The notes beneath the pieces are model-generated. The model ran no database searches. It had not been told where the DNA came from and worked only from the letters and a program-made list of their open reading frames with translations. Source: Fidelibacterota bacterium (lineage in GTDB: Bacteria > Fidelibacterota > Marinisomatia > Marinisomatales > TCS56). Taken from it: DNA of 64,000 nucleotides. The translations under genes were made by a program, and so were the position numbers. Below are positions 1 to 64,000 of this stretch, piece after piece; the first letter of the stretch is position 1; each line of letters opens with the position of its first letter. The stretch is from contig JBDRBK010000115.1 of NCBI GenBank assembly GCA_043822705.1, forward strand, positions 49,993-113,992. Reading direction: 5' to 3'.

Positions 1-2
1 AC

Positions 3-434
3 GAGGGGTATTCGGTTTGTGAGACCAGCGACGGCGGGTGGGTGCTGGCCGGTTCGGCTGAATCCTACGGCAATGGTCTGGATGACATCTGGCTGATCAA
101 GCTGGACGCCGACGGCGAAATCGCCTGGGAACGGGTTTTCGGCGGCGATGGTCGCGACCTGGCCCGGTCCGTCGTGGAGACTTTTGACGGCGGCTTTATC
201 GTGGTTGGCGCGACCAATTCGTTCAACACCGGCGATTACGATGTCTGGGTCGTCAAGACCGATAGCAGCGGCTCTCAGCTTTGGAACAAAAGTTACGGCG
301 GTGAGCTTGACGATGGTGGGAATTCGATCTGCCGGACAGCGGACGGCGGCTATATAATCACCGGCTATACCAACTCAGCCGGAAACGGCGGCGACTTGTG
401 GCTGCTTAAAATCGATTCGCAGGGGAATTACTGA
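3..434 (+). CDS. C-terminal part of a secreted repeat protein (beta-propeller-like repeats); 5' end lies outside the window
   Basis: The frame is open from the window edge to the stop at 432-434. Three ~45-aa internal repeats are visible (DIWLIKLDADGEIAWERVFGG / DVWVVKTDSSGSQLWNKSYGG / DLWLLKIDSQGN, each preceded by DGG[FY]I..G.TNS). Confidence 0.6.
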   Translation, partial: EGYSVCETSDGGWVLAGSAESYGNGLDDIWLIKLDADGEIAWERVFGGDGRDLARSVVETFDGGFIVVGATNSFNTGDYDVWVVKTDSSGSQLWNKSYGGELDDGGNSICRTADGGYIITGYTNSAGNGGDLWLLKIDSQGNY

Positions 435-526
435 CGGCAGCCGCCGGGGCGGTTATTTTGTAATTGGTTTGATCAGACCGTCTCCGCCGGTGGATTGTTC
501 ATCATGCGATCATTTTAACAAATTAT

Positions 527-556
527 TGTAGGGGCACAGCATGCTGTGCCCCTACA
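527..556. repeat. Perfect 30-bp palindrome TGTAGGGGCACAGCATGCTGTGCCCCTACA heading tandem array 1
   Basis: Read directly; the 28-bp core at 528-555 is its own reverse complement. A sister palindrome lies at 29981-30008. Confidence 0.9.
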
Positions 557-572
557 GCATTATTATCATCAC

Positions 573-992
573 GGGCAGCAACCCGAAGCGTTGGGGAACC
601 ATCCCGAACCCTTCGGGAACCAACCCGGAGCTTTGGGGAACCAACCCGGAGCTTTGGGGAACCAACCCGGAGCTTTGGGGAACCGACCCGAAACGTCGGG
701 GAACCATCCCAATCCTTTCGGGAACCATCCCAATCCTTTCGGGAACCAACCCGGAGCTTTGGGGAACCATCCCAATCCTTTCGGGAACCGACCCGAAGCG
801 TCGGGGAACCATCCCGAACCCTTCGGGAACCGACCCGGAGCGTCGGGGAACCATCCCAATCCTTTCGGGAACCATCCCGAAGCGTCGGGGAACCAACCCG
901 AAGTGTTGGGGAACCAACCCAATCCTTTCGGGAACCGACCCGGAGTATCGGGGAACCAACCCAATCCTTGCGGGCAGCAATTCCGGGATTTG
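573..992. repeat. Tandem array 1: 20 units of exactly 21 bp (18 x GGGAACC[A/G][A/T]CCC + 9 variable nt, capped at both ends by a GGGCAGCAA-type unit)
   Basis: GGGAACC recurs at 594, 615, 636 ... 951 with no indel. All six frames are open across it, which is typical of a phase-3 DNA repeat rather than a gene. Confidence 0.9.
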
Positions 993-1151
993 TGTAAAAT
1001 GAAAATAATGTGTTAAATTAATTACACCACCGGGGGCGAGGAATCCCGGTGAAGAAATACTTTCATATTGATTGATAGTCTGACTCCGGTCCGCCGGAGA
1101 TTACCTGTAAATACGCTTGAAAGTAGTAATCTTTAGCTAAGGAGGGTAACA

Positions 1152-1466
1152 ATGGGTACACCAACTTTCGCCGAAACCATCAGTAACGGGAAGGTCATGC
1201 TCAGCGGCCTGCGGGCCCACGCCGCGGCCCTGGCCGTCCGGGGTATCGACGCCGAATTTATCGGCGGCTTTGAAACTGATATCAACGCCTGCGAGCAACT
1301 GAACAACGAACAGGAAGCCCTGAAAGCCGGGCTGAAAGCCAAGACGGCGGAACTGAACCAGCAGATGCAAAGCCTGAAAGCGCGCTACGGCGAAGCCAAT
1401 CAACTGGTGAAAATCACCATCGATCATTCGCTTTGGCTGGAGTTCGGCATTACCGCCAAACGTTAG
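1152..1466 (+). CDS. Hypothetical small protein (104 aa, helical/coiled-coil-like)
   Basis: ORF preceded by AAGGAGG (1139-1145) 6 nt upstream of the ATG. I recognise no family. Confidence 0.55.
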   Translation: MGTPTFAETISNGKVMLSGLRAHAAALAVRGIDAEFIGGFETDINACEQLNNEQEALKAGLKAKTAELNQQMQSLKARYGEANQLVKITIDHSLWLEFGITAKR

Positions 1467-1676
1467 GCCGTTGGGTGCGACGTTCCCGACACCGGGCTCC
1501 CGCCGGCAGGCGTTCGGTTGACAATGATCTCTCTCATCAGGTGCCAGTTAAACCGGACGAAAATACTTGATTCCGAGCGGAATTTGGTATAGCTTCGGTT
1601 GTCGGTAAAACAAGACTTGATTACGCCCAACGGCAATGATTTTTTCGAAAGTCAGCGACCCGCGGGCGTATTTTTT

Positions 1677-2465
1677 TTAACCGACCTGATAGTACTGCCG
1701 GGGGTTTTTAACAAAAGGCAGGTAAATCTGGAAAATGCGGTACTGCAGGAGACGACGGCTTTTACCGGTCAGTTTATTGGCCCAGCCTGGTTTGCGTCCG
1801 GTTACCTGGTGCTTTTCATCGAGGGTATTGATCATGGCATGGATAATAATACCATATACCAGTAGAGTTTGCCGGTCATCCTGATAATCCAGGTTTTCCA
1901 GAATGGCAATCAGGGGGTCGAACCAGCGTCTGAAACCCGCCTCGGCTAAAAACCTGTCGGTGAATTCCGCGAATGTTATCGTATAGTATTTTTCGTTGAT
2001 TTGTTTAATCAGCGATTCACCCATGCCGCGCTGCCAGCCCCGTTTCACGATTTGATTTTTACTGCTCTCGAGCGCCCGGATGAATGCCAGCAACAGCGCC
2101 CCCCGCTTATTCAGGGCTAAATTGGTGTAGATGCCTTCCAGTCGCATGATCTGGATGCGCGCCCAGAGTTGAACGAAGAGATAAATACTGTCCAGGTAAG
2201 TGAACCAGTCGGAGAATTCCAGTCCTTCCGGCCGGTCAGTGTAACTGAATTCATCGAAATCGGATTGGGCCAGGTAGCGAATTTTACCGACCAGTTCATC
2301 GGCGGCTTTTAAAATCGGATCAAGATTTTTATTGATCAACTGGGCGGCGGACTTCCGGTCGTTCACTTTTTGGACATAAAAATATTCGAACAGTTTTACC
2401 AGCATCCCGCCACTGAACAAGGCAATTATAATTTTCAGCCAGCTCGGCTCGGCAATACTTCCCAC
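1677..2465 (-). CDS. Hypothetical protein with one N-terminal TM helix (262 aa); lower GC than its neighbours
   Basis: Long ORF with N-terminal WLKIIIALFSGGMLVKLF. I recognise no family. Confidence 0.55.
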   Translation of the reverse strand: MGSIAEPSWLKIIIALFSGGMLVKLFEYFYVQKVNDRKSAAQLINKNLDPILKAADELVGKIRYLAQSDFDEFSYTDRPEGLEFSDWFTYLDSIYLFVQLWARIQIMRLEGIYTNLALNKRGALLLAFIRALESSKNQIVKRGWQRGMGESLIKQINEKYYTITFAEFTDRFLAEAGFRRWFDPLIAILENLDYQDDRQTLLVYGIIIHAMINTLDEKHQVTGRKPGWANKLTGKSRRLLQYRIFQIYLPFVKNPRQYYQVG

Positions 2466-2737
2466 TTAAATTAATCCGGTTGAGTTATTGTAATCTTCAA
2501 CGGTCGATTTCCCTCCCGCACAAGGCTCATGAAAATATTTTCCGTCAATAAGCCCGCCATCAGATTACATTATAAATAGTAAAATTTCAAGGAATCAAAC
2601 GCATTTGATTGGGCTTAATACACTTCTTTCCCTCAATCCCCGCCTCAGATTAGCGGTATAAATATGTCCGCCACAGATGGTTAGCAGGATCGCCCGGATT
2701 AAAATCGCAGTACGCAAACCACCGATGAGTGATTCGG

Positions 2738-3199
2738 TCAGATCGTCCCGGTTTCAAGGATCGCCTTCAGATTGCGGCCTTCTTCCAGCATATGTTGGCG
2801 CATGGCCGCGATCCGGTTCCTGAATAACAAAAGAAAAACGAAATCGAGCAGACGATCGATGAATTTTACCCTCGAACCGATTTCGAGTTCGGCGGTAAAG
2901 CGGACGTCATACCCGTTTCCCCGGGCCTCGAATGCCCCGCGTCCCATGCCGGCAATGGCAAATTCCACCCGCTGGTCCGGAACCACATTCGTGATGCGGA
3001 AGCGCAGCTTGTGGGATTTTCCATGGAGAAATTCCTCACATTCGATCTCAGAACCCACCGCCAGCAGCGATCCATGCAACACCCGGCAGGATACATGCGC
3101 CGGATGCCAGAGCGTATAGTGCCGCGGCATTTGCTCCAACCAGGCGAAAACTTCGCCGGGAGTTGTTCTGATATCAATGCTGTCGCGCAGTGAAATCAT
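2738..3199 (-). CDS. SRPBCC (START/polyketide-cyclase-like) family protein
   Basis: The translation is typical of SRPBCC proteins (SIDIRTTPGEVFAWL..., WHPAH...). I chose the internal ATG at 3199 because GGAAGGAG lies 5 nt upstream. The ORF track starts at 3277. Confidence 0.65.
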   Translation of the reverse strand: MISLRDSIDIRTTPGEVFAWLEQMPRHYTLWHPAHVSCRVLHGSLLAVGSEIECEEFLHGKSHKLRFRITNVVPDQRVEFAIAGMGRGAFEARGNGYDVRFTAELEIGSRVKFIDRLLDFVFLLLFRNRIAAMRQHMLEEGRNLKAILETGTI

Positions 3200-3286
3200 G
3201 TTTGCTCCTTCCAGGCTATTCTGCCGGATGTTGGCAACAGGTGCCGCGTGTACTGCGTCCGCCGGAATGGGTGACAAGTAGGGACT

Positions 3287-3616
3287 TCAATCAACGATGA
3301 ACAGCTTGGCCCCGACTGCCGTGAGCGAACGGTGTGGTTCGGTGTTGTCGGCGACCTGGTAGCTCATCCCCGGCCTCAGGGTGAAAATGCGACCGTCTTT
3401 GAGTTCGGTCTGCAGCTCACCCTCAATAACCAGCAGGATATGGCCCTTGTCGCACCAGTGATCGGCGAGATAGCCCGGCGAATACTCGACCATCCGGACG
3501 CGGATTTCGCCGAATTGCAGGGTGCGCCAGTACGCCCTGCCGCGTTCACCCGGATATTCGGTTTTCGGGATTTCCGACCACTCGATGACATTAAAGGGAA
3601 TGTCTGATAATTTCAT
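3287..3616 (-). CDS. Cupin-fold protein (DHCW-motif type)
   Basis: 109 aa with ADHWCDKGHILLVIEGEL and a cupin beta-barrel pattern. Confidence 0.7.
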   Translation of the reverse strand: MKLSDIPFNVIEWSEIPKTEYPGERGRAYWRTLQFGEIRVRMVEYSPGYLADHWCDKGHILLVIEGELQTELKDGRIFTLRPGMSYQVADNTEPHRSLTAVGAKLFIVD

Positions 3617-3649
3617 GATGAATCCTTTCGCTATTCCTAACCGCTTGAC

Positions 3650-4252
3650 TCACTGGTTTGTGTTGTGTCCGGTATTATTAGAATCCAGATAACTATCCAT
3701 ATCCAGTGCCACGCCGGCATCATTTACTGGAACATACCGCACTGCATTACCATGTCTTAGAATTATTTCCCGGGCGCCGTTATCGCCGCTGAGGGCCAAC
3801 AGTTCGGGGGTCAATTCGGAAGAAAAAAAGGTGGGGTGGCCCATCCGCTCACTGAAGGTGGGGACCAGAATCAACGGTTTGATCCGCTCCAATTCGGCCA
3901 GCAGAAATTCGATCGTCGCCGGTTGGATGAACGGCTTGTCGCCGTTGCAGAAAGCCCAATAATCCGGTTCTCCGGACGTATTTGTCAGGCCGGCCTTAAT
4001 CGATGAGGTCAGTCCGGTGGCAAAATCAGGATTGTAAACAATGGTGATCCGGTCACCGAAGCGCCGGTTGAGCAGCGGCTTGATTTTTTCCCATTGATGG
4101 CCGGTGACGACGGTGATTCCCATGTTCGAGTCGATGAAACTCCAGACAGTGGTTTCGATCACTGTCCGATTGCCCGATGGCAACAATAATTTGTTCGGCG
4201 GGTGGCGGCGGGAAAGTCCGGCGGCGGTGATGATCAATTGGGTCGTGGTCAC
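3650..4252 (-). CDS. mocA: MobA/MocA-like nucleotidyltransferase (molybdenum cofactor cytidylyltransferase-like)
   Basis: N-terminal IITAAGLSRR...NKLLLP motif of the NTP_transf_3 family. It overlaps yqeC by 4 nt, and the same pairing occurs in the E. coli yqeC-ygfJ locus. Confidence 0.75.
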   Translation of the reverse strand: MTTTQLIITAAGLSRRHPPNKLLLPSGNRTVIETTVWSFIDSNMGITVVTGHQWEKIKPLLNRRFGDRITIVYNPDFATGLTSSIKAGLTNTSGEPDYWAFCNGDKPFIQPATIEFLLAELERIKPLILVPTFSERMGHPTFFSSELTPELLALSGDNGAREIILRHGNAVRYVPVNDAGVALDMDSYLDSNNTGHNTNQ

Positions 4253-4986
4253 TGCACCGGTTCCAGATGATCCTTTTGTACGCTGCCGTACCAGGTGGGT
4301 CGGCCGGAGGCGGCGTAAATCGCGCGTGCCAATGCGCTGGCCTGACCGGGATGGGCGTCGGTCTTATTGACGAAATAGGTGCGCGGAATGGCCGGCGGTA
4401 TTTTTGATGAGTAGCCCTTTTCCGAGGTGACGACCCGGGTAATGAAAGCAGGCGTCAGCACGAAATTGTCGGCGATGCCCCAGAATTCGCGGAAGCGCTC
4501 CGGGCGGTGTACCAGTCCGTCGGCCAGGGTCGTGCCGACCACATCGGCGCCGACGATGACGATCACCCGATCGAAGAAATCCGGGACCATCGGGTCGTGA
4601 TCGCAATGGACCTTCAACGGCCGGTTGCGGGCACCGTCGCATTCAACAATCGTGACATCGGCCTGGTCTTTGAATTGCTCCAATTCATCCATGGTGATGC
4701 CGTCCACTTTGTGGGCATTCAGGCAGGTGCCCATCACGCACAGGGGATTGTGGCGGGCGAACCAGGTGGCTAAATCGCCGCTGCCGATTTCATCCCGGCA
4801 GATAATTTTAGGGTCGGTATGAAATGCAGATTTGGTAATCGAGGTCAACAGGACCCGGCCAAACACTTGCACCAGTTCCCGGCCCAGCCGTTGCTGCAGA
4901 CCGGTCTTGCCGCCGCCGCCCAGCAGGGCGATGCAGGCACCGGCAACCGGGGCACCATCGGGGAAGGCCAGAGCGGTAAAGTCCAT
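4249..4986 (-). CDS. yqeC: Selenium-dependent molybdenum hydroxylase accessory protein YqeC
   Basis: P-loop-like LLGGGGKTGL near the N-terminus, ~245 aa, and its position next to mocA and XDH-family genes. Confidence 0.75.
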   Translation of the reverse strand: MDFTALAFPDGAPVAGACIALLGGGGKTGLQQRLGRELVQVFGRVLLTSITKSAFHTDPKIICRDEIGSGDLATWFARHNPLCVMGTCLNAHKVDGITMDELEQFKDQADVTIVECDGARNRPLKVHCDHDPMVPDFFDRVIVIVGADVVGTTLADGLVHRPERFREFWGIADNFVLTPAFITRVVTSEKGYSSKIPPAIPRTYFVNKTDAHPGQASALARAIYAASGRPTWYGSVQKDHLEPVQ

Positions 4987-5175
4987 GAGTTAATTTACGG
5001 TCCTCAGGAATAAATTGCGCCAGCCGCTATCGGCAACCGCTGATTTGACGGAAGACTGGCAAACTTCCCGTATATTTCGCCCGGGAAAAAACCGACTTAA
5101 GATCGCGATTGAAAAATTGTCGTCGTGGTGCGGTCATCCCCGGTTCGATATCAATTATCAGGAAAAAGTACGACC

Positions 5176-6366
5176 ATGACCGGAATCATCCTAAAACCAG
5201 GCCGTGAACGCAGCCTGCTGCGGCTGCATCCCTGGATATTTTCGGGGGCGATCAAAAAAGTCAACAGCGCTCCCCGGCCGGGGGAGACGGTCGATCTGTT
5301 TTCCGCCGACGGCCGGTTCCTGGGGCGCGGGGCCTATTCCCCGGTTTCCCAGATTCGGGTGCGTGTCTGGACTTTCGACGAAGGCGAGACGATCGACGTG
5401 GCATTCTTCGAAAAACGGATCAAGGCTGCCGTGGCCCTGCGTAAGGCAGCGGGAATTGCGCAGCAGACGGACGCCTGCCGGCTGGTGGCGACCGAGGCCG
5501 ACGGACTACCGGGACTGATAGTCGACCGTTACGGCGCCTTTCTGGTCTGCCAGTTTCTGAGTGCCGGGGCGGCGTATTGGCAATCTACTGTCGTCGATAT
5601 CCTGCGGCACTCGCCCGGCGTTACGGGAATCTATCAGCGCTCCGATGCCGACGTCCGTGGCAAGGAGGGTCTGGAGCCGGTCCGGGGACTACTGTGGGGC
5701 GCGGAACCGCCGGAGTTGGTGGAAATCGTTGAAAATGGTCTAAAATTTCTGGTGGACATTCGCAACGGCCACAAGACCGGTTTTTACCTGGACCAACGGG
5801 AGAACCGGCAACTGGTCCGTTCCTGTAGTGCCGATAAGGATGTGCTGAATTGTTTCGCCTATACCGGCGGATTCGGGCTGGCGGCCCTCCAGGGCGGCGC
5901 CCGGCAGGTAACCAACGTGGAAAGCGTGGCCGGCCTGCTATCGCTGATCGATCAGAATCGGCAACTGAATTCATTAGACGAACAACTTTGTATGAACGTG
6001 AAGGCCGATGTATTCCAATTGTTGCGACAATACGACGAAACGGGCCGGACCTTCGATATCATCGTTCTGGACCCGCCGAAATTCGCCGAATCGCAGAGCA
6101 ATCTGCCCAGGGCCAGTCGCGGCTACAAGGATATCAACCGGTTGGCTTTCAAGTTACTGCGGCCGGGCGGGCTGCTGTTTACTTTTTCCTGTTCGGGTCT
6201 GATGAAGATGGACTTGTTTCAAAAGATCGTGGCCGATGCCGCCCTCGATGCGGGGCGCGATGGGCGGATTCTGCAATGGCTGCGGCAGGGGGCCGACCAT
6301 CCTGTGACGCTGCCCTTTCCCGAGAGCCTGTACCTGAAAGGCTTGCTGGTTGAGGTTGTTGAATAA
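5176..6366 (+). CDS. rlmI: 23S rRNA (cytosine-C5)-methyltransferase RlmI
   Basis: LKPGRERSLLRLHPWIFSGAI N-terminus, PUA-like region and class I SAM-MTase core (NCFAYTGGFG, VLDPPKF). ATG at 5176 is preferred over the GTG at 5125. Confidence 0.85.
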   Translation: MTGIILKPGRERSLLRLHPWIFSGAIKKVNSAPRPGETVDLFSADGRFLGRGAYSPVSQIRVRVWTFDEGETIDVAFFEKRIKAAVALRKAAGIAQQTDACRLVATEADGLPGLIVDRYGAFLVCQFLSAGAAYWQSTVVDILRHSPGVTGIYQRSDADVRGKEGLEPVRGLLWGAEPPELVEIVENGLKFLVDIRNGHKTGFYLDQRENRQLVRSCSADKDVLNCFAYTGGFGLAALQGGARQVTNVESVAGLLSLIDQNRQLNSLDEQLCMNVKADVFQLLRQYDETGRTFDIIVLDPPKFAESQSNLPRASRGYKDINRLAFKLLRPGGLLFTFSCSGLMKMDLFQKIVADAALDAGRDGRILQWLRQGADHPVTLPFPESLYLKGLLVEVVE

Positions 6367-6462
6367 CCCGTCACAAATTGATTTGTATATCCAGGCGAAT
6401 CTGATTAAAATCGGCATCATTTCCTGCCGATGGCAATCCATTGGTATTCAAAGGAGGAATCT

Positions 6463-6987
6463 ATGCGCAGAATTTTACTCTTTTGTATGACTTTTCTTAT
6501 GCTTGGCTTAATGGCCGGTTGTTCGAACACAGATGAATCCCTTTGCGATTTCGGCCTTTACCTGCTGGCGGATACTACCCTGAGCTATGCCGAGATTGCC
6601 GACAAATCACTTGGTAAACTGAAATTGCAGGATAATCCGGTGATTATATCCGAAGACATTCAAAGTTACGAGGTATTGTATTCTTCCGATTCTACCTATT
6701 CTTTGTTCCATAGAATGGTAGTAACGGCTGCGACAGTCGATAAACTGGGATCGGAAATCATTCCTTATGTGGTGAAAGTCGGCTCCAATCGAATCTACCT
6801 GGGCGAATACTGGCCCCAATTGATGTCGATTATGGCTCAAACAGTTACGATGGTCAATATGGCGTATGTGGATTTAGTTTTTATTGCTAATAATGACACA
6901 GGTGCTGAATTAATAAACGATTTCCGAATAGTAGCAGCCCTTGAACAGGGCGGGGTAGAGATCGTGTATGAAGATATCAGCAACTGA
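6463..6987 (+). CDS. Hypothetical lipoprotein
   Basis: Signal peptide with lipobox (LMLGLMAGC); AGGAGG lies 6 nt upstream of the ATG at 6463; lower GC. Confidence 0.6.
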   Translation: MRRILLFCMTFLMLGLMAGCSNTDESLCDFGLYLLADTTLSYAEIADKSLGKLKLQDNPVIISEDIQSYEVLYSSDSTYSLFHRMVVTAATVDKLGSEIIPYVVKVGSNRIYLGEYWPQLMSIMAQTVTMVNMAYVDLVFIANNDTGAELINDFRIVAALEQGGVEIVYEDISN

Positions 6988-7108
6988 ATAGAATCCATCA
7001 TCATTTTGAACGGAATCGTGGTATTGGAGCTGATCCGATAAGTTTCCATCTCCGACTGAAATCTTAGTAAATTATATCGATAGAAAGGGCAAAGAGTAAG
7101 AATTAATT

Positions 7109-8743
7109 ATGGCACATTTGCAGTTTGAAATTTCCGGAAATATTGTCGATATATTCAATCAACGCACCTTCCCCGGCCGGATTGCCGTTGAAAACGGACG
7201 CATCGTAGCGATTGATGAAACCAGCCATGCCGTAGAACAGACTATCTTGCCGGGTCTGATCGACGCCCATATTCACATCGAAAGCTCAATGCTGGTGCCC
7301 ACGGAATTCGCCCGGCTGGCGCTAGCGCACGGCACGCTGGCGGCGGTTTGTGATCCCCATGAGATTGCCAATGTACTAGGTGTCGCAGGGGTGGAATTCA
7401 TGCTGAAAAACGCTGCGCGATCACCCTTCAAATTTCATTTTGGCGCCCCTTCCTGCGTACCGGCGACACCGTTCGAAACCGCCGGTGCGACCATTACCGC
7501 GGCCGATATCGAACGGTTATTTTCCCGGCGGCAGCTCAAATTCCTCAGTGAAATGATGAATGTCCCTGGTGTGCTACTGGACCTGCCGGAGGTGACGGCC
7601 AAACTGGCTCTGGCCCGTAAATACGGCCGGCTGGTGGATGGTCATGCCCCGGGGCTGCAGGGATCCGCGGCCGGAAAATATATCGCTGCAGGTATCACGA
7701 CCGACCACGAATGCGTGACCCTGCCGGAAGCCCGGGAGAAAATCACACGGGGGATGAAAATTCAGATTCGGGAAGGCAGCGCCGCCCGAAATTTCGACGA
7801 TCTGTATCCATTAATTGACGAATACCCGGGTATGTGCATGCTCTGCAGCGACGACAAACATCCCGACGACCTGGTGCGCGGGCACATCAACGAGCTGGTC
7901 CGACGCGGGCTGGCGGCCGGACTCAATCCATACAACCTGCTGCGGGCGGCCTGTCTCGCTCCGGTGGAGCATTACGATCTGGAGGTGGGCCTGCTGCGGG
8001 TGGGCGATCCGGCCGATTTCATCGTGGTGGACGATCTGGCGCAGTTCAATGTGATTCGGACTTATATCGATGGAATCCTGGTGGCGGAAAACGGCTGCTC
8101 GGCATTACCGGCCGTCGCGGTCGAGTCGCTGAATAAATTCAATTGCCAGCGCAAGCAGATTACCGATTTCGCCGTGCCGGCGGCCGGTAATAAAATCCGG
8201 ACCATCGATGTGATTCCCGGCCAGTTAATCACCGGTAGTGCCTTGGTCGAACCGTGGATTTCCGATGGGAACGTGGTGGCCGATCCCGGTCGCGACATAC
8301 TGAAATTGACGGTGGTCAACCGTTATGCCAATGCCAGGCCGGCGCTGGGTTTCGTGCGCAATTTCGGTCTTAAAACCGGTGCGATTGCCTCATCGGTGGC
8401 TCATGACAGCCATAATATTGTTGCTCTGGGCGCCAGCGACGAAGAACTATGCCGGGTGGTAAATCTGGTGATCGAACAACGGGGCGGAATCGCCGCCGTT
8501 GGTGGAATGGAAGAAGTGATTATGCCGCTGCCGGTGGCTGGTATCATGAGCGACCGTGACGGACAGACTGTGGCCGGGCTGTATTCCGCTTTGGATCGCT
8601 TTGCCAAGGGTCTTGGTTCATCCCTGCCGGCGCCCTTCATGAGCTTGTCCTTCCTGGCCTTGCTGGTCATCCCCGAGCTGAAACTCAGCGATCAAGGTCT
8701 CTTCGATGGAATAAATTTTAAATTCACTTCCGTCTTTGGATGA
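7109..8743 (+). CDS. ade: Adenine deaminase
   Basis: 544 aa with GLIDAHIHIESSML and overall amidohydrolase/adenine deaminase architecture. Confidence 0.85.
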   Translation: MAHLQFEISGNIVDIFNQRTFPGRIAVENGRIVAIDETSHAVEQTILPGLIDAHIHIESSMLVPTEFARLALAHGTLAAVCDPHEIANVLGVAGVEFMLKNAARSPFKFHFGAPSCVPATPFETAGATITAADIERLFSRRQLKFLSEMMNVPGVLLDLPEVTAKLALARKYGRLVDGHAPGLQGSAAGKYIAAGITTDHECVTLPEAREKITRGMKIQIREGSAARNFDDLYPLIDEYPGMCMLCSDDKHPDDLVRGHINELVRRGLAAGLNPYNLLRAACLAPVEHYDLEVGLLRVGDPADFIVVDDLAQFNVIRTYIDGILVAENGCSALPAVAVESLNKFNCQRKQITDFAVPAAGNKIRTIDVIPGQLITGSALVEPWISDGNVVADPGRDILKLTVVNRYANARPALGFVRNFGLKTGAIASSVAHDSHNIVALGASDEELCRVVNLVIEQRGGIAAVGGMEEVIMPLPVAGIMSDRDGQTVAGLYSALDRFAKGLGSSLPAPFMSLSFLALLVIPELKLSDQGLFDGINFKFTSVFG

Positions 8744-8832
8744 TGCTCGATAAAAGCGCTAAATTTCACGGTTTGCTGTAATAGAAAAATGAAGAAAATA
8801 CCTTACTTAAAAATGATTGCAACGGCGCGATT

Positions 8833-11124
8833 TTGAACAGGAATACGGTGAGTAAGGATTTCAAATATATCGGTCGGTCGGTCCCCCGGGTCGACGCCGC
8901 CGGCAAGGTAACCGGCCGGACCCGCTTTGTCACCGATGAATTCTTGGATCGGATGGTCCATGCCTACCCGTTTTATTCCGCCATTCCGTTCGGTCGGGTG
9001 ACGGCCATCGATATTGCACCGGCAGCCTCGCAACCGGGAATTCTGGGCGTGCTGACCGCTCGCGATATCCCTGGGAAAAATCAGGTGGGGGTCATTATCG
9101 AGGATCAGCCGCTACTGGCCGATCCGGTGGTGCGCTTCGTCGGCGATACGATCGGGATCGTCGTAGCCGAGACCGCAGTCGCCGCCCGCCGGGCCGCCCG
9201 CCTGGTGATGGTGCAGTACGAAGAATTCGAACCGATTTTCTCGATCGCTGAAAGCAAAGCCGCCACCGGTAATTTTATCCACGATTCCAATGTGGCCTGT
9301 CGCCACCGGGTCGATAAAGGCGATATCGAAGCCGGTTTCGCTTCCGCCGACCAAATCATCGAGGCCGATTTCGTCACGCCGTTTCAGGAACATTATTACC
9401 TGGAACCACAGGGTTGTATCGTCATCCCGGAAGATGACGGCAGCGTCACGGTCCACGGTTCGATCCAGTGCATTTATTATGTCCAGAAAGCAGTGGCCCG
9501 GGTACTGGGAATTCCCTTCAGCAAAGTCCGGGTGGTCCAGTCGCCGATCGGCGGCGGCTTCGGCGGCAAGGAGGATATTCCATCGGAGCTCTGCGCCCGT
9601 GCCGCGTTAGCGGCCGTAAAATTCAATCGGCCGGTAAAAATGGTATACAACCGCCGCGACGACGTGCAACTTACCAGCAAACGGCACCCGTTTCAGATTC
9701 ATTTCAAGGTCGGCGTCACCAATGACGGCCGTTTGCTGGCGGCCGATATCCGGCTGGAAGAGAACTCCGGCGCCTACGCCACTTTGTCGACCGTCGTATC
9801 CTCCCGCAGCACGATTCACGCCATGGGACCCTACGTGATTCCCAATATCCGGGTGCGCTCGACCGCCTGGTACACCAACCTGCCCACCACCGGCGCCTTC
9901 CGTGGTTTCGGTTCGCCCCAGGCCACTTTCGGTCACGAGCGGATGCTGGACATCATCGCCGACAGCCTGGGTATCGATCCGGTGGAACTGCGGCTGAAAA
10001 ACGTGCTGCGAACCGGCGACCTGACCCAGACCGGCCAGAAATTATCCGTCAGTGTGGGTGCGGAAGAGACGATTACCCGCAGCCGGGACCGCTCGGATTG
10101 GAACGCCGTTCGCTCGGCTCGGACGTCCGCCGGGCGCTACCTGAGCGGCATCGGGATCGCCGCCTCCCATTACGGCAATTGCCTGGGTGCCGCCGGCTGG
10201 GCGCTGGACGGGGCCGGCGCCAAAATCCAGATTCGCCGTGATGGTTCGGTGGCTGTTGCTTATGGACTGGCCGAGATGGGCCAGGGCGCCCTGACCGCCG
10301 TGACCCAGATGACGGCCGAGGCGCTGGGGATCGATTCCGGCCGGATTACCGTGCCTGCGCCGAGTACTGACCTGGTACCGGACAGCGGTCCCGGCGTCGC
10401 CAGCCGCAATGTGGTCATGACCGGCAACGCGATTCGTGATGCCGCCGCCAAACTGGCGCCGATCCTGAAAACCGCCGCCGCTGCCATGCTGGAAACCGAT
10501 CCGGAAAAAATTACGATTGCCGGCGACCGGATTCTGGTCGACGAGACCGAAAAATCCGACTTCGGCACCCTGGCCGATTACCTGTTCACCGGCAATTACC
10601 AGATGGATATGCTGGGCTGGTGGCACGTGCCGGCGCTGAATTACGATCCGGAAAAGGGGATCGGCGAGGCCTATTTTACCTATTCCTACGCCACCCATGT
10701 GGCTAAGGTGCGGGTGGATCGCCTGACAGGGCTGGTCCACGTGGACAAAATCTGGGCTGCCCATGATATCGGTCAGGCCATCAATCCCGCCGGACTGGAG
10801 GGGCAGGTGGAAGGTGGTACGACCCAGGGCATCGGTTGGGCTTTGACCGAACAGTTCAAATTTGACCGCGGCCGGGTGCTGACCGGAAATCTTTCGACCT
10901 ATTTATTGCCCACGGCCGCCGATGTAGGCGAGGTGGAAACGATCCTGGTGGAAGCCGCTGAACCGCTGGGTCCCTGGGGCGCCAAGGGTATCGGCGAACC
11001 GGCGGTGATTCCCACGGCGGCGGCAATTGCCAACGCCGTCAGCCACGCCATCGGCGTGCAGTTGAATGAGATTCCGTTGACACCCGAAAAAGTGTTGGCC
11101 GCCATCGAAGGGAGAGACCGCTGA
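8833..11124 (+). CDS. Xanthine dehydrogenase-family molybdopterin-binding large subunit (set 1)
   Basis: RVDAAGKVTG, GGGFGGKE, AFRGFG and GIGEP motifs of the aldehyde oxidase/XDH a/b-hammerhead and MoCo domains. The start is uncertain (TTG 8833 or GTG 8848). Confidence 0.9.
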   Translation: MNRNTVSKDFKYIGRSVPRVDAAGKVTGRTRFVTDEFLDRMVHAYPFYSAIPFGRVTAIDIAPAASQPGILGVLTARDIPGKNQVGVIIEDQPLLADPVVRFVGDTIGIVVAETAVAARRAARLVMVQYEEFEPIFSIAESKAATGNFIHDSNVACRHRVDKGDIEAGFASADQIIEADFVTPFQEHYYLEPQGCIVIPEDDGSVTVHGSIQCIYYVQKAVARVLGIPFSKVRVVQSPIGGGFGGKEDIPSELCARAALAAVKFNRPVKMVYNRRDDVQLTSKRHPFQIHFKVGVTNDGRLLAADIRLEENSGAYATLSTVVSSRSTIHAMGPYVIPNIRVRSTAWYTNLPTTGAFRGFGSPQATFGHERMLDIIADSLGIDPVELRLKNVLRTGDLTQTGQKLSVSVGAEETITRSRDRSDWNAVRSARTSAGRYLSGIGIAASHYGNCLGAAGWALDGAGAKIQIRRDGSVAVAYGLAEMGQGALTAVTQMTAEALGIDSGRITVPAPSTDLVPDSGPGVASRNVVMTGNAIRDAAAKLAPILKTAAAAMLETDPEKITIAGDRILVDETEKSDFGTLADYLFTGNYQMDMLGWWHVPALNYDPEKGIGEAYFTYSYATHVAKVRVDRLTGLVHVDKIWAAHDIGQAINPAGLEGQVEGGTTQGIGWALTEQFKFDRGRVLTGNLSTYLLPTAADVGEVETILVEAAEPLGPWGAKGIGEPAVIPTAAAIANAVSHAIGVQLNEIPLTPEKVLAAIEGRDR

Positions 11125-12449
11125 TGGATCTGATTCTGACCAACGGCCGGATCGCCAGTCCCGGTACCAATCCCGGGCTGATCGAGGAAGGTTTTATTGC
11201 TATCCAGGATGGCGTGATCGTCGCCGTCGGCGCCGCGTTGCCGGAAGGCCTGTCCGCCGGACAGGTCGTCGATCTGGCCGGTAAACTGGTGTTGCCGGGC
11301 ATGATCAACGCTCACACCCATTTATATTCGGCTCTGGCCTTGGGGATGCCCTGGCCGGCGGCGCCACCGCAGAATTTCGTCGAGAAACTGCAGAAAATCT
11401 GGTGGCGGCTGGACCGAGCCCTCGATACAGAATCCACCCGCGCCTCGTTTGCGGCGGGACTGTTGGATTGCCTCCACAGCGGGGTGACCACGGTGATCGA
11501 CCACCATTCCAGTCAGAATTTCATCGGCGGCTCGCTGGAGCTGCTGGCGGAAGTGGCCGAAACCATCGGAATCAATGTGGCGGCGGCCTTCGAAATCACC
11601 GATCGCAACGGTCCCGCCGGATTCCAGGCCGGACTGCAAGAAAACCTCGATTTTTTTAATAATTATCGCAATCACCCCAACATCCGGCCGCTGATCGGTT
11701 TGCATGCATCATTCACCCTGTTGGACGAGTCGTTGGCGACAATTCGCCGGACCCTGGGTGATGATTGTGATTGGGGTGTTCATATCCACGTTTCCGAAGA
11801 TCAGGCCGACGAAACCGACGCCCGCAATCGTGGCTACCGCTCGGTGATCGACCGCCTGCAAGCCTTCGATCTGATCAATCAGTGCAGCCTGATTATTCAC
11901 GGTCTTCACATGCCGCCGGAGGATGTGGATATTCTGGCGCAGACCGGTGCCCTGCTGGTGCATAATCCCACCTCGAATGCCAACAACCGGGTCGGCATTT
12001 TGAGTGCCGCTACCGTCAACAGATTAAAAGCCGGACTAGGTACCGACGGCATGCAGGCCAATCTGCTGAACGAGGCCAAGGAAGGTACCCTGATCCGCAG
12101 CCACAGTCTGACGGGCGGGGCCGACAACCTGGATTACAGCCAACTCTTGTTCGATCACAATCCGGCGATCGCCTCGCGAATCTTCGGGCGGTCGATCGGC
12201 AAAATCCAGGTGGGGGCTTCCGCCGATCTGGCGATCTATGATTATTCCCCCCGGACGGAACTGTCCGCCGCCAATCTGAGCGGCCACCTGCTGTTCGGGC
12301 TGGATCGGCCCGAAGCGGTCATTATCAACGGAAAGTTTAAACTGCGTGACCGGCAATGCGTCACGCTCGACGAAGATGAACTACTGCACAAAGCGCGGTT
12401 CCAGTCACGGAAATTATGGGCCGCCATGGAACAATTAACTGTGAGATGA
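11124..12449 (+). CDS. ssnA: Putative aminohydrolase SsnA
   Basis: Amidohydrolase fold ([19 protein letters not shown]). Its start overlaps the XDH stop (TGATG), and it sits next to ygeY/ygeW as in E. coli. Confidence 0.8.
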
Positions 12450-13684
12450 AAATGGATTTTATGAAAATCAAACACCAGGCCGAATTTTACCGGTTCGACA
12501 TGGTCCGCTTTCTGCGGGACATGATCGCGATTCCCGGTGAAAGCGGCCAGGAGGCAGCGGTGATTAAACGGGCCGCCGAGGAAATGGAAAAAGTCGGCTT
12601 CGACCGCATCGAGATCGACGATTTCGGCAACCTGCGCGGCTGGCTGGGGCATGGCAAACACCTGATTGCCATGGACGGCCATATCGACACGGTAGGCGTC
12701 GGCAATCGTGCCAACTGGGAGTTCGATCCCTATTCCGGTAAAGAGGATGATGACTGTGTCTATGGTCGCGGCGCCTCCGATCAGGAAGGCGGGATTGCAG
12801 CGATGGTCTATGCCGGAAAAATTATCAAGGACCTGGGTCTGGAGGATGACTATACCCTGGTGGTAACGGCCACGATCCAGGAAGAGGACTGTGACGGTCT
12901 TTGCTGGCAGTATATCATCGATAAGACCGGACTGCGGCCGGAGTTCGTGGTGATCAGCGAACCGACCTCGTGCCGGGTCTACCGCGGCCAGCGCGGCCGG
13001 ATGGAAATCAAGGTCAGCACCAGCGGAATCAGCGCCCACGGTTCGGCGCCGGAACGGGGCGATAACGCTATTTACAAGATGGCGCCGATCCTGGCCGAAC
13101 TGGAGCAGTTGAACGGTCGCCTGGCCGATCACGATTTTCTGGGCAAGGGATCGCTGACAGTGTCGGAAATTTTCTTTTCGTCACCCTCGCGCTGCGCCGT
13201 GGCCGATGGCTGCTCGATCTCGATCGACCGACGCCTGACCTTCGGCGAAACCATGGAATCGGCCCTGGCCGAAATCCGGTCCCTGCCGGCGGTCCAAAAA
13301 GCCGGTGCCGAAGTGGCGCTCTACGATTACGACCGGCCGTCCTATCGCGGCGTCCGCTACCCGACCGCCTCCTATTTTCCGACCTGGTTGATCGACGCCG
13401 ATCATCCCGCCACCCGGACCGTGGTGGATGCTTACCGCGGACTGTTCGGCAACGAACCGCTGGTCGACAAATGGACATTTTCCACCAACGGTGTAGCAAT
13501 CATGGGCAAGTACGGGATTCCCTGCATCGGTTTCGGTCCCGGCCACGAAGACCAGGCCCACGCTCCCAACGAGCGCACCTGGAAAGAAGAGCTGGTCACC
13601 GCCGCCGCCGTCTACGCCACCATCCCCAAAATTTATGTGAACAATTATGCTGCTGGTGCCAAAACCGGAAGCGAGCTGGAGTAA
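12446..13684 (+). CDS. ygeY: YgeY-family selenium-metabolism-linked M20 peptidase/hydrolase
   Basis: [28 protein letters not shown] and the M20 dimerisation region. ATGA overlap with the ssnA stop. Confidence 0.85.
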
Positions 13685-13686
13685 CT

Positions 13687-14694
13687 ATGAAATTTGATAA
13701 GGAATTGATCGATCGGCTGAAAGGCAAGCATTTCATCACCCTGCAGGACTGGTCCAAAGCGGACATCGATGCCCTGCTGGAACTTTCCGCCGACCTGAAA
13801 CAGAAATTCAAGACCGGTGAAATCACCGATTACCTGAAAAATCAGACCGTATTTCTGATGTTCTTCGAGCAGTCCACCCGCACCCGCAATTCCATGGAGG
13901 CGGGTATCACCCAGTTAGGCGGGCATGCTCATTACCTGGACACCAGCACGATGCAGATATCCCACGGCGAATCGCCCAAGGACACGGCGGTGATTTTATC
14001 CCGCTACGGGCATGCCATCGCCTGCCGCAACTGTTTCTGGGAGATCGGCAACAAGTATCTGAACGATATGGCGGAATGGTCGCCAGCACCGATCATTAAC
14101 ATGCAGTGCGATAAATACCATCCGCTGCAGGCCCTGGCCGACCTGCTGACGATGCAGGAAAAACTGGACAATCTGCAGGGTAAAAAAGTCTCGATCATCT
14201 GGGCCTACGCCACCAGCCATAAAAAGCCGATATCGGTGCCGCTGTCACAGATTTTGTTGTTCCCGCGCTACGGCATGGATGTGACCCTGGCCCACCCCGA
14301 GGGCTACGAGATGCCCGACTGGGCGCTGGCTCAGGCCCGGCGGAATGCGGCTGAAAACGGCGGCCGGTTCCGGATCACTCACGATCAGGATGCCGCCTAT
14401 CAGGATGCCCAGATCGTGATCCCCAAGAACTGGGGCAGTTGGGTCAGCAACCAGAGCACCGCCGTTGTGGACGATCTGCTGGAAAAGAACCGTTACTGGA
14501 AATGCACCGCCGAACGGATGAAATTGACCGCCGCCGCCCGGTACATGCACGCCTTACCGGCGGATCGCGGTAACGAAGTCGAGGATGCCGTCATCGACGG
14601 ACCGCAGTCGATCGTTTACGACGAGGCGGAAAACCGCCTGCACACTTCCAAGGCCGTGATGGCCCTGACCATGGGAGGGATCGATCGTGGATAA
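13687..14694 (+). CDS. ygeW: Knotted carbamoyltransferase YgeW
   Basis: STRTR motif and GMDVTLAHPEGY, which matches my recollection of E. coli YgeW, plus HALPADRG. The upstream extension in the ORF track (13471) overlaps ygeY and was rejected. Confidence 0.9.
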   Translation: MKFDKELIDRLKGKHFITLQDWSKADIDALLELSADLKQKFKTGEITDYLKNQTVFLMFFEQSTRTRNSMEAGITQLGGHAHYLDTSTMQISHGESPKDTAVILSRYGHAIACRNCFWEIGNKYLNDMAEWSPAPIINMQCDKYHPLQALADLLTMQEKLDNLQGKKVSIIWAYATSHKKPISVPLSQILLFPRYGMDVTLAHPEGYEMPDWALAQARRNAAENGGRFRITHDQDAAYQDAQIVIPKNWGSWVSNQSTAVVDDLLEKNRYWKCTAERMKLTAAARYMHALPADRGNEVEDAVIDGPQSIVYDEAENRLHTSKAVMALTMGGIDRG

Positions 14695-16156
14695 ATCGCC
14701 CGCCCGGATTCTGGAAAATACCGTTCGGCGCTGCCGGGAAAACAATGTCATTATTCCCACCTATCGGCAGATGGCCAACCCCGACTTGATTCCGGCCGGG
14801 ATCCGGCAGGAATTGCGTTCGATCGGGCTGTGGGACCTGAATCCCCGCAATCTGTTCCGAATCACCTGGAAGAATGAACCGGTGAAGCAGGGCGGGGGCT
14901 TTGGTCCGGTCAATTACCTGGAATTGCCCACAGCCCTGACCGGTGTACCGGCGCGGATTTTCGTCCTGCTGGGCAAATATTTTCCCACCGGTGCCCACAA
15001 GGTAGGCGCCACGTTCGGTCCGCTGGTCGAAAAGCTGGTGACCGGCAGGCTCGATCCCACCACCCAGAAAGCGTTGTGGCCCTCCACCGGTAATTACTGC
15101 CGCGGCGGCGCCTTTAATTCCTACCTGCTGGGGTGCCCGTCGATTGCGATCCTGCCGGAAGAAATGTCGGCGGAACGTTTCGCCTGGCTGAAGGAGATCG
15201 GTTCCGAGGTGATCGCCACTCCCGGCGGCGAAAGCAACGTCAAGGAGATATACGACAAGGTCAAGGAACTGGTGGCCGAGCGCGGCGACGAGATCGTGGT
15301 CCTGAATCAGTTCGCCGAGATCGGCAATCCTCTCTGGCATTACGCCGTTACCGGTCCCGCCATGGCCGAAGTGTTCGCCGCCAAATGCGGCGACCGGGCC
15401 CGGTTCAGCGGAGTGTTCCTGACCCAGGGGTCGGCCGGCACCTTGGGCAGCGGTGATTACCTGAAAGAGATTTTCCCGGCCGTCAAGATCGGGGCTGGCG
15501 AGGCGCTGCAGTGCCCGACCCTGCTTTACAATGGCTTCGGCGCTCACCGCATCGAGGGGATTGGTGACAAGCACGTACCCTGGATTCACAATTTGCGCAA
15601 CACCGATATGGTGGTTGCCATCGATGACAATATCGTCATGTCGGCCCTGCGCCTGTTCAACGAGCCAGCCGGTCAGCGGGTGCTGGAAGACCGCGGGGTT
15701 CCGGCTGCGTTTATCGAACAATTGCATCATTTCGGCATCTCCGGCATCGGCAACATCATCGGGGCGATTAAAATGGCCCGCTATTACGAAATGAACGAGA
15801 ATGACGTCATCTTCACGGTAGCCACCGATTCCATGGAAATGTACCAGTCCCGGCTGGCCGAAGCAACCGCGCAGCAAGGCGAGTACGGTGCCACCCGGGC
15901 GGCGATCGATTTCGACGGGCGCTGGTGCGAGCTGGGTGTCGATAATCTGCTGGAATTGTCGCATTATGACCGCAAACGGATGCATAACCTGAAATATTTC
16001 ACCTGGGTCGAGCAGCAGGGCAAGACGGCGGAAGAATTGAACGCCCAGTGGTACGACGAAAATTACTGGAAACGGCAGTACGCCCAGGTCGAAGAATGGG
16101 ACCGGGCCATCGATGAATTCAACGAACGCACGGGAGTGATCGGAAAATACCGGTAA
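14687..16156 (+). CDS. PLP-dependent enzyme, fold type II (tryptophan-synthase-beta-like), 489 aa
   Basis: Putative lysine motif PTGAHKVGATFG and a glycine-rich GSAGTLGSG loop. Overlaps the ygeW stop. The exact function is not recognisable. Confidence 0.7.
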   Translation: MDKSPARILENTVRRCRENNVIIPTYRQMANPDLIPAGIRQELRSIGLWDLNPRNLFRITWKNEPVKQGGGFGPVNYLELPTALTGVPARIFVLLGKYFPTGAHKVGATFGPLVEKLVTGRLDPTTQKALWPSTGNYCRGGAFNSYLLGCPSIAILPEEMSAERFAWLKEIGSEVIATPGGESNVKEIYDKVKELVAERGDEIVVLNQFAEIGNPLWHYAVTGPAMAEVFAAKCGDRARFSGVFLTQGSAGTLGSGDYLKEIFPAVKIGAGEALQCPTLLYNGFGAHRIEGIGDKHVPWIHNLRNTDMVVAIDDNIVMSALRLFNEPAGQRVLEDRGVPAAFIEQLHHFGISGIGNIIGAIKMARYYEMNENDVIFTVATDSMEMYQSRLAEATAQQGEYGATRAAIDFDGRWCELGVDNLLELSHYDRKRMHNLKYFTWVEQQGKTAEELNAQWYDENYWKRQYAQVEEWDRAIDEFNERTGVIGKYR

Positions 16157-16175
16157 TGACTGACAGAGCAGCGGA

Positions 16176-17423
16176 ATGATGGAACTGGAGCAACGTTTGC
16201 AAGGCTATCGCTGTCTGGAGTGTGGCAAGCTCCAGCCGCCGGAGCCATTCCCCTATACCTGCGGCAGTTGCGGCGCCAATCTGGACGCCGTTTATAATTA
16301 TGATGTGATCGGCCGACACTGGGATCGGCCGAGACTGGCCGGCACTCGCGATCGATCGCTGTGGCGCTACGCTCCCTTGTTACCGGTTATCGAACCGCTG
16401 GCTGGTTGCTCAATTCAGGTGGGCGGCACACCGCTGGTGGCGGTTCCCCGCCTGGCCGATGAAATTGGTATAACAAACCTGTGGATCAAGGATGATACGC
16501 GCAATCCTTCGGGCAGCCTGAAGGACCGGGCCTCGGAGGTCGGTCTGTGTCATGCCGCCGAAGCGGGACTCGAGACACTGGTGACCGCCTCCACCGGCAA
16601 TGCAGCAGCCTCCCTGGCAGCCCTGGCGGCTTATCACGGCCGGCAGGCGGTGATTCTGGCCCCGGCTGACGCACCACCGGCCAAGCTGACCCAGATTCTG
16701 CAATATGGCGCGACCCTGTGTCCGGTGGACGGCAGCTATGACGATGCCTTCGATCTGGCCACGGTAGTTGCCGGTCACTTCGGCTGGTACCTGCGCAGCA
16801 CCGGGATCAACCCGGTCATGTCGGAAGGGAAGAAAACCGTTGCCCTGGAAATCGCCGAACAACTGGACTGGCAGGTGCCCGATTTCATCTTCGTGCCGGT
16901 GGGCGACGGCTGCATCATCGGCGGTGTTTTCAAGGGATTCTTTGACCTGCTGCAGCTGGGTTGGATCGACCGGCTGCCACGGATCGTGGCGGTGCAGGCC
17001 GAGGGATCGGCGGCGATCGTGCGGGCTCTGGAGGCGAATTCTGAAATTGTGGCGGTAGCGGCCAACACGGTGGCGGACAGCATCGCCGTTGACCTGCCCC
17101 GTGACGGATTGAAAGCGCTACGGGCGGTGCGGGAATCAGATGGATTCGGAATCGTCGTCAGCGATGAAGCGATTTTACAGGCTCAGAAGAAGTTAGCGGA
17201 GACGACCGGTATTTTCGTCGAACCGGCTGCCGCCGCCGCCTTCGCCGGATTATTGCGTGCCCGCGAAGGTGACTTGATTAAAAGCGGCGAATCGGCGGTT
17301 GTACTGGCCACCGGCAGTGGACTGAAGGATATTGCCGCGGCTCAAAGAATACTATCCATCCCGGCTGCCATCCGGCCGGATATCGAATCATTTGTACAAT
17401 TTATTGAAACGACCAGTAGGTAG
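16176..17423 (+). CDS. Threonine-synthase-like PLP enzyme with N-terminal zinc ribbon
   Basis: CLECG...CGSCG ribbon, the GSLKDRAS PLP-lysine motif and TASTGNAA. Confidence 0.75.
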   Translation: MMELEQRLQGYRCLECGKLQPPEPFPYTCGSCGANLDAVYNYDVIGRHWDRPRLAGTRDRSLWRYAPLLPVIEPLAGCSIQVGGTPLVAVPRLADEIGITNLWIKDDTRNPSGSLKDRASEVGLCHAAEAGLETLVTASTGNAAASLAALAAYHGRQAVILAPADAPPAKLTQILQYGATLCPVDGSYDDAFDLATVVAGHFGWYLRSTGINPVMSEGKKTVALEIAEQLDWQVPDFIFVPVGDGCIIGGVFKGFFDLLQLGWIDRLPRIVAVQAEGSAAIVRALEANSEIVAVAANTVADSIAVDLPRDGLKALRAVRESDGFGIVVSDEAILQAQKKLAETTGIFVEPAAAAAFAGLLRAREGDLIKSGESAVVLATGSGLKDIAAAQRILSIPAAIRPDIESFVQFIETTSR

Positions 17424-17430
17424 CGAACTG

Positions 17431-17913
17431 ATGCTGTTTTCCGATAAACCCGAGTATTTTGACCTCAGCGTCACCATCAATGGCAAGTTGATCCGGCGAA
17501 CGGTCCTGACTCACCTGCGCCTGCTGGATTTCTTACGGGATGACCTGCGCCTCACCGGCGCCAAGGAAGTCTGCGGCGAAGGTGAATGCGGTGCGTGCAC
17601 CGTGATCCTGGATGGAAAAACGGTCAATTCCTGCCTGATCCTGGCGGTTGAGACCCACGGTTCGACAATTCAGACGATTGAGGGAATGACACCGGCCAGT
17701 GGATTTACGGAATTGCAGAAGTCTTTCGTTGACCAGCATTCGGTCCAGTGCGGCTACTGCATTCCCGGAATGGTGCTGTCGGCGGATCAATTGCAGCGTG
17801 ATTGTAACAATCCTGACCACGAAGCTGTGAAGGAGGGGTTGACCGGGAATATCTGCCGCTGTACCGGTTATAAGAAAATTATTGCTGCCGTAGAAAAGGG
17901 GTCGGACGGATGA
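17431..17913 (+). CDS. (2Fe-2S)-binding small subunit of an XDH-family enzyme (set 1)
   Basis: CGEGECGACTV and QCGYCIPG...CRCTGY cluster motifs. ATG at 17431 is preferred over the upstream extension. Confidence 0.9.
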   Translation: MLFSDKPEYFDLSVTINGKLIRRTVLTHLRLLDFLRDDLRLTGAKEVCGEGECGACTVILDGKTVNSCLILAVETHGSTIQTIEGMTPASGFTELQKSFVDQHSVQCGYCIPGMVLSADQLQRDCNNPDHEAVKEGLTGNICRCTGYKKIIAAVEKGSDG

Positions 17914-18746
17914 AATATTACCGGCCCGAAACGACGGCACAGTTATTCACCCTGTTGACTGATATACCGGCTAATCGCCGGACCCTGCTGGCGGGAGGAA
18001 CCGATCTGCTGCCGCGTTATGAAAATGGATCAGCGCTGCCGGATAATCTGATCGATTTGAAAAAAATACCTGACTTCTGTGGGATAACCGAGTTTAGCGA
18101 CCGGATCGAAATCGGCGCGCTCACTACGATCGAAATACTGAAAAATAACGCGCTGGTCCGTGATCATTTTCATGGCCTCTGGCTGGCGACGACCCAATTC
18201 GCCGGTGTGCAGATTCGACACCGGGCCACCCTGGGCGGCAATATCGTTAATGCATCACCGGCCGGCGATACATTGCCGGCACTTTACGCACACCGGGCGA
18301 AGCTGCGTCTAATCGGTCCTACGGCAGAGCGGGAAGTAGCGATCGCTGATTTTATATCCGGTCCCGGCAAAACTATCACCAGGGAGGATGAAATTCTGCA
18401 GGCCGTAATCCTGCCGAAAAGCGCCGGCTTTTCCACCTTTTATAAGCTGGGACTGCGCCAGACAATGGCCATTTCGGTGGTGAATTTTGCCCTAGTCGGA
18501 AAGATTATGTCCGGCGGATTCACTAATCTGACGATCGCCGCCGGGGCGGTGGCGCCGACGGTGAAATACCTTTTCCGGTTCAGCACTACTGTAGTGCAAG
18601 AAGGCCGCTCACTCGGCGATAGTATCGACCTGGTCGATGCGGACATCGCTCCGATTGATGATATCCGGGCTTCGGCTGACTACCGCCGCCGGGCACTGAA
18701 AAATGTGCTGGTGTTTACACTGCAAGAATTGGTGAATAAAGGATGA
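17910..18746 (+). CDS. FAD-binding (CoxM/XdhB-like) medium subunit (set 1)
   Basis: LLAGGTDLLP, ATLGGNI and a C-terminal CO-dehydrogenase flavoprotein domain (SADYRR). Confidence 0.85.
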   Translation: MKYYRPETTAQLFTLLTDIPANRRTLLAGGTDLLPRYENGSALPDNLIDLKKIPDFCGITEFSDRIEIGALTTIEILKNNALVRDHFHGLWLATTQFAGVQIRHRATLGGNIVNASPAGDTLPALYAHRAKLRLIGPTAEREVAIADFISGPGKTITREDEILQAVILPKSAGFSTFYKLGLRQTMAISVVNFALVGKIMSGGFTNLTIAAGAVAPTVKYLFRFSTTVVQEGRSLGDSIDLVDADIAPIDDIRASADYRRRALKNVLVFTLQELVNKG

Positions 18747-18771
18747 CAGAGCAATGCTGCAGTTCAAATTC

Positions 18772-18853
18772 GACCCCTTCAGGGTCATGGCCTCTGTGCA
18801 GAGGTACTATCGGTTGCGCCGATAGTTATTCATATTCAATCCCTGCAGGATTG
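18772..18853. repeat. REP/BIME-like multi-hairpin repeat, copy A (first ~82 bp only)
   Basis: Aligns with 18892-18973 and 19521-19602. Hairpins: GACCC..GGGTC, CCTCTGTGCAGAGG, TATCGG....CCGATA, CAATCCC...GGATTG. Confidence 0.8.
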
Positions 18854-18891
18854 TTCTCTGGTACAATGCAAAGTAGGTTTTGCTGGAGTTT

Positions 18892-19070
18892 GACCCCTTC
18901 CAGGTCAGAGCCTCTGTGCAGAGGCCCTATCGGCCACACCGATAGTTATTCATATTCAATCCCTCCGGGATTGCTCAAACGGTGTTATACCGATTTCGAA
19001 AACTCCGAAGGAGTTTAATGTGAATAGACGGTTAAATTTGAATAATACGACAACCCCGGAGGGGTTGAAT
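18892..19070. repeat. REP/BIME-like multi-hairpin repeat, copy B (full length), ending just before the RAYT start codon
   Basis: ~180 bp direct repeat of 19521-19700. Contains six short hairpins, the last being CAACCCCGGAGGGGTTG. Confidence 0.85.
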
Positions 19071-19075
19071 AAATA

Positions 19076-19522
19076 GTGTCAACATATACGCAAATATATT
19101 ATCATATCATTTTTTCGACTAAAAACAGGGTGCCCTGCCTTAAAGAAGCGGGCCGTGATGAATTATTCAAATATATCTGGGGTATTGTTAAAAATAAGGA
19201 TTGCCACCTGTATCGAATTAATGGCGTTGAGGACCACGTTCATATATTGATTAGCCTGAAACCAGCGGTTGCCCTCGCTGATTTGGTTAAAGATATTAAG
19301 GTAGCAACCTCAATTTGGATAAAAGAACGGAATATTTTTCCACGATTCGAAGGCTGGCAGGGGGGATATGCCGCCTTTACATATGCGGACAAAGATAAAA
19401 ACACCGTAATCAATTATATAAAAAACCAGGTTGAACATCATCGGAAGAGAAGTTTCCGCGAAGAGGTCGAAGCTCTGTTAAAAGAACATGGTGTTGATGT
19501 TGATGAAAGGTTTTTGGTTTGA
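19076..19522 (+). CDS. IS200/IS605-like Y1 (HUH) transposase of the REP-associated (RAYT) type
   Basis: 148 aa with YHIIFSTKNR, the HUH motif HVHILIS, and a C-terminal Y in INYIKNQVEHH. Flanked by structured repeats. Confidence 0.8.
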   Translation: MSTYTQIYYHIIFSTKNRVPCLKEAGRDELFKYIWGIVKNKDCHLYRINGVEDHVHILISLKPAVALADLVKDIKVATSIWIKERNIFPRFEGWQGGYAAFTYADKDKNTVINYIKNQVEHHRKRSFREEVEALLKEHGVDVDERFLV

Positions 19523-19700
19523 CCCATTCAGGGTCATGGTCTCTGTGCAGAGGCGATATCGGTTGTGCCGATAGTTATCCAGGTTCAATCCCTTCGGAAT
19601 TGCTCAAACGGTGTGATACCAATTTCGAAAACTCCGCAGGAGTTTTATGTGAATAGACGATCAGATTGGAAAGAAACGGCAATCCCGGAGGGGTTGAATT
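19521..19700. repeat. REP/BIME-like multi-hairpin repeat, copy C, ending just before the ygfK start codon
   Basis: Direct repeat of copy B. Most differences fall in hairpin loops or are paired, with a few stem mismatches. Confidence 0.85.
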
Positions 19701-19705
19701 AAACC

Positions 19706-22700
19706 ATGTCCGATAAATTATTCACCTGCCCGATCGATCGACTGCTGAGCTGGATACTGGCCGAGGAGCGTCAGGGATCAATCTTTGGCATTGATAAGAA
19801 CCTGTTTTTTATGCCTGCCGCCACCGATCCGTTCCGGATGCGGCGTTACGACCAGCTTCTGGAAACACCTGTCGGTGTGGCGGCGGGTCCCCACACCCAG
19901 CTTTCCCAGAATATTATATCCGCCTGGCTCACCGGCGCCCGCTACATCGAACTGAAAACCGTCCAGACATTGGATAAAATCGAGGTCGCCAAACCCTGCA
20001 TCGATATGCAGGACGAAGGCTACAACTGCGAATGGTCCCAGGAATTGAAACTGCGCCGGTCCTTCGACCAGTACCTGGATGCCTGGATTCTGATTCATGT
20101 TCTCCGCCGGCATTTCGGCTGGGAGTTCGGTATCGGTCCCGGTGTCATCTTCAACATGAGCGTGGGTTATGATCTGGCCGGTATTAAAAACGCCAATGTC
20201 CAGGAATTCCTCGATTTAATGGAGAACTGCCAGCCATTGCTGGAAGCCAAACTGGAACAGATTGAAACAATCTATCCGGCCACTCATGACTTAGGAATAG
20301 CGTCCCGTCTGTCCGATAACGTGACCCTGTCCACCATGCATGGCTGTCCACCAGATGAGATCGAGCGAATCGCCCGCTATTTGATTGAAGAACGCCGCCT
20401 GCACACGGCGGTGAAACTGAATCCGACTCTGCTGGGACCCGACAATCTGCGGCAAATCCTCACCAGCAATCTGGGCTTCAGGAATATCACCGTTCCCGAT
20501 CAGGCTTTCGAGCACGATCTGAAATATGATCAGGCTCTCACAATTATTCGCAATTTGCAAGCCAGCGCCGGAAAAGCGGGGGTGGAATTCGGACTGAAAC
20601 TCACCAACACACTGGAAGTACTGAATCAGAAGGAATTGTTTCCCGGTAGCGAGGAGCAGGCGTACCTGAGTGGTCGCGCGCTCCATCCCCTGAGTGTCAA
20701 CTTGGCTGCTAAACTGCAGACTGAATTTGATGGCGCTTTGGATTTATCGTTTTGCGCCGGTGCCGACTGTTTTAATATCGCTGATCTCGTTGCCTGCGGA
20801 CTGGCCCCGGTTACCACCTGCTCCGACCTGCTCAAGCCGGGAGGCTATGGCCGGTTGAAACAGTATATCGGCCAACTTGCGGATCGATTCTCCAAGCGGT
20901 CAGCGGTCAGCGTTGAAGATTTTATCAATATTACAGCCGGGCATCCCGGCTCAACCAGTCAGGCCGCGCTGAAGAATCTACAGGCTTACGCCAAAGTTGT
21001 GCTCACTAATGATAGCTACCAGCGGGAATCACCGTTCTACCCGTCGGTGAAAACCCTCAAGCCGCTTCCGGTATTCGATTGCATTTCCGCCCCCTGCACC
21101 GCGGCCTGCGCTACCGATCAGGGTATCCCGGAATACATGTACCACACCGCCAAAAGCGATTTCGATCGGGCTTATGCCACAATTTTAAAGACCAACCCGT
21201 TGCCAGGTATTACCGGTTATGTCTGCGATCACCTGTGCCAGACCAAATGCACCCGCATCAACTACGACCGGCCGCTGCTGATCCGGGAAATCAAACGTTT
21301 TGTCACCGAACACGGTCAGACCGGGAATACACCTATAAAGATCACCTCGAATGGCAAACAAGTAGCCGTTATCGGTGGAGGACCATCGGGATTGTCATGT
21401 GCCTATTTCCTGGCATTGCAGGGTTTTGCAGTGGAAATATTTGAAGCCAAGGCCAACCTGGGCGGCATGGTTTCCGGGGCGATTCCACGGTTTCGACTGG
21501 GCGATGACAGCGTTCAAAATGATCTCAATCTAATCACCGGACTGGGCGTGCAAATCCATTACAGCCGTACTATTGATCAGGACGAATTCCAGCGCCTGCA
21601 GACCGAATATGACTATGTCTATCTGGGTCTGGGGGCCCAGGCCAGCCGCAAACTGAATATCCCCGGTGAAGACCACAACCGGGTTTTGGATCCCCTGAAA
21701 TTTTTGTCCGCCGTGAAGAATGGTATATCCCTGCCGATGGGGTCGGAAGTAATTATTATCGGCGGTGGTAACACCGCCATGGATGCCGCCCGCACCTCGT
21801 TACGATTGGTCGGTGAAGGGGGAACAGTGACCATCGTTTATCGGCGCACCATCGACCAGATGCCGGCGGACTGGGAAGAGGTGGCGGCCGCCCAAGCAGA
21901 GGGGATTGCCATCCACGAGTTGCTGGCGCCGGTTTTTATTGAAGAACAGGGCGGTAAGTTGGTACTGATCGTACGCCGCATACGACTGGGTGCCAAAGAC
22001 AGCAGCGGACGTCCCCGGCCGGTGGATATTCCCGGCAGCGATTTCGCATTGGACTGTGATTACCTGATTCCCGCCGTGGGGCAGTCGGTGGCAGTGGATT
22101 TTCTGGATGATGCCGATTTGCGGGTTGATCCGCGGACCAAGGCTACCAGCCGGCCAAAGGTATATGCCGGTGGTGACGCCGTCCGGGGGGCCTATACCAT
22201 CATCGCCGCCGTGGGCGACGGCCAGCGCGCCGCTGCTGCAATTGGTGAACAGGTCACGGGGACTACGGTTAATTTTGATACGGGCCTGGCCGGAAAAGCG
22301 TCGGCGGAAGTACAAGCTCAGCGCTTTGCTACGCGCGATTATGGTTCGATAACCAGCGGATTTGAACCGCACCACGATCGTCCGGTCAAGACATTGCTGA
22401 CGTCGGAACAGGCCTGGACCGAGGCCGCCCGCTGTCTGTACTGTGACGAATTTTGCGATATCTGCGTTACCGTCTGCCCCAACCGCGCCAACCTGGCTTA
22501 TCCGGTGGATAAGATCGCCATTGATATTCCGATTGTTACGCAATTAGGCGGCAAAACCGCAATCAAAGCAGGCAGCCGCTTGATAGTGGATCAGCCGACC
22601 CAGATCGCCAATATTGCCGATTTCTGTAACGAATGCGGCAACTGTACGACGTTTTGTCCCACCGCCGGTGCCCCCTGGCGGGACAAACCGCGCATCTGCC

Positions 22701-22999
22701 TGTCGGAGGCCGGTTTCGCCGACCTGGTCGAAGGTTATTACCTGCGGCTGGACCGGCTGGACTTCAAATCTCCCGCCGGCAGCACCAGTTTGCAAATCAT
22801 AGACGAGCAACTGGTCTGGGAAACACCTCAATTGACGGTGACATTTGACAAAAAGACATTGGAATTGACCCGGGTGGACTGGAAAACAACACCCGACCAA
22901 TCAATCTCACTGGAGCCGGCGCTGAGAATGGCGGTTATCTGGAAAGGGTTGCGTGAAATATCGATATCCGGTTTACCATTGATAAACCAGGAGCACTGA
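19706..22999 (+). CDS. ygfK: YgfK-type Fe-S/flavin oxidoreductase (annotated in E. coli as putative selenate reductase subunit)
   Basis: 1097 aa. It has an N-terminal DHODH/DPD-like TIM barrel, a central GltD-like domain (VIGGGPSGLSCA, IIGGGNTAMDAAR) and C-terminal ferredoxin-type Cys clusters (CDICVTVCP, CNECGNCTTFCP). Confidence 0.85.
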   Translation: MSDKLFTCPIDRLLSWILAEERQGSIFGIDKNLFFMPAATDPFRMRRYDQLLETPVGVAAGPHTQLSQNIISAWLTGARYIELKTVQTLDKIEVAKPCIDMQDEGYNCEWSQELKLRRSFDQYLDAWILIHVLRRHFGWEFGIGPGVIFNMSVGYDLAGIKNANVQEFLDLMENCQPLLEAKLEQIETIYPATHDLGIASRLSDNVTLSTMHGCPPDEIERIARYLIEERRLHTAVKLNPTLLGPDNLRQILTSNLGFRNITVPDQAFEHDLKYDQALTIIRNLQASAGKAGVEFGLKLTNTLEVLNQKELFPGSEEQAYLSGRALHPLSVNLAAKLQTEFDGALDLSFCAGADCFNIADLVACGLAPVTTCSDLLKPGGYGRLKQYIGQLADRFSKRSAVSVEDFINITAGHPGSTSQAALKNLQAYAKVVLTNDSYQRESPFYPSVKTLKPLPVFDCISAPCTAACATDQGIPEYMYHTAKSDFDRAYATILKTNPLPGITGYVCDHLCQTKCTRINYDRPLLIREIKRFVTEHGQTGNTPIKITSNGKQVAVIGGGPSGLSCAYFLALQGFAVEIFEAKANLGGMVSGAIPRFRLGDDSVQNDLNLITGLGVQIHYSRTIDQDEFQRLQTEYDYVYLGLGAQASRKLNIPGEDHNRVLDPLKFLSAVKNGISLPMGSEVIIIGGGNTAMDAARTSLRLVGEGGTVTIVYRRTIDQMPADWEEVAAAQAEGIAIHELLAPVFIEEQGGKLVLIVRRIRLGAKDSSGRPRPVDIPGSDFALDCDYLIPAVGQSVAVDFLDDADLRVDPRTKATSRPKVYAGGDAVRGAYTIIAAVGDGQRAAAAIGEQVTGTTVNFDTGLAGKASAEVQAQRFATRDYGSITSGFEPHHDRPVKTLLTSEQAWTEAARCLYCDEFCDICVTVCPNRANLAYPVDKIAIDIPIVTQLGGKTAIKAGSRLIVDQPTQIANIADFCNECGNCTTFCPTAGAPWRDKPRICLSEAGFADLVEGYYLRLDRLDFKSPAGSTSLQIIDEQLVWETPQLTVTFDKKTLELTRVDWKTTPDQSISLEPALRMAVIWKGLREISISGLPLINQEH

Positions 23000-23084
23000 G
23001 TGCCGCGAGGATTATCGTATGCATCCTTATCGCTGCAGTATCCGCTGTGCCGCCGTGGTAAAAATAGCTTAAATTAAACGAATT

Positions 23085-24491
23085 ATGTCGCGAATATTAA
23101 TCAAGAACCCGCTCCTGGTCGCCACTATGGATGACCGCCGCCGGGAATTTCACGGCGGCCATATACTAGCCGAGAACGGCATTATCACAGCGCTGGGACC
23201 GGAACCTGCGGACCTGTCCGCCGATGAAGTCATCGATGCCGTCGGGATGGTAGTTCTTCCGGGACTGGTTAACACACATCATCATTTTTACCAAACCCTG
23301 ACCCGCAATATCCCGCTGATGCAGAACCAGCCCCTGTTCGGCTGGCTCACCAACCATTACCAGGTCTGGCGCGAACTCACCGCCGAGGCGGTGAGCATCA
23401 GCACTAAAACGGCCCTGCTGGAATTGATGAAATCCGGTTGCAGCACCAGTTCCGACCACCTGTACCTGTTCCCGGCCCGGGAGACCGGTAAGTTGATCGA
23501 TGCCCAGATTGCCGCCGCCCGTGAAATCGGTACCCGTTTTCACGCCACCCGCGGTTCGATGTCGCTGGGAAAATCGCAAGGTGGTTTGCCACCGGATGAC
23601 ACGGTTCAGACCGAGGCGGAAATCCAGGCCGACACCGAACGGTTGCTGAAAACCTATCATGACGACGGGGAAGGAGCCATGATCCGCCTGGCCCTGGCGC
23701 CCTGCTCGCCGTTTTCAGTCACCCCGGAATTGATGCGTGCGGCTGCTGAATTCGCCCGTGCTAACAATTTGCAGATTCACACCCACCTGGCGGAAACCCT
23801 GGATGAGGAAAAATTCTGTCTCGAAACGTACGGAAAACGTCCCGCCGATTACGTGGATTCCCTGGGCTGGATCACCGATTTTGCCTGGTTTGCCCATTCA
23901 ATATTCCTGAATGATGATGAAATCAAGCGGCTGGGCGCCACCGGTGCCGGCGTCAGTCACTGCCCTTCATCCAACATGCGGCTGGGCTCGGGCATCGCCC
24001 GTGTCCGGGAAATGCTGGATGCCGGCGTCAAGGTATCACTGGGGGTGGACGGTTCCGCCTCCAATGACGGCAGCAACCTGCTGGCTGAAGCGCGGCAGGC
24101 GCTGTTGATTTCCCGCTTGCGTGAAGAGCAATACTGGCTCACCGCCCGCGATGTGCTGGCAATCGCCACCCGCGGCGGCGCCGCTGCTTTGGGTCGCAGT
24201 GATATCGGCGAGCTGGCGGTGGGCAAACGGGCCGACCTGGCCCTGTTTTCCGTGACCGGACTCGAGTATGCCGGCGCCCTGTCCGATCCCCTGGCGGCGC
24301 TGGTATTTACCGTGCGGCAGTCGCCGGTGGACTACCTGCTGGTCGAGGGCGTGATCCGGATTCGGAACGGGCGCAGTCAGGTCGACGAACGCCAACTGGC
24401 GCAAACCCATAACCGGCTGGCGGCCCGGATGCTGGAACAGGCCGGCGCCAGGACCGGTATCGATTTTCGGCAGCAGGAAGGTGATAGATAA
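23085..24491 (+). CDS. 8-oxoguanine/guanine-deaminase-like amidohydrolase
   Basis: ILIKNPLLVATMDD N-terminus, PGLVNTHHHFYQ, HTHLAE and GVDGSASND metal-ligand motifs. Confidence 0.75.
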   Translation: MSRILIKNPLLVATMDDRRREFHGGHILAENGIITALGPEPADLSADEVIDAVGMVVLPGLVNTHHHFYQTLTRNIPLMQNQPLFGWLTNHYQVWRELTAEAVSISTKTALLELMKSGCSTSSDHLYLFPARETGKLIDAQIAAAREIGTRFHATRGSMSLGKSQGGLPPDDTVQTEAEIQADTERLLKTYHDDGEGAMIRLALAPCSPFSVTPELMRAAAEFARANNLQIHTHLAETLDEEKFCLETYGKRPADYVDSLGWITDFAWFAHSIFLNDDEIKRLGATGAGVSHCPSSNMRLGSGIARVREMLDAGVKVSLGVDGSASNDGSNLLAEARQALLISRLREEQYWLTARDVLAIATRGGAAALGRSDIGELAVGKRADLALFSVTGLEYAGALSDPLAALVFTVRQSPVDYLLVEGVIRIRNGRSQVDERQLAQTHNRLAARMLEQAGARTGIDFRQQEGDR

Positions 24492-24494
24492 CCT

Positions 24495-25217
24495 ATGTGG
24501 TCTTCGCTGAAAACCATTCACGTTCCGATTTCACTGGCTGCGGCCGCTGAGCTGGCGGTAAAACGCGGTCATGCCGTATTCGCCGGTGGCAGTTACCTGG
24601 CCGCGGAGCGCGATCCGGCCGTCACCACGCTGGTGGACATCAATCATCTGATCACGAGAAAAATCAAGGTCACCAAAGGACAAATCCGCTGTGGCGCCGG
24701 TGTCAGTTTACAGCAGTTGATCGACCAGCTGGAGACCGCAGACGACTTAAAACTGGCGACCGCCGCCCGCTGGTCCTGCGCCTCGAAAAATATCCGCAAC
24801 CAACGCACCATCGGCGGTGAAATCAGTCGCAGCCGGACCGATTCCGAGCTGGTGGTTCTGCTGCAGGCGTTGGCAGTCCGACTTGACCGGGCCGGTGACC
24901 GGATTATTACCGAGTTAATCATTGAACATAACGATGTCGGCGCCGTTGCTCTTGAGCGTTTCGCGCTGTTGCCGTCGGCGCCGGCCTTTGTCATTGTCGC
25001 TGCCGTACGGCGGAAGCATAATTATGATATTGCCGTTGGCGGCAGCGCAACCACGATCACTACTGCCGCAGTGGTGAAATCGGATTTCACCGACGACTGG
25101 ATCGACAGCTTCGCCAGGGCGGTGGCCGGAAAATTCCGGGCCGATGAGGTCGGTTCCCGGAAATATAAACAATCCGTGGTCGCCACCGGCCTGCGGCGGG
25201 CGCGAGGGGTCTTATGA
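24495..25217 (+). CDS. ygfM: Short FAD-binding subunit (YgfM-like) of XDH-family enzyme set 2
   Basis: 240 aa with FAGGSYL and RTIGGEI motifs. It directly precedes the 2Fe-2S and Mo subunits with overlapping stops and starts. Confidence 0.7.
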   Translation: MWSSLKTIHVPISLAAAAELAVKRGHAVFAGGSYLAAERDPAVTTLVDINHLITRKIKVTKGQIRCGAGVSLQQLIDQLETADDLKLATAARWSCASKNIRNQRTIGGEISRSRTDSELVVLLQALAVRLDRAGDRIITELIIEHNDVGAVALERFALLPSAPAFVIVAAVRRKHNYDIAVGGSATTITTAAVVKSDFTDDWIDSFARAVAGKFRADEVGSRKYKQSVVATGLRRARGVL

Positions 25218-25651
25218 CCATCGAATTTATCTTGAATGACCGGCGCGTTGCAGTTGAAGCGGAGCCGGGCGCCAACCTGTTGGAAATGCTGCGGGAGCGG
25301 GGTTTGTTCAGCGTCAAGCATGGCTGCGATCACGGCGAATGCGGCGCTTGCACCGTGCTGCTGGACGAACGGGCCGTTAATGCCTGCCTGGTGCTGGCTT
25401 TTTCAGTGGCCGGGAAGAGGGTGGAGACGGTGGAGAAATTCAGCAGTCACGACCACTTGCACCCGCTGCAGGAAAAATTCATCGCCAGCGGGGCGATCCA
25501 GTGCGGTTTCTGCACGCCGGGGATGATCCTGGCGCTGGAAGCGCTACGGCGGGAGAAAGCGAATCCCACCGAAAGCGACGTCCGCGATGCCCTGGCCGGC
25601 AATCTCTGCCGTTGTACCGGCTACGTTAAACCGGTGGAGGCGGCCCAATGA
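25214..25651 (+). CDS. (2Fe-2S)-binding small subunit (set 2)
   Basis: CDHGECGACTV and QCGFCTPG...CRCTGY. Confidence 0.9.
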   Translation: MTIEFILNDRRVAVEAEPGANLLEMLRERGLFSVKHGCDHGECGACTVLLDERAVNACLVLAFSVAGKRVETVEKFSSHDHLHPLQEKFIASGAIQCGFCTPGMILALEALRREKANPTESDVRDALAGNLCRCTGYVKPVEAAQ

Positions 25652-27933
25652 AGGTGATCGGCCAACAGACCGCCCGCATCGACGGCCGTGCCCTGGCTAC
25701 CGGTCAGCCGGTATTCGCCGACGATATTGAATTAAAAAACGTGCTGCACTGTAAGGTGTTGCACAGCACCGTGGCGCATGCCCGGATCAAAAAAATTGAT
25801 GCCGGCCGCGCCCTGCGGCGGCTCGGGGTGGTGGCGGTCTATACGCATGCCGATTTTCCGCGGCATTATTACACCACCGCCGGTCAGGGGTATCCCGAAC
25901 CGGGTCCCCGGGATTACCGCATCCTGGACGACACCGTCCGCTACGTGGGTGACCGGGTGGCGTTGGTGGTGGCCGAATCGCTGGCCGCTGCCGAAGCTGC
26001 CTTGACGGCAATTGCCGTGGAATATGAAGAATTACCGGCGGCATTCGACCCGCGCGAAGCGCTGAACGGTAAGGTGGTAATCCATCCCGAGGCAGGCAAG
26101 ACCGGCATTCACGAAGTCGGCCGCAACGTTGCCGCCCACATCAGCGCCGAAGTTGGCGATGTGGAGGCGGCATTCAAGTCGGCACCCCACGTATTTGCCG
26201 GGGAATACAGTACGCCCTTCGTCCAGCAGGCCCATATCGAACCGCATATCTGCCTGAGCTGGCGCGACGAGCACAACCGGATCGTGATTCGGACCGCCAC
26301 CCAGGTACCCTTTCATGTGCGGCGGATCGTGGCCGAGGTTCTGAATATACCCGTGGGACAGGTGCGGGTGATCAAGCCCCGGATCGGCGGCGGCTTCGGC
26401 GGCAAACAGGAAATATTGAACGAGGAACTGGTGGCGGCGGTGACGCTGAAAACCGGTCGTCCGGCCCGGCTGGAATACACCCGGGAAGAGGAATTTTACG
26501 CCGCCCGCTGCCGGCACCCGCAGATCACCAATTTCCGGATCGCCGTGGATGACGACCACTGCATCCAGGCCATCGACCTGAAAATACTGGAAAACACCGG
26601 CGCCTATGGCGCCCATTCACTGACGGTGATGTCGGTGACGGCCCAGAAGACGCTGTCGCTGTATCGGGCACCCAATCTGCGGGTCCACGGCGATGCGGTC
26701 TACACCAACCTGCCGATCGCCGGGGCCTACCGTGGCTATGGCGCGCCCCAGGGTTTTTTCGGCCTGGAATCGCTGCTGGATGAGATTGCCGATCAATTGG
26801 GCATCGATCCGGTGGAATTTCGCCATAAGAATTATGTGCGGGTGGGCGACGACCTGCCGATTGCCGCCATTCTGGGCGAAGGCCGGGAGGGTTACCCGGC
26901 CCAGGTGCGCTCATCGGGATTGCGGGAGTGCCTGGAGGAAGGCAAAAAACTGATCGGCTGGGACAAACTGCGCAACGCCGCCAGGAGCGGTGCGATCCGG
27001 CGCGGCGTCGGCGTGGCGGCGGTGGGGCAGGGCAGCGGGATTCCCGGGATCGACATGGGTTCGGCCTTTATTAAAATGAACGAGGACGCCAGTTTCAACC
27101 TGCTGGTGGGCGCCACCGACCTGGGGACCGGCTCCGACACGGTGCTGGCCCAGATCGCCGCCGAGGAACTGGGCGTAGCGGTGAATAAAATCATTGTCTA
27201 CTCGTCGGACACCGACCACACCCCCTTCGATACCGGCGCCTATGCTTCCAGCACGACTTACATCTCCGGGGCGGCCGTCAAAAAAGCGGCGGCGGCGGTG
27301 AAACGGCAGATTCTGGAACTGGGTAAAAAGTTATTGTCCGTGGATCAGGCGGAAATCCGGGACGGGCAGGTAGTGGCCCCGGGTGGCGAGAGCATATCCT
27401 TTGGAGAAATCTGCACCAAAACCTTTTATACTGATGAGCAGACCCAGATCATGGCCACCGCCAGCCACTTGAGTTTCGATTCGCCCTCGCCCTACAACGC
27501 CACATTTGCCGATGTGAGCGTCGATACCGAAACCGGGCTGGTAACCGTGAACAAGGTGGTATCGGTGACTGACATCGGCCAGGTGATCAACCCGCAGATG
27601 GCGGAGGGGCAGACCGAAGGGGGCATCCCCCAGGCGTTGGGGATGGCGTTGACCGAATTCATGGTTTTCGACGATAAAGGCCGGCCGCGGAATACCGACT
27701 TCAACCGTTACCATATTTACACAGCCATCGATATGCCTGAGATCGTGGCCCGATTCATCCCTACCCACGAGCCCACCGGACCCTACGGCGCCAAGGCGGC
27801 GGCGGAGATACCGATCAATGGTCCCGCCCCGGCGGTGCTGAATGCGATTTACAATGCCTGCGGGGTGCGGATTCGGGAGCTGCCGGTCACGCCGGAGAAG
27901 GTGCTGGCGGGATTAGTGAGGAGTAATAAGTAA
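25648..27933 (+). CDS. XDH-family molybdopterin-binding large subunit (set 2, XdhD-like)
   Basis: RIDGRALATG, GGGFGGKQ, AYRGYGAPQ and a C-terminal ...ELPVTPEKVL. Confidence 0.9.
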   Translation: MKVIGQQTARIDGRALATGQPVFADDIELKNVLHCKVLHSTVAHARIKKIDAGRALRRLGVVAVYTHADFPRHYYTTAGQGYPEPGPRDYRILDDTVRYVGDRVALVVAESLAAAEAALTAIAVEYEELPAAFDPREALNGKVVIHPEAGKTGIHEVGRNVAAHISAEVGDVEAAFKSAPHVFAGEYSTPFVQQAHIEPHICLSWRDEHNRIVIRTATQVPFHVRRIVAEVLNIPVGQVRVIKPRIGGGFGGKQEILNEELVAAVTLKTGRPARLEYTREEEFYAARCRHPQITNFRIAVDDDHCIQAIDLKILENTGAYGAHSLTVMSVTAQKTLSLYRAPNLRVHGDAVYTNLPIAGAYRGYGAPQGFFGLESLLDEIADQLGIDPVEFRHKNYVRVGDDLPIAAILGEGREGYPAQVRSSGLRECLEEGKKLIGWDKLRNAARSGAIRRGVGVAAVGQGSGIPGIDMGSAFIKMNEDASFNLLVGATDLGTGSDTVLAQIAAEELGVAVNKIIVYSSDTDHTPFDTGAYASSTTYISGAAVKKAAAAVKRQILELGKKLLSVDQAEIRDGQVVAPGGESISFGEICTKTFYTDEQTQIMATASHLSFDSPSPYNATFADVSVDTETGLVTVNKVVSVTDIGQVINPQMAEGQTEGGIPQALGMALTEFMVFDDKGRPRNTDFNRYHIYTAIDMPEIVARFIPTHEPTGPYGAKAAAEIPINGPAPAVLNAIYNACGVRIRELPVTPEKVLAGLVRSNK

Positions 27934-28208
27934 TAGGTAATTAGTGAGCCTGCCTGCGCCAAGGCTTCGGCAGGTGAGAGCAGCTTAGCTGCTAAGTGAG
28001 AATGTCAGCCTGTGGCGGACTGGAGAGAATGCTTCGCTTAGTGAGGAACAACAAACTTGCTGTCATACTGAGCCTGCCTGTCAGGCGTAACGCAGTATAG
28101 ACTGATCGAAGTATGATTCAATAAAACACCCTTCCCCGCCTGCGTACCTCCGGCGGGCAGGGACCAGCTCAGGGTGACATTGTCTTAATGTATCTGGTTC
28201 GTCCAATA

Positions 28209-28276
28209 CCTGCGGGGTGCGCATCCGCGAGCTGCCGGTGACACCGGAGAAGGTGCTGAATGTCTTAATAAAATGA
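28209..28276 (+). pseudogene. Orphan relic of the last codons of an XDH-family large-subunit gene
   Basis: 28209-28258 matches 27857-27906 at 45/50 nt. It is in frame (CGVRIRELPVTPEKVL) and then runs into AT-rich codons and a TGA at 28274-28276. There is no upstream coding body. Confidence 0.75.
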
Positions 28277-28310
28277 AAAATACATTCATTTACTAAGGGG
28301 ATATTTTATT

Positions 28311-28838
28311 ATGAAATTAAGAATGACAGAGGATGAGTATTTTAGTGATTTAACTTGGATCGGTCTTATAGGAGCCATTGCTGGTGCAGTTGGTGGGGCC
28401 TACCTTTCTGGTAAAACACCATTAGAAGAAGAAATTGTTACAAATTATAATATTGAGCAGAAGGAATTGGAGAGAAAACAGAGGCTGCTTGAGCCAATAT
28501 TAGAATTGGAAAAACTAAAATCACATTCAAATGCTTTCAAGATTTATGTTGAATCAGTTGAACTATTTCTAAATGGATATTATCGAGCTTCATGCATATT
28601 CGCGGCTGCATTATTAGAACATATCCTGAAAAATAAATTTGGTCACGAAAAAGGATTTTCTGATTTAATTAACATTGCATACAATACGAGCCTACTATCA
28701 AAAAGTGATAGACATTTTCTAGATGGAATTAGAGAAGAAAGGAATTCATTAATTCACGATTTCTCTTATAATATAAATGAGGATGAGGCAAAGACACTAT
28801 TGTACCTGTCAGTAGCATTGATTAATAGATTATTATAG
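28311..28838 (+). CDS. Membrane-anchored HEPN-like (DUF4145-like) protein
   Basis: 175 aa with one TM helix (WIGLIGAIAGAVGGAYL), a coiled-coil stretch and a C-terminal helical domain carrying an Rx4H motif (RNSLIH). AT-rich codon usage is unlike the flanks. Confidence 0.6.
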   Translation: MKLRMTEDEYFSDLTWIGLIGAIAGAVGGAYLSGKTPLEEEIVTNYNIEQKELERKQRLLEPILELEKLKSHSNAFKIYVESVELFLNGYYRASCIFAAALLEHILKNKFGHEKGFSDLINIAYNTSLLSKSDRHFLDGIREERNSLIHDFSYNINEDEAKTLLYLSVALINRLL

Positions 28839-28852
28839 CTGTTAACTATATA

Positions 28853-29764
28853 ATGGTTAATAAACCAAAGAAACAGCACTATGTGGCCCGATCATACCTT
28901 AAAGGCTTTTCTAAAGAATATCTCAAACCAATGAGAAACCAAAATAATAATGAATTTTACTTATGGTACTATGATATTGAACGAAATGAATATAGAAAAC
29001 AACATATAAAGGAAGTTGCACAACAAAGATACTTCTATTCATGGATAACAGAAAATGGTACTCGTAATTATAGCTTAGAGGAACACCTTTCAGAAATTGA
29101 ATGCGCAATCTATCCACTAATTTGTGATATTAATACAGTATCAACGGGATTGCAAAGCAGGAAGCAAAAAACTGGTCAAGTTACAATATCTCAAAACGAA
29201 CGTGACTGGTTAATCGAGTATATTAGAATAATGATGGTTAGAGTACCATCAACAATTAATACGATTAGAGATTCGTTGATTGATGAGTTATCAGCATTTA
29301 CTCAAGAAAACGTTAACAGTTCAAGCGAACTCATAAAACATGATTCTCTAATGGTTGCATTTGAAATGGGAACAAAAGATAACAAATTTCTTGATATCCT
29401 TAGAGAACGTGAATTATGGGTGTTTTACCCAGCAGATCAACAAACAAGTTTTATAACTACTGATAGACCAGTCACACGATTTAATAAACTTAACCCAGAT
29501 GGAATAATCTACGACAATACCGAAATATATATACCACTTACTCAAAACTGTTTATTAATGGTGACCGGTGTCGAAAAAAATAAAAATCTTCTTCGATTCA
29601 CCTCAATAAACGATAGGAGTTTAATAAGACGGATGAATCGTTATCTTGCGTCTTTTGCCACTAAAATTGTAATTGGAAGAGATAAAACTTTGTTAATATC
29701 AATTGTGAAAAACCTACAGTTTGATAAACAACCTAAGTATATAGAAGGTAAGTATAAATTTTAG
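28853..29764 (+). CDS. DUF4238 domain protein
   Basis: N-terminal KKQHYVARSYLKGF (the family's HY.P..YL..F signature) and a central SFITTDRPV motif. It lies 14 nt after the upstream gene and is AT-rich. Confidence 0.7.
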   Translation: MVNKPKKQHYVARSYLKGFSKEYLKPMRNQNNNEFYLWYYDIERNEYRKQHIKEVAQQRYFYSWITENGTRNYSLEEHLSEIECAIYPLICDINTVSTGLQSRKQKTGQVTISQNERDWLIEYIRIMMVRVPSTINTIRDSLIDELSAFTQENVNSSSELIKHDSLMVAFEMGTKDNKFLDILRERELWVFYPADQQTSFITTDRPVTRFNKLNPDGIIYDNTEIYIPLTQNCLLMVTGVEKNKNLLRFTSINDRSLIRRMNRYLASFATKIVIGRDKTLLISIVKNLQFDKQPKYIEGKYKF

Positions 29765-29980
29765 ATTATCCATTTGTATGCAATAGTGACTACTATTCTT
29801 TGTATAGAGCAATTTCAAACCACTATAGAGAAACGGTTAAAACGGTTCTATCTGACTTGATGCATTTTTCTTCCAGATAAATCCATGTACTTGGAAATTC
29901 GGTGCCAAACTGATTGATAAAACGTGAATCGACCCACCCCGTGCCGATTACCGGGACACACCTACCAAGAGTGTTATATT

Positions 29981-30008
29981 GTAAGGGCACGATGCATCGT
30001 GCCCCTAC
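29981..30008. repeat. 28-bp near-perfect palindrome GTAAGGGCACGATGCATCGTGCCCCTAC heading tandem array 2
   Basis: One mismatch. The outer arms match the 527-556 palindrome, but the centre differs in a self-complementary way. Confidence 0.9.
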
Positions 30009-30050
30009 CTCCCAGGCCACATAGTGCTAACTGGAAAGGTGGGGAAATAC

Positions 30051-30426
30051 GTGCATTGGCCTGCTAAAACCTGTGTATAGGCCTACTAAAATGCGTGCAT
30101 GGGTCTGGTAAAGCACGCATATAGGCACGGTAAAGTGCGTGTATGGGTCTGGTAAAGCACGCATATGGGCATGGTAAAACGCGTGCACCGGCCAGGCAAA
30201 ACCCGCATATGGAACTGGTAAAGTGCGCGTATGATCACACTAAAACGCGCAGTCAGACCAATCGGAATGCACGGTCGGACCCCTCGGTACATGCGGTCGT
30301 ACCCCTCGGAATGCACGGTCAGACCCCTCGGAACGGTCGGTCAGACCCCCCGGAACGTGCGGTCAGACCCCCCGGAACGTGCGGTCAGACCCCTCGGTAC
30401 GGTCGGTCAGACCCACTGGAATACGT
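30051..30426. repeat. Tandem array 2: ~9 units of 22 bp (G[Y]RTATGGGYCTGGTAAARYRC type) followed by ~8 units of ~22 bp (GGTCAGACCCCTCGGAACGTGC type, some 18/26 bp)
   Basis: Read directly. Type A units start at 30051 + 22n (n=0-8), and type B units run from 30249/30273. Confidence 0.85.
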
Positions 30427-30625
30427 GGTTGGGGACAGGTGTTAGCCGTGGTGATGGATTTATTTTATGAGCACCAGCTTATTGGTCCGGGTGAAGCCGC
30501 TGCCGGTGCGCAGGCGGGGAAGCATGAGCCTGCCTGTGCGACGTAATCCGTCAGTGGGTGGCTGAAGGCGTATCGAAGCATGAGCCTGCTTGTCCGCCAC
30601 TCCCGCCCCGCCGTAACTTCCATCC

Positions 30626-32428
30626 ATGTCCACCGACCATATACGCAATTTTTGCATCATCGCCCATATCGATCACGGTAAGTCGACCCTGGCCGACCGC
30701 CTGCTGGAAGAGACCCACACGCTGACCAAAAAGGAGATGAAGGCCCAGGTGCTGGACAGCATGGACCTGGAGCGCGAGCGTGGCATAACGATCAAGAGCC
30801 ACCCGATCCAGATGCATTACCGCGACCGCGATAAACGTGAGTACGTCCTGAACCTGATCGACACGCCCGGACATGTCGATTTCAGCTATGAGGTCTCGCG
30901 CTCGCTGGCGGCCTGCGAAGGCGCCCTGCTGCTGGTGGACGCCGCCCAGGGGGTGGAGGCCCAGACGGTCAGTAACGCCTACCTGGCGATCGACAACGAC
31001 CTGGTGCTGATCCCGGTGATCAACAAGGTCGATCTGCCGGCGGCCCGGGTGTCCGAGGTGATCGAGCAGATCGTGGAACTGATCGGCTGTTCGGTCGCCG
31101 AAATTATCCAGATCAGCGCCAAGACCGGGCAGGGCACCGCCGATATCTTCCGGGCCGTAATCGACCGCATCCCGCCGCCGCCGGATCATTCCGCGGATCG
31201 GCCGCGGGCCCTGATCTTCGATTCGATGTATGACAACTACCGCGGGGCGATTCCCTACGTGCGGATCGTCGACGGGATCTTGAAACCCGGCCTGACGGCG
31301 AAATTCTTCGGCCATGATTTCACCTATGAAATCACCGAAGTCGGGCATTTCGTCCTGCGGCAGATTCCCTGCGCGGAACTGCGATCGGGCGACGTGGGCT
31401 ATCTGATCGCCAATATCCGCGAAGTCGGACATATCCTGCCCGGCGATACGATCACCACCCGCCAGAACCCGGCGCCGGCAAGGCTGCCGGGGTATAAGAA
31501 AATCAAACCGATGGTGTTTTCCGGGCTGTACCCTTCCGATGCCGACGACTACGACCAACTGCGCCAGGCCCTCGATAAGCTCAAACTCAACGATGCCTCG
31601 CTGGTCTATGAACCGGAAACCAGCGAAGCGCTGGGGTTCGGTTTCCGGGCCGGCTTTTTGGGGCTGCTGCACCTGGAGATCGTTCAGGAACGGCTGGAGC
31701 GGGAGTTCGACATCGATCTGGTCACGACCTCGCCCAATGTGCGCTATCAGGTCCTGGGAAAAGACGGCGACCTGTTAGAGGTCGATACACCGGCGAAAAT
31801 GCCGCCGGCCGGGCAGATCGAGGAAATTCGCGAACCGTTCGTAGATGCGGAAATCATCACCCCCAAGGAATTCATCGGCACGATCATGAAATTGTGCCAG
31901 AATCACCGCGGCACCTATAAGAACACCCATTATCTCTCGGCCGAGAAGGCCCAGGTGCACTACGATCTGCCGTTGGGCGAAATAATTTTCGACTTTTATG
32001 ATAAACTCAAATCGTCCACCCGCGGTTACGCGTCGTTCGACTACAACCTGACCGGCTACCGGGCGGGCGATCTGAAAAAGCTTGATATCCTGATCAATAA
32101 CGAACCGGTGGATGCGCTGTCGAGCATCTGCCATGCCGATGACGCCTACCACCGCGGCGTCGCCCTGACCTCGAAACTGAAGGAACTGATCCCGCGCCAG
32201 ATGTTCGATGTGCCGATCCAGGCCGGCATCGGCACCAGGATCATCTCGCGGGCCAACGTGCGTGCGCTCAAGAAGAATGTGACCGCCAAATGTTACGGTG
32301 GCGATATTTCCCGCAAACGTAAACTGTGGGAAAAGCAGAAAGAGGGTAAGAAGCGCATGAAACAGATCGGCCGGGTCGAAATTCCCCAGGAAGCGCTGCT
32401 GGCGGTGCTGCGCATCGACCGCGAGTAA
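30626..32428 (+). CDS. lepA: Translation elongation factor 4 (LepA)
   Basis: IRNFCIIAHIDHGKSTLADRLL, DTPGHVDF, NKVDL, and a C-terminal LepA-specific region. Confidence 0.95.
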   Translation: MSTDHIRNFCIIAHIDHGKSTLADRLLEETHTLTKKEMKAQVLDSMDLERERGITIKSHPIQMHYRDRDKREYVLNLIDTPGHVDFSYEVSRSLAACEGALLLVDAAQGVEAQTVSNAYLAIDNDLVLIPVINKVDLPAARVSEVIEQIVELIGCSVAEIIQISAKTGQGTADIFRAVIDRIPPPPDHSADRPRALIFDSMYDNYRGAIPYVRIVDGILKPGLTAKFFGHDFTYEITEVGHFVLRQIPCAELRSGDVGYLIANIREVGHILPGDTITTRQNPAPARLPGYKKIKPMVFSGLYPSDADDYDQLRQALDKLKLNDASLVYEPETSEALGFGFRAGFLGLLHLEIVQERLEREFDIDLVTTSPNVRYQVLGKDGDLLEVDTPAKMPPAGQIEEIREPFVDAEIITPKEFIGTIMKLCQNHRGTYKNTHYLSAEKAQVHYDLPLGEIIFDFYDKLKSSTRGYASFDYNLTGYRAGDLKKLDILINNEPVDALSSICHADDAYHRGVALTSKLKELIPRQMFDVPIQAGIGTRIISRANVRALKKNVTAKCYGGDISRKRKLWEKQKEGKKRMKQIGRVEIPQEALLAVLRIDRE

Positions 32429-32499
32429 ATTCGGCTGTGAATGGTCGATCCGCAACTACTGATCACCTGCTGACCGATTGACTGAATGACCACTGACTA

Positions 32500-33222
32500 A
32501 TGACCACCGAGCGCACCTACTGGAACCAATCCCGTTCGCCTTTTTACAGTTTCATATTCATCCTGCCGCTGATCCTGATCTACGAGACCGGCATACTGCT
32601 GCTGTCGGCGGAGGATATGCCCGATCTGCGCAACGGCGCCGACGTCCTGATGCGCCAGATATTCGGCAATTTCGGTATGCTGGGCGCCTATGGCATCGGC
32701 CTGTTGTTCATGACCGGCTTCATCTTCACCTTCCTGCTGCAGAAAAGACGCTGGGCGATCACCAACATCCGCAGCGGTTACCTGCTGGCGATGCTGGCGG
32801 AAAGCCTGGCCTGGGGCGGTATCTTGTTTATTATTTTACGGGGCGCCCAGACCCTGTTGCTGTTTTCCAACGGTAAAACACTGATTCAACAACTGATCCT
32901 GGCAGTGGGGGCCGGTATCTACGAGGAATTTGTATTCCGGGTGCTGCTGATCAGCGGACTGGCGGCCCTGCTGAAATTAATCTTTCAATGGACCGGCCCG
33001 GTTCGCAACACCGGGGCGGTGATCCTGGCAGCCCTGCTGTTTTCGGTTTTTCATTTCATAGGCAGCTTCGGCGACAGCTTCGCCCTGCGGCTGCTGCTGG
33101 TGCGTGCCCTGGCCGGGATCATTTTGGGTCTGATCTACGTTTTAAGAGGATTCGGCATTGCCGCTTACAGTCATGCCTTCTACGATCTGATCGTTCTGAC
33201 GCTGATTACAACGACTGATTGA
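32500..33222 (+). CDS. CPBP-family intramembrane glutamic protease (CAAX protease-like)
   Basis: Multi-TM protein with EEFVFRVLL, FSVFHF and HAFYD motifs. Confidence 0.8.
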   Translation: MTTERTYWNQSRSPFYSFIFILPLILIYETGILLLSAEDMPDLRNGADVLMRQIFGNFGMLGAYGIGLLFMTGFIFTFLLQKRRWAITNIRSGYLLAMLAESLAWGGILFIILRGAQTLLLFSNGKTLIQQLILAVGAGIYEEFVFRVLLISGLAALLKLIFQWTGPVRNTGAVILAALLFSVFHFIGSFGDSFALRLLLVRALAGIILGLIYVLRGFGIAAYSHAFYDLIVLTLITTTD

Positions 33223-33304
33223 ATCAGCCGGGCGACGGCCGGCGGGCGGCGCTTAAGTTGTGAATCAAAACCGATTTCTGGTTAACTTTCTGTATCAATA
33301 GAGG

Positions 33305-34186
33305 ATGAATATGCGACGATTACTGTTAGCGGGATTAACGGCCTTTGGTCTGGCGGCGGGGGCGCCACCGGTGTTCGAAGAACTGGTGTTTTCACTCTGG
33401 CCGGAATACGATCATCCCGGCGTCCTGGTGATTTACAGCGGCCGGCTGGCGGCGGAAAACCTGCCCCAGGTGATCGAATTCCGGGTTCCCGCGGCGACCG
33501 AGCAGGTCCTGGCGGCCGGTGTGCTGGATACCACCCGGGAATTGCGGACCGTGACAATCGAATCCCGCGGGGCGGAGAAATGGGTCAAACTGGAACTGCA
33601 ACGACCCGCTTTTCATTTCGAATTCTACTACAATCCTTTCGGTGATACGCATCAACGGCAGGTCGACTATGAACTGGAATTCGGTCATCCCGTGCCGGCC
33701 TTTATGCTGGCGGTCCAGAAACCGATCATGGCCGAAAATTATACCCTGCCCGAAACCGACATGGAATCTTTTCAGGATCAGCACGGCATGACTTTTTTCC
33801 GGAAACAAATGCCGGCCCTGAAAGCAAATACCGTGAAAAAATTATCCTTCAGCTATGAGAACCATACCGCCGAGACCAGTATCCAGCAGTTACAGAAAAT
33901 GCTGGCGAGTGAAAATGGCGCCCTGGGCGGCGGAATGCCCGGGGGGGCGGAACGTCCGCTGACCGACCGCCATCGTCTGCCGCTGCTGGAACCGTTGCTG
34001 GTGCTGGCGCTGGCAGCAATCGTTTTAGGCGGCCTGTTCTACCGGCAGCGTCGACGGGAAGGGACGGAAGCCGTAGCTTCCGAAAAGACCGGCCGCTTCT
34101 GTACCAAATGCGGTCAGCCGGTGAAACAGCTGGATAAATTCTGCGCCAATTGCGGAGCCCGACAGCATGCTGCCGATCCTGTTTAA
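33305..34186 (+). CDS. Hypothetical secreted/membrane protein with a C-terminal cytoplasmic zinc ribbon
   Basis: Signal peptide, a late TM helix (LLVLALAAIVLGGLFY), then CTKCG...CANCG. Confidence 0.6.
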   Translation: MNMRRLLLAGLTAFGLAAGAPPVFEELVFSLWPEYDHPGVLVIYSGRLAAENLPQVIEFRVPAATEQVLAAGVLDTTRELRTVTIESRGAEKWVKLELQRPAFHFEFYYNPFGDTHQRQVDYELEFGHPVPAFMLAVQKPIMAENYTLPETDMESFQDQHGMTFFRKQMPALKANTVKKLSFSYENHTAETSIQQLQKMLASENGALGGGMPGGAERPLTDRHRLPLLEPLLVLALAAIVLGGLFYRQRRREGTEAVASEKTGRFCTKCGQPVKQLDKFCANCGARQHAADPV

Positions 34187-34919
34187 AATCGGACCGCTGA
34201 AAATCCACAGTTACGGCCTGGCCCTGGTGCTGGCCTTCTATGCCTGCTATTATCTGCTGCACTACGATCTCAAGCGACTGAAATACGATCCGCAACTGGC
34301 GACCGATATTATCTTTTTCGGGGCGGTCTGCGGCATCCTGGGATCGAAAATCTGGTACCTGATCGAGAATATCGGCGCGGTGCTGGCCGATCCGGTGGGA
34401 TTGATTATTTCCGGTTACGGCCTGGTTTTCTTCGGCGGTCTGATCGGCGGCACGCTGGGTGTGACCTGGGTGCTGCTGCGGAATAAGCTGGACTGGCTGA
34501 CTTTCGGCGACATCGTGGCGCCGCTGCTGATTTTGGGTTATGCCATCGGCCGGACCGGCTGCTTCATGAACGGTTGTTGTTACGGCGTCACCACTGCTCT
34601 GCCCTGGGGCATTCACTACCCGCACCTGGGACCGGGGATTCAGGTGCACCCGACCCAGTTGTACGAACTGACGCTGGGCCTGTTGATATTTCTGTTTTTA
34701 TGGCGCCGCCGGCTGCGGCTGAAAACTACCGGCAGCCTGTTTTTTACCTACCTGGTGCTGGCCGGAGCGGAACGGTTTCTAATCGAGTTCATCCGGATTA
34801 ATCCCAAATACCTGTTCAACCTGTCCGGCGCGCAGTGGTTCGCCCTGATCATTATCGCGATCGGAGCCTATTTTCTGAAATACCCGCCGGGAAAGGCTTA
34901 CGGATCAGCGGCGAATTGA
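34167..34919 (+). CDS. lgt: Prolipoprotein diacylglyceryl transferase
   Basis: GPLKIHSYGLALVLAF, the GRTGCFMNGCCYG motif and HPTQLYE. Confidence 0.9.
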   Translation: MLPILFKIGPLKIHSYGLALVLAFYACYYLLHYDLKRLKYDPQLATDIIFFGAVCGILGSKIWYLIENIGAVLADPVGLIISGYGLVFFGGLIGGTLGVTWVLLRNKLDWLTFGDIVAPLLILGYAIGRTGCFMNGCCYGVTTALPWGIHYPHLGPGIQVHPTQLYELTLGLLIFLFLWRRRLRLKTTGSLFFTYLVLAGAERFLIEFIRINPKYLFNLSGAQWFALIIIAIGAYFLKYPPGKAYGSAAN

Positions 34920-34936
34920 TCCGGCGTACGGTCCAG

Positions 34937-35788
34937 ATGCGTATCCGGCTGTTACTGACACTTTTGGGATTGACGATCCTGTTGGGCCAACCGGCGGTAA
35001 CCGTTCTGGAGCGGATCGACTATCCCAAACACTTGAAAAGCGGGTTCCGGCCGGCACTGCTGACCGTCGGCAATAATGGCGCCGTCTACCTGCTGGATCG
35101 GTCCGCGCGCCGACTGGCGCTGATCGGCACGGACGGGACAGTCGGTTACGGCGGCGGTTTCGGCCGCGACCTGGATGCCTTTTTCGATCCGGTGGCCTTG
35201 ACCGCGAATAATCTGGAAATCCTGGTCTGCGACCGCTCCGAAAACCGGCTGCTGCGCTTCGATTACCTGCTGAATTATATCGGGGCGGTAACGACGGGTA
35301 CCGCCACCGGCGACCTGCTGTACCCGGAACAACTGGCGGTCGATTCCTGGGGCGAACTGCTGCTGTATTCCGAAGTACTGGATAAAATCTACAAAATCGC
35401 CGCTGCGACCCCGACGCCGCTGCCGCAGATTGATCTCGACCACCTGAAACTCACGGCCGGCTGCGTGGGAGCCCTTGCCAGCGGACCCGACGGCGATGCC
35501 GGCATTCTGCTGACCTGCCGGCGGGAATTGCGTCTGTACAACCGCTTCGGGCGGCCGGCGGCGGTCTGGCCGCTGCAAATCAGCGGGCCGGAATTGCTGG
35601 TCAATTACCGTGGTAACTGGCTGGTCCTGAATCGGCAGGGACAGTGGCAGACGGTCGGTCGTCAGGCGGTAAGCGGCAGTCTGCCGGAAATAGCGGGAAA
35701 CATTACTGCCTGCGCCGCCTATAAAGATCGACTATACCTGTTGACTGGGGAAACCATATTTGTCGTCCGGATCAGGATTCAACCTTAA
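34937..35788 (+). CDS. Hypothetical secreted protein (possible NHL/beta-propeller-like)
   Basis: Signal peptide MRIRLLLTLLGLTILLG starting at the ATG at 34937. The domain assignment is only a guess. Confidence 0.5.
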   Translation: MRIRLLLTLLGLTILLGQPAVTVLERIDYPKHLKSGFRPALLTVGNNGAVYLLDRSARRLALIGTDGTVGYGGGFGRDLDAFFDPVALTANNLEILVCDRSENRLLRFDYLLNYIGAVTTGTATGDLLYPEQLAVDSWGELLLYSEVLDKIYKIAAATPTPLPQIDLDHLKLTAGCVGALASGPDGDAGILLTCRRELRLYNRFGRPAAVWPLQISGPELLVNYRGNWLVLNRQGQWQTVGRQAVSGSLPEIAGNITACAAYKDRLYLLTGETIFVVRIRIQP

Positions 35789-38700
35789 ACTGATTTCACT
35801 GCTGCTGGCCGGTTGCTGGCAGTTGCCGGCCGCCCGGCCCTTTGAAATCGCCACGGCCCGCGACACCATTATCGTCGTTCCCGCCGATAGTCTGTTGCGG
35901 CTGTCCCACCGACCGCTCATCGCCGGTGAGTTTCAACTGTTCCGGGAGGGCGTCCTGGTTCCCGAGCCGGACCTCTATCCGGTACAGGGGATCGTCCGCC
36001 TGCAGGGCGGGCGCAATGACAGCATCCGTTTTATCGCCTCCTACAACTACCTGTCGCCGTCGCCGCCGCTGACGGTGGGTCCCAGGGTTCTGGATCTGCC
36101 GACATTGACTGCAACGCTGCGCCCGAGCGACCAACCCGACAGTGGAAGGGCAGTGCCATTACCGTCCCCGCTGCCCCCGCAGGATGAATTATTTGCGGCC
36201 GGCAGCATCTACCGGGGTGTGGAACTGTCGCCTTTCGGCGGCACCGATTTCAGCGGCGGCCTGCGGCTGCAATTGCAGGGCCGGCTGGGGCCCGACCTGC
36301 AGGTCAACGGCGTTTTGACCGACGAAAGCCTGCCGATCCAGCCCGAGGGCAACACCCAGACCATCGACGAAATCGACCAGGTCTATCTGCAGGTCAGCCA
36401 CACGCTGGGCAGCGTAACCGCCGGCGACATCGATTTCAATCTGCAGCAGGGGAAATTCCTCAACCTGAACCGGCGGCTCACCGGACTTTCCGGCGTGCTG
36501 GCAACGCAAAAATTTAAGAGTCAGGCGGTTTATGCCGGCGCCAAGGGAAACTACCAGCAGTTGCTGCTCAAGGGCGTGGATGGTTTCCAGGGACCTTATT
36601 CGCTGACCTCAGTCGCCGGCAGTCGTGATATTGTCGTTGTCGCCGGGTCGGAAAAGGTCTATATCGACGGGCAGCGCCTGACTCGTGGTGAGAATAACGA
36701 TTATGTCATCGACTATTCCGTCGGTGAAGTGACCTTCACCGCGCGACGGCTGATTCATGCCGACAGTGATATTCAGGTGGAGTACCAGTATTCCGATTTC
36801 AACTACAGCCGCAGTCTGGTGGGCGCCAACTGGGAATCGGTCGGCAGCGGCAAGGCCAAGTTCGCCATCGGTTGGCTGCGGGAGCAGGACGATACCGGCA
36901 GCGGGCAGCTCAATTTATCGACGGCCGAAACCGACAGTCTGCGCCGTGCCGGCGACCGGGAGATTCATATCGACGGCGCCCAGGCCGATTCCAGCGGCGA
37001 TTATTATTTGCTAGACGGCATATATGTCTATCGTGATTTTGTCGGCGCCGGACAGAGCGCTCCGCGCTTCAATGTCACTTTCCGCAATACCGCCGAACAG
37101 GGCGCATACCGGCGGGCGGTCACTGCCGGTGGTCAGCTGTATTATGAATTTGTACCCGAAACCGAGCGCCACTGGCAGCAGGATCTTTACAGCCCGGTCC
37201 GGGTGTTGACGGCTCCCGAACGGCGACAGTTGCTGCAGGTGACGGCCGATATGCGGCCACTGGACAATCTGGCGGTCACGACCCGGCTGGCGTTGTCGGA
37301 CCAGGATTTGAACCGTCTGTCGGACCGCGATGACGCCGATAATCTGGGCTGGGCCTACGAGTTGAATATCGTGGGGCAGGGAGCCCTGGCCGACCCGGAC
37401 TGGCATTATGACTACCGGGTCAACAACTGGGGGCGCACGGACCGCTTCCGGACTTTGCAGCGGGACCGGGAAGTGCGCTTCGAAAGGGACTGGAATCTGA
37501 CGGATAATAATATAGCCGCCGAGAATCTGCTGAGCGGGGGGATCGGTCTCAGCCGTCGGGAGCTATGGGACATCAACCTGGACTGGTCCCAGTATCGCCG
37601 GGACCGGCACTTGAAGACCAGCCAGGCCGCGACTGTCAGCGGTGGCAGCGGCTGGTTGCCGGAAGTAAATGGCTATTATCGGCGGATGGCGGCGACCGGC
37701 GAAATGCTGCTCCAGACCGGCGGCCGGATCGCCCTGCTGCCGGGCAATTTACACCCCTATTTGGATTATTCGACTGAACTGAACAAGGACCGGTCCCGCT
37801 TCGACCAGCGGATTGCCGGCCTCAACTATGCCACTGCCGGTAGTCAGGCACAACTGGGCATCGGTCGGCGCGCCGATTGGAGCGAAACCGATTCCACCGA
37901 AGCCGGCCTGGAAAGTCTGAGCCGCAATTATTTCGGCAATATCGATCTGGTCCATCGCAGCACCGGTGGCTGGAACCTGGATTTGACTTTCCGGAAAAGT
38001 CTGAAGTCCGAGTACCTGACCGGCCAGGACTATGATTTCGAGCTGCTGCGGACCGACGTCAGTTTCAATAACCGCCAACGGCCGTTGCAGTGGGACCTGA
38101 AAACCAAGCTGGAAGAAACCTTTACCGAGGGCCGGGCCGTGGTCTATGATTCGGTCGGCGTCGGGCTCGGTACGCATCGCTATGATTCCGGATTTAATGA
38201 GTATGTGCCGGACCTGAACGGTGCGTACATCGGTTATTCCGTACCAACCGGTGATCGCAGTCCCACCACCCGCTTCGACGGTATTCAACGGTTGCGCTTT
38301 GATTTCAGTCGCACGGGCTGGACGCGATTGCACGGACTAAGCGCCCGGCTGGAACTGCGCTCGGAATTCCGTGGTCGTCGTTTTGGAACCTCCCGTCTGG
38401 TACGGCCCGGCCTCGGTGACGATGGCATCAGTCGCGCCCAGTGGAATGCCTTGACCGAGATCGATCTGCAACTGCGCGGTTCCGGGCGACGTATCCGGGC
38501 CTGGAACCGCCAGGGGCGGGACCTGAACGGTCTGGACCCCCGGGGCAGTGATCTGAAACGGGAGCGGGAAATCGGGATCGATCTCACCCGGACGGTCAGC
38601 AAAAATATCCAGGCAGTGACGCGCCTGGAGCAGCGGGATGTCCTGGTCAATTCATCGCTGTCGGCCTTGCGCCGGCGGGCGGTGAACGGCTACTGGCTGG

Positions 38701-39083
38701 AAGGGGGTGCCAAATGGCAGGTGGAGCGGGACTGGCAGTTGGAATCGACCCTGCAGTGGGGGCACGACGACGGGAACCACCAGCAGAACGATTTTTCAGC
38801 GGTCGCCCGCGGCGTCAAACTGGAGGTCCTGCGCTTCCTGGGGCGGCAGGGGCGGCTACAGACGCAACTGGAATATTACCAGGTGGCCGCGGCGGAAGCG
38901 GTCGCGGCCCTGCCGCCTGAAGCGCTGCACGGTCTGGCTTTGGGACGCTCGCTGCGGGCCAACCTGGCGGGCCAGTTCCTGATCGGCGCCAACCTGACCG
39001 CCACCGTCACGGCCAATTATATCAGTGACCGCCGCTACACAAACCTGATCACGGTGACCGGAGAACTGCGTGCGTTTTTCTAG
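35760..39083 (+). CDS. Very large outer-membrane beta-barrel protein (hypothetical, 1107 aa)
   Basis: Signal-like N-terminus, alternating beta-strand pattern throughout, and a C-terminal ...TGELRAFF OMP signature. The start codon is uncertain. Confidence 0.6.
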   Translation: MSSGSGFNLKLISLLLAGCWQLPAARPFEIATARDTIIVVPADSLLRLSHRPLIAGEFQLFREGVLVPEPDLYPVQGIVRLQGGRNDSIRFIASYNYLSPSPPLTVGPRVLDLPTLTATLRPSDQPDSGRAVPLPSPLPPQDELFAAGSIYRGVELSPFGGTDFSGGLRLQLQGRLGPDLQVNGVLTDESLPIQPEGNTQTIDEIDQVYLQVSHTLGSVTAGDIDFNLQQGKFLNLNRRLTGLSGVLATQKFKSQAVYAGAKGNYQQLLLKGVDGFQGPYSLTSVAGSRDIVVVAGSEKVYIDGQRLTRGENNDYVIDYSVGEVTFTARRLIHADSDIQVEYQYSDFNYSRSLVGANWESVGSGKAKFAIGWLREQDDTGSGQLNLSTAETDSLRRAGDREIHIDGAQADSSGDYYLLDGIYVYRDFVGAGQSAPRFNVTFRNTAEQGAYRRAVTAGGQLYYEFVPETERHWQQDLYSPVRVLTAPERRQLLQVTADMRPLDNLAVTTRLALSDQDLNRLSDRDDADNLGWAYELNIVGQGALADPDWHYDYRVNNWGRTDRFRTLQRDREVRFERDWNLTDNNIAAENLLSGGIGLSRRELWDINLDWSQYRRDRHLKTSQAATVSGGSGWLPEVNGYYRRMAATGEMLLQTGGRIALLPGNLHPYLDYSTELNKDRSRFDQRIAGLNYATAGSQAQLGIGRRADWSETDSTEAGLESLSRNYFGNIDLVHRSTGGWNLDLTFRKSLKSEYLTGQDYDFELLRTDVSFNNRQRPLQWDLKTKLEETFTEGRAVVYDSVGVGLGTHRYDSGFNEYVPDLNGAYIGYSVPTGDRSPTTRFDGIQRLRFDFSRTGWTRLHGLSARLELRSEFRGRRFGTSRLVRPGLGDDGISRAQWNALTEIDLQLRGSGRRIRAWNRQGRDLNGLDPRGSDLKREREIGIDLTRTVSKNIQAVTRLEQRDVLVNSSLSALRRRAVNGYWLEGGAKWQVERDWQLESTLQWGHDDGNHQQNDFSAVARGVKLEVLRFLGRQGRLQTQLEYYQVAAAEAVAALPPEALHGLALGRSLRANLAGQFLIGANLTATVTANYISDRRYTNLITVTGELRAFF

Positions 39084-40440
39084 AATATTGCTGCTGCTGG
39101 CGACCACCATCGCCGTTCCGGCGCAAACGGTAGTTGTTTCGATATCGGCCACCGGACTGGAATTCTCTGCGGGCGATTCGCTGGCGATCGTGCAGCGGCT
39201 GGATTCGCTGTTGCTGGCGGCTGGTGACTGGGGCAGTCAGTTCAGCTTGTCCGGCGTCAATCGTGGTGACGATCTGCGACTCGATTATTCGCTGCAAACA
39301 CATCGCCGGCAGGTCGATTCCCTGGTGTTCAGCGACGACGGTGAAATAGCGCTTGCCGTGAAACGAATGCTGTTCCGGCATATTCTGGCGGCGGAATCTC
39401 CGGGCGCGGCCGAATCGGTCCTGAGTCGAATCAGAGAGACCTATCCATTCCTGAATGAAAAGACGGAATTGGCCTGGGGCCGCTATGCTGACGACCGGAT
39501 CGCCGCCGTTATCCGGGTCCGGCCCGATTTCGCCAGCAGTTTCAGCGGAATTGCCGGCTTGAGTCGTGAAGCCGACCGGGACTGGCAGTTGACCGGCCAA
39601 TTGGACCTGCACCTGGAAAATGCCTGGCGCAGCGCCGGTACTGTCGATATCGAGTGGCGTCGCAAGGATGAATTGTCCCAGAATATCGCCCTGGCGATTG
39701 AGGAACCGCACCCGCTTTCACTGCCGATCGGCCTGACCGCCTCCTTCCGGCAGAATCTGGAGCAGGGCTGGTATGTGCAAAAGGAAATTTCGGCTGGCGT
39801 AGTAGCGGTTCTAGCGGATCGCGGCCAGTGGCGGCTCGGCTCGGAACGGATCACGGTTGTGCCGACGGAAAAAGGCGATTCGGCCGGCGTCACCGCCCTT
39901 ACCAGCAACCTGCTGTTCTGTTCCGGCAGCGGTGACAGCCGTGACGATCGCTGGCTGCCCCAAAAAGGCGGGACCTGGCAATTTTACGGCGCATTCGGCG
40001 AGCGGAAGACCGCTACCGCCAGCCGCAGCGGGCGATATCAGTTGCAGGCGGCCTACTATTTCCGGGTGCTTCCGTTACTGAGTTTTCATCCGGCGCTGCG
40101 ATTCCAGGGCACCACGGTCAAACAGGCCGCGCTGCACCAGTCGGAAATGGTGAAATTCGGCGGCACCGGTTCGCTGCGCGGTTACCGGGAGGATTTTTTC
40201 CAGGCTCCCTGGGTCATGCTGACACAACTGGAACTGATCTACCGGGCCGGAAAAAACCTGCAACTACTGTTATTCGGCGATATCGGCGGCCAGGACGTGT
40301 ACCGGCCGTTGCCGTTTGGATTAGGGCTGGCCCTGGTTCAGCGCTCGGCGGGAACGATTGTCGAGGTCGGCTATGGTATTGGCCGCAGCGATCGGTTAGC
40401 GGAGGGGAAATTGCATGTTCGACTTACCGGGCGGTTGTAA
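39070..40440 (+). CDS. Omp85/BamA-family (bacterial surface antigen) outer-membrane protein
   Basis: Signal peptide and a C-terminal barrel with FGGTGSLRGYREDFF. Overlaps the upstream OMP gene by 14 nt. Confidence 0.7.
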   Translation: MRFSRILLLLATTIAVPAQTVVVSISATGLEFSAGDSLAIVQRLDSLLLAAGDWGSQFSLSGVNRGDDLRLDYSLQTHRRQVDSLVFSDDGEIALAVKRMLFRHILAAESPGAAESVLSRIRETYPFLNEKTELAWGRYADDRIAAVIRVRPDFASSFSGIAGLSREADRDWQLTGQLDLHLENAWRSAGTVDIEWRRKDELSQNIALAIEEPHPLSLPIGLTASFRQNLEQGWYVQKEISAGVVAVLADRGQWRLGSERITVVPTEKGDSAGVTALTSNLLFCSGSGDSRDDRWLPQKGGTWQFYGAFGERKTATASRSGRYQLQAAYYFRVLPLLSFHPALRFQGTTVKQAALHQSEMVKFGGTGSLRGYREDFFQAPWVMLTQLELIYRAGKNLQLLLFGDIGGQDVYRPLPFGLGLALVQRSAGTIVEVGYGIGRSDRLAEGKLHVRLTGRL

Positions 40441-40460
40441 AACACACTAAATTCAAACCA

Positions 40461-42575
40461 ATGATAATGAAAAATAAAAGCAATTTAGAACAAAATTTAC
40501 TGGAATATATCAAATCCCACGCCGCCGGCAGCTTCCGCCAACGCGATCTGGTCCAGCAACTGAAAGTCGCCGAACAGGATATCAATCAACTGAGCTCCCT
40601 GCTCCAGCGCTTTACCGAGGAAGGACTGATCGGCCGCGTGAAACGGGGACTGTATAAAGTCAAGCTTGCTGAAAACGAATGGGAAGGTAAGCTGGTCGTC
40701 AACCAGAAAGGTTTCGGATTCGTAATATCCGACACCGACCGTCCCGATATTTTTGTCGGCCGACGACAGATGGGCAATGCCGTCCATGGTGACTGGGTCC
40801 GGGTGCGGGTTAAAGGCCGGTTGGCTGAATCTACCAGCGGAGCGATCGACCGGGTAATTTGGCGCGGTACCGACCGGTTCGTGGGTACCGTCTATCGGGA
40901 AAATTCCAGCGACTGGCTGGCTGTGCAGCCGCTGACACCGGCCCGGGGTATTAAAATTCTGGCCGGCGGATCGATCAAGTACACGCCCGGTTTGACGGTG
41001 GTGGCCGTGGTCAAGGACTGGGGCAGCCAGAACAGTCCCATCACGGTGGTTATTACCAAGATAATCGGCGCCGCCGGCGATCCGATGAACGACCTCGCCA
41101 TAATTCTCAGCCGTTACGGATACGATACGGAATTCCCTGCCAAGGTTTTGACCCAGACCCAAGGATTCTCCGAAGCCGATGTCCGGAAGGAAAGTAAGCA
41201 ACGCCAGGATTTTCGCGATCTGTTGACTGTCACCATCGATCCCGAGACGGCCCGCGATTTCGACGACGCGCTGTCGATCGAAGAATCCGCTGACGGTTAC
41301 CAACTGAGTGTGCATATCGCCGACGTCAGCCATTTCATCCCGGTCGGTTCTCCTCTTGACCGGGAAGCATTGAACCGCGGAACATCGGTGTACTTCACCG
41401 AAGGTACGGTCCCGATGTTGCCGGAAGCGCTGTCGGGCGATCTCTGTTCCCTGAAACCGGGAGTCGACCGCCTTACCCTGACGGCACGGATCAAGCTGAG
41501 CCGGAAGTTTGCGGTAACCGGTTTCGAGGTGGTTCCGGCGGTCATCAACAGCGATTACCGTTTTACCTATCGCCAGGTCCAGGAGATTCTTGATGGTCGC
41601 AGCGCTCACCCGGTCCGCAGGCAGTTATTGCTGCTGCTGGAATTAAGCCGCTTCCTGCACCGCCAGCGCAGTGCTTGGGGCAGTATCGATTTTGATATTC
41701 CCGAGTCCATTTTCACGCTGTCACCCGAGGGTATTCCCCGTGAAATAACCACCGGCGAACGGCTGGACAGTCACCGGCTGGTGGAAGAATGCATGTTGCT
41801 GGCCAACCGGCTGGTAGCGGAACGGATTCCCGGAAAAGCACCTAATCAGCGGCCGTTTTTATACCGCATCCACGATCAGCCGGAGAGCACCGATGTGGTG
41901 CGCCTGCTGGACCTGCTGCGCCGGCTGAAAATCTACCACGGCACCGCCACCGACGAACTGACATCGGCCCAATTGCGTGATATAATCGCCGGTGTCGAGC
42001 AGTCACCCTACAAGTATCTGGTGGAAAATATTGCTTTGCGGTCTATGACCAAGGCGGTCTATCTGCCGGTCAACCGGGGGCATTTCGGGCTGGCCTTCCG
42101 CGCCTATACTCATTTTACCAGCCCGATCCGGCGCTACCCGGACCTGGTCGTGCACCGGTTGATCAAGCAGTACTATTTTCAGACGGAATTTTATTTGAAA
42201 GAGACCCTCCCGCCGGTTCTGAGCAGCGTCTGCGAAGCGGCCGTTCAGGCCGAACTGAAGGCGTTGCAGGCCGAGCGGGAATACACCAAGATCAAACAGT
42301 TGCGCTGGCTGCAGGAACATCTCGGCGAGACCTTCGAAGGAATTATCTCCGGCGTCATCCAGTTTGGATTTTTCGTGGAACTGGCCGATACGCTGGTGGA
42401 AGGGCTGGTGCACGTCGAGACGCTGACTGCCGATGATTTCAGTTTTGACGAGGAACATTACTGCCTGACCGGGCGGCGCAGCGAGCAGAAGTACTGTCTG
42501 GGACTGGCTGTCAGGATCAAGGTTCAGGAAGTGCTGCTGGATAAAGTGCGGGCGAATTTCATCCTGGCTGACTGA
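40461..42575 (+). CDS. rnr: Ribonuclease R
   Basis: N-terminal HTH/cold-shock-like domains, an RNB catalytic domain (DPETARDFDDALS, HFTSPIRRYPDLVVHR) and a C-terminal S1 domain. Confidence 0.9.
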   Translation: MIMKNKSNLEQNLLEYIKSHAAGSFRQRDLVQQLKVAEQDINQLSSLLQRFTEEGLIGRVKRGLYKVKLAENEWEGKLVVNQKGFGFVISDTDRPDIFVGRRQMGNAVHGDWVRVRVKGRLAESTSGAIDRVIWRGTDRFVGTVYRENSSDWLAVQPLTPARGIKILAGGSIKYTPGLTVVAVVKDWGSQNSPITVVITKIIGAAGDPMNDLAIILSRYGYDTEFPAKVLTQTQGFSEADVRKESKQRQDFRDLLTVTIDPETARDFDDALSIEESADGYQLSVHIADVSHFIPVGSPLDREALNRGTSVYFTEGTVPMLPEALSGDLCSLKPGVDRLTLTARIKLSRKFAVTGFEVVPAVINSDYRFTYRQVQEILDGRSAHPVRRQLLLLLELSRFLHRQRSAWGSIDFDIPESIFTLSPEGIPREITTGERLDSHRLVEECMLLANRLVAERIPGKAPNQRPFLYRIHDQPESTDVVRLLDLLRRLKIYHGTATDELTSAQLRDIIAGVEQSPYKYLVENIALRSMTKAVYLPVNRGHFGLAFRAYTHFTSPIRRYPDLVVHRLIKQYYFQTEFYLKETLPPVLSSVCEAAVQAELKALQAEREYTKIKQLRWLQEHLGETFEGIISGVIQFGFFVELADTLVEGLVHVETLTADDFSFDEEHYCLTGRRSEQKYCLGLAVRIKVQEVLLDKVRANFILAD

Positions 42576-42683
42576 ACCGGACCAGACCTGTTCAATCTCA
42601 GACGGGCAACTAGTGCTGCTGTTTTGATTATGATAATAAATTCATTAGCCTGAAATTCCATCGTTATTAGCGGAATTAAATCT

Positions 42684-43691
42684 ATGAAAATGCCAGTTCG
42701 GATTATTTTGATTGCCAGCGTGGTAATTATTGTCGGCGCATGTGGTTCGCTGCGCGATGCCATCGGTGACGATAATAAAATTATTGTTATTACACCCGAA
42801 CCGCAGGCGGCGGCGGTCCGCCGGGCCTTGAGCACTATTTTTTCCGATACCCTGTTTACGCCGCAGCCCGAACCGCTATATGTGATTCAGACGGCCAAAG
42901 TGGAGGAATACAACCGGTATAACACCCACGTCAATTTCATCGTGACCGGATTAGGCACCGACCCGGTCAACCCCGGCAACCGGCTGGTCAAACAACTGTT
43001 GCCGGCCGCCAGTTATGCCGCATCCAAAAACGGCGGTGAGGCGATTTACCTGAGCCATGATCAACATGCCCAAAACCAGCTTTTTCTGGTGCTGAGTGCC
43101 CGGGATGAGGAACATCTGGTCACTGAATTAATCCGCAATCGGGATTGGTTGAAAGAGCAGTTCGATGGGCTGTTCGAAATGCGTCAGGGCGAGTATCTGT
43201 TCGATAAGGTCCGCCAGGAAGCGGTGGAGAAGCGAATTTATCAGAACTTCGGCTGGGGCATGAAAATTCCCTGGGGTTTCGAAATACTCGCCGAAGATTC
43301 AATCAGGAATTTCTTCTGGATGGGCCGCGATTTGCCGTATCGCTGGATATCGGTCCAATGGCAGGACGGGCAGCAGCTCGTCGACAGTGTCGTGGCCGGC
43401 CGCCTGGCGACCGAATACCCGGATCAGTATTATGGCAACGTGCGCTTCACCGATTACAAATTTACCGTCAAGGCTGTCGATTTCGCCGACTGGTCCGCCT
43501 GGCGTGTGACCGGGCTCTGGGAAGAAAAGGTCGAGCCGCAGGGCGGGCCGTTCGTACACTACATTTTTTATGACGGCATTACCGACCGTACTTATCAGGT
43601 TAATTTGCTGATCTTCTTTCCCGGCAAGGATAAGGCGATCCTGATGCGGCAGTTGGACATTATCGCCCGTTCATTTTTTGTGGAACAATAA
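42684..43691 (+). CDS. Hypothetical lipoprotein (DUF4837-like)
   Basis: Lipobox IIVGAC. The length and pattern resemble DUF4837 proteins of the FCB group, but this is from memory only. Confidence 0.5.
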   Translation: MKMPVRIILIASVVIIVGACGSLRDAIGDDNKIIVITPEPQAAAVRRALSTIFSDTLFTPQPEPLYVIQTAKVEEYNRYNTHVNFIVTGLGTDPVNPGNRLVKQLLPAASYAASKNGGEAIYLSHDQHAQNQLFLVLSARDEEHLVTELIRNRDWLKEQFDGLFEMRQGEYLFDKVRQEAVEKRIYQNFGWGMKIPWGFEILAEDSIRNFFWMGRDLPYRWISVQWQDGQQLVDSVVAGRLATEYPDQYYGNVRFTDYKFTVKAVDFADWSAWRVTGLWEEKVEPQGGPFVHYIFYDGITDRTYQVNLLIFFPGKDKAILMRQLDIIARSFFVEQ

Positions 43692-43700
43692 ACTGACCAG

Positions 43701-44606
43701 ATGGCGGCCGAAGGCAAATTACCCAAAGTTTTAGTAACCGGCGCCTGCGGACAGGTGGGGGCCGATTTAATTCCGTTGCTGACGCCGGATTTGCAGGTCC
43801 TGGCCGGCGACCTGGCGTTGGTCGACAGTCTCGGCTACGACTGCCCCTGCGTCCAGCTTGATATAACCGATCCCGGCACCGTCTGTCAAACAGTGACTGA
43901 CTGGCGACCGGATGTCATCGTAAACCTGGTCGCGCTGACCAACGTCGATCAGTGCGAGCGTGAACCGCAATTGGCCCGGCGGGTTAATGTCGATGGCGTG
44001 GAAAACCTGCTGATGGTGCTGCCGGCCGGCGGGCATTTCATCCAGATTTCGACCGATTATATTTTTGACGGTGCCGCCGGTCCCTACCGGGAAACCGATC
44101 CACCCAATCCGATCAACCAGTACGGTCTGACCAAACTTGCTGCGGAGGAATTGTTAATCGGTGGGACGATGGACTGGACGGTAATCCGGACCAACGTTGT
44201 GTTCGGGGCGTCGATTCATACCGGGGCCAGTTTTCTGAAATGGGTGGTCGATTCACTGCGCTGCGGCCAGTCGATCAAAGTGGTAGACGATCAGTGGAAT
44301 AACCCGACCTGGACGGTCGGACTGGCGGAGATGATCCGGCAGGCAATCGAAACCCGCCTGACCGGCGTCTATAATTATGCCGGCAGCGACTATCTGAACC
44401 GGCTGGATTTCGCCCGGCTGATCGCCCGTTCCTTCGGACTTGCGGAAGACCTGATCACGCCGATCAGCACTGCTTCGCTGCGCCAGATTGCCGCCCGGCC
44501 GTTACGCGGCGGACTGGTCACCGACCGGACTGTCGCAGCGACCGGAATCCGTGCTTATTCGCTGCCGACAGCGCTCGCAACCATTCGTGCACAAGGTATA
44601 TTATGA
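43701..44606 (+). CDS. RmlD-like NAD(P)-dependent sugar-nucleotide reductase (dTDP-4-dehydrorhamnose reductase family)
   Basis: VLVTGACGQVG Rossmann motif, the YGLTKLAAE catalytic YxxxK, and RmlD-like length. Confidence 0.7.
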   Translation: MAAEGKLPKVLVTGACGQVGADLIPLLTPDLQVLAGDLALVDSLGYDCPCVQLDITDPGTVCQTVTDWRPDVIVNLVALTNVDQCEREPQLARRVNVDGVENLLMVLPAGGHFIQISTDYIFDGAAGPYRETDPPNPINQYGLTKLAAEELLIGGTMDWTVIRTNVVFGASIHTGASFLKWVVDSLRCGQSIKVVDDQWNNPTWTVGLAEMIRQAIETRLTGVYNYAGSDYLNRLDFARLIARSFGLAEDLITPISTASLRQIAARPLRGGLVTDRTVAATGIRAYSLPTALATIRAQGIL

Positions 44607-45319
44607 AGACCCTGATCATTTCACCGACCTATAACGAACACAAGAATATTCCCAACCTGCTGGCGAAAATTTTCGTCCTTGATCCCGATTATCATCTGTT
44701 GATCGTCGATGATAACTCTCCCGATGGTACCGGCGATCTGGTGGAGTCGCTCCGCCGGGATTATCCCAACCTCCACCTGGAACGGCGGGCGGAGAAGGGT
44801 GGACTGGGTACGGCCTATTGTCATGGGTTCCGATGGGCACTGGATCGTGATTTTGAGGTAATTGCCCAGATCGATGCCGATCTGTCCCACGATCCTAATG
44901 AAATTCCGGCGATGATCAAGAAACTTGACAATCATGATTTGGTGATCGGCAGCCGCTATTGCGATGGCATCAGTGTGGTGCGCTGGCCGCTGCGGCGGCT
45001 GGCACTCAGTTATGGCGCCAATATATATTCGCGGCTGGTCACCGGCATTCCGATTAAGGATAGTACCGCCGGTTTCAAAGTCTGGCGCCGCCTGGCGTTG
45101 GAGGCTATCGACCTCGGTGCCGTCCAGTCGCAGGGCTATTCGTTTCAGATTGAGATGCATTTCAGGGCGGCTGTCAAGGGTTTTAGAATTGCCGAACACC
45201 CGATTATTTTCATCGACCGGACTATCGGCGAATCGAAGATGAGCCATAAAATCATGTTTGAAGCCATGTGGATGGTCTGGCGGTTGCGTTTCTGGAAACT
45301 GATCGGAAAGATAAAATAA
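44603..45319 (+). CDS. GT2 polyprenol-phosphate mannosyl/glycosyl transferase (DPM1-like)
   Basis: ISPTYNEHKNI, VDDNSPDGT, DADLSHDP and a C-terminal FIDR..GESKM. Confidence 0.8.
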   Translation: MKTLIISPTYNEHKNIPNLLAKIFVLDPDYHLLIVDDNSPDGTGDLVESLRRDYPNLHLERRAEKGGLGTAYCHGFRWALDRDFEVIAQIDADLSHDPNEIPAMIKKLDNHDLVIGSRYCDGISVVRWPLRRLALSYGANIYSRLVTGIPIKDSTAGFKVWRRLALEAIDLGAVQSQGYSFQIEMHFRAAVKGFRIAEHPIIFIDRTIGESKMSHKIMFEAMWMVWRLRFWKLIGKIK

Positions 45320-45326
45320 AGCCGCC

Positions 45327-47384
45327 ATGCCGACACCTGCCGTATCGGTCCTGATAGTCAGTTTTAATGTGAGGCAGTATCTGGATCAAGCATTGCGTGC
45401 TGTCCATAAATCCGATTTCGCCGGTTCCCTGGAAATCATCGTCACCGAAAATAATTCATTTGACGGGACGGCGGATTTTCTGAAAAAGAATTATCCCGAC
45501 GTCAGTTTAATCACTAACGCGGTCAACGCCGGTTTTGGTCGGGCCGTCAATCAGGCCGCCCGGCGGGCAGCCGGGAATTATTTCCTGATACTCAATCCTG
45601 ATACGATCATTCAGGAAAGCACGATCGCGGTTCTGGTCGATTACCTTGAGACCAATCCCACGGTGGGAATGATCGGTCCCAAAATATTAACCGCCGACGG
45701 CAGCCTGCAACCAGCCTGCAAGCGTTCATTCCCGTCTTTGGGCGTGGCTCTGCCCAAGGCGCTGGGACTGAACCGGTTGTTCCCCCGCTCCCAATGGGCC
45801 AACCGCTACAATCTCACCTATCTCGATCCCGACCAGGTACATCGGGTGGATGCGATCAGCGGCTCCTGCATGTTCATACGTGCCGACCTGTTCCGCACGC
45901 TGGATGGATTCGACGAGCGTTTTTTCATGTTCGGGGAGGACCTCGATCTCTGTTACCGGGTCAACGAAGCTGGTTATGAAGTCCATTATGTGCCCGCCAC
46001 CCAGATCATTCACTACCAGGGTGAATCGGTCAAATCGGCGCCCTACGACAGTCTGAATGCCTTTTACAACGCCATGATATTATTCGCCGATAAACACTTT
46101 TCCCGGGGGCAGGGTATCTTGATGCGGTTGGGCATCCGACTGGGCATTTACCTGCGCAAATCCCTGGCCCAGGTTGCCAGCCGGCGCTCCCAGATTATTT
46201 CGATTATTCTGGACGGTCTGGTGGTTACAGCCGCGTTCCTGATCGCCATTCCCTTGAAATTCGGTGATTATCAACCGATCACCGCCAGTCACGGGCTGGT
46301 GCCGGCCGTCTATATTGTTTTCTGGCTGATCGTCGGCAGTGTGTTTCAGTTGTATTCCCGCTTCAATTTATCCTATTCGCGGGCGATTCTGTCATCGTTC
46401 ACGGGCTTCCTGATCGCGGTGACCTTTACCTATTTTTTCAAGCAGTACGCCTTTTCGCGCCTGATCATCCTGGTTGCCTCGTCGATCATCAGTCTGCTGC
46501 TGCCGGGCTGGCGCATCCTGATTCATTATCTGATATCAAGGGGGGTTTTCCGATCGGTTCACAATCACCGGGATTTGCTGTTTGCCCGCAAGACGTTAAT
46601 CATCGGGTCCGATGCGGAAAGCGCACGCATCGCCGACCGGCTGATCAAACGTTTCGATACCGGTCTGGAACTGGTCGGTTTCTGCGATGACCGGGTCGAT
46701 GATCCCGAACGTCTGCCGCTGCCGTTTCTGGGCACTTTGACCGACCTGCGTGATATCGTCCGGACGAAAGGGATCGGCGAAGTGATTTTTTCCACCGGGA
46801 AATTCACCAACGAGGCGATTCTGCGGATAATGGTACAGACCAAGGATTTGCATCTGATTTACCGGATGGTTCCCCAGAAACAGGATATTCTATTAGGAAA
46901 GGCGCTGGTGGAGGAAATTGGCGATTTTTCCTTCATTAATATCAATTATCCCCTGTACAACCGTCTGAATAAAATATCAAAACGGCTCTTCGACCTGATC
47001 GGTTCGACTATTCTGCTGGTGCCGGCAGCCCCGGTAATTTTCCTGAAGAAATTAGCCGGCGCCGGAAAAAAAATCGAGTTTTGGGGGCCGGACGGAACGA
47101 AATTCCAAGCGGGTATGCTGGTATCGGGTAACCGTTTTATTGCCAGATTACCACTGTTGTGGCAAATAATAGTCGGAAAGATGAGCTTCGTTGGGGCGAC
47201 ACTGGTTCAGACTTCCGCAACTGACCCGGGTATCATGTTCCGACCGGGACTTACCGGGTTGGACCGCATCAGGAAAATTCCTTATTCAACGGAAGATCGG
47301 CGTCTACTGGACCATTATTATGTTCAGCACCAGAATTTCACGCTGGATTTGGAAATTATTTTAAAATCAGTTTTTGGCGGCTGA
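45327..47384 (+). CDS. Fusion protein: N-terminal GT2 glycosyltransferase, TM block, Rossmann-like linker, and a C-terminal degenerate bacterial sugar-transferase (PGT)-like domain
   Basis: GT2 part: SVLIVSFN, NAGFGRAVNQ, LNPDT, FGEDLDLCYR. C-terminal part: KRLFDLIGS..., MSFVG, RPGLTG, LDHYYVQHQNFTLDLEIILKS. Confidence 0.7.
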   Translation: MPTPAVSVLIVSFNVRQYLDQALRAVHKSDFAGSLEIIVTENNSFDGTADFLKKNYPDVSLITNAVNAGFGRAVNQAARRAAGNYFLILNPDTIIQESTIAVLVDYLETNPTVGMIGPKILTADGSLQPACKRSFPSLGVALPKALGLNRLFPRSQWANRYNLTYLDPDQVHRVDAISGSCMFIRADLFRTLDGFDERFFMFGEDLDLCYRVNEAGYEVHYVPATQIIHYQGESVKSAPYDSLNAFYNAMILFADKHFSRGQGILMRLGIRLGIYLRKSLAQVASRRSQIISIILDGLVVTAAFLIAIPLKFGDYQPITASHGLVPAVYIVFWLIVGSVFQLYSRFNLSYSRAILSSFTGFLIAVTFTYFFKQYAFSRLIILVASSIISLLLPGWRILIHYLISRGVFRSVHNHRDLLFARKTLIIGSDAESARIADRLIKRFDTGLELVGFCDDRVDDPERLPLPFLGTLTDLRDIVRTKGIGEVIFSTGKFTNEAILRIMVQTKDLHLIYRMVPQKQDILLGKALVEEIGDFSFININYPLYNRLNKISKRLFDLIGSTILLVPAAPVIFLKKLAGAGKKIEFWGPDGTKFQAGMLVSGNRFIARLPLLWQIIVGKMSFVGATLVQTSATDPGIMFRPGLTGLDRIRKIPYSTEDRRLLDHYYVQHQNFTLDLEIILKSVFGG

Positions 47385-47385
47385 A

Positions 47386-48345
47386 ATGGCTAATAATTAT
47401 ATCCTTGAATTCGAAAAACCGATTCAGGAACTTGAAGATAAATTACTGGAATTACGCTCGTCCAGCATTTCCGGTAATGATTTGTCCAAGGATATCGCCG
47501 AGCTGGAACAGAAACGTGAACGGCTGATCCGCCGGATTTACGGCAATCTGTCACGCTGGCAGCGGGTGCAGCTGGCCCGGCATCCCAAGCGACCCTACAG
47601 CAAGGATTATATCGACTACCTGTCCCCCGATTTTCTGGAGCTGCATGGCGACCGGTTTTTCCGGGATGATCCAGCGGTGATCGGCGGAATTGGCACAATC
47701 GACGGTAAATCGGTACTCTACATCGGCCAGCAGAAAGGCCGCAATACGACCGAAAATTTGTACCGGAATTTCGGCATGATGGGTCCGGATGGTTACCGCA
47801 AGGCGTTGCGGTTGATGAAAATGGCGGAAAAATTCAAGTTGCCGATCATTTGTCTGATAGACACGATCGGGGCTTATCCCGGTATCGATGCCGAGGAACG
47901 GGGCCAGGGCGAAGCGATCGCCCGCAACCTGTTTGAAATGTCCCTGATTGCCGTACCGATTCTGATCATCGTGATCGGAGAAGGCGCCAGCGGCGGCGCC
48001 CTGGGTATCGGCGTCGGCGATCGTTTTCTAATGCTTGAAAATACTTGGTTCTCGGTAATTAGTCCCGAAGGTTGTGCTTCGATTCTGTGGCACGATGCGG
48101 CCAAAGCGGCCGAGGCCGCCGATGCCATGCGCGTGACCGCCGCCGATATGCTCGAAATGAAAATCTGTGATCGGATCATCGAGGAACCGCTGGGCGGCGC
48201 CCATCGCGATGCACGGGCCATGGGCGCCATTTTGCGGGATATCATCCTGGAGGAACTGACCGGCCTGGAAGCGCTGGATCGGGCAACGCTGCTGCAGCAG
48301 CGTCTGGAGCGCTACGATAATATCGGCAGCTACAGCGAAGATTAA
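47386..48345 (+). CDS. accA: Acetyl-CoA carboxylase carboxyltransferase subunit alpha
   Basis: LEFEKPI.ELE..., RHPKRPY, and IDT.GAYPG..AEERGQ.EAIA. Confidence 0.93.
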   Translation: MANNYILEFEKPIQELEDKLLELRSSSISGNDLSKDIAELEQKRERLIRRIYGNLSRWQRVQLARHPKRPYSKDYIDYLSPDFLELHGDRFFRDDPAVIGGIGTIDGKSVLYIGQQKGRNTTENLYRNFGMMGPDGYRKALRLMKMAEKFKLPIICLIDTIGAYPGIDAEERGQGEAIARNLFEMSLIAVPILIIVIGEGASGGALGIGVGDRFLMLENTWFSVISPEGCASILWHDAAKAAEAADAMRVTAADMLEMKICDRIIEEPLGGAHRDARAMGAILRDIILEELTGLEALDRATLLQQRLERYDNIGSYSED

Positions 48346-48755
48346 TGATCGCCTACCAGTATCATACGCGGGTCTTCTACCGGGACGTGGACCAGATGGG
48401 AGTAGTCTATTACAGCCGCTACCTGGAGTATTTTGAGGCCGCCCGCACGGAATTACTGCGCAGCTATGGCCTGAACGTAACGGATATTGAGTCCCGGGGA
48501 TTTTTCCTGCCGGTTTTAACCAGCCACTGCGAATATCATTCCCCGGCCCGGTTCGAAGAAGAACTAGTTGTACATACCGTTATCCCGGCCCTGCCGCGGG
48601 CCCGGCTGCGGATTGAATATCAAGTGCGCTCCCGGGATGGCGTCCGACTGCATGCCAGCGGTTATACCGAACACTGTTTCACCGATCGCGATGGTCGGGC
48701 GGTCCGGCCGCCACAGTTTTTCCTGGCCGCACTGAGAAAGATGCTGCCGGCATGA
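48345..48755 (+). CDS. YbgC/4HBT-family acyl-CoA thioesterase
   Basis: 136 aa with the hotdog-fold signature RVFYRDVDQMGVVYYSRYLEYFE. Confidence 0.8.
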   Translation: MIAYQYHTRVFYRDVDQMGVVYYSRYLEYFEAARTELLRSYGLNVTDIESRGFFLPVLTSHCEYHSPARFEEELVVHTVIPALPRARLRIEYQVRSRDGVRLHASGYTEHCFTDRDGRAVRPPQFFLAALRKMLPA

Positions 48756-49492
48756 GCAACGAACTGTTATTTATCCTCCAGACCATCATCGGACTCAGTT
48801 TTACGCTGATCGCTTTCCGGCTCGGAAAAATCTGGCTGTACGGATATATCGCCATGGCGATTGTGCTGGCGAATATTTTCGTCACCAAGCAATTTGACCT
48901 GTTCGGACTGTCCGCCACCGGCGGTAACGTGGTCTACGGATCGATTTTCCTCGTGACCGATCTGTTGTCGGAGCACTGGGGCCGGGCCGCTGCCCGCCAG
49001 GCCGTGGTGATCGGATTTTTCGCGGCCCTGTTTTACCTGGTCATGTCGCAATTTATCCTGCAGTTCACGCCCAATTCGGTCGATTGGGGCGCCAGTGCCG
49101 GCATGGAGGCGATTTTCTCCGCCGGACCGGCCATCGTGATCGCCAGTCTGGTAGCCTACCTGGTATCCCAGTTTCACGACGTCTGGGCCTTCCACCTGTG
49201 GAAGACCAAACTGGATGGTCGCCATCTCTGGTTGCGTAATAACCTGAGCACTATGGTCAGTCAGGCCCTGGACAGCCTTATTTTCGCCGGATTAGCGTTC
49301 GCGATTCTGCCGGCGCTGTTCGGTCGGACCGAGAATATTTTACCATCGGCGGCGCTGACGGAAGTGATTATCACCACCTATTTATTCAAACTGCTGGTGG
49401 CAGTGATTGACACACCGTTTCTATATTTGAGCTATCGTCTGCAACCGGCCGAACTGCGTAATGGCGCGGTCCGGCCCCAGGAATCCGATTGA
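48752..49492 (+). CDS. yhhQ: Queuosine-precursor transporter (YhhQ/VUT family)
   Basis: Multi-TM protein with GGNVVYGSIFLVTDLLSE and SQALDSLIF motifs. Confidence 0.8.
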   Translation: MSNELLFILQTIIGLSFTLIAFRLGKIWLYGYIAMAIVLANIFVTKQFDLFGLSATGGNVVYGSIFLVTDLLSEHWGRAAARQAVVIGFFAALFYLVMSQFILQFTPNSVDWGASAGMEAIFSAGPAIVIASLVAYLVSQFHDVWAFHLWKTKLDGRHLWLRNNLSTMVSQALDSLIFAGLAFAILPALFGRTENILPSAALTEVIITTYLFKLLVAVIDTPFLYLSYRLQPAELRNGAVRPQESD

Positions 49493-49515
49493 ACGGAACC
49501 GAAAAATCAGGAGAA

Positions 49516-50556
49516 ATGATGAAGAAATCCCTTCTTTGGACCGGAGTACTGCTGTTGATCGCCTGTACGACCAAGGCGCCCCAATATCCCTGGGCGAATC
49601 TGACGTTCCCGGAAGCCCAGGCCGCTGCCGGTGAAAAGCTGATCATGCTGGACTTTTACACCGAATGGTGAGGGTGGTGCAAACGGCTGGATGCCGATGT
49701 ATTCCCCGATCAGAATGTGATCGATTTCGCCGCTGAAAATTTAATCAGCCTGAAAATTGATGCCGAAAAAGATGCCGGCCCGGAGCTGCGTGATCGTTTT
49801 CGTCTGCCAGGCTATCCCACAATTGTATTCACCAACGCCGCCGGCAACGAAGTGGACCGGATCGTCGGTTATCGTCCGGTCGATATTTTCCTGGCCGAGT
49901 TGACCAGAATCCGGGCTAACCGCGGCACCATTGCCGACCTGACTGCCCGCTTCGAGGCCAGTCCCGCGACCGACTCGCTGGCGGTGCGGATTGCGGAAAA
50001 ATATGAGGAGCGCCAGGATCGGCTGGCGGCGCTGTCTTACTGGTTGAAGGCGCTGAATATCCCCGATGGCGATCAGGAAATGGCCCGTTACCGGGTCGCT
50101 TCCAATCAAACCCTGCTGACAGAATCGGACCGGTCCCTGAAGGAATATCTGGCCAGTAGTGCCGATGAGACTTATTTCGCCGATGCCTATAATGTACTGC
50201 AGCGGTTTTACCGTAGTCAGAAGGACACGTCAGCCGAAGTGGATATCTATGTCCGGTTGATGGAATTTCTGGAGCACGAGTCCGCCGCCACTTCCGCCGA
50301 TCTGAACGGCTATGCCTGGCGGATGTCGCAACTGGGAATCAACCTCGAAGACGCTCTGATTAAGATTCGTAAAGCGGTCGCTCTGGCTGCTGACAAATTG
50401 CCGGAAGATCGGGCCGGCTTAATGGATACGGAAGCGGAGGTGCTCTGGAAACTGGGGCGTAGCGCTGAAGCGCTGGCGATCATCGAACAGTGCATCAAAC
50501 TTCAGCCGGAAGACCAGTATTTCAAGGATCAGAAAGCCAAGTTTCAGAAACAGTAA
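49516..50556 (+). CDS. Thioredoxin-fold lipoprotein with a TPR-like C-terminal region; the in-frame UGA at 49669-49671 is read as selenocysteine (U-G-W-C redox motif)
   Basis: ORFs 49489-49671 and 49717-50556 are in the same frame. Read-through gives LIMLDFYTEW-U-GWCKRLD...GYPTIVF, a complete Trx fold. Lipobox LLLIAC, with AGGAG upstream of the ATG at 49516. A candidate SECIS-like hairpin lies at 49684-49696. Confidence 0.7.
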
Positions 50557-50581
50557 TTCGCTATAATTTAATTATTGAAAT

Positions 50582-50616
50582 CGGATGCCATCAGCCGGTT
50601 GGGCTGATGGCATCCG
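50582..50616. terminator. Perfect 15-bp-stem hairpin between convergent genes
   Basis: CGGATGCCATCAGCC-GGTTG-GGCTGATGGCATCCG. An AT-rich tract lies on the minus-strand downstream side. Confidence 0.7.
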
Positions 50617-50621
50617 CGCGT

Positions 50622-50786
50622 TTAGAAGATATTGATTCGAATCACTTCCAGGATCAATCCCAGCATGAACAGCGATCCCCAACGCCGGTTATGATAGAAG
50701 GTCTGGCCGACGAGCCAGATCGAATGGTAACCGAGAATAAAGTCATTGCCAGAACCGTTGCCCTGATACTGCCCGTTACCGATCAT
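50622..50786 (-). CDS. Possible small membrane protein (54 aa), below the ORF-track cut-off
   Basis: Its ATG overlaps the stop of the GFA gene (AATGATCGGTAA). The hydrophobic C-terminal half is WGSLFMLGLILEVI, and the gene ends just before the hairpin. Confidence 0.35.
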   Translation of the reverse strand: MIGNGQYQGNGSGNDFILGYHSIWLVGQTFYHNRRWGSLFMLGLILEVIRINIF

Positions 50787-51195
50787 TCAAGTCCGGATCG
50801 ACTTGGCGCGGTAAATCGTCATTGAATTCGAGCCAGTCCACGTGGGTGTCGAAATAGACGTGGATCGTCGGTTGCCGATCGATGGGGTCGTTCATATTGG
50901 ACAGGGAAATGTGCATTTCACTGGGCCATTTGGTCGATCTGAACAGAATTTGACTGCCGCAGGTTGTGCAGAATCCGCGTTGCGATTCCGGTGCTGAAAA
51001 ATACCATTTAACCTGCTCTTCTCCGGCGATGAAGCGGAATTGTTCGGTGGCGACCCCGAACCAGGTCACGAAAGCGGCTCCGTGGCTGCGGCGGCAGAGG
51101 GTGCAGTGGCAGTGGGCGCACCATTTAGTGGGCAGGGTGATTTCAAATTTGACGGCGCCGCAGAGGCAGGCGCCGGCGGCGGTAGTTTCTGGCAT
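50776..51195 (-). CDS. GFA (glutathione-dependent formaldehyde-activating / CENP-V-like) family protein
   Basis: CLCGAVKF and CHCTLCRRSHG zinc-binding Cys pattern, plus a later CTTCGS. Confidence 0.8.
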   Translation of the reverse strand: MPETTAAGACLCGAVKFEITLPTKWCAHCHCTLCRRSHGAAFVTWFGVATEQFRFIAGEEQVKWYFSAPESQRGFCTTCGSQILFRSTKWPSEMHISLSNMNDPIDRQPTIHVYFDTHVDWLEFNDDLPRQVDPDLNDR

Positions 51196-51266
51196 CGGTT
51201 TACTCCTTGACTATTTGAATCGCAAACCGGCAGACCGGATCGCCCTGCAGGACGCTTTGCAGCAGT

Positions 51267-51767
51267 TCAACCGTCACCGGCCGGCCGGTGATCGTTTCCC
51301 AGATATTCCATCAGATTACCGCTTTTGGGAATTTTAGTGGCGATGATCCGCTCCCCGTCGATGATACCGGCGGCGCCCCAGCCCTGAGCGACGATCCAGT
51401 CTACAGCGGTTGCATCTAATTCCAGCACATTGCGGAGATACGACTCGAACTGTGCCTGCAACAGCCGCTGGGCGCCGGCCAGGTCGGCGGTATTCCGGTA
51501 GTAGGCGGCAATTGGTTCCAAATTCTCGACCGGGTAATGACAGGCACAGCGGGTCATCACAGCACGGCAGGTGATTGCAGGTAGTGACCGGTCTAGTCGC
51601 GCCATGGCAGCACAGGACCATTCGATAATTTCGACGGTGGTCGATTCATCGGATAGATTTTCATTACCGGTGGCGATTTGCCGACGGATTTCCGGTCCGG
51701 CTACCGCATCCAGGGCGCTGCCGAATTTCCGTTGCCAAGCCTGCTCGAAATCGGGTCGGTCAGTCAT
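51267..51767 (-). CDS. Hypothetical Cys-containing protein, apparently truncated by a frameshift near its 3' end
   Basis: 166-aa ORF. A second frame continues with coding-like sequence down to 51200. See the corresponding finding. Confidence 0.55.
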   Translation of the reverse strand: MTDRPDFEQAWQRKFGSALDAVAGPEIRRQIATGNENLSDESTTVEIIEWSCAAMARLDRSLPAITCRAVMTRCACHYPVENLEPIAAYYRNTADLAGAQRLLQAQFESYLRNVLELDATAVDWIVAQGWGAAGIIDGERIIATKIPKSGNLMEYLGNDHRPAGDG

Positions 51768-53370
51768 TTTCGATCCAGATCGGGTTAGACAGGCAGCGCC
51801 TACCGCTGGTGGTAGTCAAGGCGGCCCGTAGGTACCCCGAACCTCGGGGAAAGTCCAGCGCCTGCTTTGTTTCGGTCCGGAACTGCCCGTCGGACCAGTG
51901 CCTGGTCAATACCAGTTTTTCGCTGGTATCACCAATATGACCGTGATAAACCAGCAATTCGCGCAAGGCGCCGAATTCCACTGACGATCGACACTCGGCC
52001 AGCAGGGTAAATTGCCCGCCGGGAATGACGTCGCCCAGCGAATACTCGCGGTCGGTGACGGCGGTCAGTAACAGGGCTGGTCCGTCGCTGACGATGCAGC
52101 GCCCCCGACGGATTCCTGTCAGGATATTTCCCGCAGTCAATTCGCCCGAACGCAGGACGCCGGTGCGCCAGCGCCCCAGAATCTGGTCGCCGTGGTGGCG
52201 GGTGCTGACCATGGGCAGGCCGATCTGGTGAAAATGATTGAAATTACCGTGGGCATCGTTACCGGCAACAATGGTGGTGCGCCGCCCGGACAACAGCAGC
52301 CGTATCCAGTGACGCAGACCGCGATGGGCGCCCCTGTCCCAGGCGCCGTTGACGATCTGGAATCCGGCCAGACCGGCCGTGCTCCGGTCCGCCTGCTCCC
52401 AGCGACCGCGGCGGATCAGCAGCCATTCCAGCGGCGGTGTTACCACGCCGGGATGGGCCGCGATCGCCAGTGCGTCCGGTCCCAGCAATTTGAGCACGCC
52501 GGCGATGTCGTGCTCGGACCGGTTTTGTCCCCAGACTTCGGCGCCGTCGCCGGAACCGGCGATGAAATCAGCATGGTTATATACCAGCAGGTGGACGTTG
52601 CGACCGCGGGCATTGCGCACCGTGACCTCTTCCGCCGGCAGCAGGAGCAGTCCGGCACTGGTGTTGAGTGCCGCGATTTCAGTCCGAGACCGTCGCCATT
52701 TTTGCAGCTCCGGGTCATTGATTTTCCAGGAGTCGTTGGTGTTGTCCAGGTCGTAGGAATGGTCGGAGACGGCCACAAAGTCGAGGCCCAGGGCGGCGGC
52801 GGCGGACCGGGTTGCTGTCAGCGGTGCGCCGAATTCGACGAAATCTTCGGTGAATGAGCTGTGATAATGTAGGTCGCCCCAGAAATATTCCGTAGCTCCC
52901 GGCAATGGCTCGGCGGCAATGGTGGTCAGCAGCGGAAAGGCAGGCGAAGTCGGCACATTATGGTTGCGGACGCATTTGGGCCGGCCGTTGATTCGATAGG
53001 CGATGTCGGCGGCGATTGTCACCGGATCGGTCAACTCGCCGGTGGCGATGGTGATGATATCCTCGAACCAGGGATCGGTCAGCCGCCGGGAATATTTCTT
53101 TTCAGTGACGATTTTACCACCGTTGTCGTCGGTCAGCACCAGGCGGACGTCCAGCAGGGTGATCGGGAAGCGGTGGGCATCCTTGATCAGGATCGTGACC
53201 GGCAGCGGCTGCCCCGGATTCAGGCGATGGGGGGCGTCGGCCAGGATTTCCGGCTCGCGACGGAAATAGCGGCTGAACGGGAAGAACCGGAAACGGTAGT
53301 GCATTTCCAGGTAACCGATAAAAATCAGCGACCAAAGCCAGTCCGGATTCATCTGATATTCGATTATCAT
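51760..53370 (-). CDS. PHP-domain metal-dependent phosphoesterase-like protein with an N-terminal membrane segment
   Basis: GDLHYHSSF, AVSDHSY, HLLVYN, AAHP and GNDAHG histidine/aspartate motifs typical of the PHP fold. Confidence 0.6.
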   Translation of the reverse strand: MIIEYQMNPDWLWSLIFIGYLEMHYRFRFFPFSRYFRREPEILADAPHRLNPGQPLPVTILIKDAHRFPITLLDVRLVLTDDNGGKIVTEKKYSRRLTDPWFEDIITIATGELTDPVTIAADIAYRINGRPKCVRNHNVPTSPAFPLLTTIAAEPLPGATEYFWGDLHYHSSFTEDFVEFGAPLTATRSAAAALGLDFVAVSDHSYDLDNTNDSWKINDPELQKWRRSRTEIAALNTSAGLLLLPAEEVTVRNARGRNVHLLVYNHADFIAGSGDGAEVWGQNRSEHDIAGVLKLLGPDALAIAAHPGVVTPPLEWLLIRRGRWEQADRSTAGLAGFQIVNGAWDRGAHRGLRHWIRLLLSGRRTTIVAGNDAHGNFNHFHQIGLPMVSTRHHGDQILGRWRTGVLRSGELTAGNILTGIRRGRCIVSDGPALLLTAVTDREYSLGDVIPGGQFTLLAECRSSVEFGALRELLVYHGHIGDTSEKLVLTRHWSDGQFRTETKQALDFPRGSGYLRAALTTTSGRRCLSNPIWIEND

Positions 53371-53831
53371 TGAATTAATAGCACCTGATTAGGCGCCTGA
53401 GAGTGCTGGAAAGATATTTGAGAAATATGAGAAATGGAATTGGTTTTACGATTAATAAGCTGGATATCTTTCCTTTACTCGTTCAATGCAGTCAACGCCG
53501 AAATCCAATTTATACCGCGGTGGATTCCAGTCGATTCCCAGTTCTGCGTTGAAATGCGGTACATGTTCTATTTATTGGTTAGAAATGGAAAGAAATGCCC
53601 AATAAAACATTCTTTGGTTCAATATGGTATGATTGCCATTTCTGCGTGGTTTTTCGGTCAAGGGTATAGCCTTGGTCCAAGTCGTTGGATTTCCAGTAAC
53701 CAAGAATATTTTCTTCAAATGAATAAAAGAATAGGGTGCCGTATTCAGCATTAATGCTCAGCGAGGATGAAATAAAATATTCTATTCCAATAATGGTTGA
53801 TATACCAACTGCAAAATAGTTATTTGTTTTT

Positions 53832-54639
53832 GGTGATTATGCATTTTTCGGACCAAGTGTTGAATTCATTTGGTTATGCTGGAAATCATTAGAAAAATAA
53901 TAGCTGGGAAACAGTGTCCGAAATGTGGTCATAAAACGTTGTACGTACTTAAAGACAAGCGCTTCAAATGTAGTGGGTGCAGCCACAAATACAGTCCCAG
54001 TCCGATTGCGAAGGACCTCCAACTTCTTCATTACTTCAGCTTGGAAATTCCGGCCAATAAAGCATCCAAAGACCTTGGTTGGAGTTACCACAAGGTTAAA
54101 AACCACTATATGAATTACCGCCTGGATATTTTTGATTATCTGGTAGAGGAATATCGTAAACTGTCTGGTGAAATTGAATGTGATGAATCTTATTTTGGTG
54201 GACGAAGAAAGGGACCACGGGGACGTGGTTCTCGAGAGAAAGTAAAGGTATTCGGGATGTTGGAACGTCAGGGTAGAATACTCACCGCAATTGTTGATAA
54301 CGTCTCTGCCGAAACTCTTATGAATGAGATCAGACAACATGCTGAAAAAGGAAGTGTGTTTTACACTGATAAGTTTAAATCCTATAAATCTTTGAGATTT
54401 TACGGCAAACATCTCACAGTTGATCATGGGAAAGAATTTGGGAATGGAAGACGGCATATTAATGGACTTGAAGGCTTTTGGTCCTTTGCCAAAGAAAGAC
54501 TTTTGAAGTACCATGGAGTTAGTAAATCCTACTTCCATTTATACCTCAAAGAAATGGAATTCAGGTATAACTACAGAAAGGAAAATCTCTATCAAAAACT
54601 GGTCAATATTCACTTTGGTCCGAATTTTAACTAATTACC
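53832..54639 (+). mobile_element. IS1595-family insertion sequence (~808 bp) with imperfect terminal inverted repeats and an 8-bp target-site duplication TTGTTTTT
   Basis: TSD copies at 53824-53831 and 54640-54647. The left end is GGTGATTATGCATTTTTCGGACCAAGTG, and the reverse complement of the right end is GGTAATTAGTTAAAATTCGGACCAAAGTG. Confidence 0.8.
53876..54634 (+). CDS. IS1595-family (ISXO2-like DDE) transposase
   Basis: N-terminal zinc ribbon CPKCGHK...CSGCSHK, then IECDESYFGGRRKGPRGRG...VFGMLERQG...FYTDKFKSY...VDH. Confidence 0.85.
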   Translation: MLEIIRKIIAGKQCPKCGHKTLYVLKDKRFKCSGCSHKYSPSPIAKDLQLLHYFSLEIPANKASKDLGWSYHKVKNHYMNYRLDIFDYLVEEYRKLSGEIECDESYFGGRRKGPRGRGSREKVKVFGMLERQGRILTAIVDNVSAETLMNEIRQHAEKGSVFYTDKFKSYKSLRFYGKHLTVDHGKEFGNGRRHINGLEGFWSFAKERLLKYHGVSKSYFHLYLKEMEFRYNYRKENLYQKLVNIHFGPNFN

Positions 54640-55168
54640 TTGTTTTTTTATCTAAATAATAGCCGCCAGCTTTTGAATACTCAAATTCTTCTGTGGACTT
54701 ACTGTAGCCAAAGTAAGGACCAATACCATATAATGGTTTTATATCACTAACGGTTTTTCCATAGCGGTTGAAATGGTTGGTGAGTACAATATCCAGCAGG
54801 TCTTTTTTCCGGTCGCAGCCGCCGGTTATATTATTACTTTCTTTACCGATTGATTTAGAGTAGGTAAAACTTAAGCCAATATCTCTGGATCGTTTTGGTC
54901 CATTGTAAACACGATATGTCAGGTTGAGTCCATTGTAGTCTGACAAGTTAATATCTTTTTCTACACCAAATTGGAGGGCGCGAGTCCTTGTGAAGACTGA
55001 ATTATCAGTTGCTTTCCCAGTCGAAAAACCGATTGTGCAAAAGCAAAACAGCACTACCTTGGCAACCGTCAGACATGTAATATTCATAGCCTAATCCCCA
55101 TTTAAAAAAGGTTGGTTTAAATCGTCATTTTACACGGTGATGCAGATTAAATATACTTAGTAATATTG

Positions 55169-55546
55169 TTACTGATCAGCATATTTGTTTCCGGATAAAG
55201 CCAGTCGGTAATACCAACTGATTAAAAACAATCCACCGATCAGGAACAGCGGTCCCGAGATACCGAAATAAGCGCTGATATGAAACCGCCCCCAGGCCCA
55301 GACAATATAGAAAATCCCCAATCCGATATAGGCCACGGCACCAATCCAGGGCCGGCGCCAGGCCAGGATCAGGACAATCACGACCAGGTAGGTCGGTATC
55401 AGGTGAATCAGAAAAGCCGCAATCGATTTCCAGAATCCATTGCCTGCGCCGAAGGAATCCAGGGCAAATAAGCTGATAAACAGGGCAAAAATAATTGTGA
55501 TGATGCGGGGGGTCCAGAGCAGAATTTTTGTGGTACGATTATTCAT
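55169..55546 (-). CDS. Hypothetical 4-TM membrane protein
   Basis: Hydrophobic ORF. The ATG at 55546 (MNNRTTKILLW) is preferred over 55594. Confidence 0.55.
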   Translation of the reverse strand: MNNRTTKILLWTPRIITIIFALFISLFALDSFGAGNGFWKSIAAFLIHLIPTYLVVIVLILAWRRPWIGAVAYIGLGIFYIVWAWGRFHISAYFGISGPLFLIGGLFLISWYYRLALSGNKYADQ

Positions 55547-55764
55547 ACTGTTTACTCCAGAATTTCTGGTTTTAAACCTGTCGCCACCAGACAAGATCGA
55601 CTGGCACTAATTAAATGTACCAATTAATCTCACTTATAACCAAAAGGATTGAAATTGACCGACTGTGATCTAATCGTGCTCAACCAGTGGTGTTCAGCAA
55701 TCGTTGGAATTGTACAGGTTATAATCAGCGCAACCTGTACGGTCTGTGGTTTAATTTCCGGCCA

Positions 55765-57054
55765 ATGAAAATCATTGCTATCGAACCGGACAGCCTGGGG
55801 GCCGAACTGGAACTGCAACCCGGAGATGAATTGGAAGCAATCAACGGTGAGAAGGTGCGCGATATTGTTGATTTTCGGTTTCGGATCGCCAGCGAAGAGG
55901 TCACCCTGCGGTTTCGCAGCGGTGAGACGGTGGCGGAATTCGATATCGAAAAGGATTATGACGACGATCTGGGCCTGACGTTTGAAGATTTGAAAATCCG
56001 CAAATGCGCCAACGACTGCATCTTCTGTTTCGTCGACCAGAATCCCTCCGGGATGCGCCCGGCGCTGTACTTTCGTGATGGCGACTACCGCCTGTCTTTT
56101 CTGCACGGTCATTATGTGACGCTGACCAACATGGGTCCGAAGGAACTGCAGCGGGTAGTGGACCAGCGCCTGTCGCCGCTGTACATCTCGGTGCATGTCA
56201 CCGATTCCGATAAACGGCTGGCGATGTTTCTCTACGGCAAGGACGACAAACTGCTGGACAAGCTGGAATTTCTGACCGCCAACGGCATCGCCCTGCATAC
56301 CCAGATCGTACTCTGTCCCGGCTGGAACGACGATGCTTTTCTGGAGCAGACCCTGGCCGATCTGGCGCGCTTCTCGCCACGGATACTGTCGATCGCGATC
56401 GTCCCGGTGGGCCTCACCAAACACCGCGAAGGACTGCCATTCATCCCGGCGGTGGATCAGGAATACGCCCGGAATTTCATTGCTACCGCCTGTCAGTTGG
56501 ATCGGCAGTACCGCAGTCCCGCAGGCGAACGGCTGATTTTTCTCAGCGATGAATGGTTCATCCGGGCGGGCGTCAATCTACCCGATTCCGCTTACTATGG
56601 CGATTTCGCCCAGGTCGAGAACGGCGTGGGGCAGGTCCGGGATTTTCTGAACACCTGGAAGGCCGATTTCAAGCCGGCCAAAATCCGATTGAAGCAACCG
56701 ACCAGGATTACCATCGGTTCCGGGTACCTGATCGAGCCGGTGTTTCGTGATCAGTTTGTACCGCACCTGCAGGCGGTTGACAACCTGGCGGTGGATTACG
56801 TGCCGATCCGCAATGATTTCTATGGTGAATCGGTAACGGTCACCGGCCTGCTGACCGGTGGTGATATCGTGGCCCAGTTGCGGGGACGGGAACTGGGGGA
56901 TATGGTTATATTCAGTGAACGAATTTTAAGCGAAACCGGGGTCGTGACCCTGGATGATATGAGTCTGGAAACAATGACAACAGAATTAGGCGTGCCGGTG
57001 AAAGTGGTGGGCGACCATCCGCGGGAATTTTTCAGGGCGGTGAGCGGTGGCTAA
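55765..57054 (+). CDS. DUF512 family protein (PDZ + radical-SAM-like domain)
   Basis: N-terminal PDZ (LQPGDELEAINGEKV) and a CIFCFVDQ Cys motif. Lies immediately upstream of der, a known conserved pairing. Confidence 0.7.
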   Translation: MKIIAIEPDSLGAELELQPGDELEAINGEKVRDIVDFRFRIASEEVTLRFRSGETVAEFDIEKDYDDDLGLTFEDLKIRKCANDCIFCFVDQNPSGMRPALYFRDGDYRLSFLHGHYVTLTNMGPKELQRVVDQRLSPLYISVHVTDSDKRLAMFLYGKDDKLLDKLEFLTANGIALHTQIVLCPGWNDDAFLEQTLADLARFSPRILSIAIVPVGLTKHREGLPFIPAVDQEYARNFIATACQLDRQYRSPAGERLIFLSDEWFIRAGVNLPDSAYYGDFAQVENGVGQVRDFLNTWKADFKPAKIRLKQPTRITIGSGYLIEPVFRDQFVPHLQAVDNLAVDYVPIRNDFYGESVTVTGLLTGGDIVAQLRGRELGDMVIFSERILSETGVVTLDDMSLETMTTELGVPVKVVGDHPREFFRAVSGG

Positions 57055-58366
57055 ACCGGTAATCGCCATCGTGGGTCGGCCCAATGTGGGCAAATCGACG
57101 CTCTTCAACCGGTTGCTGAACGAACGGCGGGCGATCGTCGATGCCCAGGAAGGCATCACCCGGGATCGTTCCTACGGCGAGGTGGAGTGGAGTAATCATT
57201 ACCTGACTTTCATCGATACCGGCGGTTACATACCGGAAGATTTGGATATTTTCAATGCCGCCGTCCGGCGGCAGGCCCAGGTGGCGATCGGCGAGGCCGA
57301 CCTGGTAGTGCTGATGGTCGACGGCCGGACGGCCCCGACATCCAGCGACCGGGCCCTGGCTCAGTTCGTTCGCGAAACCGGCAAGCCCAACCTGCTGGTC
57401 GTGAATAAATGCGACACGCTCGAGCAGGATGTTCAAATCGCCCAGTTTTATGAACTGGGGCTGGAAGAAATTCACCCGCTATCGGCACTCAGCGGGCGGC
57501 TTTCCGGCGACCTGCTGGATGCGATCCTGAAGAAACTTAACCTGCCGTTGAGCGGGACCGGCAAAAGTGACGACGACGAGCAGTTACGGCTGGCGATCGT
57601 CGGTATGCCCAACGTCGGCAAATCGTCCCTGGCCAACGCCCTGCTGCAGGAAGAAAAGACGATCGTGACGCCGATCGCCGGTACGACCCGCGACGCCATC
57701 GATTCCACTCTGAAATGGTATGGTAAAACGATTATCCTGACCGACACGGCCGGCCTGCGCAAAAAGGCCCGTGTGAAGGACAGCATCGAATATTACAGCA
57801 GCGTGCGAACCGAACGGGCCATAGCCAATTCCCATGTGGCGCTGGTTCTGATCGATGCCACCAAAGGCTTCAGCACCCACGACCGGGCGATCGTCAGCCA
57901 TGTGATCGAGCAGGGCCGGGGACTGATCCTGCTGGTCAATAAATGGGATCTGATGACCAAAGAAACCAACACAATGCGCGATTTTCAGGCCGAGATCGCC
58001 TACCAGTTCAAATCGCTGGAACATTATCCGCTGCTGTTCATTTCCGCCTTGACCCATCAGAGAATATCGAAAATTCTGACACTGGCGCAAAAAGTGCATG
58101 AAAGCTGGCGCCGGAAGGTGGGCACCCGCGAGCTGAATGAATTTCTGCAACAGGCCACCGATACCCTGCGGGTTCCGGCCGTCCATGGCAAGGTGATCAC
58201 CTTGAAATACATAACCCAGGTCACCATCGCACCACCACTTTTCGCCGTGTTCTGCAATTATCCCAAACTGGTCCCGGTGGCCTATCAGCGCTACCTGGAA
58301 AACCGCCTGCGGGAGAGTTTCGATCTGCAGGGCGTGCCGGTGAAATTGTCGTTCCGGAAGAAGTGA
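57047..58366 (+). CDS. der: Ribosome-biogenesis GTPase Der (EngA)
   Basis: Two G domains (GRPNVGKSTLFNRL and GMPNVGKSSLANAL) and a C-terminal KH-like domain. Confidence 0.95.
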   Translation: MAKPVIAIVGRPNVGKSTLFNRLLNERRAIVDAQEGITRDRSYGEVEWSNHYLTFIDTGGYIPEDLDIFNAAVRRQAQVAIGEADLVVLMVDGRTAPTSSDRALAQFVRETGKPNLLVVNKCDTLEQDVQIAQFYELGLEEIHPLSALSGRLSGDLLDAILKKLNLPLSGTGKSDDDEQLRLAIVGMPNVGKSSLANALLQEEKTIVTPIAGTTRDAIDSTLKWYGKTIILTDTAGLRKKARVKDSIEYYSSVRTERAIANSHVALVLIDATKGFSTHDRAIVSHVIEQGRGLILLVNKWDLMTKETNTMRDFQAEIAYQFKSLEHYPLLFISALTHQRISKILTLAQKVHESWRRKVGTRELNEFLQQATDTLRVPAVHGKVITLKYITQVTIAPPLFAVFCNYPKLVPVAYQRYLENRLRESFDLQGVPVKLSFRKK

Positions 58367-58433
58367 GCAAAGAGCAAAGAGATAGTGGATTGCCACAAAA
58401 TTTTTTACGCATAATACTTCTGATTTACACGGC

Positions 58434-59042
58434 ATGAGTAAAATACCGACCACCAGCGCCCGGATCACGTTCAAGGAAAAGCGTTCGGAATTCATCGGGA
58501 TTATCGTGCCCTGTGAAAGCCAGCAGGAATTCAGCGATGACTTGAAGCGGCTGAAAAAGGAATTTCACGACGCCAGCCATATCTGCTGGGCTTACCGGCT
58601 GCGGCTGTCGACGGGGCCGGAAGAGCTTTCGTCCGATGCCGGCGAGCCGACGGGAACGGCCGGCTTGCCGCTGCTGAACGCCCTGCGGTCGGCGGAAATC
58701 GAGAACGGGGTGGTGTTCGTGATCCGCTATTTCGGCGGCACCAAGCTGGGTAAACGGGGATTGATGGAAGCCTACGGCGGCGCCGCCGAACAGGTCATTG
58801 CCTCCGTGAAAAAGGCCGTATACGAACATAAAGAAATCTACTGGATCGAGTGTCCGCTGGAATTCTACGGCGAGGCGCATCAGGCCCTGATTGGGGCCGG
58901 GGGACGGATTCTGGTGGACCGGTCCACGGACCGGATTCTCTGGGATACGGAAATACCATCATCGGCGGTGAATGGATTGATAAGTGCTTTGCGGGACGGC
59001 ACGCGGGGGGCGGCGATTTTGAAAAGAGAGGAGCGAACCTAA
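58434..59042 (+). CDS. yigZ: YigZ/IMPACT-family protein
   Basis: KRSEFIG, ASHICWAY, DAGEPTGTAG and RYFGGTKLG motifs. Confidence 0.85.
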   Translation: MSKIPTTSARITFKEKRSEFIGIIVPCESQQEFSDDLKRLKKEFHDASHICWAYRLRLSTGPEELSSDAGEPTGTAGLPLLNALRSAEIENGVVFVIRYFGGTKLGKRGLMEAYGGAAEQVIASVKKAVYEHKEIYWIECPLEFYGEAHQALIGAGGRILVDRSTDRILWDTEIPSSAVNGLISALRDGTRGAAILKREERT

Positions 59043-59208
59043 CCAAACCAAGGAGGTTGTAGGATGAGTAGAGGGACGGTCCGCTCCTCTTCTGGTGCTT
59101 ACGAGAGCTACCGGTGAAAGTTCCCGCGATAGGGACGGATTAGAGCTGCCACGGCCGGTATCTCGGAAAATTGGTTGTTACGCAAATAATCGACAAGGAT
59201 TGAGTAGA

Positions 59209-60297
59209 ATGAAAAGCAGAATTATTATTATCGGTGTTTTCCTGACACTCCTGCTGCTGTCCGGCTGCGGGCGACCGGCGGAACCGTTGACGGTCGGGTT
59301 CTGGAACGTGGAAAACCTGTTCGACCTGGAGGACGACCCGGCGACGAACGATGAAGAATTTGCCGCCGGTGGCCGAAAGCAGGTTACGGTGGCGATCCTC
59401 AAACAGAAACTGGAGCACCTGTCCGAAGTACTTAGCGATCTGGATGCGGACGTGGTCGGACTGGTAGAAGTGGAGAACCGGGCGGTGCTGGAAATGCTGA
59501 ACCGGCAATTCCCCGGCCGCGATTATTCGATTGTGCATTACGATTCACCGGACGAGCGCGGCATCGACTGCGCCCTGCTGTACGATGCCCAACGCTTCCG
59601 GGTGCTGTCATCGGAGCCGATACCGGTGGATTTGGGAAGTGCCGGTCCCACCCGCGATATTCTGTATATTATCGGCAAATACGCCGGTAAAAAGCTGCAT
59701 CTGTTCGTCAACCACTGGCCGTCGCACTACGGCGGAACCGAAGCGACGATACCCCTGCGCGCCAAGGCCGCCCGCACCCTGCGGACCCGCGTGGACCAGA
59801 TTCTGGCAAAGGATCATACGGCTGAAATCCTGATTATGGGGGACCTGAACGATGGACCCACCGATCCTTCGGTCCATGCCCATCTGGGGGCGGTCCTGAA
59901 CAGACCTGATCCGACCGCCGGGACTACGCGCAAGGAACCCTGCAGCGAAGAACAAAGATTAGCCTGCGGCGGGTGCGACGGCGAAGGACACGGGTTGGAA
60001 TCGGAACGGGTTTTACTGTGGAACCTGATGGCACCATTCGAAGGCAAAGTCAACGGCACCACCTACAAGTACCGCGGCCGTGATGCCAACCTCGATCAGA
60101 TGATTGTCAGTCCCGGTTTGGCTGATGACCGGGGATTGCGGATCGTCGAAAATTCACTGGCGATCATGGATAAACCGAAATACCGCCAGCAGGGGGGTGA
60201 GTACCGGGGGTATCCATACCGTTTCTGGGCCGGCGACCGGCTGCTGGGCGGTTACTCCGATCATCTGGCGCTGCGGGTGCTGATCGAACGTCAATAA
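59209..60297 (+). CDS. Endonuclease/exonuclease/phosphatase (EEP) family lipoprotein
   Basis: Lipobox LLLSGC, then WNVENLFD, VGLVEVEN, NHWPS, GDLND and SDH motifs. Confidence 0.8.
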   Translation: MKSRIIIIGVFLTLLLLSGCGRPAEPLTVGFWNVENLFDLEDDPATNDEEFAAGGRKQVTVAILKQKLEHLSEVLSDLDADVVGLVEVENRAVLEMLNRQFPGRDYSIVHYDSPDERGIDCALLYDAQRFRVLSSEPIPVDLGSAGPTRDILYIIGKYAGKKLHLFVNHWPSHYGGTEATIPLRAKAARTLRTRVDQILAKDHTAEILIMGDLNDGPTDPSVHAHLGAVLNRPDPTAGTTRKEPCSEEQRLACGGCDGEGHGLESERVLLWNLMAPFEGKVNGTTYKYRGRDANLDQMIVSPGLADDRGLRIVENSLAIMDKPKYRQQGGEYRGYPYRFWAGDRLLGGYSDHLALRVLIERQ

Positions 60298-60353
60298 TCT
60301 GTAACCTGCCGGTCAAATTTGCCTCGAACTGTTATCAGCAAGGGAATGAGACG

Positions 60354-61193
60354 ATGATGCGAACAAATATTTTACTGGCAACCATAATTATCCTGGCGGG
60401 GTTGACGGCCCAGCCGGCAGCGACCGCTTGGGATAAGCAACTGGCGGGTAATCTGAACCTGACCCAGAACAGCTTTGATAACTGGACCGGCGGCGGCGAA
60501 GATGCCTGGAGCTGGCAGGTGGATGTGAATGGTTCCGCCCGCTATGAGAACGAAAACCTGAAAATGAACAACAGCGGTAAATTTTCCTACGGCAAGACCC
60601 GCGTTGGCGACTATTCCGCCCGTAAATCCGCCGACGAAATCCGGTTGGAGAGTGTATTGTCGCTTAAAAAAGGTGTTGCCGTCAATCCCTATGTTGCCGT
60701 CACCGGATTGACCCAGTATTCGGCGGGCTATTCCTATCCGGGCGATACGGCCAGGATTGAGGTGTCGAATTTTTTCGACCCGGCCTATTTCACCCAGAGC
60801 ATCGGCATCGGCTTCGCGCCGAATGAGATGTTGTCCACTCGTATGGGGGCCTCGCTGAAGGAAACGATCACCAGCGACCATCCTGTACCCTACGCCGATG
60901 ACCCGGAGACGGCTGCACCGGAAAATTTCAAGTTCGAGTTCGGTGCCGAGGTGGTGACGGATTACCGGCGGAATTTTAGTGAAAATCTTCAACTGCTTTC
61001 CAAACTGGAGTTATTCTCTAATCTGCGGGCCGTGGATCAGGTTGACGTCAATTGGGATACGACGATTACAGCCAAAGTAGCAAAATCTGTGAGCACCAAT
61101 TTCAATTTCCGCTTGTTTTACGACAGTGATGTATCCCCCCGCCGCCAACTGAAACAAACTCTGGCGCTGGGAATCTCCTACATTATCATCTGA
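60354..61193 (+). CDS. DUF3078-like outer-membrane beta-barrel protein
   Basis: Signal peptide and the NLTQNSFDNWTGGGEDAWSW signature. Confidence 0.7.
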   Translation: MMRTNILLATIIILAGLTAQPAATAWDKQLAGNLNLTQNSFDNWTGGGEDAWSWQVDVNGSARYENENLKMNNSGKFSYGKTRVGDYSARKSADEIRLESVLSLKKGVAVNPYVAVTGLTQYSAGYSYPGDTARIEVSNFFDPAYFTQSIGIGFAPNEMLSTRMGASLKETITSDHPVPYADDPETAAPENFKFEFGAEVVTDYRRNFSENLQLLSKLELFSNLRAVDQVDVNWDTTITAKVAKSVSTNFNFRLFYDSDVSPRRQLKQTLALGISYIII

Positions 61194-61215
61194 TTAGAAC
61201 GTCCGCCACCGGATT

Positions 61216-61244
61216 AGGCCCTGATTCATTTCGGGTCTTTTTTA
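61216..61244 (+). terminator. Possible intrinsic terminator
   Basis: AGGCCC-11 nt-GGGTCT followed by TTTTTTA. The stem is short and includes a G-U pair. Confidence 0.4.
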
Positions 61245-61311
61245 TTTACTGGCAGGGAATTTGTAACGGATCAGTCATGTCAGATCAACATCTACAGACA
61301 GCCCGTCCGGA

Positions 61312-62553
61312 ATGAAACGAAGAATCCGCTATCCGGAATATTTTGCCGATTTTGCCTGTGTCGGTGGTGCCTGTGAGGACTCCTGCTGCAATCAGTGGCG
61401 GATTTACCTGGACCAGGACACCTTTGAAAACTATAGCCGGATCGAAGAGACGGAGCTGCGCCGGCTCCTGGATGAATATGTGGAGTCGAACCGCTCCAGC
61501 CAAAGTGAAGCCCGCTACGGCACGATCCGTTTGACGGCCGACCGCCGCTGCCCGTTCCTGACGCCCGATTGTTTGTGTATTCTGCAGCAGCGCCGGGGAG
61601 TAGCGGCCCTGTCCCAGACCTGCCTGACTTACCCGCGGGTGTTCAACAGCGTGAACAATATTTTGGAGGGCGCTGCGGAAATTTCCTGCCCCGAAGCGGC
61701 CCGGCAGGTGCTGCTGAATCCTGCCGGTATCCGGCTTATTGAAGGTGAACTGGACCTTGATCAGCGCTTTGCCCTGAACAATGCCGTCAATTCGGTCGGA
61801 AGCGCGGCGCAATTCGCGCTGGCCCGGTATTTTCAGGAGGTCCGGGATTTTGCCATCGACCTGGTGCAGGACCGGCGGATTTCCCTATCGGACCGGCTTA
61901 CCCTGCTGGGTATGGTCAGCAGTAAAATACAGGCGTCGATTGACAGCGGGGAAGGGCCGGCGATTCCGGCCATACTGGAAGAATACGTGCAGTTGCGGCT
62001 CCAGCCGGGCTTATCCGATGAGCTGGCGCGGATACCGGTCAACGCTACCCGCCAGCTCACACTGCTGAAAGCGCTGCTTGATGAAAAAAATGCCCGCGGC
62101 ACCAATATCGCCGCCTTCCGGGAATGCCACGAGCAGTTCCTCGGCGGCTTGGGTTTCAATCGCGATCTGTCACCGGACCAAATCGTTGACTGCTACCATA
62201 CCAATTACGGCCGATATTTTGTTCCCTTTATGACGGAAAAAGAGTACATCCTGGAAAATTACTGCGTCAATTACCTGTTCCGTTACCAGTTCCCGATATT
62301 CGAGAAAAATGACTATCAGAATATCTTTAAGGCGGCTGTGCGGCTGCTGCTCAATTATGCCTTGTTGAAGCTGTACCTGATCGGTCTGGGCGGCTTTCAC
62401 GGCGGACTGACTGACGAACTGGCCGTCAAATGGACCTACAGTTTCGGCAAGGCGGTGGAGCATGACAGCGGTTTCATGACCGACATGATCGATTTTATGG
62501 AACACAACGGCCTCATGACACTGGCACATTTAACGGTGCTGATCCGGAATTAG
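61312..62553 (+). CDS. FliB-like lysine-N-methylase family protein (Cys-rich N-terminus)
   Basis: FACVGGACEDSCCNQWRIYLDQDTFENY resembles the flagellin lysine methylase family signature, from memory only. Confidence 0.55.
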   Translation: MKRRIRYPEYFADFACVGGACEDSCCNQWRIYLDQDTFENYSRIEETELRRLLDEYVESNRSSQSEARYGTIRLTADRRCPFLTPDCLCILQQRRGVAALSQTCLTYPRVFNSVNNILEGAAEISCPEAARQVLLNPAGIRLIEGELDLDQRFALNNAVNSVGSAAQFALARYFQEVRDFAIDLVQDRRISLSDRLTLLGMVSSKIQASIDSGEGPAIPAILEEYVQLRLQPGLSDELARIPVNATRQLTLLKALLDEKNARGTNIAAFRECHEQFLGGLGFNRDLSPDQIVDCYHTNYGRYFVPFMTEKEYILENYCVNYLFRYQFPIFEKNDYQNIFKAAVRLLLNYALLKLYLIGLGGFHGGLTDELAVKWTYSFGKAVEHDSGFMTDMIDFMEHNGLMTLAHLTVLIRN

Positions 62554-62705
62554 ATTGGGCCAGTAAGGAAAAAGTATCAATATGGCGCTGCAGTGGCAAT
62601 ACTGCGACCAAATATCAGTTATACTTATTTAGTACGTTTACTACTTGAATCCGGCATTTTTACTAATCGGAATCCTGTCTGAAATTCGTAATTTTTCGAA
62701 GATTG

Positions 62706-63647
62706 ATGCAGGAAAAAATTCCCATTCTGGTCATTGCCGGCCCCACAGGGGTCGGGAAAACCGCTGTGACGATCGCTTTAGCTCAGCGGATCGACGGCGA
62801 AATTATCGGTCTGGACTCCCGCCAGATCTACGCCGGGATGGCAATCGGTACGGCGCAACCGACAATGGCCGATCAGGCCGCCGTGCCGCACCACCTGATT
62901 GGCTTTCGCTCACCAGATCAGAAAATAACCGCCGGCGAATACGCCGAGCTGGTCCGGGCGGTGATCGAGGATATCCGCTGGCGGCGGCGGCAACCGCTGA
63001 TCTGCGGCGGGGCCGGGCTCTATTACCGGGCGATTAATCAGGGAATATTCAGTGCCAGCAATAGCGATCCGGTCGTACGTGAACGCCTGGAAGCTGAATA
63101 CGCAGCCGATCCGGATTCGTTATTTAAGCGTCTGCGGGAAGTGGATGCGGAATACGCCCTGAAAGTCCACGTAAATAACCGTAAACGCCTGGTCCGGGCG
63201 CTGGAAATCTATGAGTTCACCGGCCTGTCGCCCAGCGAACATTTCCGCCGGCAGCCCGAAAAGAAATATCCCTATGATTTATTCACCGTTTTATTGACCA
63301 GAACCAGCGAAGAACTGGAATCCCGCATCCGGTTGCGCACCGGACTGATGCTGAATAACGGTTGGATCAAAGAAACTAGGACGCTGCTGCGATACCGGGA
63401 AAAAGGGCATTTTCATGCCCTTGATTCAATCGGTTACCGGGAAATAATGGCGCACCTGGAGGGTAAGCTCAGCTATGATGAAATGGTGAGTCTGATCGTG
63501 CTGCGAACCCGCCAGTACGCCAAGCGGCAACTGACCTGGTTTCGCAAGGAAAATCCTGATTTAACGATCAATCTGACGAACAGTTTGTCGTCAGTTTCGG
63601 TAACGGAGGAAATACTGGAACAGTGGCTGCTGTTCCGTAGCGGATAG
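62706..63647 (+). CDS. miaA: tRNA dimethylallyltransferase
   Basis: ILVIAGPTGVGKT, LDSRQIYAGMAIGTAQP and RQYAKRQLTWFR. Confidence 0.93.
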   Translation: MQEKIPILVIAGPTGVGKTAVTIALAQRIDGEIIGLDSRQIYAGMAIGTAQPTMADQAAVPHHLIGFRSPDQKITAGEYAELVRAVIEDIRWRRRQPLICGGAGLYYRAINQGIFSASNSDPVVRERLEAEYAADPDSLFKRLREVDAEYALKVHVNNRKRLVRALEIYEFTGLSPSEHFRRQPEKKYPYDLFTVLLTRTSEELESRIRLRTGLMLNNGWIKETRTLLRYREKGHFHALDSIGYREIMAHLEGKLSYDEMVSLIVLRTRQYAKRQLTWFRKENPDLTINLTNSLSSVSVTEEILEQWLLFRSG

Positions 63648-63737
63648 TTCAAATAGCTGGCCGACCGGGGAATGTTTCCGACCGGCTTTATTGTTCTGCA
63701 TATTCAAGATAATTCCTTAAATTCGTCCGACAATTAA

Positions 63738-63831
63738 CCCTTTAATCCAATCCGGTGAGATGGAAAGGGCAGATACTGAGCCTCCGGTCAGTCCGACCTC
63801 TGCGGTCGGGATTCTGCCCGGAGGTTTTTTT
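63738..63831 (+). promoter_or_regulatory. pyrR leader: putative PyrR-binding hairpin followed by an intrinsic terminator (attenuator)
   Basis: The CCCTTTAATCCAATCCGGTGAGATGGAAAGGG hairpin (63738-63769) resembles the UCCAGAGAGG-type PyrR loop. A long CCTCCGG...CCGGAGG stem (63781-63824) with a T7 run follows, 18 nt before the pyrR ATG. Confidence 0.6.
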
Positions 63832-63848
63832 ATGCGAAAGGACCGAAA

Positions 63849-64000
63849 ATGACTATAGATCAACGGGTGGTAATGACCACCGCCGATATCAAACGTTCCC
63901 TGACCCGTCTGGCATTTGAAATTGTGGAAAGGAATCCACAGATTGAAAAACTGGTAATGGTGGGAATCCAATCCCGCGGGGAACCGCTTTCCCGGCGCCT
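63849..64000 (+). CDS. pyrR: Bifunctional pyr operon regulator/uracil phosphoribosyltransferase PyrR (N-terminal part; continues beyond the window)
   Basis: My own translation reads MTIDQRVVMTTADIKRSLTRLAFEIVERNPQIEKLVMVGIQSRGEPLSRR, a typical PyrR N-terminus. Confidence 0.85.
   Translation, partial: MTIDQRVVMTTADIKRSLTRLAFEIVERNPQIEKLVMVGIQSRGEPLSRR

Follow-up and report, generated by a model that had tools for sequence, protein, structure and literature searches.

An AT-rich islet with a DUF4145-type HEPN gene and a DUF4238 gene in a Marinimicrobia-like genome

The islet and its borders

The window (the whole 64-kb stretch of DNA that was analysed) contains, between an intact molybdenum (Mo)-hydroxylase gene and lepA, an islet of ~1.7 kb (~28259-29940) in which a composition scan shows GC content falling from ~0.60 to ~0.30-0.31. 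The lowest GC of any 1.5-kb interval in the 64 kb (0.313) lies at the islet, 4.4 sd below the window mean. Two intact genes occupy it, both on the + strand and separated by a spacer of 14 nt (Table 1); according to the ORF list neither contains a frameshift or an internal stop, and no further + strand ORF of at least 40 aa exists within 28259-29940. Gene 1 has a GC content of 0.326 and a GC3 of 0.244, and gene 2 of 0.317 and 0.250, against 0.612 and 0.751 in the flanking Mo-hydroxylase gene and 0.588 and 0.782 in lepA. The islet carries no integrase. An imperfect 19-nt inverted repeat (28256-28274/28303-28321) covers the region upstream of gene 1 and its start codon. Scans for sigma-70 promoters (with a consensus not calibrated for the host phylum) and for intrinsic terminators do not exceed shuffled expectation, and an Rfam search of 27800-30700 gives no credible match.

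Table 1. Features of the islet and its flanks (window coordinates)
Feature	Position	Strand	Basis or remark
Mo-hydroxylase (xanthine-dehydrogenase-type) large-subunit gene, intact	25648-27933	+	MoCoBD_1, MoCoBD_2 and Ald_Xan_dh_C domains
Mo-hydroxylase gene 3' end, copy 1 of 55-nt direct repeat	27852-27906	+	repeat search
Spacer, gene stop to relic	27934-28203	.	GC ~0.5
Relic duplicate of last ~24 Mo-hydroxylase codons	28204-28275	+	decayed tail to stop codon
AT-rich upstream region of gene 1, presumed promoter region	28259-28310	+	GC 0.19
Gene 1, 175 aa	28311-28838	+	ORF list, Pfam, AF2
Gene 2, 303 aa	28853-29764	+	full-length DUF4238 protein
AT-rich non-coding islet tail	29765-29940	.	GC 0.36; host-level composition from ~29940
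Perfect 20-nt palindrome GGGCACGATGCATCGTGCCC	29985-30004	.	just beyond right islet edge; unique in window
22-nt tandem array, 18 in-phase units	30045-30441	.	two diverged halves, 30045-30220 and 30244-30441
Right-hand GAGCCTGCCTG pair	30526-30536, 30582-30592 (one mismatch)	+	motif search
lepA	30626-32428		resumed conservation directly upstream

The best reading of the islet is horizontal acquisition from a low-GC donor by a Marinimicrobia-like genome, with a purine/pyrimidine-catabolism-type operon on one side and lepA on the other. Foreign origin is supported by four observations: the GC and GC3 contrast to the flanks; the low GC content (27-35%) of the DNA around all relatives of gene 1 and gene 2; a break in synteny, which stops at the Mo-hydroxylase stop codon and restarts ~30-45 nt before lepA, at ~30580-30597; and the lack of either gene in all 149 related flank loci. 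In the empty-site search, lepA lies within 6 kb in none of 69 related Mo-hydroxylase loci, hence there is no direct before/after comparison. Catabolic and housekeeping genes (lepA, Rce1-like, Lgt) make up the surroundings out to ~8 kb, and no restriction-modification gene occurs within at least 8 kb.

At the left border, positions 28204-28258 of the relic match 27852-27906 at 89% identity over 55 nt, and the AT-rich DNA begins immediately past this homology; the relic also matches locus L021 (85% over 47 nt). The spacer before it holds TAGTGAG-type motifs, found likewise downstream of the orthologous gene in a metagenome-assembled genome (MAG; locus L022), and two GAGCCTGCCTG motifs, at 27946 and 28070. 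Allowing at most one mismatch, GAGCCTGCCTG occurs five times in the 64 kb, four times in the two intergenic regions flanking the islet, versus 0.73 expected. Since an array similar to the tandem array on the right (21 nt, 18 copies) lies at 579-974, such arrays belong to the genome at large and do not mark the islet. The first-pass annotation had described an abrupt AT-rich switch, two co-directional genes 14 nt apart, foreign composition without an integrase and, around them, a relic gene end, GC-rich motif pairs and a tandem array; each is present in the DNA as measured here. Its further suggestion, a horizontal-acquisition hotspot, is plausible, the support found here being the present locus and one ambiguous related MAG.

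Three mobile-element readings were considered and not adopted. The 55-nt repeat does not fit a simple attL/attR model of an integrative element, its copies enclosing only 297 nt with the AT-rich genes outside. The GAGCCTGCCTG motifs were not taken as the terminal repeats of a mobile element: the four copies share one direct orientation, and similarity does not extend into the DNA beside them. For locus L185 the peptide GNCYDNAMAESFFKTL had suggested that the sequence opens with part of an IS3-type transposase, which Pfam did not confirm on the 50-aa fragment.

The two encoded proteins

Gene 1 begins with a hydrophobic segment rich in Gly and Ala (residues 14-32) and ends with a HEPN domain (~73-174); the two are joined by a helical linker (37-60). 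What the first-pass annotation called a coiled coil is, in the AF2 prediction, simply this long helix. Residues 85-164 align to positions 5-84 of the 88 in the Pfam DUF4145 profile (PF13643; E=1.1e-7, 32.3 bits vs a curated cut-off of 23.1), and the Rx4H motif RNSLIH occupies residues 144-149; E103, R141, R144, N145 and H149 are invariant among 20 aligned family members. The HEPN/DUF4145 assignment in the first-pass annotation, made on this motif, is thus upheld by a score above the Pfam cut-off and an intact catalytic motif. AF2 predicts an entirely helical protein (pLDDT 88). Of the 29 highest-ranking Foldseek matches of this model in the PDB, nearly all belong to HEPN domains or HepT toxins (best E 0.019, query-normalised TM-score 0.51). 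An exhaustive HMMER search of 1.84 billion proteins yields 50 representatives of the family. A word-indexed homologue search with gene 1 retrieves the query itself alone, tblastn against plasmids gives no match, and the alignment of P0001 and P0006 brings up no relatives, either among GTDB representative genomes or in IMG/VR.

The single TM helix that had also been read in gene 1 holds in part: a hydrophobic segment is present (LTWIGLIGAIAGAVGGAYL), but it qualifies only marginally as a TM helix, its highest Kyte-Doolittle mean over 19 residues being 1.65, barely above the classical threshold of 1.6. In relatives, whose segments are short and Gly/Ala-rich, this value spans 1.0 to 3.0 and is often below 1.6, and AF2 places a helix at 7-32 with low confidence (pLDDT 59-68). 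The protein is probably anchored in the membrane by its hydrophobic N-terminus. From RAZR and PrrC we infer RNase activity of a metal-independent endoRNase type. No MNT antitoxin gene accompanies gene 1; the sole adjacent gene is the DUF4238 gene, and there is no nucleotidyltransferase among the Pfam matches of either protein.

Gene 2 matches the Pfam DUF4238 family (PF14022) over its full length (residues 7-278 against profile positions 1-280 of 281; E=1.2e-30, 107.3 bits vs a cut-off of 27) and carries both signature motifs that had led to this assignment, QHYVARSYLKGF at residues 8-19 and FITTDRPV at 200-207. Over 76 diverse DUF4238 proteins, the most conserved positions are H9 (97%), Y62 (92%), E76 (97%), R130 (89%), D204 (100%), P206 (100%), P228 (93%) and N262 (99%), and gene 2 retains every residue conserved at 89% or more. 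Matches of the islet proteins to PADLOC models, the check proposed beforehand, exist and are weak: DUF4238-Pers (E=0.0016, 16 bits) covers residues 7-169 of gene 2 only and would probably not suffice for automatic calling, and the NsnC model gives E=0.0073. A Foldseek search of the DUF4238 model against the PDB returns only noise (TM-scores ~0.1 to Hsp90 and TRiC) and no mechanistic lead from the fold; a PDB sequence search with the DUF4238 profile returns nothing meaningful. The only significant fold match is an uncharacterised protein of Stenotrophomonas phage Smp131. The conserved His/Glu/Arg/Asp/Asn set suggests an enzyme with uncharacterised chemistry that would act alone, and the combination of these near-invariant residues with a fold that has no solved counterpart likewise points to DUF4238 as an uncharacterised enzyme.

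Relatives and described systems

Relatives of gene 1 lie inside type I restriction-modification operons in three of the five independent contexts (a small sample) and alone in two. The operons are hsdM-hsdS-Abi_C-hsdR-DUF4145 with an AAA_15/DUF4276 pair behind it (L007), hsdS-DUF4145-hsdR, whose genes overlap (L019), and an MmeI-type methylase with three DUF4145 paralogues, NYN and hsdS (L020); the two relatives without restriction-modification genes (L181 and L182) include one among housekeeping genes. PrrC is kept inactive by its restriction-modification partner (PMC3710099). With PrrC-EcoprrI and other HEPN genes of restriction-modification operons, three of five gene 1 relatives share this operon setting, one of them standing between hsdS and hsdR, which is exactly the prrC position. 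Gene 1 differs in having no such operon around it and no ABC-ATPase domain, and its HEPN family is DUF4145, not PrrC/RloC.

RAZR contains a DUF4145 domain experimentally shown to be a defence RNase, with Arg and His required (PMC13017515). Compared by description, gene 1 resembles RAZR/PD-T7-4 in being a small stand-alone protein with a C-terminal DUF4145-type HEPN domain and conserved Arg and His, and differs in having a hydrophobic N-terminus and helical linker instead of a zinc-finger sensor domain. Another comparison is with the TM-HEPN proteins for which Anantharaman et al. (2013, PMC3710099) proposed a role in stimulus-dependent RNA turnover. By its description, their membrane-associated DUF4145 ‘WP’ TM group (reference sequence gi 153825856) likewise places a single hydrophobic helix ahead of the DUF4145 HEPN domain. 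In many gene 1 family members a Trp precedes the hydrophobic segment directly and a Pro follows it; neither residue is invariant in the family alignment.

For gene 2 the closest described case is Rst_DUF4238, a single-gene system of the P2 gpA-gpQ hotspot with protective activity in E. coli against phage T7 (Rousset et al. 2022, PMC9122126). Both belong to the same full-length Pfam family, with the near-invariant residues kept in gene 2 and a small variable insert, and the link gains support from a fold-level resemblance to a protein of a P2-like phage. There are differences: gene 2 is only 23% identical to the gpA-adjacent DUF4238 proteins of P2-like elements (E=4e-9), its PADLOC match is partial, its function is predicted, its host is Marinimicrobia-like and not an enterobacterial prophage, and a HEPN gene lies immediately upstream. 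With RAZR and this T7-restricting gene, the defence links previously ascribed to both families are supported.

DUF4238 is also joined to an abortive-infection effector domain in an adjacent gene, in an E. coli TIR defence system with a DUF4238 domain (PMC11350192) and in two loci (L104 and L109) where a TIR/SEFIR gene follows DUF4238 at 13-28 nt. The present pair is similar in that respect, but its effector is a predicted HEPN RNase placed upstream, not a TIR NADase placed downstream, and the pairing is seen once.

Function of the islet genes

Somewhat better than even confidence can be placed in the reading that the locus is a minimal acquired defence islet whose two genes work as separate single-gene modules, both of them divergent representatives of known kinds. 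Independent action of the two genes is most likely, and an anti-phage role is probable. The hydrophobic Gly/Ala-rich anchor would hold the cytoplasmic DUF4145-type HEPN domain of gene 1, which, by analogy with RAZR/PD-T7-4 and PrrC, would be a latent metal-independent endoRNase. A phage-derived cue could cause it to cut cellular and/or phage RNA, and translation would stop, amounting to abortive infection. Gene 2, as a distant relative of the P2-hotspot DUF4238 gene, would be an enzyme working alone. The weakness of the PADLOC matches counts against this reading of the islet.

The first-pass annotation had instead proposed TM-HEPN and DUF4238 as a candidate undescribed two-gene defence module, to be given up if the two genes never co-occurred elsewhere. 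Among 108 DUF4238 loci, drawn from genomes, metagenomes and viral contigs (a sample in which contigs are often short), there is no gene 1 relative, and among six gene 1 family loci there is no DUF4238 gene. Since in the sample reached, including the related flank loci, the two are never together, the two-gene system claim fails, while the acquired islet with defence-type genes stands. For gene 1 as for gene 2, the closest relative (~50% identity) has other surroundings, from which the second islet gene is absent, and the tight neighbours of DUF4238 genes are heterogeneous. The ~173-aa genes downstream of DUF4238 in L013 and L016, considered as cryptic gene 1 homologues, were rejected as such, having no HMM match and only weak zinc-ribbon matches in Pfam.

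An interdependent pair is nevertheless the alternative that survives best, unlikely as it is: DUF4238 would serve as sensor or as the first line, with a membrane-anchored HEPN RNase as effector or PrrC-like back-up that DUF4238 silences or activates, and the present pair would be one instance of a DUF4238 clade whose upstream partners are exchanged. The 14-nt spacing of the co-oriented genes suggests co-transcription and, with their near-identical composition, suggests joint arrival and expression, which counts against independence. In the closest DUF4238 trio (the window, P0003 and P0004; 49-50% identical) each member has a different gene 14-33 nt upstream, those of the two relatives coming from other families associated with restriction-modification (SLFN_AlbA_2, 33 nt away, and an RHH/RAMA protein, 24 nt away); this hints at partner swapping and also counts against independence. 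The DUF4238-TIR/SEFIR pairs, the proven E. coli TIR system and the resemblance of restriction-modification-embedded gene 1 relatives to a partner-silenced PrrC argue the same way, and a lone HEPN RNase may need a regulator, most gene 1 relatives adjoining restriction-modification genes. Against this stand the lack of a second pair and the more distant members of the same DUF4238 subfamily, which have no tight upstream gene (gaps of 93-243 nt). Tight gene packing without functional coupling is common in defence islands, and the pair looks like such stacking rather than an obligate two-component system. Furthermore, a DUF4238 gene is sufficient alone in E. coli (PMC9122126). Less likely again is the full form of the idea, a real two-component system in which DUF4238 is a general sensor/regulator with interchangeable upstream partners (TM-HEPN, Schlafen/AlbA_2, RHH-RAMA, and TIR in another clade) and the HEPN RNase is silenced as PrrC is.

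A role outside phage defence is improbable. The islet might be a selfish addiction or toxin-type cassette, or gene 1 a membrane-associated RNase for stimulus-dependent RNA turnover with an unrelated DUF4238 gene beside it. TM-linked DUF4145 HEPN proteins have indeed been proposed as RNases responsive to surface signals (PMC3710099), two gene 1 relatives lie outside restriction-modification loci, numerous DUF4238 neighbours are housekeeping genes, and DUF4238 is a family of uncharacterised biochemistry whose model has no solved-structure match. However, both families recur in restriction-modification operons, BREX-like loci and P2 hotspots and beside TIR genes, members of both have experimental defence activity, and an antitoxin-like partner is missing. 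Least probable is inert cargo, a recent arrival poorly expressed in a 55-60% GC host and heading for decay, as the extreme codon mismatch (GC3 0.25 vs 0.75), the lack of promoter or terminator signals above chance and the decayed gene fragment at the left border might suggest, since both ORFs are full length, all family-conserved residues are kept and the promoter consensus is uncalibrated for this phylum.

Few studies have addressed the phage-defence repertoire of Marinimicrobia, an uncultured phylum of marine bacteria. If the reading as an acquired defence islet with two autonomous genes is correct, the locus would be a small, clean case of defence cargo reaching this phylum, and it would add two divergent members to families whose mechanism is partly known (DUF4145 HEPN) or uncharacterised (DUF4238). 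If the pair were interdependent, DUF4238 would be a module that couples to different effectors, which would help to explain its scattered genomic contexts. Two by-products are perhaps worth more than the locus itself, namely the set of near-invariant DUF4238 residues and the PrrC-like placement of the gene 1 subfamily. These small HEPN proteins with a hydrophobic anchor are rare and are often found within type I restriction-modification operons.

Composition and gene content of the islet

The insert between the Mo-hydroxylase large-subunit gene and lepA is sharply set off in composition. In 200-nt windows, GC drops to about 0.30, from about 0.60 beforehand, across roughly 28260-29900 and recovers afterwards. 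Of all 1.5-kb windows in the 64 kb, the one poorest in GC (0.313, or 4.4 sd under the mean) lies at the islet. Gene 1 and gene 2 run in the same direction with a 14-nt gap. The two-gene AT-rich islet of the first-pass annotation is thereby upheld in its ORFs, its GC drop, and every peptide motif quoted for it. Neighbouring genes encode an Fe-S/FAD oxidoreductase, an amidohydrolase, FAD and Mo hydroxylase subunits, LepA, an Rce1-like protease, and Lgt.

Features of the islet, its flanks, and other repeat or AT-rich stretches of the window
Feature	Position	Strand	Remarks
Gene 1	28311-28838	+	175 aa; GC 0.326; GC3 0.244
Gene 2	28853-29764	+	303 aa; GC 0.317; GC3 0.250
Mo-hydroxylase gene (flank)	25648-27933		GC 0.612; GC3 0.751
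lepA (flank)	30626-32428		GC 0.588; GC3 0.782
(T)GAGCCTGCCTG motifs	27946, 28070, 30526, 30582	+	a pair on each side of the islet, all four in direct orientation
Palindrome GGGCACGATGCATCGTGCCC	29985-30004		perfect, 20 nt; a little to the right of the AT-rich DNA; unique in the window
Tandem array, 21-nt period	579-974		about 18 units of CAACCCGAAGCTTTGGGGAAC
Tandem array, 22-nt period	30045-30441		about 18 units, AAATACGTGTATAGGCCTGGTA then AACGCACGGTCAGACCCCTCGG
IS1595-family transposase (second AT-rich island)	53870-54634	+	DDE_Tnp_IS1595, E=4e-34
150-aa ORF (second AT-rich island)	54635-55087	-	no Pfam match
DUF7670 membrane protein (second AT-rich island)	55169-55594	-	

The two proteins and their families

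Gene 1 encodes a HEPN protein of the DUF4145 type, as first proposed. Residues 85-164 match the Pfam DUF4145 profile with E=1.1e-7 and 32.3 bits, above the cut-off of 23.1, and DUF4145 belongs to the HEPN families (PMC3710099). A word-indexed search of 5.8 billion proteins returned the gene 1 query alone. Exhaustive HMMER searching, over 1.84 billion cluster representatives, brought in 50 relatives with E<=0.001; protein P0006, 50% identical at full length, is the nearest. Because E103, L106, R141, R144, N145, and H149 are invariant across a 20-sequence alignment of the family, the Rx4H motif RNSLIH is judged intact and under selection. The AlphaFold2 model is all-helical (mean pLDDT 88). In the PDB it most resembles HEPN domains (2hsb) and HepT toxins, though no match does better than a weak E=0.019, and the gene 1 profile against PDB sequences gives marginal AbiV/HEPN matches and nothing else.

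A transmembrane helix had also been claimed for gene 1. The hydrophobic segment is present (residues 14-32, LTWIGLIGAIAGAVGGAYL), but its 19-residue Kyte-Doolittle mean of 1.65 is borderline, slightly over the classical threshold. Relatives carry a short Gly/Ala-rich segment at a similar position, in many cases with Trp before and Pro after it, so membrane anchoring, as predicted from hydropathy, is plausible, short of established. DUF4145 HEPN proteins with a membrane link were described computationally in 2013 (PMC3710099). RAZR/PD-T7-4, a DUF4145 protein, is an experimentally characterised abortive-infection RNase that requires the conserved Arg and His (PMC13017515); gene 1 shares the domain with an intact Rx4H, and its predicted RNase activity is by analogy with RAZR.

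Six gathered loci of the gene 1 family count as five independent contexts, since protein P0007 is encoded at two of them, L182 and L183. In three of the five, the gene sits inside a restriction-modification operon, in the position of prrC (PMC3710099), whereas gene 1 itself has no restriction-modification gene within about 8 kb in the window. P0006 closes an hsdM-hsdS-Abi_C-hsdR-DUF4145 series (L007); P0009 sits between hsdS and hsdR, with overlapping genes (L019); P0010 belongs to a cluster flanked by a methylase gene and by hsdS fragments (L020); P0008 stands alone amid housekeeping genes (L181); and P0007 lies 3' of a signal-peptidase-II gene, with a DUF4258 gene nearby (L182). The L020 cluster (2539-6192) is a striking local amplification of the family, in which an MmeI-type (MmeI/N6_Mtase) methylase gene and the hsdS fragments enclose three DUF4145 paralogues (188, 198, and 162 aa) together with an NYN-domain gene. 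At L007 (6595-8566), an AAA_15/AAA_21 ATPase and DUF4276 pair follows directly downstream of P0006. This architecture is presumably that of the PARIS (AriA/AriB) defence system, which would place P0006 in a dense defence island.

Gene 2 matches Pfam DUF4238 from end to end (E=1.2e-30), and here too the earlier assignment stands. Its subfamily is tiny, with 12 proteins even by profile search and the best two 49-50% identical. Over 76 diverse DUF4238 proteins gathered here, positions H9, Y62, E76, R130, D204, P206, P228, and N262 are 89-100% conserved; all are kept in gene 2, and the pattern suggests an enzyme. The AlphaFold2 model (pLDDT 84, pTM 0.84) finds no meaningful fold match in the PDB (TM-scores about 0.1) and a single significant one in BFVD, an uncharacterised protein of Stenotrophomonas phage Smp131 (E=4e-9, TM 0.51). 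A lone DUF4238 gene cloned from the P2 gpA hotspot gave strong T7 resistance (PMC9122126). Gene 2 is of the same Pfam family, but its identity to DUF4238 proteins encoded directly 3' of P2-type gpA in IMG/VR contigs is 23% (E=4e-9), and its match to the PADLOC DUF4238 model is weak (E=0.0016). By sequence comparison, gene 1 and gene 2 are each a divergent member of a known family.

Genomic partners and candidate functions

The first-pass annotation had put the two genes forward as an undescribed two-gene TM-HEPN and DUF4238 defence system, a proposal that the wider sampling does not support. In all, 108 loci, about 640 kb, formed the DUF4238 sample, 85 of them with distinct proteins; they came from GTDB representative genomes, JGI metagenomes, IMG/VR, and exact-protein look-ups. 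Two gene 1 family profiles, one from 20 sequences and one from family representatives of 260 aa or shorter, both found gene 1 family ORFs at 0 of these 108 loci; a DUF4238 match was in turn absent from all six loci of the gene 1 family. Neither gene occurs near the Mo-hydroxylase or lepA orthologues of relatives (0/149 loci, 1.57 Mb). The HEPN-DUF4238 juxtaposition is unique in the data reached, and this uniqueness speaks against a system.

Tight neighbours of DUF4238 (same strand, within 100 nt) are heterogeneous. Upstream they include RhuM, HipA, SLATT_5, HerA, MmeI/Eco57I-type methylase, AlbA_2, P2 gpA, IS200 transposases, and housekeeping enzymes; downstream, TIR/SEFIR, PglZ, YhcG, AAA_21, a second DUF4238 gene, and others. 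DUF4238 therefore behaves like a mobile accessory gene, often inserted in defence loci, without a fixed partner. At one locus (L169, 42-7142), it lies between a PglX-like methylase and PglZ, in a BREX-like operon.

With slightly better than even confidence, we favour two autonomous defence modules in an acquired islet. Family membership, the intact Rx4H motif, and the precedents of RAZR and PrrC would make gene 1 a dimeric HEPN RNase tethered at the inner membrane face, latent until a phage cue, upon which it would cleave RNA and bring about translation arrest. Gene 2, by the example of the P2-hotspot member, would be a stand-alone DUF4238 enzyme that interferes with phage development. Domain identity, motif conservation, foreign origin, and the lack of co-occurrence are what the data show directly; the activities, the membrane location, the defence role, and the independence of the two genes are deduced. 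That a small acquired islet should carry both a HEPN and a DUF4238 gene would not surprise a specialist.

That gene 1 and gene 2 form a functional two-gene system is unlikely, though it ranks first among the alternatives. It draws on the different immediate upstream gene of each of the three closest DUF4238 proteins: TM-HEPN 14 nt before gene 2, a 410-aa SLFN_AlbA_2 gene 33 nt upstream at loci L001-L004, and a 131-aa RHH/RAMA-like gene 24 nt upstream at L005, all of families typical of restriction-modification loci. At L104 (3998-6128) and L109 (3963-6093), DUF4238 is followed by a 381-aa TIR/SEFIR gene after gaps of 13 and 28 nt, and a DUF4238 domain is reportedly part of a validated E. coli TIR defence system (PMC11350192). 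The remoter members of the gene 2 subfamily, however, have no tight upstream gene (gaps 93-243 nt). In the boldest reading, likewise unlikely, DUF4238 would be a module that couples to exchangeable partners, effectors or sensors, and the HEPN would be silenced in the manner of PrrC. A role for the islet in addiction or otherwise outside defence earns somewhat less credence than a functional pair, and inert cargo is the most improbable of these readings.

Borders, repeats, and origin

The islet is of foreign origin. Relatives of gene 1 and gene 2 alike all come from DNA with 27-35% GC, consistent with a low-GC donor. On the left, nucleotide similarity to the closest related loci (L021, L022, L052) spans the catabolic operon and ends at about 27953, just past the Mo-hydroxylase stop codon; on the right, it returns only about 30-45 nt ahead of the lepA start codon. 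The stretch between these borders, about 2.6 kb (27953-30580), is therefore private to this genome. Within it are the islet, the 20-nt palindrome, the 22-nt tandem array with its 18 units in phase, and four copies of the GAGCCTGCCTG motif. At one mismatch or fewer, 4 of the 5 GAGCCTGCCTG matches in the 64 kb fall in the two islet-flanking intergenic regions (chance expectation 0.73); the fifth, with one mismatch, is at 15042 on the - strand. A 26-nt imperfect inverted repeat (28131-28156 / 30497-30522) adjoins the inner motifs. The palindrome was rejected as a classical terminator, as no T-run follows it. The two diverged halves of the 22-nt array keep phase, and minisatellites whose unit spans two helical turns seem characteristic of this genome.

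Between the Mo-hydroxylase gene and the relic lies a spacer of 270 nt that contains TAGTGAG-type motifs. The series TAGTGAG / TAAGTGAG / TGGTGAG, spaced about 25-50 nt, stands directly 3' of the Mo-hydroxylase gene in the window (27914-28045) and at L022 (8268-8380), and is possibly a conserved element of the 3' region, regulatory or repetitive. The relic (28204-28275) copies the last ~24 Mo-hydroxylase codons, matching the resident copy at 89% of 55 nt and L021 at 85% of 47 nt, and AT-rich DNA begins directly 3' of it. Since the relic is GC-rich and Marinimicrobia-like, we infer that, in this lineage or one related to it, the islet once lay directly 3' of a Mo-hydroxylase gene, the junction being later rearranged or imported by recombination. 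A simple attL/attR model of the 55-nt repeat fails, because its two copies do not flank the genes.

The relic end, motif pairs, and tandem array cited for an acquisition hotspot are all present, but a hotspot at the Mo-hydroxylase-lepA junction is plausible, short of demonstrated. In the related MAG SRP200020_co6_38, the Mo-hydroxylase contig (L022) ends 440 nt past the gene, in 34% GC DNA, and the lepA contig (L185) starts 572 nt before lepA, in 38% GC DNA; these AT-rich ends would fit a repeat or variable insert at this junction in a relative, contig adjacency being assumed. The first codons of the L185 contig read GKGNCYDNAMAESFFKTL, which we take to resemble the C-terminal signature of IS3-family transposases; Pfam gave no confirmation of such a transposase on this 50-aa fragment. 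Elsewhere in the window, a second AT-rich island spans 53400-55700, with GC of about 0.36-0.40 against 0.55-0.60.

Follow-up and report, generated by a model that had tools for sequence, protein, structure and literature searches.

The repeat locus upstream of lepA in this Fidelibacterota genome looks like ordinary bacterial repeat DNA and not like a new system. According to our preferred reading, to which we assign a probability of about one-half, two independent kinds of repeat adjoin at this site, namely a REP-type hairpin and a lineage-specific minisatellite that slips near the hairpin. The head hairpin of the locus is a new, possibly notably widespread, member of the GTAG-REP kind, and the tandem array that follows it, specific to a Marinimicrobia-like lineage, is likewise a new member among bacterial minisatellites. 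Since the hairpin is dispersed, found across phyla, carried by phages and normally free of an array, the combination of palindrome and array does not constitute one element family. All coordinates given here refer to the 64,000-nucleotide stretch of DNA that was analyzed, called the window below.

The locus runs from the gene of an xdh-like molybdopterin subunit (25648-27933) through an AT-rich island, the head palindrome (palindrome 2), the tandem array (array 2) and a 184-nt spacer to lepA, which encodes elongation factor 4 (30626-32428, + strand). The island (28288-29950, + strand, about 1.7 kb, GC about 0.31) carries a DUF4145 gene (28311-28838) and a DUF4238 gene (28853-29764). That it adjoins palindrome 2, as had been described from the sequence, was borne out at a GC content of about 0.30-0.33. 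The DUF4238 gene gave a weak PADLOC match to DUF4238-Pers (E = 0.0016), and NCBIfam returned nothing for the island genes. The left part of the island (28472-29391) has no coverage in the sequencing runs X1-X4, and runs X1 and X2 hold an exact 175-nt match at 29397-29571. A sigma-70-like promoter match on the + strand (GGGACA-16-TATATT with TG, 29953-29980) ends at the first base of the palindrome; it is a consensus match only, and the region holds 2 such matches compared with 1.2 expected, which is not significant. At 28200-28262, the 3' end of xdh is duplicated in a diverged, scar-like form. No tRNA gene was found in the window, and a motif scan of the window found no CsrA-like ORF.

A second dispersed REP-like element (CTTCCCCGCCTGCGTACCTCCGGCGG...) is also present at the locus. 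One copy lies 5' of the island (28131-28179, + strand), and an inverted copy, fused to a TGAGCCTGCCTG motif, lies between array 2 and lepA (30497-30540, - strand); other copies of TGAGCCTGCCTG are located at 27944, 28068 and 30580. The inverted copies of the CTTCCCCGCCTGCGTACCTCCGGCGG element thus bracket the island, the palindrome and the array (28131-28156 and 30497-30522). In runs X3 and X4, this element is found at a depth of 17-21 with several different flanks.

Palindrome 2 (GTAAGGGCACGATGCATCGTGCCCCTAC; 29981-30008, no strand assigned) is a GTAG-tagged REP-type hairpin with 14-nt arms that are complementary at 13 of 14 positions, an A.C mismatch being located at stem position 4. The other copy in the window, palindrome 1 (GTAGGGGCACAGCATGCTGTGCCCCTAC; 528-555, likewise without strand), has perfect 15-nt arms at 527-556 and scored as terminator-like on both strands. 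The tags read GTAG...CTAC at 528-555 and GTAA...CTAC at 29981-30008. Both palindromes are intergenic. A mismatch-tolerant scan of the 64-kb window recovered these 2 copies where shuffled sequences predict 0, in agreement with the earlier note, which had recognized that the outer arms at 29981-30008 resemble those at 527-556. The likeness between the two loci is confined to the palindrome itself and an ATT directly 5' of it. When position 4 is a G, the sequence of palindrome 2 is identical to that found in L025 and L030 (Deltaproteobacteria/Proteobacteria MAGs) and in the viral contig L265. Further copies of the palindrome, with other flanks, are present in runs X1-X4.

A scan of one genome per species with the pattern GGGCAC-N4-12-GTGCCCCTAC matched at least 120 loci, and more than 100 genomes, from many phyla, have the 10-bp stem base with covarying distal pairs. 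The matches listed include Acidobacteriota, Chloroflexota, Nostocales, Desulfobacterota-type MAGs, Planctomycetota, Ignavibacteriota, KSB1 and Omnitrophota. The complete form, GTA[A/G]GGGCAC...GTGCCC[C/T]TAC with a self-complementary centre, was found at 40 of the 120 loci listed, and these include one-base variants of the window palindromes. The invariance of the proximal 10 bp of the stem is uninformative, because the search pattern fixed those bases. The three distal stem pairs, compared over 18 distinct 28-mers, showed 18 double-change cells where shuffles gave 4.6, a count that none of the 500 shuffles reached, with A-U, G-C, C-G and U-A pairs all represented. This covariation supports the proposal, made from the two window copies, that the structure is kept while the sequence of the centre varies.

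The exact palindrome pattern, with 20 specified bases, was found in 18 viral contigs. Three control palindromes, two with the stem permuted at unchanged composition and one with the stem kept and the GTAG tag changed to CATC, had 0 viral matches each; what matters is therefore this particular sequence, and the matches do not simply follow from its being a GC-rich palindrome. In 39 of 60 copies (65%), compared with 37% for control positions, an ORF end is no more than 60 nt from the hairpin, and in several phage contigs the hairpin is placed 4-16 nt past a stop codon and 13-25 nt ahead of a Shine-Dalgarno sequence and start codon. No neighbor gene is common to the 120 listed genome loci or to the 18 viral loci. 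Elsewhere the hairpin usually stands alone at gene ends, most copies having no adjoining tandem array, and clusters of GTAG hairpins with differing stems were seen at locus L039. A literature search with the palindrome sequence returned only unrelated eukaryotic papers, apparently primer matches, and the GTAG-REP catalogue does not contain the palindrome in its text or supplements.

The head has the form of a GTAG-tagged REP palindrome. Such elements are defined by a GT(A/G)G head, a palindrome of 20-40 bp, compensatory sub-variants and an extragenic position (PMC3733652, PMC2817692), and families with long stems (12-13 bp) as well as REP arrays flanking genes are known (PMC3733652). The head palindrome is extragenic and 28 bp long, with a stem of 13-14 paired positions, the GT(A/G)G signature at the stem foot of the window palindromes and a CTAC tail; its sub-variants keep complementarity by compensatory change, and it lies near gene ends, mostly just past them. 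It differs from known REPs in that an identical stem base spans many phyla and viral contigs, whereas REP families are spread unevenly over phyla, orders and species (PMC3733652). REPs usually number more than 100 copies per genome, and 2 head copies were counted within the 64-kb window. No RAYT gene with flanking inverted palindromes was found in the window, whose sole Y1 transposase (19076-19522) scored 76 bits as an IS200 TnpA and 26 bits as a RayT, against a cut-off of 80; this gene is flanked by a different repeat (195 bp). The locus as a whole is neither a BIME nor a REP cluster, as there is one palindrome per locus and the array units are not copies of it.

Array 2 is a single continuous array that begins 36 nt past palindrome 2 and extends from 30045 to about 30441, with about 18 units in a strict 22-bp register and 0% indels in the output of Tandem Repeats Finder (scores of 169-216) and of a repeat finder. 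Units 1-9 (30045-30242, + strand, 22 bp each) have the consensus AAACGCGTGTATGGGCCTGGTA, or AArYGCGTGyATrGGyCTGGTA in degenerate form. Units 10-18 (30243-30441, + strand, 22 bp in the same register) have the consensus GAACGTGCGGTCAGACCCCTCG, with a 9-bp palindromic core, GGTCAGACC. In register, the two consensus units match at 11 of 22 positions. Because the unit at 30243 is intermediate and joins both types, we treat the repeats as one array with a gradient and not as two; the last unit is degenerate. The array and both consensus types correspond to the two kinds of unit that had been placed about 40 bp past the palindrome, but the 18- and 26-bp variants reported with them result from mis-segmentation.

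Each of units 1-9 holds an alternating purine-pyrimidine tract of 8-11 nt (10 runs of at least 8 nt, compared with 1.5 in shuffled sequence), and the alternation of GYGCGYG and CRCGCRC between neighboring units creates a 44-bp superperiod. Superperiods of 44/66 bp and a divergence gradient characterize array 2, whose strongest A/T-versus-G/C harmonic is 11.0 bp. Units 10-17 have the conserved core CGGTCnnACCC. Variation within the units of the arrays is arranged around conserved cores, with 5-9 variable positions flanking them. Units diverge from one another by 35-40%, yet no indel was found over about 400 bp.

Array 1 (579-974, + strand) comprises about 18.5 units of 21 bp, with the consensus CAACCCGAAGCTTTGGGGAAC, the invariant core GGGAACCnnCCC and a 105-bp superperiod (Tandem Repeats Finder scores of 362-470). 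It has no indels, contains runs of identical neighboring units and has its strongest A/T-versus-G/C harmonic at 5.25 bp. The two arrays had been proposed to be evolutionarily related through the motif ACCC[C/T]TCGG(G)AAC. This motif is real, since array 2 units contain it and 2 of the 18 units of array 1 have it as ACCCTTCGGGAACC, but the likeness of the units does not rise above that of shuffles. A rotation-tolerant local alignment of consensus and individual units, evaluated with composition-preserving shuffles, gave a best local score of 10 for the consensus units against a shuffled mean of 10.0 (p = 0.57), and the best single-unit match had p = 0.09 when uncorrected for multiple tests. The two arrays thus cannot be shown to be homologous.

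Both arrays nevertheless have a period of two helical turns (21/22 bp), about 18 units, a total length of about 396 bp and no indels. The gap between hairpin and array is 23 nt for array 1 and 36 nt for array 2, and the distance from the array end to the next start codon is 177 and 184 nt, respectively. The palindrome is 5' of the array in the same orientation at both loci, as first described, and lies within 60 bp of an array end (P about 0.002 if placed randomly in 5.3 kb of intergenic DNA; n = 2). The statement that both arrays neighbor low-GC orphan genes was not borne out for array 1, whose adjacent gene (1152-1466), though an orphan, has a GC of 0.54-0.61. We infer that array 1 is analogous to array 2, a second and independently derived product of the same process.

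The arrays are non-coding. A repeat protein was rejected because 22 bp is not a multiple of 3 and the translations are unmatched: no protein in a database of 5.8 billion sequences shares words with the ORF translations searched, which were those of the + strand ORFs (two frames) and one of the two - strand ORFs of array 2 and of all four ORFs of array 1. The ORFs over the arrays, such as 30143-30445 and 541-1002, are spurious and should not be annotated as genes. No known RNA family was recognized either, as array 2 had no Rfam match at gathering or E-value thresholds, and the E-value matches of array 1, for example to miRNA and snoRNA families, are noise, with none at the gathering threshold. 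With z-scores of only -1.1 and -2.3, RNA folding of the array is not convincingly stronger than that of shuffled sequence. The array had no blastn match among plasmid and phage records, and its units were not found elsewhere in the 64-kb window. A metagenome scan for GGTCNGACC at 22-bp spacing retrieved more than 120 contigs, and the wider family that these seemed to form was dismissed as an effect of the search design and not homology. Among the matches listed, 92 are 11-bp repeats (GGTCAGACCGG / GGTCTGACCCC), some are plant DNA, and none contains the remainder of the array unit of the window.

Bacterial minisatellites or VNTRs, for example those of the mycobacterial MIRU type, are intergenic tandem repeats. 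The array resembles them in its head-to-tail units in the 10-100-bp range, its location in intergenic, non-coding DNA, its higher-order periodicity and its change by whole units. It differs in having a unit of about two helical turns, no indels despite divergence and a partner REP-type hairpin whose side and distance are fixed, and in that two unrelated arrays are equal in total length here. The R6K gamma origin has 22-bp iterons, and plasmid and phage iterons form groups of 3-9 units. The array has the 17-22-bp helically phased direct repeats (22 bp in this case), the conserved core with variable positions and the nearby AT-rich DNA of iterons, but it consists of 18 units, has no adjoining initiator gene, is chromosomal between housekeeping genes and shows no similarity to plasmids or phages. 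CsrB and RsmZ are sponge RNAs, to which the array can be likened by its roughly 18 short repeats, many with GGA, between a possible promoter and a hairpin. Against this likeness, there is no Rfam match, no GGA in the A(N)GGA context (which is absent on the + strand), no GGA in half of array 2, no terminator-like site at array 2 and no CsrA gene in view. A regular period, partly palindromic repeats and an intergenic location recall CRISPRs, but the units abut at a start-to-start distance of 22 bp, leaving no unique spacers, and the 21-22-bp unit is shorter than CRISPR repeats, which measure 24-48 bp (PMC3733652). No Cas domain was found in the neighbors or in the 38 window ORFs scanned. The array is not a MITE, as it lacks terminal inverted repeats and neither it nor its units recur elsewhere in the window. 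The earlier note, which could not assign the locus to REPs, CRISPRs, MITEs or iterons, was thus right that the last three classes do not fit the array, but the head takes the form of a GTAG-tagged REP.

LepA, for which no identical protein is on record, is most like Marinimicrobia proteins, its best relatives having 84-87% identity. Three relatives in this range keep the downstream synteny (lepA, the Rce1-like gene, the zinc-ribbon protein gene and lgt, among others), and none of them has a tandem array or a GTAG palindrome in the approximately 20 kb inspected for each. Upstream of lepA, L246 and L249 carry different low-GC orphan cargo, and L251 has a different neighbor (DUF1684) and no cargo. 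The comparison of xdh-lepA synteny suggested earlier did reveal a variable lepA-upstream region, but in relatives that have neither hairpin nor array.

A closer relative, with flanking genes about 92-93% identical to those of the window, is present in the groundwater runs X3 and X4. Its contig matches the window at 30055-30095 and again at 30307-30394; 211 nt of the window are skipped and 13 nt inserted, which leaves the array of the relative shorter by 198 bp, exactly nine 22-bp units. Its other array units are GGTATACCCCTTGGAACATGCG, and the 9-bp dyad GGTCAGACC of the window is replaced by GGTATACC. The 3' flank is conserved (30407-30517) and then diverges at the start of the second dispersed repeat, at 30517, inside the copy at 30497-30540. 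The array persists over about 7-8% coding divergence. An array-1-like contig in X4 has the units CATTCCGAAGCCTTGGGGAAT; also in X4, a copy of palindrome 1 is followed by sequence like the start of array 1, of which just 35 nt are visible, making it suggestive only. Copy number thus varies between strains, as seen in one relative population and two runs. Because groundwater relatives hold related arrays with a nine-unit difference, we conclude that the arrays are passed on in the lineage and that their changes involve whole units, which is VNTR behavior. The view that the arrays are not random local slippage is upheld as far as a one-off slippage event is concerned, related arrays being found in a close relative. 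The interpretation that a relative lacks the island, drawn from a contig joining 28082 to 30566, was withdrawn; both ends of the junction lie in the dispersed repeat, and the left flank is unlike the window.

If a REP-type hairpin and a minisatellite adjoin here, the hairpin would most likely function when folded into a stem-loop in single-stranded DNA or RNA, serving as a terminator, as protection of mRNA ends or as a HUH-nuclease target. The array, whose copy number does change, would gain and lose whole units by slipped-strand mispairing or unequal recombination with the register kept exact. A stable adjoining hairpin probably favors slippage, for example through replication stalling and template switching, which would account for both window palindromes having their array on the same side. 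Several observations do not sit easily with this explanation. No indel has accumulated over about 400 bp at 35-40% unit divergence, within-unit variation is concentrated around conserved cores, the dyad of the relative stays palindromic while its sequence differs, and the array is kept over the coding divergence noted above. The near-equality of the two arrays in length, hairpin gap and start-codon gap hints at a phasing or size constraint and not at neutral drift. The causal link from hairpin to slippage is drawn from n = 2, and most hairpin copies elsewhere are free of an array, so the hairpin alone does not generate arrays.

A constraint on phase would be expected if the arrays were protein-binding or architectural DNA, with one site per unit on the same helix face every two turns, either coated by a dimeric or nucleoid protein or curved and supercoil-absorbing. 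The periods of 21 and 22 bp without indels are consistent with this, as are the A/T patches every 11.0 bp in array 2, the alternating purine-pyrimidine tract of each of units 1-9 and the arrest of both arrays about 180 bp before a start codon. So are the conserved cores, including the 9-bp dyad that is swapped for another in the relative; with a 4-bp stem and a 0-1-nt loop, the dyad cannot form a hairpin, and a duplex dyad site is more natural. REP and BIME elements are themselves reported to bind several proteins, and roles in supercoiling have been hypothesized for them (PMC2817692, PMC3733652). We nevertheless consider such phased DNA rather unlikely, because the unrelated cores of arrays 1 and 2 would call for two different proteins, no DNA-binding or initiator gene adjoins, the 5.25-bp harmonic of array 1 cancels curvature, lepA is expressed in relatives that have no array and the array resembles no plasmid or phage origin. 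It is more doubtful still that hairpin and phased array form one functional module; independently, the GTAGGGGCAC...GTGCCCCTAC hairpin may be a horizontally spreading micro-element of many phyla and their phages. In such a module, a structure-specific protein, for example a HUH/Y1-type nuclease, would read the hairpin and load onto about 18 phased sites over about 396 bp; the whole would be a chromosomal site of hairpin plus iterons, by analogy with the layout of rolling-circle origins. Transcription of the array as a repetitive non-coding RNA, with the hairpin as 5' stabilizer (+ strand) or terminator (- strand), seems improbable to us. A CsrB/RsmZ-like sponge with one GGA motif per unit would be an example, and the + strand does hold 6.1 GGA per 100 nt in array 1 and 4.0 in units 10-18, compared with 2.1 in the window; in addition, a promoter-like match ends right at the hairpin, the array 1 hairpin is terminator-like in both directions and the hairpins of phage contigs lie in short intergenic gaps of transcription units. 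However, units 1-9 are nearly without GGA, no GGA stands in an A(N)GGA context, the promoter match does not exceed background, the folding z-scores are weak, Rfam gave no match, CsrB/Rsm families included, no RNA run was found to contain this stretch and no CsrA-like ORF was found in the window.

A further proposal, put forward in the earlier note, was that the repeats mark or create integration hotspots. Hairpin and array would then be a single composite element, mobile or recombinogenic, marking or creating the places where foreign DNA inserts, such as the AT-rich DUF4145/DUF4238 island. The island does adjoin the hairpin; the inverted repeat copies at 28131-28156 and 30497-30522, together with direct TGAGCCTGCCTG copies, bracket island, hairpin and array; the xdh 3'-end duplicate (28200-28262) resembles a rearrangement scar; and the lepA-upstream cargo differs in two relatives, a third having a different neighbor gene. 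The variable junction, with low-GC cargo in L246, lends the idea weak support, but the relatives with variable cargo at this spot have neither hairpin nor array, and the repeats are therefore not needed for lepA-upstream variability. The bracketing repeat is a dispersed REP-like element found in many contexts, and the contig joining 28082 to 30566 is ambiguous, with both of its ends in that repeat. No integrase, tRNA or RAYT gene is present at the locus, and the IS200 TnpA model, but not the RayT model, fits the sole Y1 transposase (19076-19522), which has another repeat at its flanks. We regard a role in insertion as a long shot. Tandem repeats are prone to mis-assembly, and the source genome is absent from the indexed runs, which contain at most 10% of the sequence words; yet segments of the array and its 3' flank recur in independent contigs of two groundwater runs, the palindrome has an expectation of 0 in shuffles and the Tandem Repeats Finder scores are those given above for both arrays. 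That assembly error or chance produced the array is extremely improbable.

In annotation, the locus can be divided between two known categories, a REP-type hairpin and a minisatellite. A hairpin stem common to distant phyla and viral contigs is unusual for REPs and suggests a common recognizing factor or horizontal spread. The array can serve as a VNTR strain-typing marker for this uncultured lineage. Finally, two unrelated arrays are alike in period class, length, lack of indels and placement; should the same hold across the genome, the arrays would be better seen as a DNA structure under size or phase constraint than as junk.

Between the xdh-like gene and the GTAG-tagged hairpin (29981-30008) lies a diverged duplicate of the final 60-110 nt of that gene (28200-28262 versus 27850-27907, approximately 85% identity in the core). 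The duplicate is closed by an alternative stop codon directly before the AT-rich island and looks like a scar left at this locus by a past rearrangement or recombination event. The island (28311-29764) carries a DUF4145 gene and a DUF4238 gene, and the product of the DUF4238 gene weakly matches DUF4238-Pers, a candidate defence model of PADLOC (E = 0.0016). A perfect 14-nt inverted repeat (AGCACTATGTGGCC/GGCCACATAGTGCT, 28875-28888 and 30015-30028) has one arm in codons 8-12 of this gene and the other in the spacer that separates the hairpin from array 2, the 22-bp tandem repeat upstream of lepA; approximately 0.015 matches of this type are expected within this 2.8-kb region. The left part of the island (28472-29391) had zero coverage in all four related metagenome runs (X1-X4), and an exact 175-nt match to the island at 29397-29571 was found in X1 and X2.

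A second small dispersed repeat (CTTCCCCGCCTGCGYACC...) forms an inverted pair (28131-28179 and 30497-30540) that brackets the island, the hairpin, and array 2. This repeat is frequently fused to the motif TGAGCCTGCCTG, copies of which lie at 27944, 28068, 30524, and 30580 of the window. In the groundwater runs X3 and X4, the CTTCCCCGCCTGCGYACC repeat reaches a depth of 17-21x and is found with several different flanks; it is therefore a separate REP-like family within this lineage.

Comparison of the lepA loci of three relatives revealed that the gene order downstream of lepA is kept in all of them (L246, L249, and L251). Upstream of lepA, L246 (8250-9900) and L249 (9300-10000) contain orphan genes, comprising one to three small ORFs with a GC content as low as 0.32 in L246, while L251 (8900-10000) carries a DUF1684 gene immediately upstream. 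The 5' junction of lepA varies within this group.

A gene of the window for a 148-aa IS200-type Y1 transposase (19076-19522) has a multi-hairpin element of approximately 195 bp on either side, in direct copies (18876-19075 and 19506-19706), and an incomplete third copy lies at 18752-18870. Between the copies, the hairpins vary through compensatory changes, and an Rfam search with the element gave no match, even at E <= 1. A gene at 53870-54634 encodes an IS1595-family DDE transposase (PF12762, E = 4e-34).

Among the matches listed in the metagenome scan for 22-bp spacing (L126-L245, mainly soil contigs), the 11-bp units GGTCAGACCGG and GGTCTGACCCC commonly formed tandem arrays (92/120 contigs). 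Runs of opposite orientation adjoin in 10 of the listed loci, giving long inverted arrays that are capable of forming hairpins and that frequently adjoin gene starts or ends. These arrays were rejected as kin of the 22-bp unit of the window, to which they are unrelated save for a 9-bp core.

The exact hairpin GTAGGGGCAC-N8-GTGCCCCTAC is present in 18 viral contigs (L252-L269), where it is often located in the short interval that separates a stop codon from the following ribosome-binding site, whereas three control palindromes gave 0 matches each in viral contigs. More than 100 genomes from many phyla also contain it among the matches listed (L001-L120). No neighbouring gene common to the hairpin loci was found in the listed genome loci and viral contigs. 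An Atribacterota contig (L039, 5560-5730) holds a REP cluster of four GTAG hairpins, all with different stems, inside 170 bp, and in a Sphingobacteriales contig (L007, 720-860) a single arm of a GTAGGGGCACCC hairpin is amplified as a 14-bp tandem repeat. Together, this cluster and this arm amplification show that local tandem duplication can be seeded by such hairpins themselves.

Follow-up and report, generated by a model that had tools for sequence, protein, structure and literature searches.

The TGA at positions 49669-49671 of the window, the whole 64,000-nucleotide stretch of Fidelibacterota DNA analysed here, is almost certainly a selenocysteine (Sec) codon. Two open reading frames, one opening with TTG (49489-49671) and one with GTG (49717-50556), lie in a common frame with this TGA as their sole separator, as an earlier sequence-only reading of the window had observed, and translation through it gives the sequence exactly as quoted there: ...KLIMLDFYTEW*GWCKRLDADVFPDQNVIDF...LPGYPTIVF.... 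We conclude with high confidence that the region from 49516 or 49519 to 50556 is one gene, encoding an exported, probably lipid-anchored thiol:disulfide oxidoreductase with a nucleophilic Sec in a W-U-G-W-C motif. The gene as a whole (49516-50556, + strand) was delimited from its sequence, its translation, Pfam matches and end-to-end alignment with full-length homologues of 340-365 amino acids. It comprises 346 codons when counted from ATG 49516 and 345 from ATG 49519, the one in-frame UGA included, and ends with TAA 50554-50556. The second of these ATG codons is the likelier start, since the MKKSLLW... that it opens matches the N-termini of the homologues and since it lies 5 nt after GGAG 49510-49513, the likely ribosome-binding site. 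TTG 49489 was rejected as a start codon; it overlaps the stop codon of the preceding gene. Downstream, between the selenoprotein gene and a convergent GFA gene, lies a perfect 15-bp hairpin, CGGAUGCCAUCAGCC-GGUUG-GGCUGAUGGCAUCCG (50582-50616; -32.6 kcal/mol for an 84-nt piece). It is a probable terminator though its U-tract is poor, and it was not among the calls of a consensus terminator scan.

The encoded protein consists of a signal peptide with a lipobox, a thioredoxin fold carrying W-U-G-W-C and a TPR-like helical domain. With Cys placed at the stop, Pfam identifies Thioredoxin_2 (PF13098) over residues 37-129 (E = 1.3e-12, 48.4 bits against a cutoff of 27), as well as Thioredoxin (PF00085, 38.2 bits against 23.5) and Thioredoxin_7 (PF13899, 34.9 against 27). 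Since the Pfam domain crosses the TGA, neither open reading frame by itself holds the whole fold; the proposal that a complete thioredoxin-like fold exists only on read-through is thereby borne out. Pfam, the PDB entry 2kuc_A and Foldseek together place the domain, of the DsbD-gamma / 2kuc type, at about residues 24-132 (49585-49911, + strand), on both sides of the UGA. The UGA specifies residue 52, the first, nucleophilic position of U-G-W-C, as judged from the alignment with Cys homologues and from the codon column described below. Within U-x-x-C, the resolving cysteine is Cys55 (TGC 49678-49680, + strand), which is invariant in alignment A2, as are columns 10-11 of alignment A3. The cis-proline that such a fold requires along with C/U-x-x-C is Pro101 of G-Y-P-T (49816-49818, + strand), invariant in alignments A1 and A2. 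When the window was scanned for any TGA with at least 50 stop-free codons on either side, a criterion that Sec near protein ends would escape, TGA 49669-49671 was the sole match within real genes, and the scan thus yielded no further selenoprotein gene within real genes of the window. With the recurrence of the stop in other species, described below, this places the arrangement well beyond coincidence.

If the TGA were an ordinary stop, the region would be a broken gene: either a pseudogene, or a lipoprotein stub of 50 amino acids followed by a TPR protein that begins at GTG 49717 and lacks its N-terminus. Public annotation looks like this. Pipelines call entries of 268-290 amino acids named 'hypothetical' or 'tetratricopeptide repeat protein' together with stubs of 49-50 amino acids, and the best 120 database relatives are mostly N-truncated fragments of 240-300 amino acids. 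That standard gene callers would split or truncate the gene had been anticipated from the sequence, and such fragments and stubs are what the public records contain. The DNA of the related loci was compared at the position of the TGA. In the 85 related sequences, which represent 82 non-redundant species (64 with TGA forms and 18 with Cys forms), the codon column contains TGA 67 times, TGT 10 times and TGC 8 times; TAA, TAG and other sense codons do not occur. The UGA aligns with Cys in full-length homologues (P0002, P0006, P0008, P0010 and others), as the sequence-only reading had expected of Cys-containing relatives. In the TGA-form species, the frame of about 50 amino acids 5' of the TGA is intact and conserved, with its signal peptide, a YPW motif and KLIMLDFYT(D/E)W running into the TGA. 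The N-truncated database entries likewise have an intact, conserved frame in the DNA upstream in all cases, so that homologues genuinely ending at this position, which would have spoken against Sec, are not what the entries represent. The TGA form also occurs in complete genomes, CP070656.1 (locus L003/L044) and CP070638.1 (L060). A misread TGC or TGT, the other way in which the TGA might have been spurious, is excluded by recurrence of the same TGA in 64 species. These species are 31-60% identical and always have TGA at the identical codon, never TAA or TAG, with protein-level conservation on both flanks; the downstream starts that a broken gene would need vary among species and would split the thioredoxin fold down the middle. 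We give the broken-gene explanation practically no credence. The family is found across marine Marinimicrobia, with a homologue in roughly 360 species, and gene callers routinely split its gene.

Directly 3' of the Sec codon, the RNA can form a stem-loop that resembles a bacterial SECIS element (49672-49706, + strand; identified from folds and pair counts). Its apical part is the hairpin CGGC-UGGAU-GCCG at 49684-49696, first picked out in the sequence-only reading and said there to be extensible; its first base is the 13th nt after the UGA, and ViennaRNA indeed extends it to 49672-49706. The apical stem CGGC/GCCG pairs 49684-49687 with 49693-49696 around the loop UGGAU (49688-49692), a middle stem pairs 49676-49681 with 49698-49703, and an outer GGG/CCC stem pairs 49672-49674 with 49704-49706. 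Folding of a 62-nt piece gave -22.6 kcal/mol (z = -2.4) and 13 bp interrupted by a single internal loop and a single bulge; the energies were -17.1 kcal/mol for 45 nt and -14.3 for the hairpin alone. The published bSECIS consensus calls for a loop of 3-9 nt, at least 4 bp in the upper stem, a G among the first two loop nucleotides, a distance of 16-37 nt from the UGA and an MFE of -7.5 kcal/mol or lower (PMC13188914). With a loop of 5 nt, G at loop positions 2-3, an upper stem of 4 bp (followed by 6 and 3 further pairs), a spacing of 16 nt and an MFE of -17.1 kcal/mol, the window hairpin agrees with all four published bSECIS criteria. Under unconstrained MFE folding, the same criteria were passed by 47 of the 64 TGA forms and by 2 of the 18 Cys forms, 17 TGA forms missing at least one. 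No Rfam family matched the hairpin: at gathering thresholds there was no match anywhere in the window, and a permissive scan of 49560-49800 returned only a chance snoRNA match (E = 0.29).

The stem lies inside conserved R-L-D-A codons, and part of its conservation is therefore protein-derived. Could the whole hairpin be a by-product of a conserved K-R-L-D-A peptide and codon bias rather than a functional RNA? The composition of the stem is compatible with this, and so is a control in which the 3' partners were shuffled: 84.1% of positions were paired against 87.1% observed, a small gain only. The comparison of TGA and Cys forms argues strongly the other way. The apical stem is fully paired in 62 of 64 TGA forms but in only 2 of 18 Cys forms (Fisher p = 5e-13), although Cys forms have the same or similar peptides; when the comparison is restricted to sequences encoding R-L-D-A, the figures are 47 of 49 and 2 of 5 (p = 0.004). 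Synonymous codons in these TGA forms are nearly frozen, with Arg encoded by CGG in 47 of 49 despite the six codons available, Leu by CTG in 49 of 49 and Ala by GCC in 47 of 49. Compensatory variants of the stem occur (CGAC/GUCG, CGUU/AACG, CAGC/GCUG, CUGC/GCAG and UGGC/GCCA), double changes are seen at all four apical pairs, and amino-acid substitutions in this stretch (R to Q or L, A to V) go with simultaneous changes in the two arms of the stem. The structure of 9 pairs is 87% paired across the family, compared with 17-51% in slid-register controls, and its covariation score was reached by none of 500 shuffles. Taken together, the by-product explanation is extremely improbable. The RNA stem is conserved, covarying and tied to TGA, and the suggestion that the hairpin be examined as a SECIS has thus been answered in its favour. 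The structure shared by the whole family is small: the 4-bp apical stem is the only family-wide consensus found by RNAalifold, and the outer GGG/CCC stem is lineage-specific, being paired in about 30% family-wide.

A UGA can also be read through without Sec, by a near-cognate tRNA such as tRNA-Trp or tRNA-Cys or under genetic code 4 or 25. This would put Trp, Cys or Gly at the site and leave the hairpin no role beyond delaying the ribosome or impeding the release factor. Some public gene calls (P0011, P0014, P0028 and P0029) do give W at the codon. The DNA of P0029 has TGA there, and the Trp that a few relatives show at the site is spurious, arising from TGA translated under code 4. Within the window, TGA stops 19 of the 35 confident genes, including the gene immediately upstream, and is internal in none of the other 34; since it is an ordinary stop and never internal elsewhere, the code is standard and not reassigned. 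Moreover, the sense codons in the column are those of Cys only, never TGG or GGN, a CxxC redox site would lose its activity with Trp or Gly as the nucleophilic residue, and the hairpin matches a SelB-binding SECIS in spacing, in loop size and in the G-G of its loop. Non-Sec readthrough is on these grounds very unlikely, even though no Sec machinery was detected in the window and no tRNA-Sec in the related loci, a point in its favour.

What was found of that machinery is as follows. NCBIfam models run over essentially all large open reading frames detected no SelA, SelB or SelD in the 64-kb window, LepA matching the SelB model in the GTPase domain only. The window contains no tRNA-Sec and indeed no tRNA gene of any kind. 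The 401 kb of related loci yielded three tRNA-Gly and no tRNA-Sec, a negative without weight, as the loci sample their genomes by only about 4 kb each. Selenium use by the organism is indicated from another side. As had been recognised from the letters alone, the window carries yqeC, ygeY and ygfK, all of which score above their profile cutoffs: YqeC at 4249-4986 (- strand; 120.5 bits against 73), YgeY at 12416-13684 (667 against 321.5) and YgfK at 19706-22999 (891 against 835). Together with an SsnA-like gene they form a selenium-dependent molybdenum hydroxylase cluster. Such a YqeC/YgeY/YgfK/SsnA-like cluster is a known selenium-use trait that goes with SelD, and SelD is therefore implied. 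In the only survey we found that covers the phylum, SAR406 single-cell genomes showed 'orphan SelD' only (PMC5029168). Our search of the literature on Marinimicrobia, Marinisomatota, SAR406 and Fidelibacterota found no description of the family or of Sec decoding.

The N-terminus of the protein is a predicted signal peptide, MMKKSLLWTGVLLLIAC (49516-49566, + strand), with the lipobox L-I-A-C, whose Cys17 is TGT 49564-49566. The lipoprotein pattern [LVI][ASTVI][GAS]C is matched by MMKKSLLWTGVLLL-IAC, as a pattern match only. Cys17 is nearly invariant in alignment A2, a lipobox-like Cys lies within the first 35 amino acids in 54 of the 82 species, and one subclade (L009-L012, L015) is without it. 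Lgt is encoded within the window, at 34167-34919. From the signal peptide and lipobox we predict that the protein is probably exported and lipid-anchored. To view the remaining domains, a Cys homologue (P0002, 57% identical to the window protein) was modelled with AF2 (pLDDT 93 overall). In the model, the redox motif lies at the junction of strand 38-44 and helix 49-57. The C-terminal region, about residues 135-346 (49918-50553, + strand), is predicted to be an all-helical, TPR-like repeat domain on the basis of weak Pfam matches (TPR_8, TPR_2 and TPR_4), the AF2 model of the homologue, where it forms 13 helices with pLDDT >94, and Foldseek, which also matches TPR superhelices. By Foldseek, the model comes nearest to 2kuc, DsbD-gamma and DsbH in its thioredoxin domain and to YbbN/CnoX over the whole chain.

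These features suggest how the gene might be decoded and what its product might do. The hairpin beginning right after the UGA, with UGGAU exposed in its apical loop 16 nt 3' of the codon, would act as a bacterial SECIS and recruit SelB carrying GTP and Sec-tRNA(Sec). The UGA would then be decoded as Sec and translation would not end. Export would follow by way of the signal peptide, with acylation at Cys17 of the lipobox. Once periplasmic, the protein may use its DsbD-gamma-like thioredoxin domain to reduce or exchange disulfides, or sulfenic or selenenyl-sulfide adducts, of client proteins by way of a selenenylsulfide between Sec52 and Cys55; DsbD/CcdA is a candidate electron donor in view of the DsbD-gamma-like fold. 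Clients are probably held by the TPR-like domain, as the analogy with CnoX/YbbN, a Trx-TPR chaperedoxin, suggests. SelB-dependent insertion, export, lipidation, the reductive direction of the reaction and the binding of clients by the TPR-like domain are what we infer from this arrangement.

Thioredoxin-fold selenoproteins with UxxC, DsbD-gamma-like 'thiol:disulfide interchange' types among them, have appeared in catalogues since 2004-2008. We take the domain family cd02953 to be CDD's DsbD-gamma family. In a 2026 catalogue, UxxC selenoproteins under the name 'Thiol:disulfide interchange protein' are PF13098 (PMC13188914), and 'Trx-like 2' selenoproteins are cd02953 in Table 2 of the GOS selenoproteome (PMC2398784). 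The window protein resembles this type in its thioredoxin fold, in having PF13098 as its top Pfam match, in its Sec at the first position of UxxC and in a SECIS directly downstream within the coding sequence; the likeness is one of domain type and description. Membership in the DsbD-gamma-like type is further suggested by NCBIfam matches to DsbD and to the C-terminal part of TsoB, and by Foldseek matches to 1uc7 (TMt 0.77, DsbD-gamma) and 2fwg. Unlike the catalogued type, the family adds a TPR-like domain of about 210 amino acids and a lipoprotein signal. The balance of Sec and Cys also differs, with 64 species against 18 here and 22 Sec against 2,098 Cys for Trx-like 2 in GOS (PMC2398784). 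The best NCBIfam match is the C-terminal thioredoxin domain of selenoprotein TsoB (NF045694; residues 20-132, E = 1.5e-17). Membership in TsoB itself, which is defined by a rhodanese/DsbD fusion architecture, was rejected, the score being 62.9 bits against a whole-protein cutoff of 805 with 119 of 572 model positions, at the C-terminal end, matched; the Sec motif of TsoB is UxxxxU (PMC13188914).

The closest solved thioredoxin domain is 2kuc, a putative disulphide-isomerase of Bacteroides thetaiotaomicron. It was matched by phmmer (2kuc_A, E = 2.4e-20, residues 25-122) and by Foldseek with the P0002 model (TMt 0.80, rmsd 1.9 A, 38% identity), and it has in common the motif ...DxxTxWCGPCKRL... 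and the sequence around it. It differs in having Cys instead of Sec (WCGPC) and in being a single domain of 130 amino acids without TPR. For the whole chain, E. coli CnoX/YbbN is the top Foldseek match (3qou, E = 3e-6; 3qdn, 8e-6; 16% identity) and likewise opens with a thioredoxin domain and continues into a TPR domain. The TM-score of 0.25-0.30 and the rmsd of about 22 A indicate that the domains are arranged differently. CnoX is cytoplasmic and has a non-canonical active site (SxxC) without a canonical CxxC, whereas the window protein has a signal peptide, a lipobox and a full UxxC; in location and active site the two thus do not correspond. Nothing supports common descent of the thioredoxin-TPR fusion with that of CnoX/YbbN. 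The hairpin, for its part, is like the E. coli fdhF-type SECIS and the bSECIS model in being a stem-loop immediately 3' of the UGA within the coding sequence, with a small apical loop, G-G at positions 2-3 and a distance of 16 nt from the UGA. It departs from bSECIS in that the family-wide core is only the 4-bp apical stem with a partly conserved 5-bp middle stem, in a spacing that is the shortest within the range of 16-37 nt and in the lack of an Rfam match.

The principle of a UxxC thioredoxin-fold selenoprotein with an in-frame SECIS is well established, and another instance is expected rather than surprising to a specialist. We consider it possible, if somewhat doubtful, that the proteins described here form an uncatalogued family confined to Marinimicrobia/Fidelibacterota, that of a 'periplasmic chaperedoxin' which is exported and lipid-anchored and combines Sec-thioredoxin with TPR, and in which Sec and one homologous SECIS are ancestral and dominant (about 78% of sampled species) and Cys forms arose by about a dozen Sec-to-Cys reversions, some with a fossil SECIS (L037, L048). 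Sec-to-Cys reversions are viewed as rare in bacteria (PMC13188914, section 10). If this reading is true, the family would be a counter-example to that rarity and would provide the first comparative evidence of Sec decoding in an abundant marine phylum. For annotation, correcting the splits restores a complete redox protein across a phylum of abundant ocean bacteria. The family points to Sec decoding in Marinimicrobia/Fidelibacterota, recorded so far only as 'orphan SelD' in the literature found (PMC5029168), and its many Sec/Cys switches with one shared SECIS make it suited to studying the gain and loss of Sec. It would also bring a selenoprotein to the cell envelope, joined there to a putative client-binding TPR domain.

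Reading of the sequence from 49300 to 50700 confirmed that the ORFs 49489-49671 and 49717-50556 lie in one frame and that the TGA at 49669-49671 is all that separates them. Translation through this codon gave MMKKSLLWTGVLLLIACTTKAPQYPWANLTFPEAQAAAGEKLIMLDFYTEW-[UGA]-GWCKRLDADVFPDQNVIDF...LPGYPTIVF..., as the sequence-only reading had claimed, followed by about 210 more residues and a TAA (50554-50556). With Cys put at the stop, the product matched Pfam Thioredoxin_2 over residues 37-129 (E = 1.3e-12); Thioredoxin, Thioredoxin_7 and DsbH-type domains also scored above gathering, and the C-terminus gave weak TPR matches. The thioredoxin domain thus straddles the TGA and neither ORF alone holds a whole fold, again as proposed. 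In a window scan for TGA codons with at least 50 stop-free codons on both sides, this was the only site within a real gene. Translation starts at ATG 49516 or, more likely, at ATG 49519, since the latter gives a homologue-like MKKSLLW and sits 5 nt after GGAG (49510-49513); TTG 49489 was rejected because it overlaps the stop of the upstream gene. The selenoprotein and GFA genes converge, and between them lies a perfect 15-bp hairpin (50582-50616), a probable bidirectional terminator that a consensus terminator scan missed because its tail is only UUU.

A search of a 5.8-billion-protein collection returned 398 relatives. One class was full-length (340-365 aa), and in most of these Cys occupied the UGA column (motif C-x-W-C), bearing out the expected alignment; many others were proteins of ~240-300 aa starting shortly past the redox motif. 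At the DNA level, a profile scan of genomes sampled at one per species detected 360 relatives. The 80 best loci were retained, and nearly all of them come from MAGs of Marinimicrobia, Neomarinimicrobiota or Fidelibacterota. In this sample, 85 sequences covered the site: 67 had TGA, 10 TGT and 8 TGC, and none had TAA, TAG or another sense codon. Removal of duplicates left 64 TGA species and 18 Cys species. In the TGA species about 50 codons are open 5' of the TGA in the same frame, encoding a Met-Lys-rich signal peptide, in most cases a lipobox Cys, then YPW and, leading directly into the TGA, the strand motif KLIMLDFYT(D/E)W. As judged from sequence, a TGA/Cys-only column with an intact upstream frame is the classic Sec/Cys signature, which is no measure of Sec insertion efficiency. 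Its conservation across species excludes sequencing error; it also excludes a pseudogene or a pair of independent genes. Nor do homologues genuinely end at the TGA, as the DNA of truncated entries keeps the frame upstream. A distinct subfamily (loci L031-L034, L039-L045 and L049-L051) carries the motif (Y/F)E(F/V)xAKW-U-G(S/A)C-xRLDAETF, with SIP replacing GYP at the cis-Pro loop; its 13 members are all TGA forms, of which eight have the apical loop UGGAC, four have UGGAU and one (L042) has UGUUA.

The proposed SECIS-like hairpin was recovered when the 62 nt from the UGA were folded with ViennaRNA (-22.6 kcal/mol, z = -2.4). It starts 1 nt past the UGA and consists of an outer GGG/CCC stem, a middle stem of 6 bp, an apical CGGC/GCCG stem (49684-49687 with 49693-49696) and a UGGAU loop (49688-49692). 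In the bacterial SECIS (bSECIS) consensus of a 2026 review on prokaryotic selenoproteomes (PMC13188914), the loop has 3-9 nt with a G in its first two positions and lies 16-37 nt from the UGA, the upper stem has at least 4 bp, and the MFE is -7.5 kcal/mol or lower. The window hairpin agrees with all four bSECIS criteria: its loop has 5 nt, with G-G at positions 2-3, the spacing is 16 nt, and the MFE is -17.1 kcal/mol for 45 nt. Could it be a by-product of the encoded peptide? The codon-registered alignment across species was ungapped. Among the best 80 of 360, the apical stem was fully paired in 62/64 TGA forms versus 2/18 Cys forms (Fisher p = 5e-13), and in 47/49 versus 2/5 when only R-L-D-A-encoding sequences were counted (p = 0.004); the MFE fold showed all four bSECIS features in 47/64 and 2/18, respectively. 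Stem variants were compensated (CGAC/GUCG, CGUU/AACG, CAGC/GCUG, CUGC/GCAG, UGGC/GCCA). The loop was UGGAU, UGGAC or UGGAA in 63 of the 64 TGA forms; in several Cys forms Leu is TTA, so that the loop G-G is lost. The synonymous codons of the TGA forms were almost fixed: CGG for Arg in 47/49, CTG for Leu in 49/49 and GCC for Ala in 47/49. RNAalifold retained the 4-bp apical stem, with double changes at every pair. In the 9-pair structure formed by the apical and middle stems, 87.1% of cells were paired, compared with 17-51% in slid registers, and the observed covariation score was reached by 0 of 500 shuffles. The outer stem was paired in only ~30% of sequences and is thus lineage-specific. Covariation, the TGA/Cys contrast and codon freezing rule out a peptide by-product; with the compensation, these sequence comparisons indicate that the hairpin is a real RNA structure linked to the TGA.

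Elsewhere UGA behaves as a normal stop. The 35 confidently annotated window genes end in TGA (19), TAA (13) or TAG (3), the immediate upstream gene itself stops at TGA 49490-49492, and none of the 34 other confident genes has an internal TGA; recoding is therefore site-specific. The selenium-linked YqeC, YgeY and YgfK read from the sequence are all present, within a selenium-dependent molybdenum hydroxylase set: MocA/YgfJ-like (3650-4252, minus strand), YqeC (4249-4986, minus strand), XdhA-like (8833-11124), SsnA-like (11124-12449, just under the NCBIfam cutoff), YgeY (12416-13684), a YgeW/OTC-like carbamoyltransferase, YgfK (19706-22999) and a second XDH-like trio (FAD / Fe-S / Mo, 24495-27933). 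This molybdenum hydroxylase / purine catabolism cluster (3650-27933) also includes adenine deaminase, two PLP enzymes, XDH Fe-S and FAD subunits and 8-oxoguanine deaminase, and an IS200/IS605-family transposase ORF (19076-19522, 76 bits vs cutoff 55) lies inside it, between the XDH FAD subunit and ygfK. Other window ORFs include one (541-1002) weakly matching the RiPP precursor family TigB (38 bits, under the cutoff of 70), a TIGR03279-family radical SAM protein (55687-57054, under cutoff) and a FliB-like flagellin lysine-N-methylase homologue (61312-62553, 268 bits vs cutoff 85), near which no flagellar genes were noted in the window. Since the selenium-dependent hydroxylase trait requires SelD, selenophosphate should be available to the organism. 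Within the 64-kb window we found no selA, selB, selD or tRNA-Sec, and no YqeB; in a 2016 bacterial survey, SAR406 single-cell genomes appear only under 'orphan SelD' (PMC5029168).

We conclude that UGA 49669-49671 very probably encodes selenocysteine via the SECIS/SelB mechanism. The most common bacterial selenoproteins are of the UxxC thioredoxin-fold class, and this protein matches PF13098 and the DsbD-gamma type, the families under which known members are catalogued. A TPR fusion or Marinimicrobia are not mentioned in a catalogue of prokaryotic selenoproteomes (PMC13188914) or in the GOS selenoproteome paper (PMC2398784). The kind of selenoprotein is already known and the novelty of the gene is modest.

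The best reading of the protein is an envelope-anchored thiol:disulfide oxidoreductase; its fold and motif are observed, and we infer where it is located, in which direction it reacts, and what its clients and electron donor would be. Confidence in this specific envelope-reductase role is lower than in selenocysteine at the UGA. The N-terminus MMKKSLLWTGVLLL-IAC has the pattern of a lipoprotein-type signal, the lipobox Cys is almost invariant among homologues, and the window encodes Lgt (34167-34919). A subclade (L009-L012 and L015) is without the lipobox Cys and reads ...LLSTLIGQQQ(F/Y)PW... 5' of the TGA; its products are probably soluble periplasmic proteins cleaved by signal peptidase I, not lipoproteins. 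The nearest solved thioredoxin domain is 2kuc (E = 2.4e-20), a Bacteroides 'putative disulphide-isomerase' with its own WCGPC motif. The top NCBIfam matches were to the thioredoxin domains at the C-termini of selenoprotein TsoB and DsbD, with scores so far under the two cutoffs that the protein belongs to neither family. Structure was modelled with AlphaFold2 on P0002, a Cys homologue 57% identical to the window protein. In the confident model (pLDDT 93.3, pTM 0.84), residues 25-130 adopt a thioredoxin fold and residues 135-340 form 13 helices. Its first whole-chain Foldseek match was E. coli YbbN/CnoX (Trx + TPR) at a low TM-score (0.25-0.30), indicating a different domain arrangement; the Trx domain matched 2kuc (TMt 0.80), DsbD-gamma (0.77) and DsbH (0.69), and the remainder TPR superhelices. 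Sec52 would attack disulfides or oxidised thiols of clients bound by the TPR domain and Cys55 would resolve the intermediate, making the whole protein a periplasmic analogue of a chaperedoxin.

Sec forms outnumber Cys forms by 64 to 18 species in the best 80 of 360 matches to a profile whose lead sequence is a Sec form. A crude neighbour-joining tree of these species, with Fitch parsimony, placed Sec at the root and showed 12 separate clades made up of Cys forms only. Two Cys forms, L037 (TGC, 1651-1698) and L048 (TGT, 1621-1668), retain the complete CGGC-UGGAU-GCCG hairpin and have TGA forms as nearest relatives in the tree; their hairpins may be fossil SECIS elements that outlived a recent Sec-to-Cys change. 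At locus L013 the contig ends just before the redox codon; the hairpin is kept and the sequence is close to P0002. Repeated Cys-to-Sec gain is possible, as synonymous changes alone in the R-L-D-A codons can build the stem. Repeated Sec-to-Cys reversion would be the simpler family history, because one positionally identical SECIS is common to all Sec forms. Such reversions are regarded as rare in bacteria (PMC13188914).

As anticipated, gene callers split or truncate this gene. Contigs L001 and L002, syntenic with the window (ACCA, 4HBT, Vut_1, 50-aa stub, 'truncated' gene, GFA), carry the stub and then the 'truncated' gene, and their DNA supplies the missing part, MRKLIIGTGVFLILSC...KLIMLDFYTDS*SWCKRLDADVF; on CP070656.1, a complete Fidelibacterota chromosome, the site reads ...MLMLDFITDN*SWCKRLDAVTF. 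Four 'full-length' entries (P0011, P0014, P0028, P0029) have Trp at the UGA column. For P0029, whose DNA was checked, the codon is TGA (L004:591-593; loci L004 and L005), so its Trp stems from a genetic code 4 gene call. Most other public entries are N-truncated and named 'hypothetical' or 'tetratricopeptide repeat protein'. Public annotation of this selenoprotein family is systematically wrong. The value of the finding is that it corrects this error throughout a major marine phylum, together with the Sec/Cys dynamics that the family displays.
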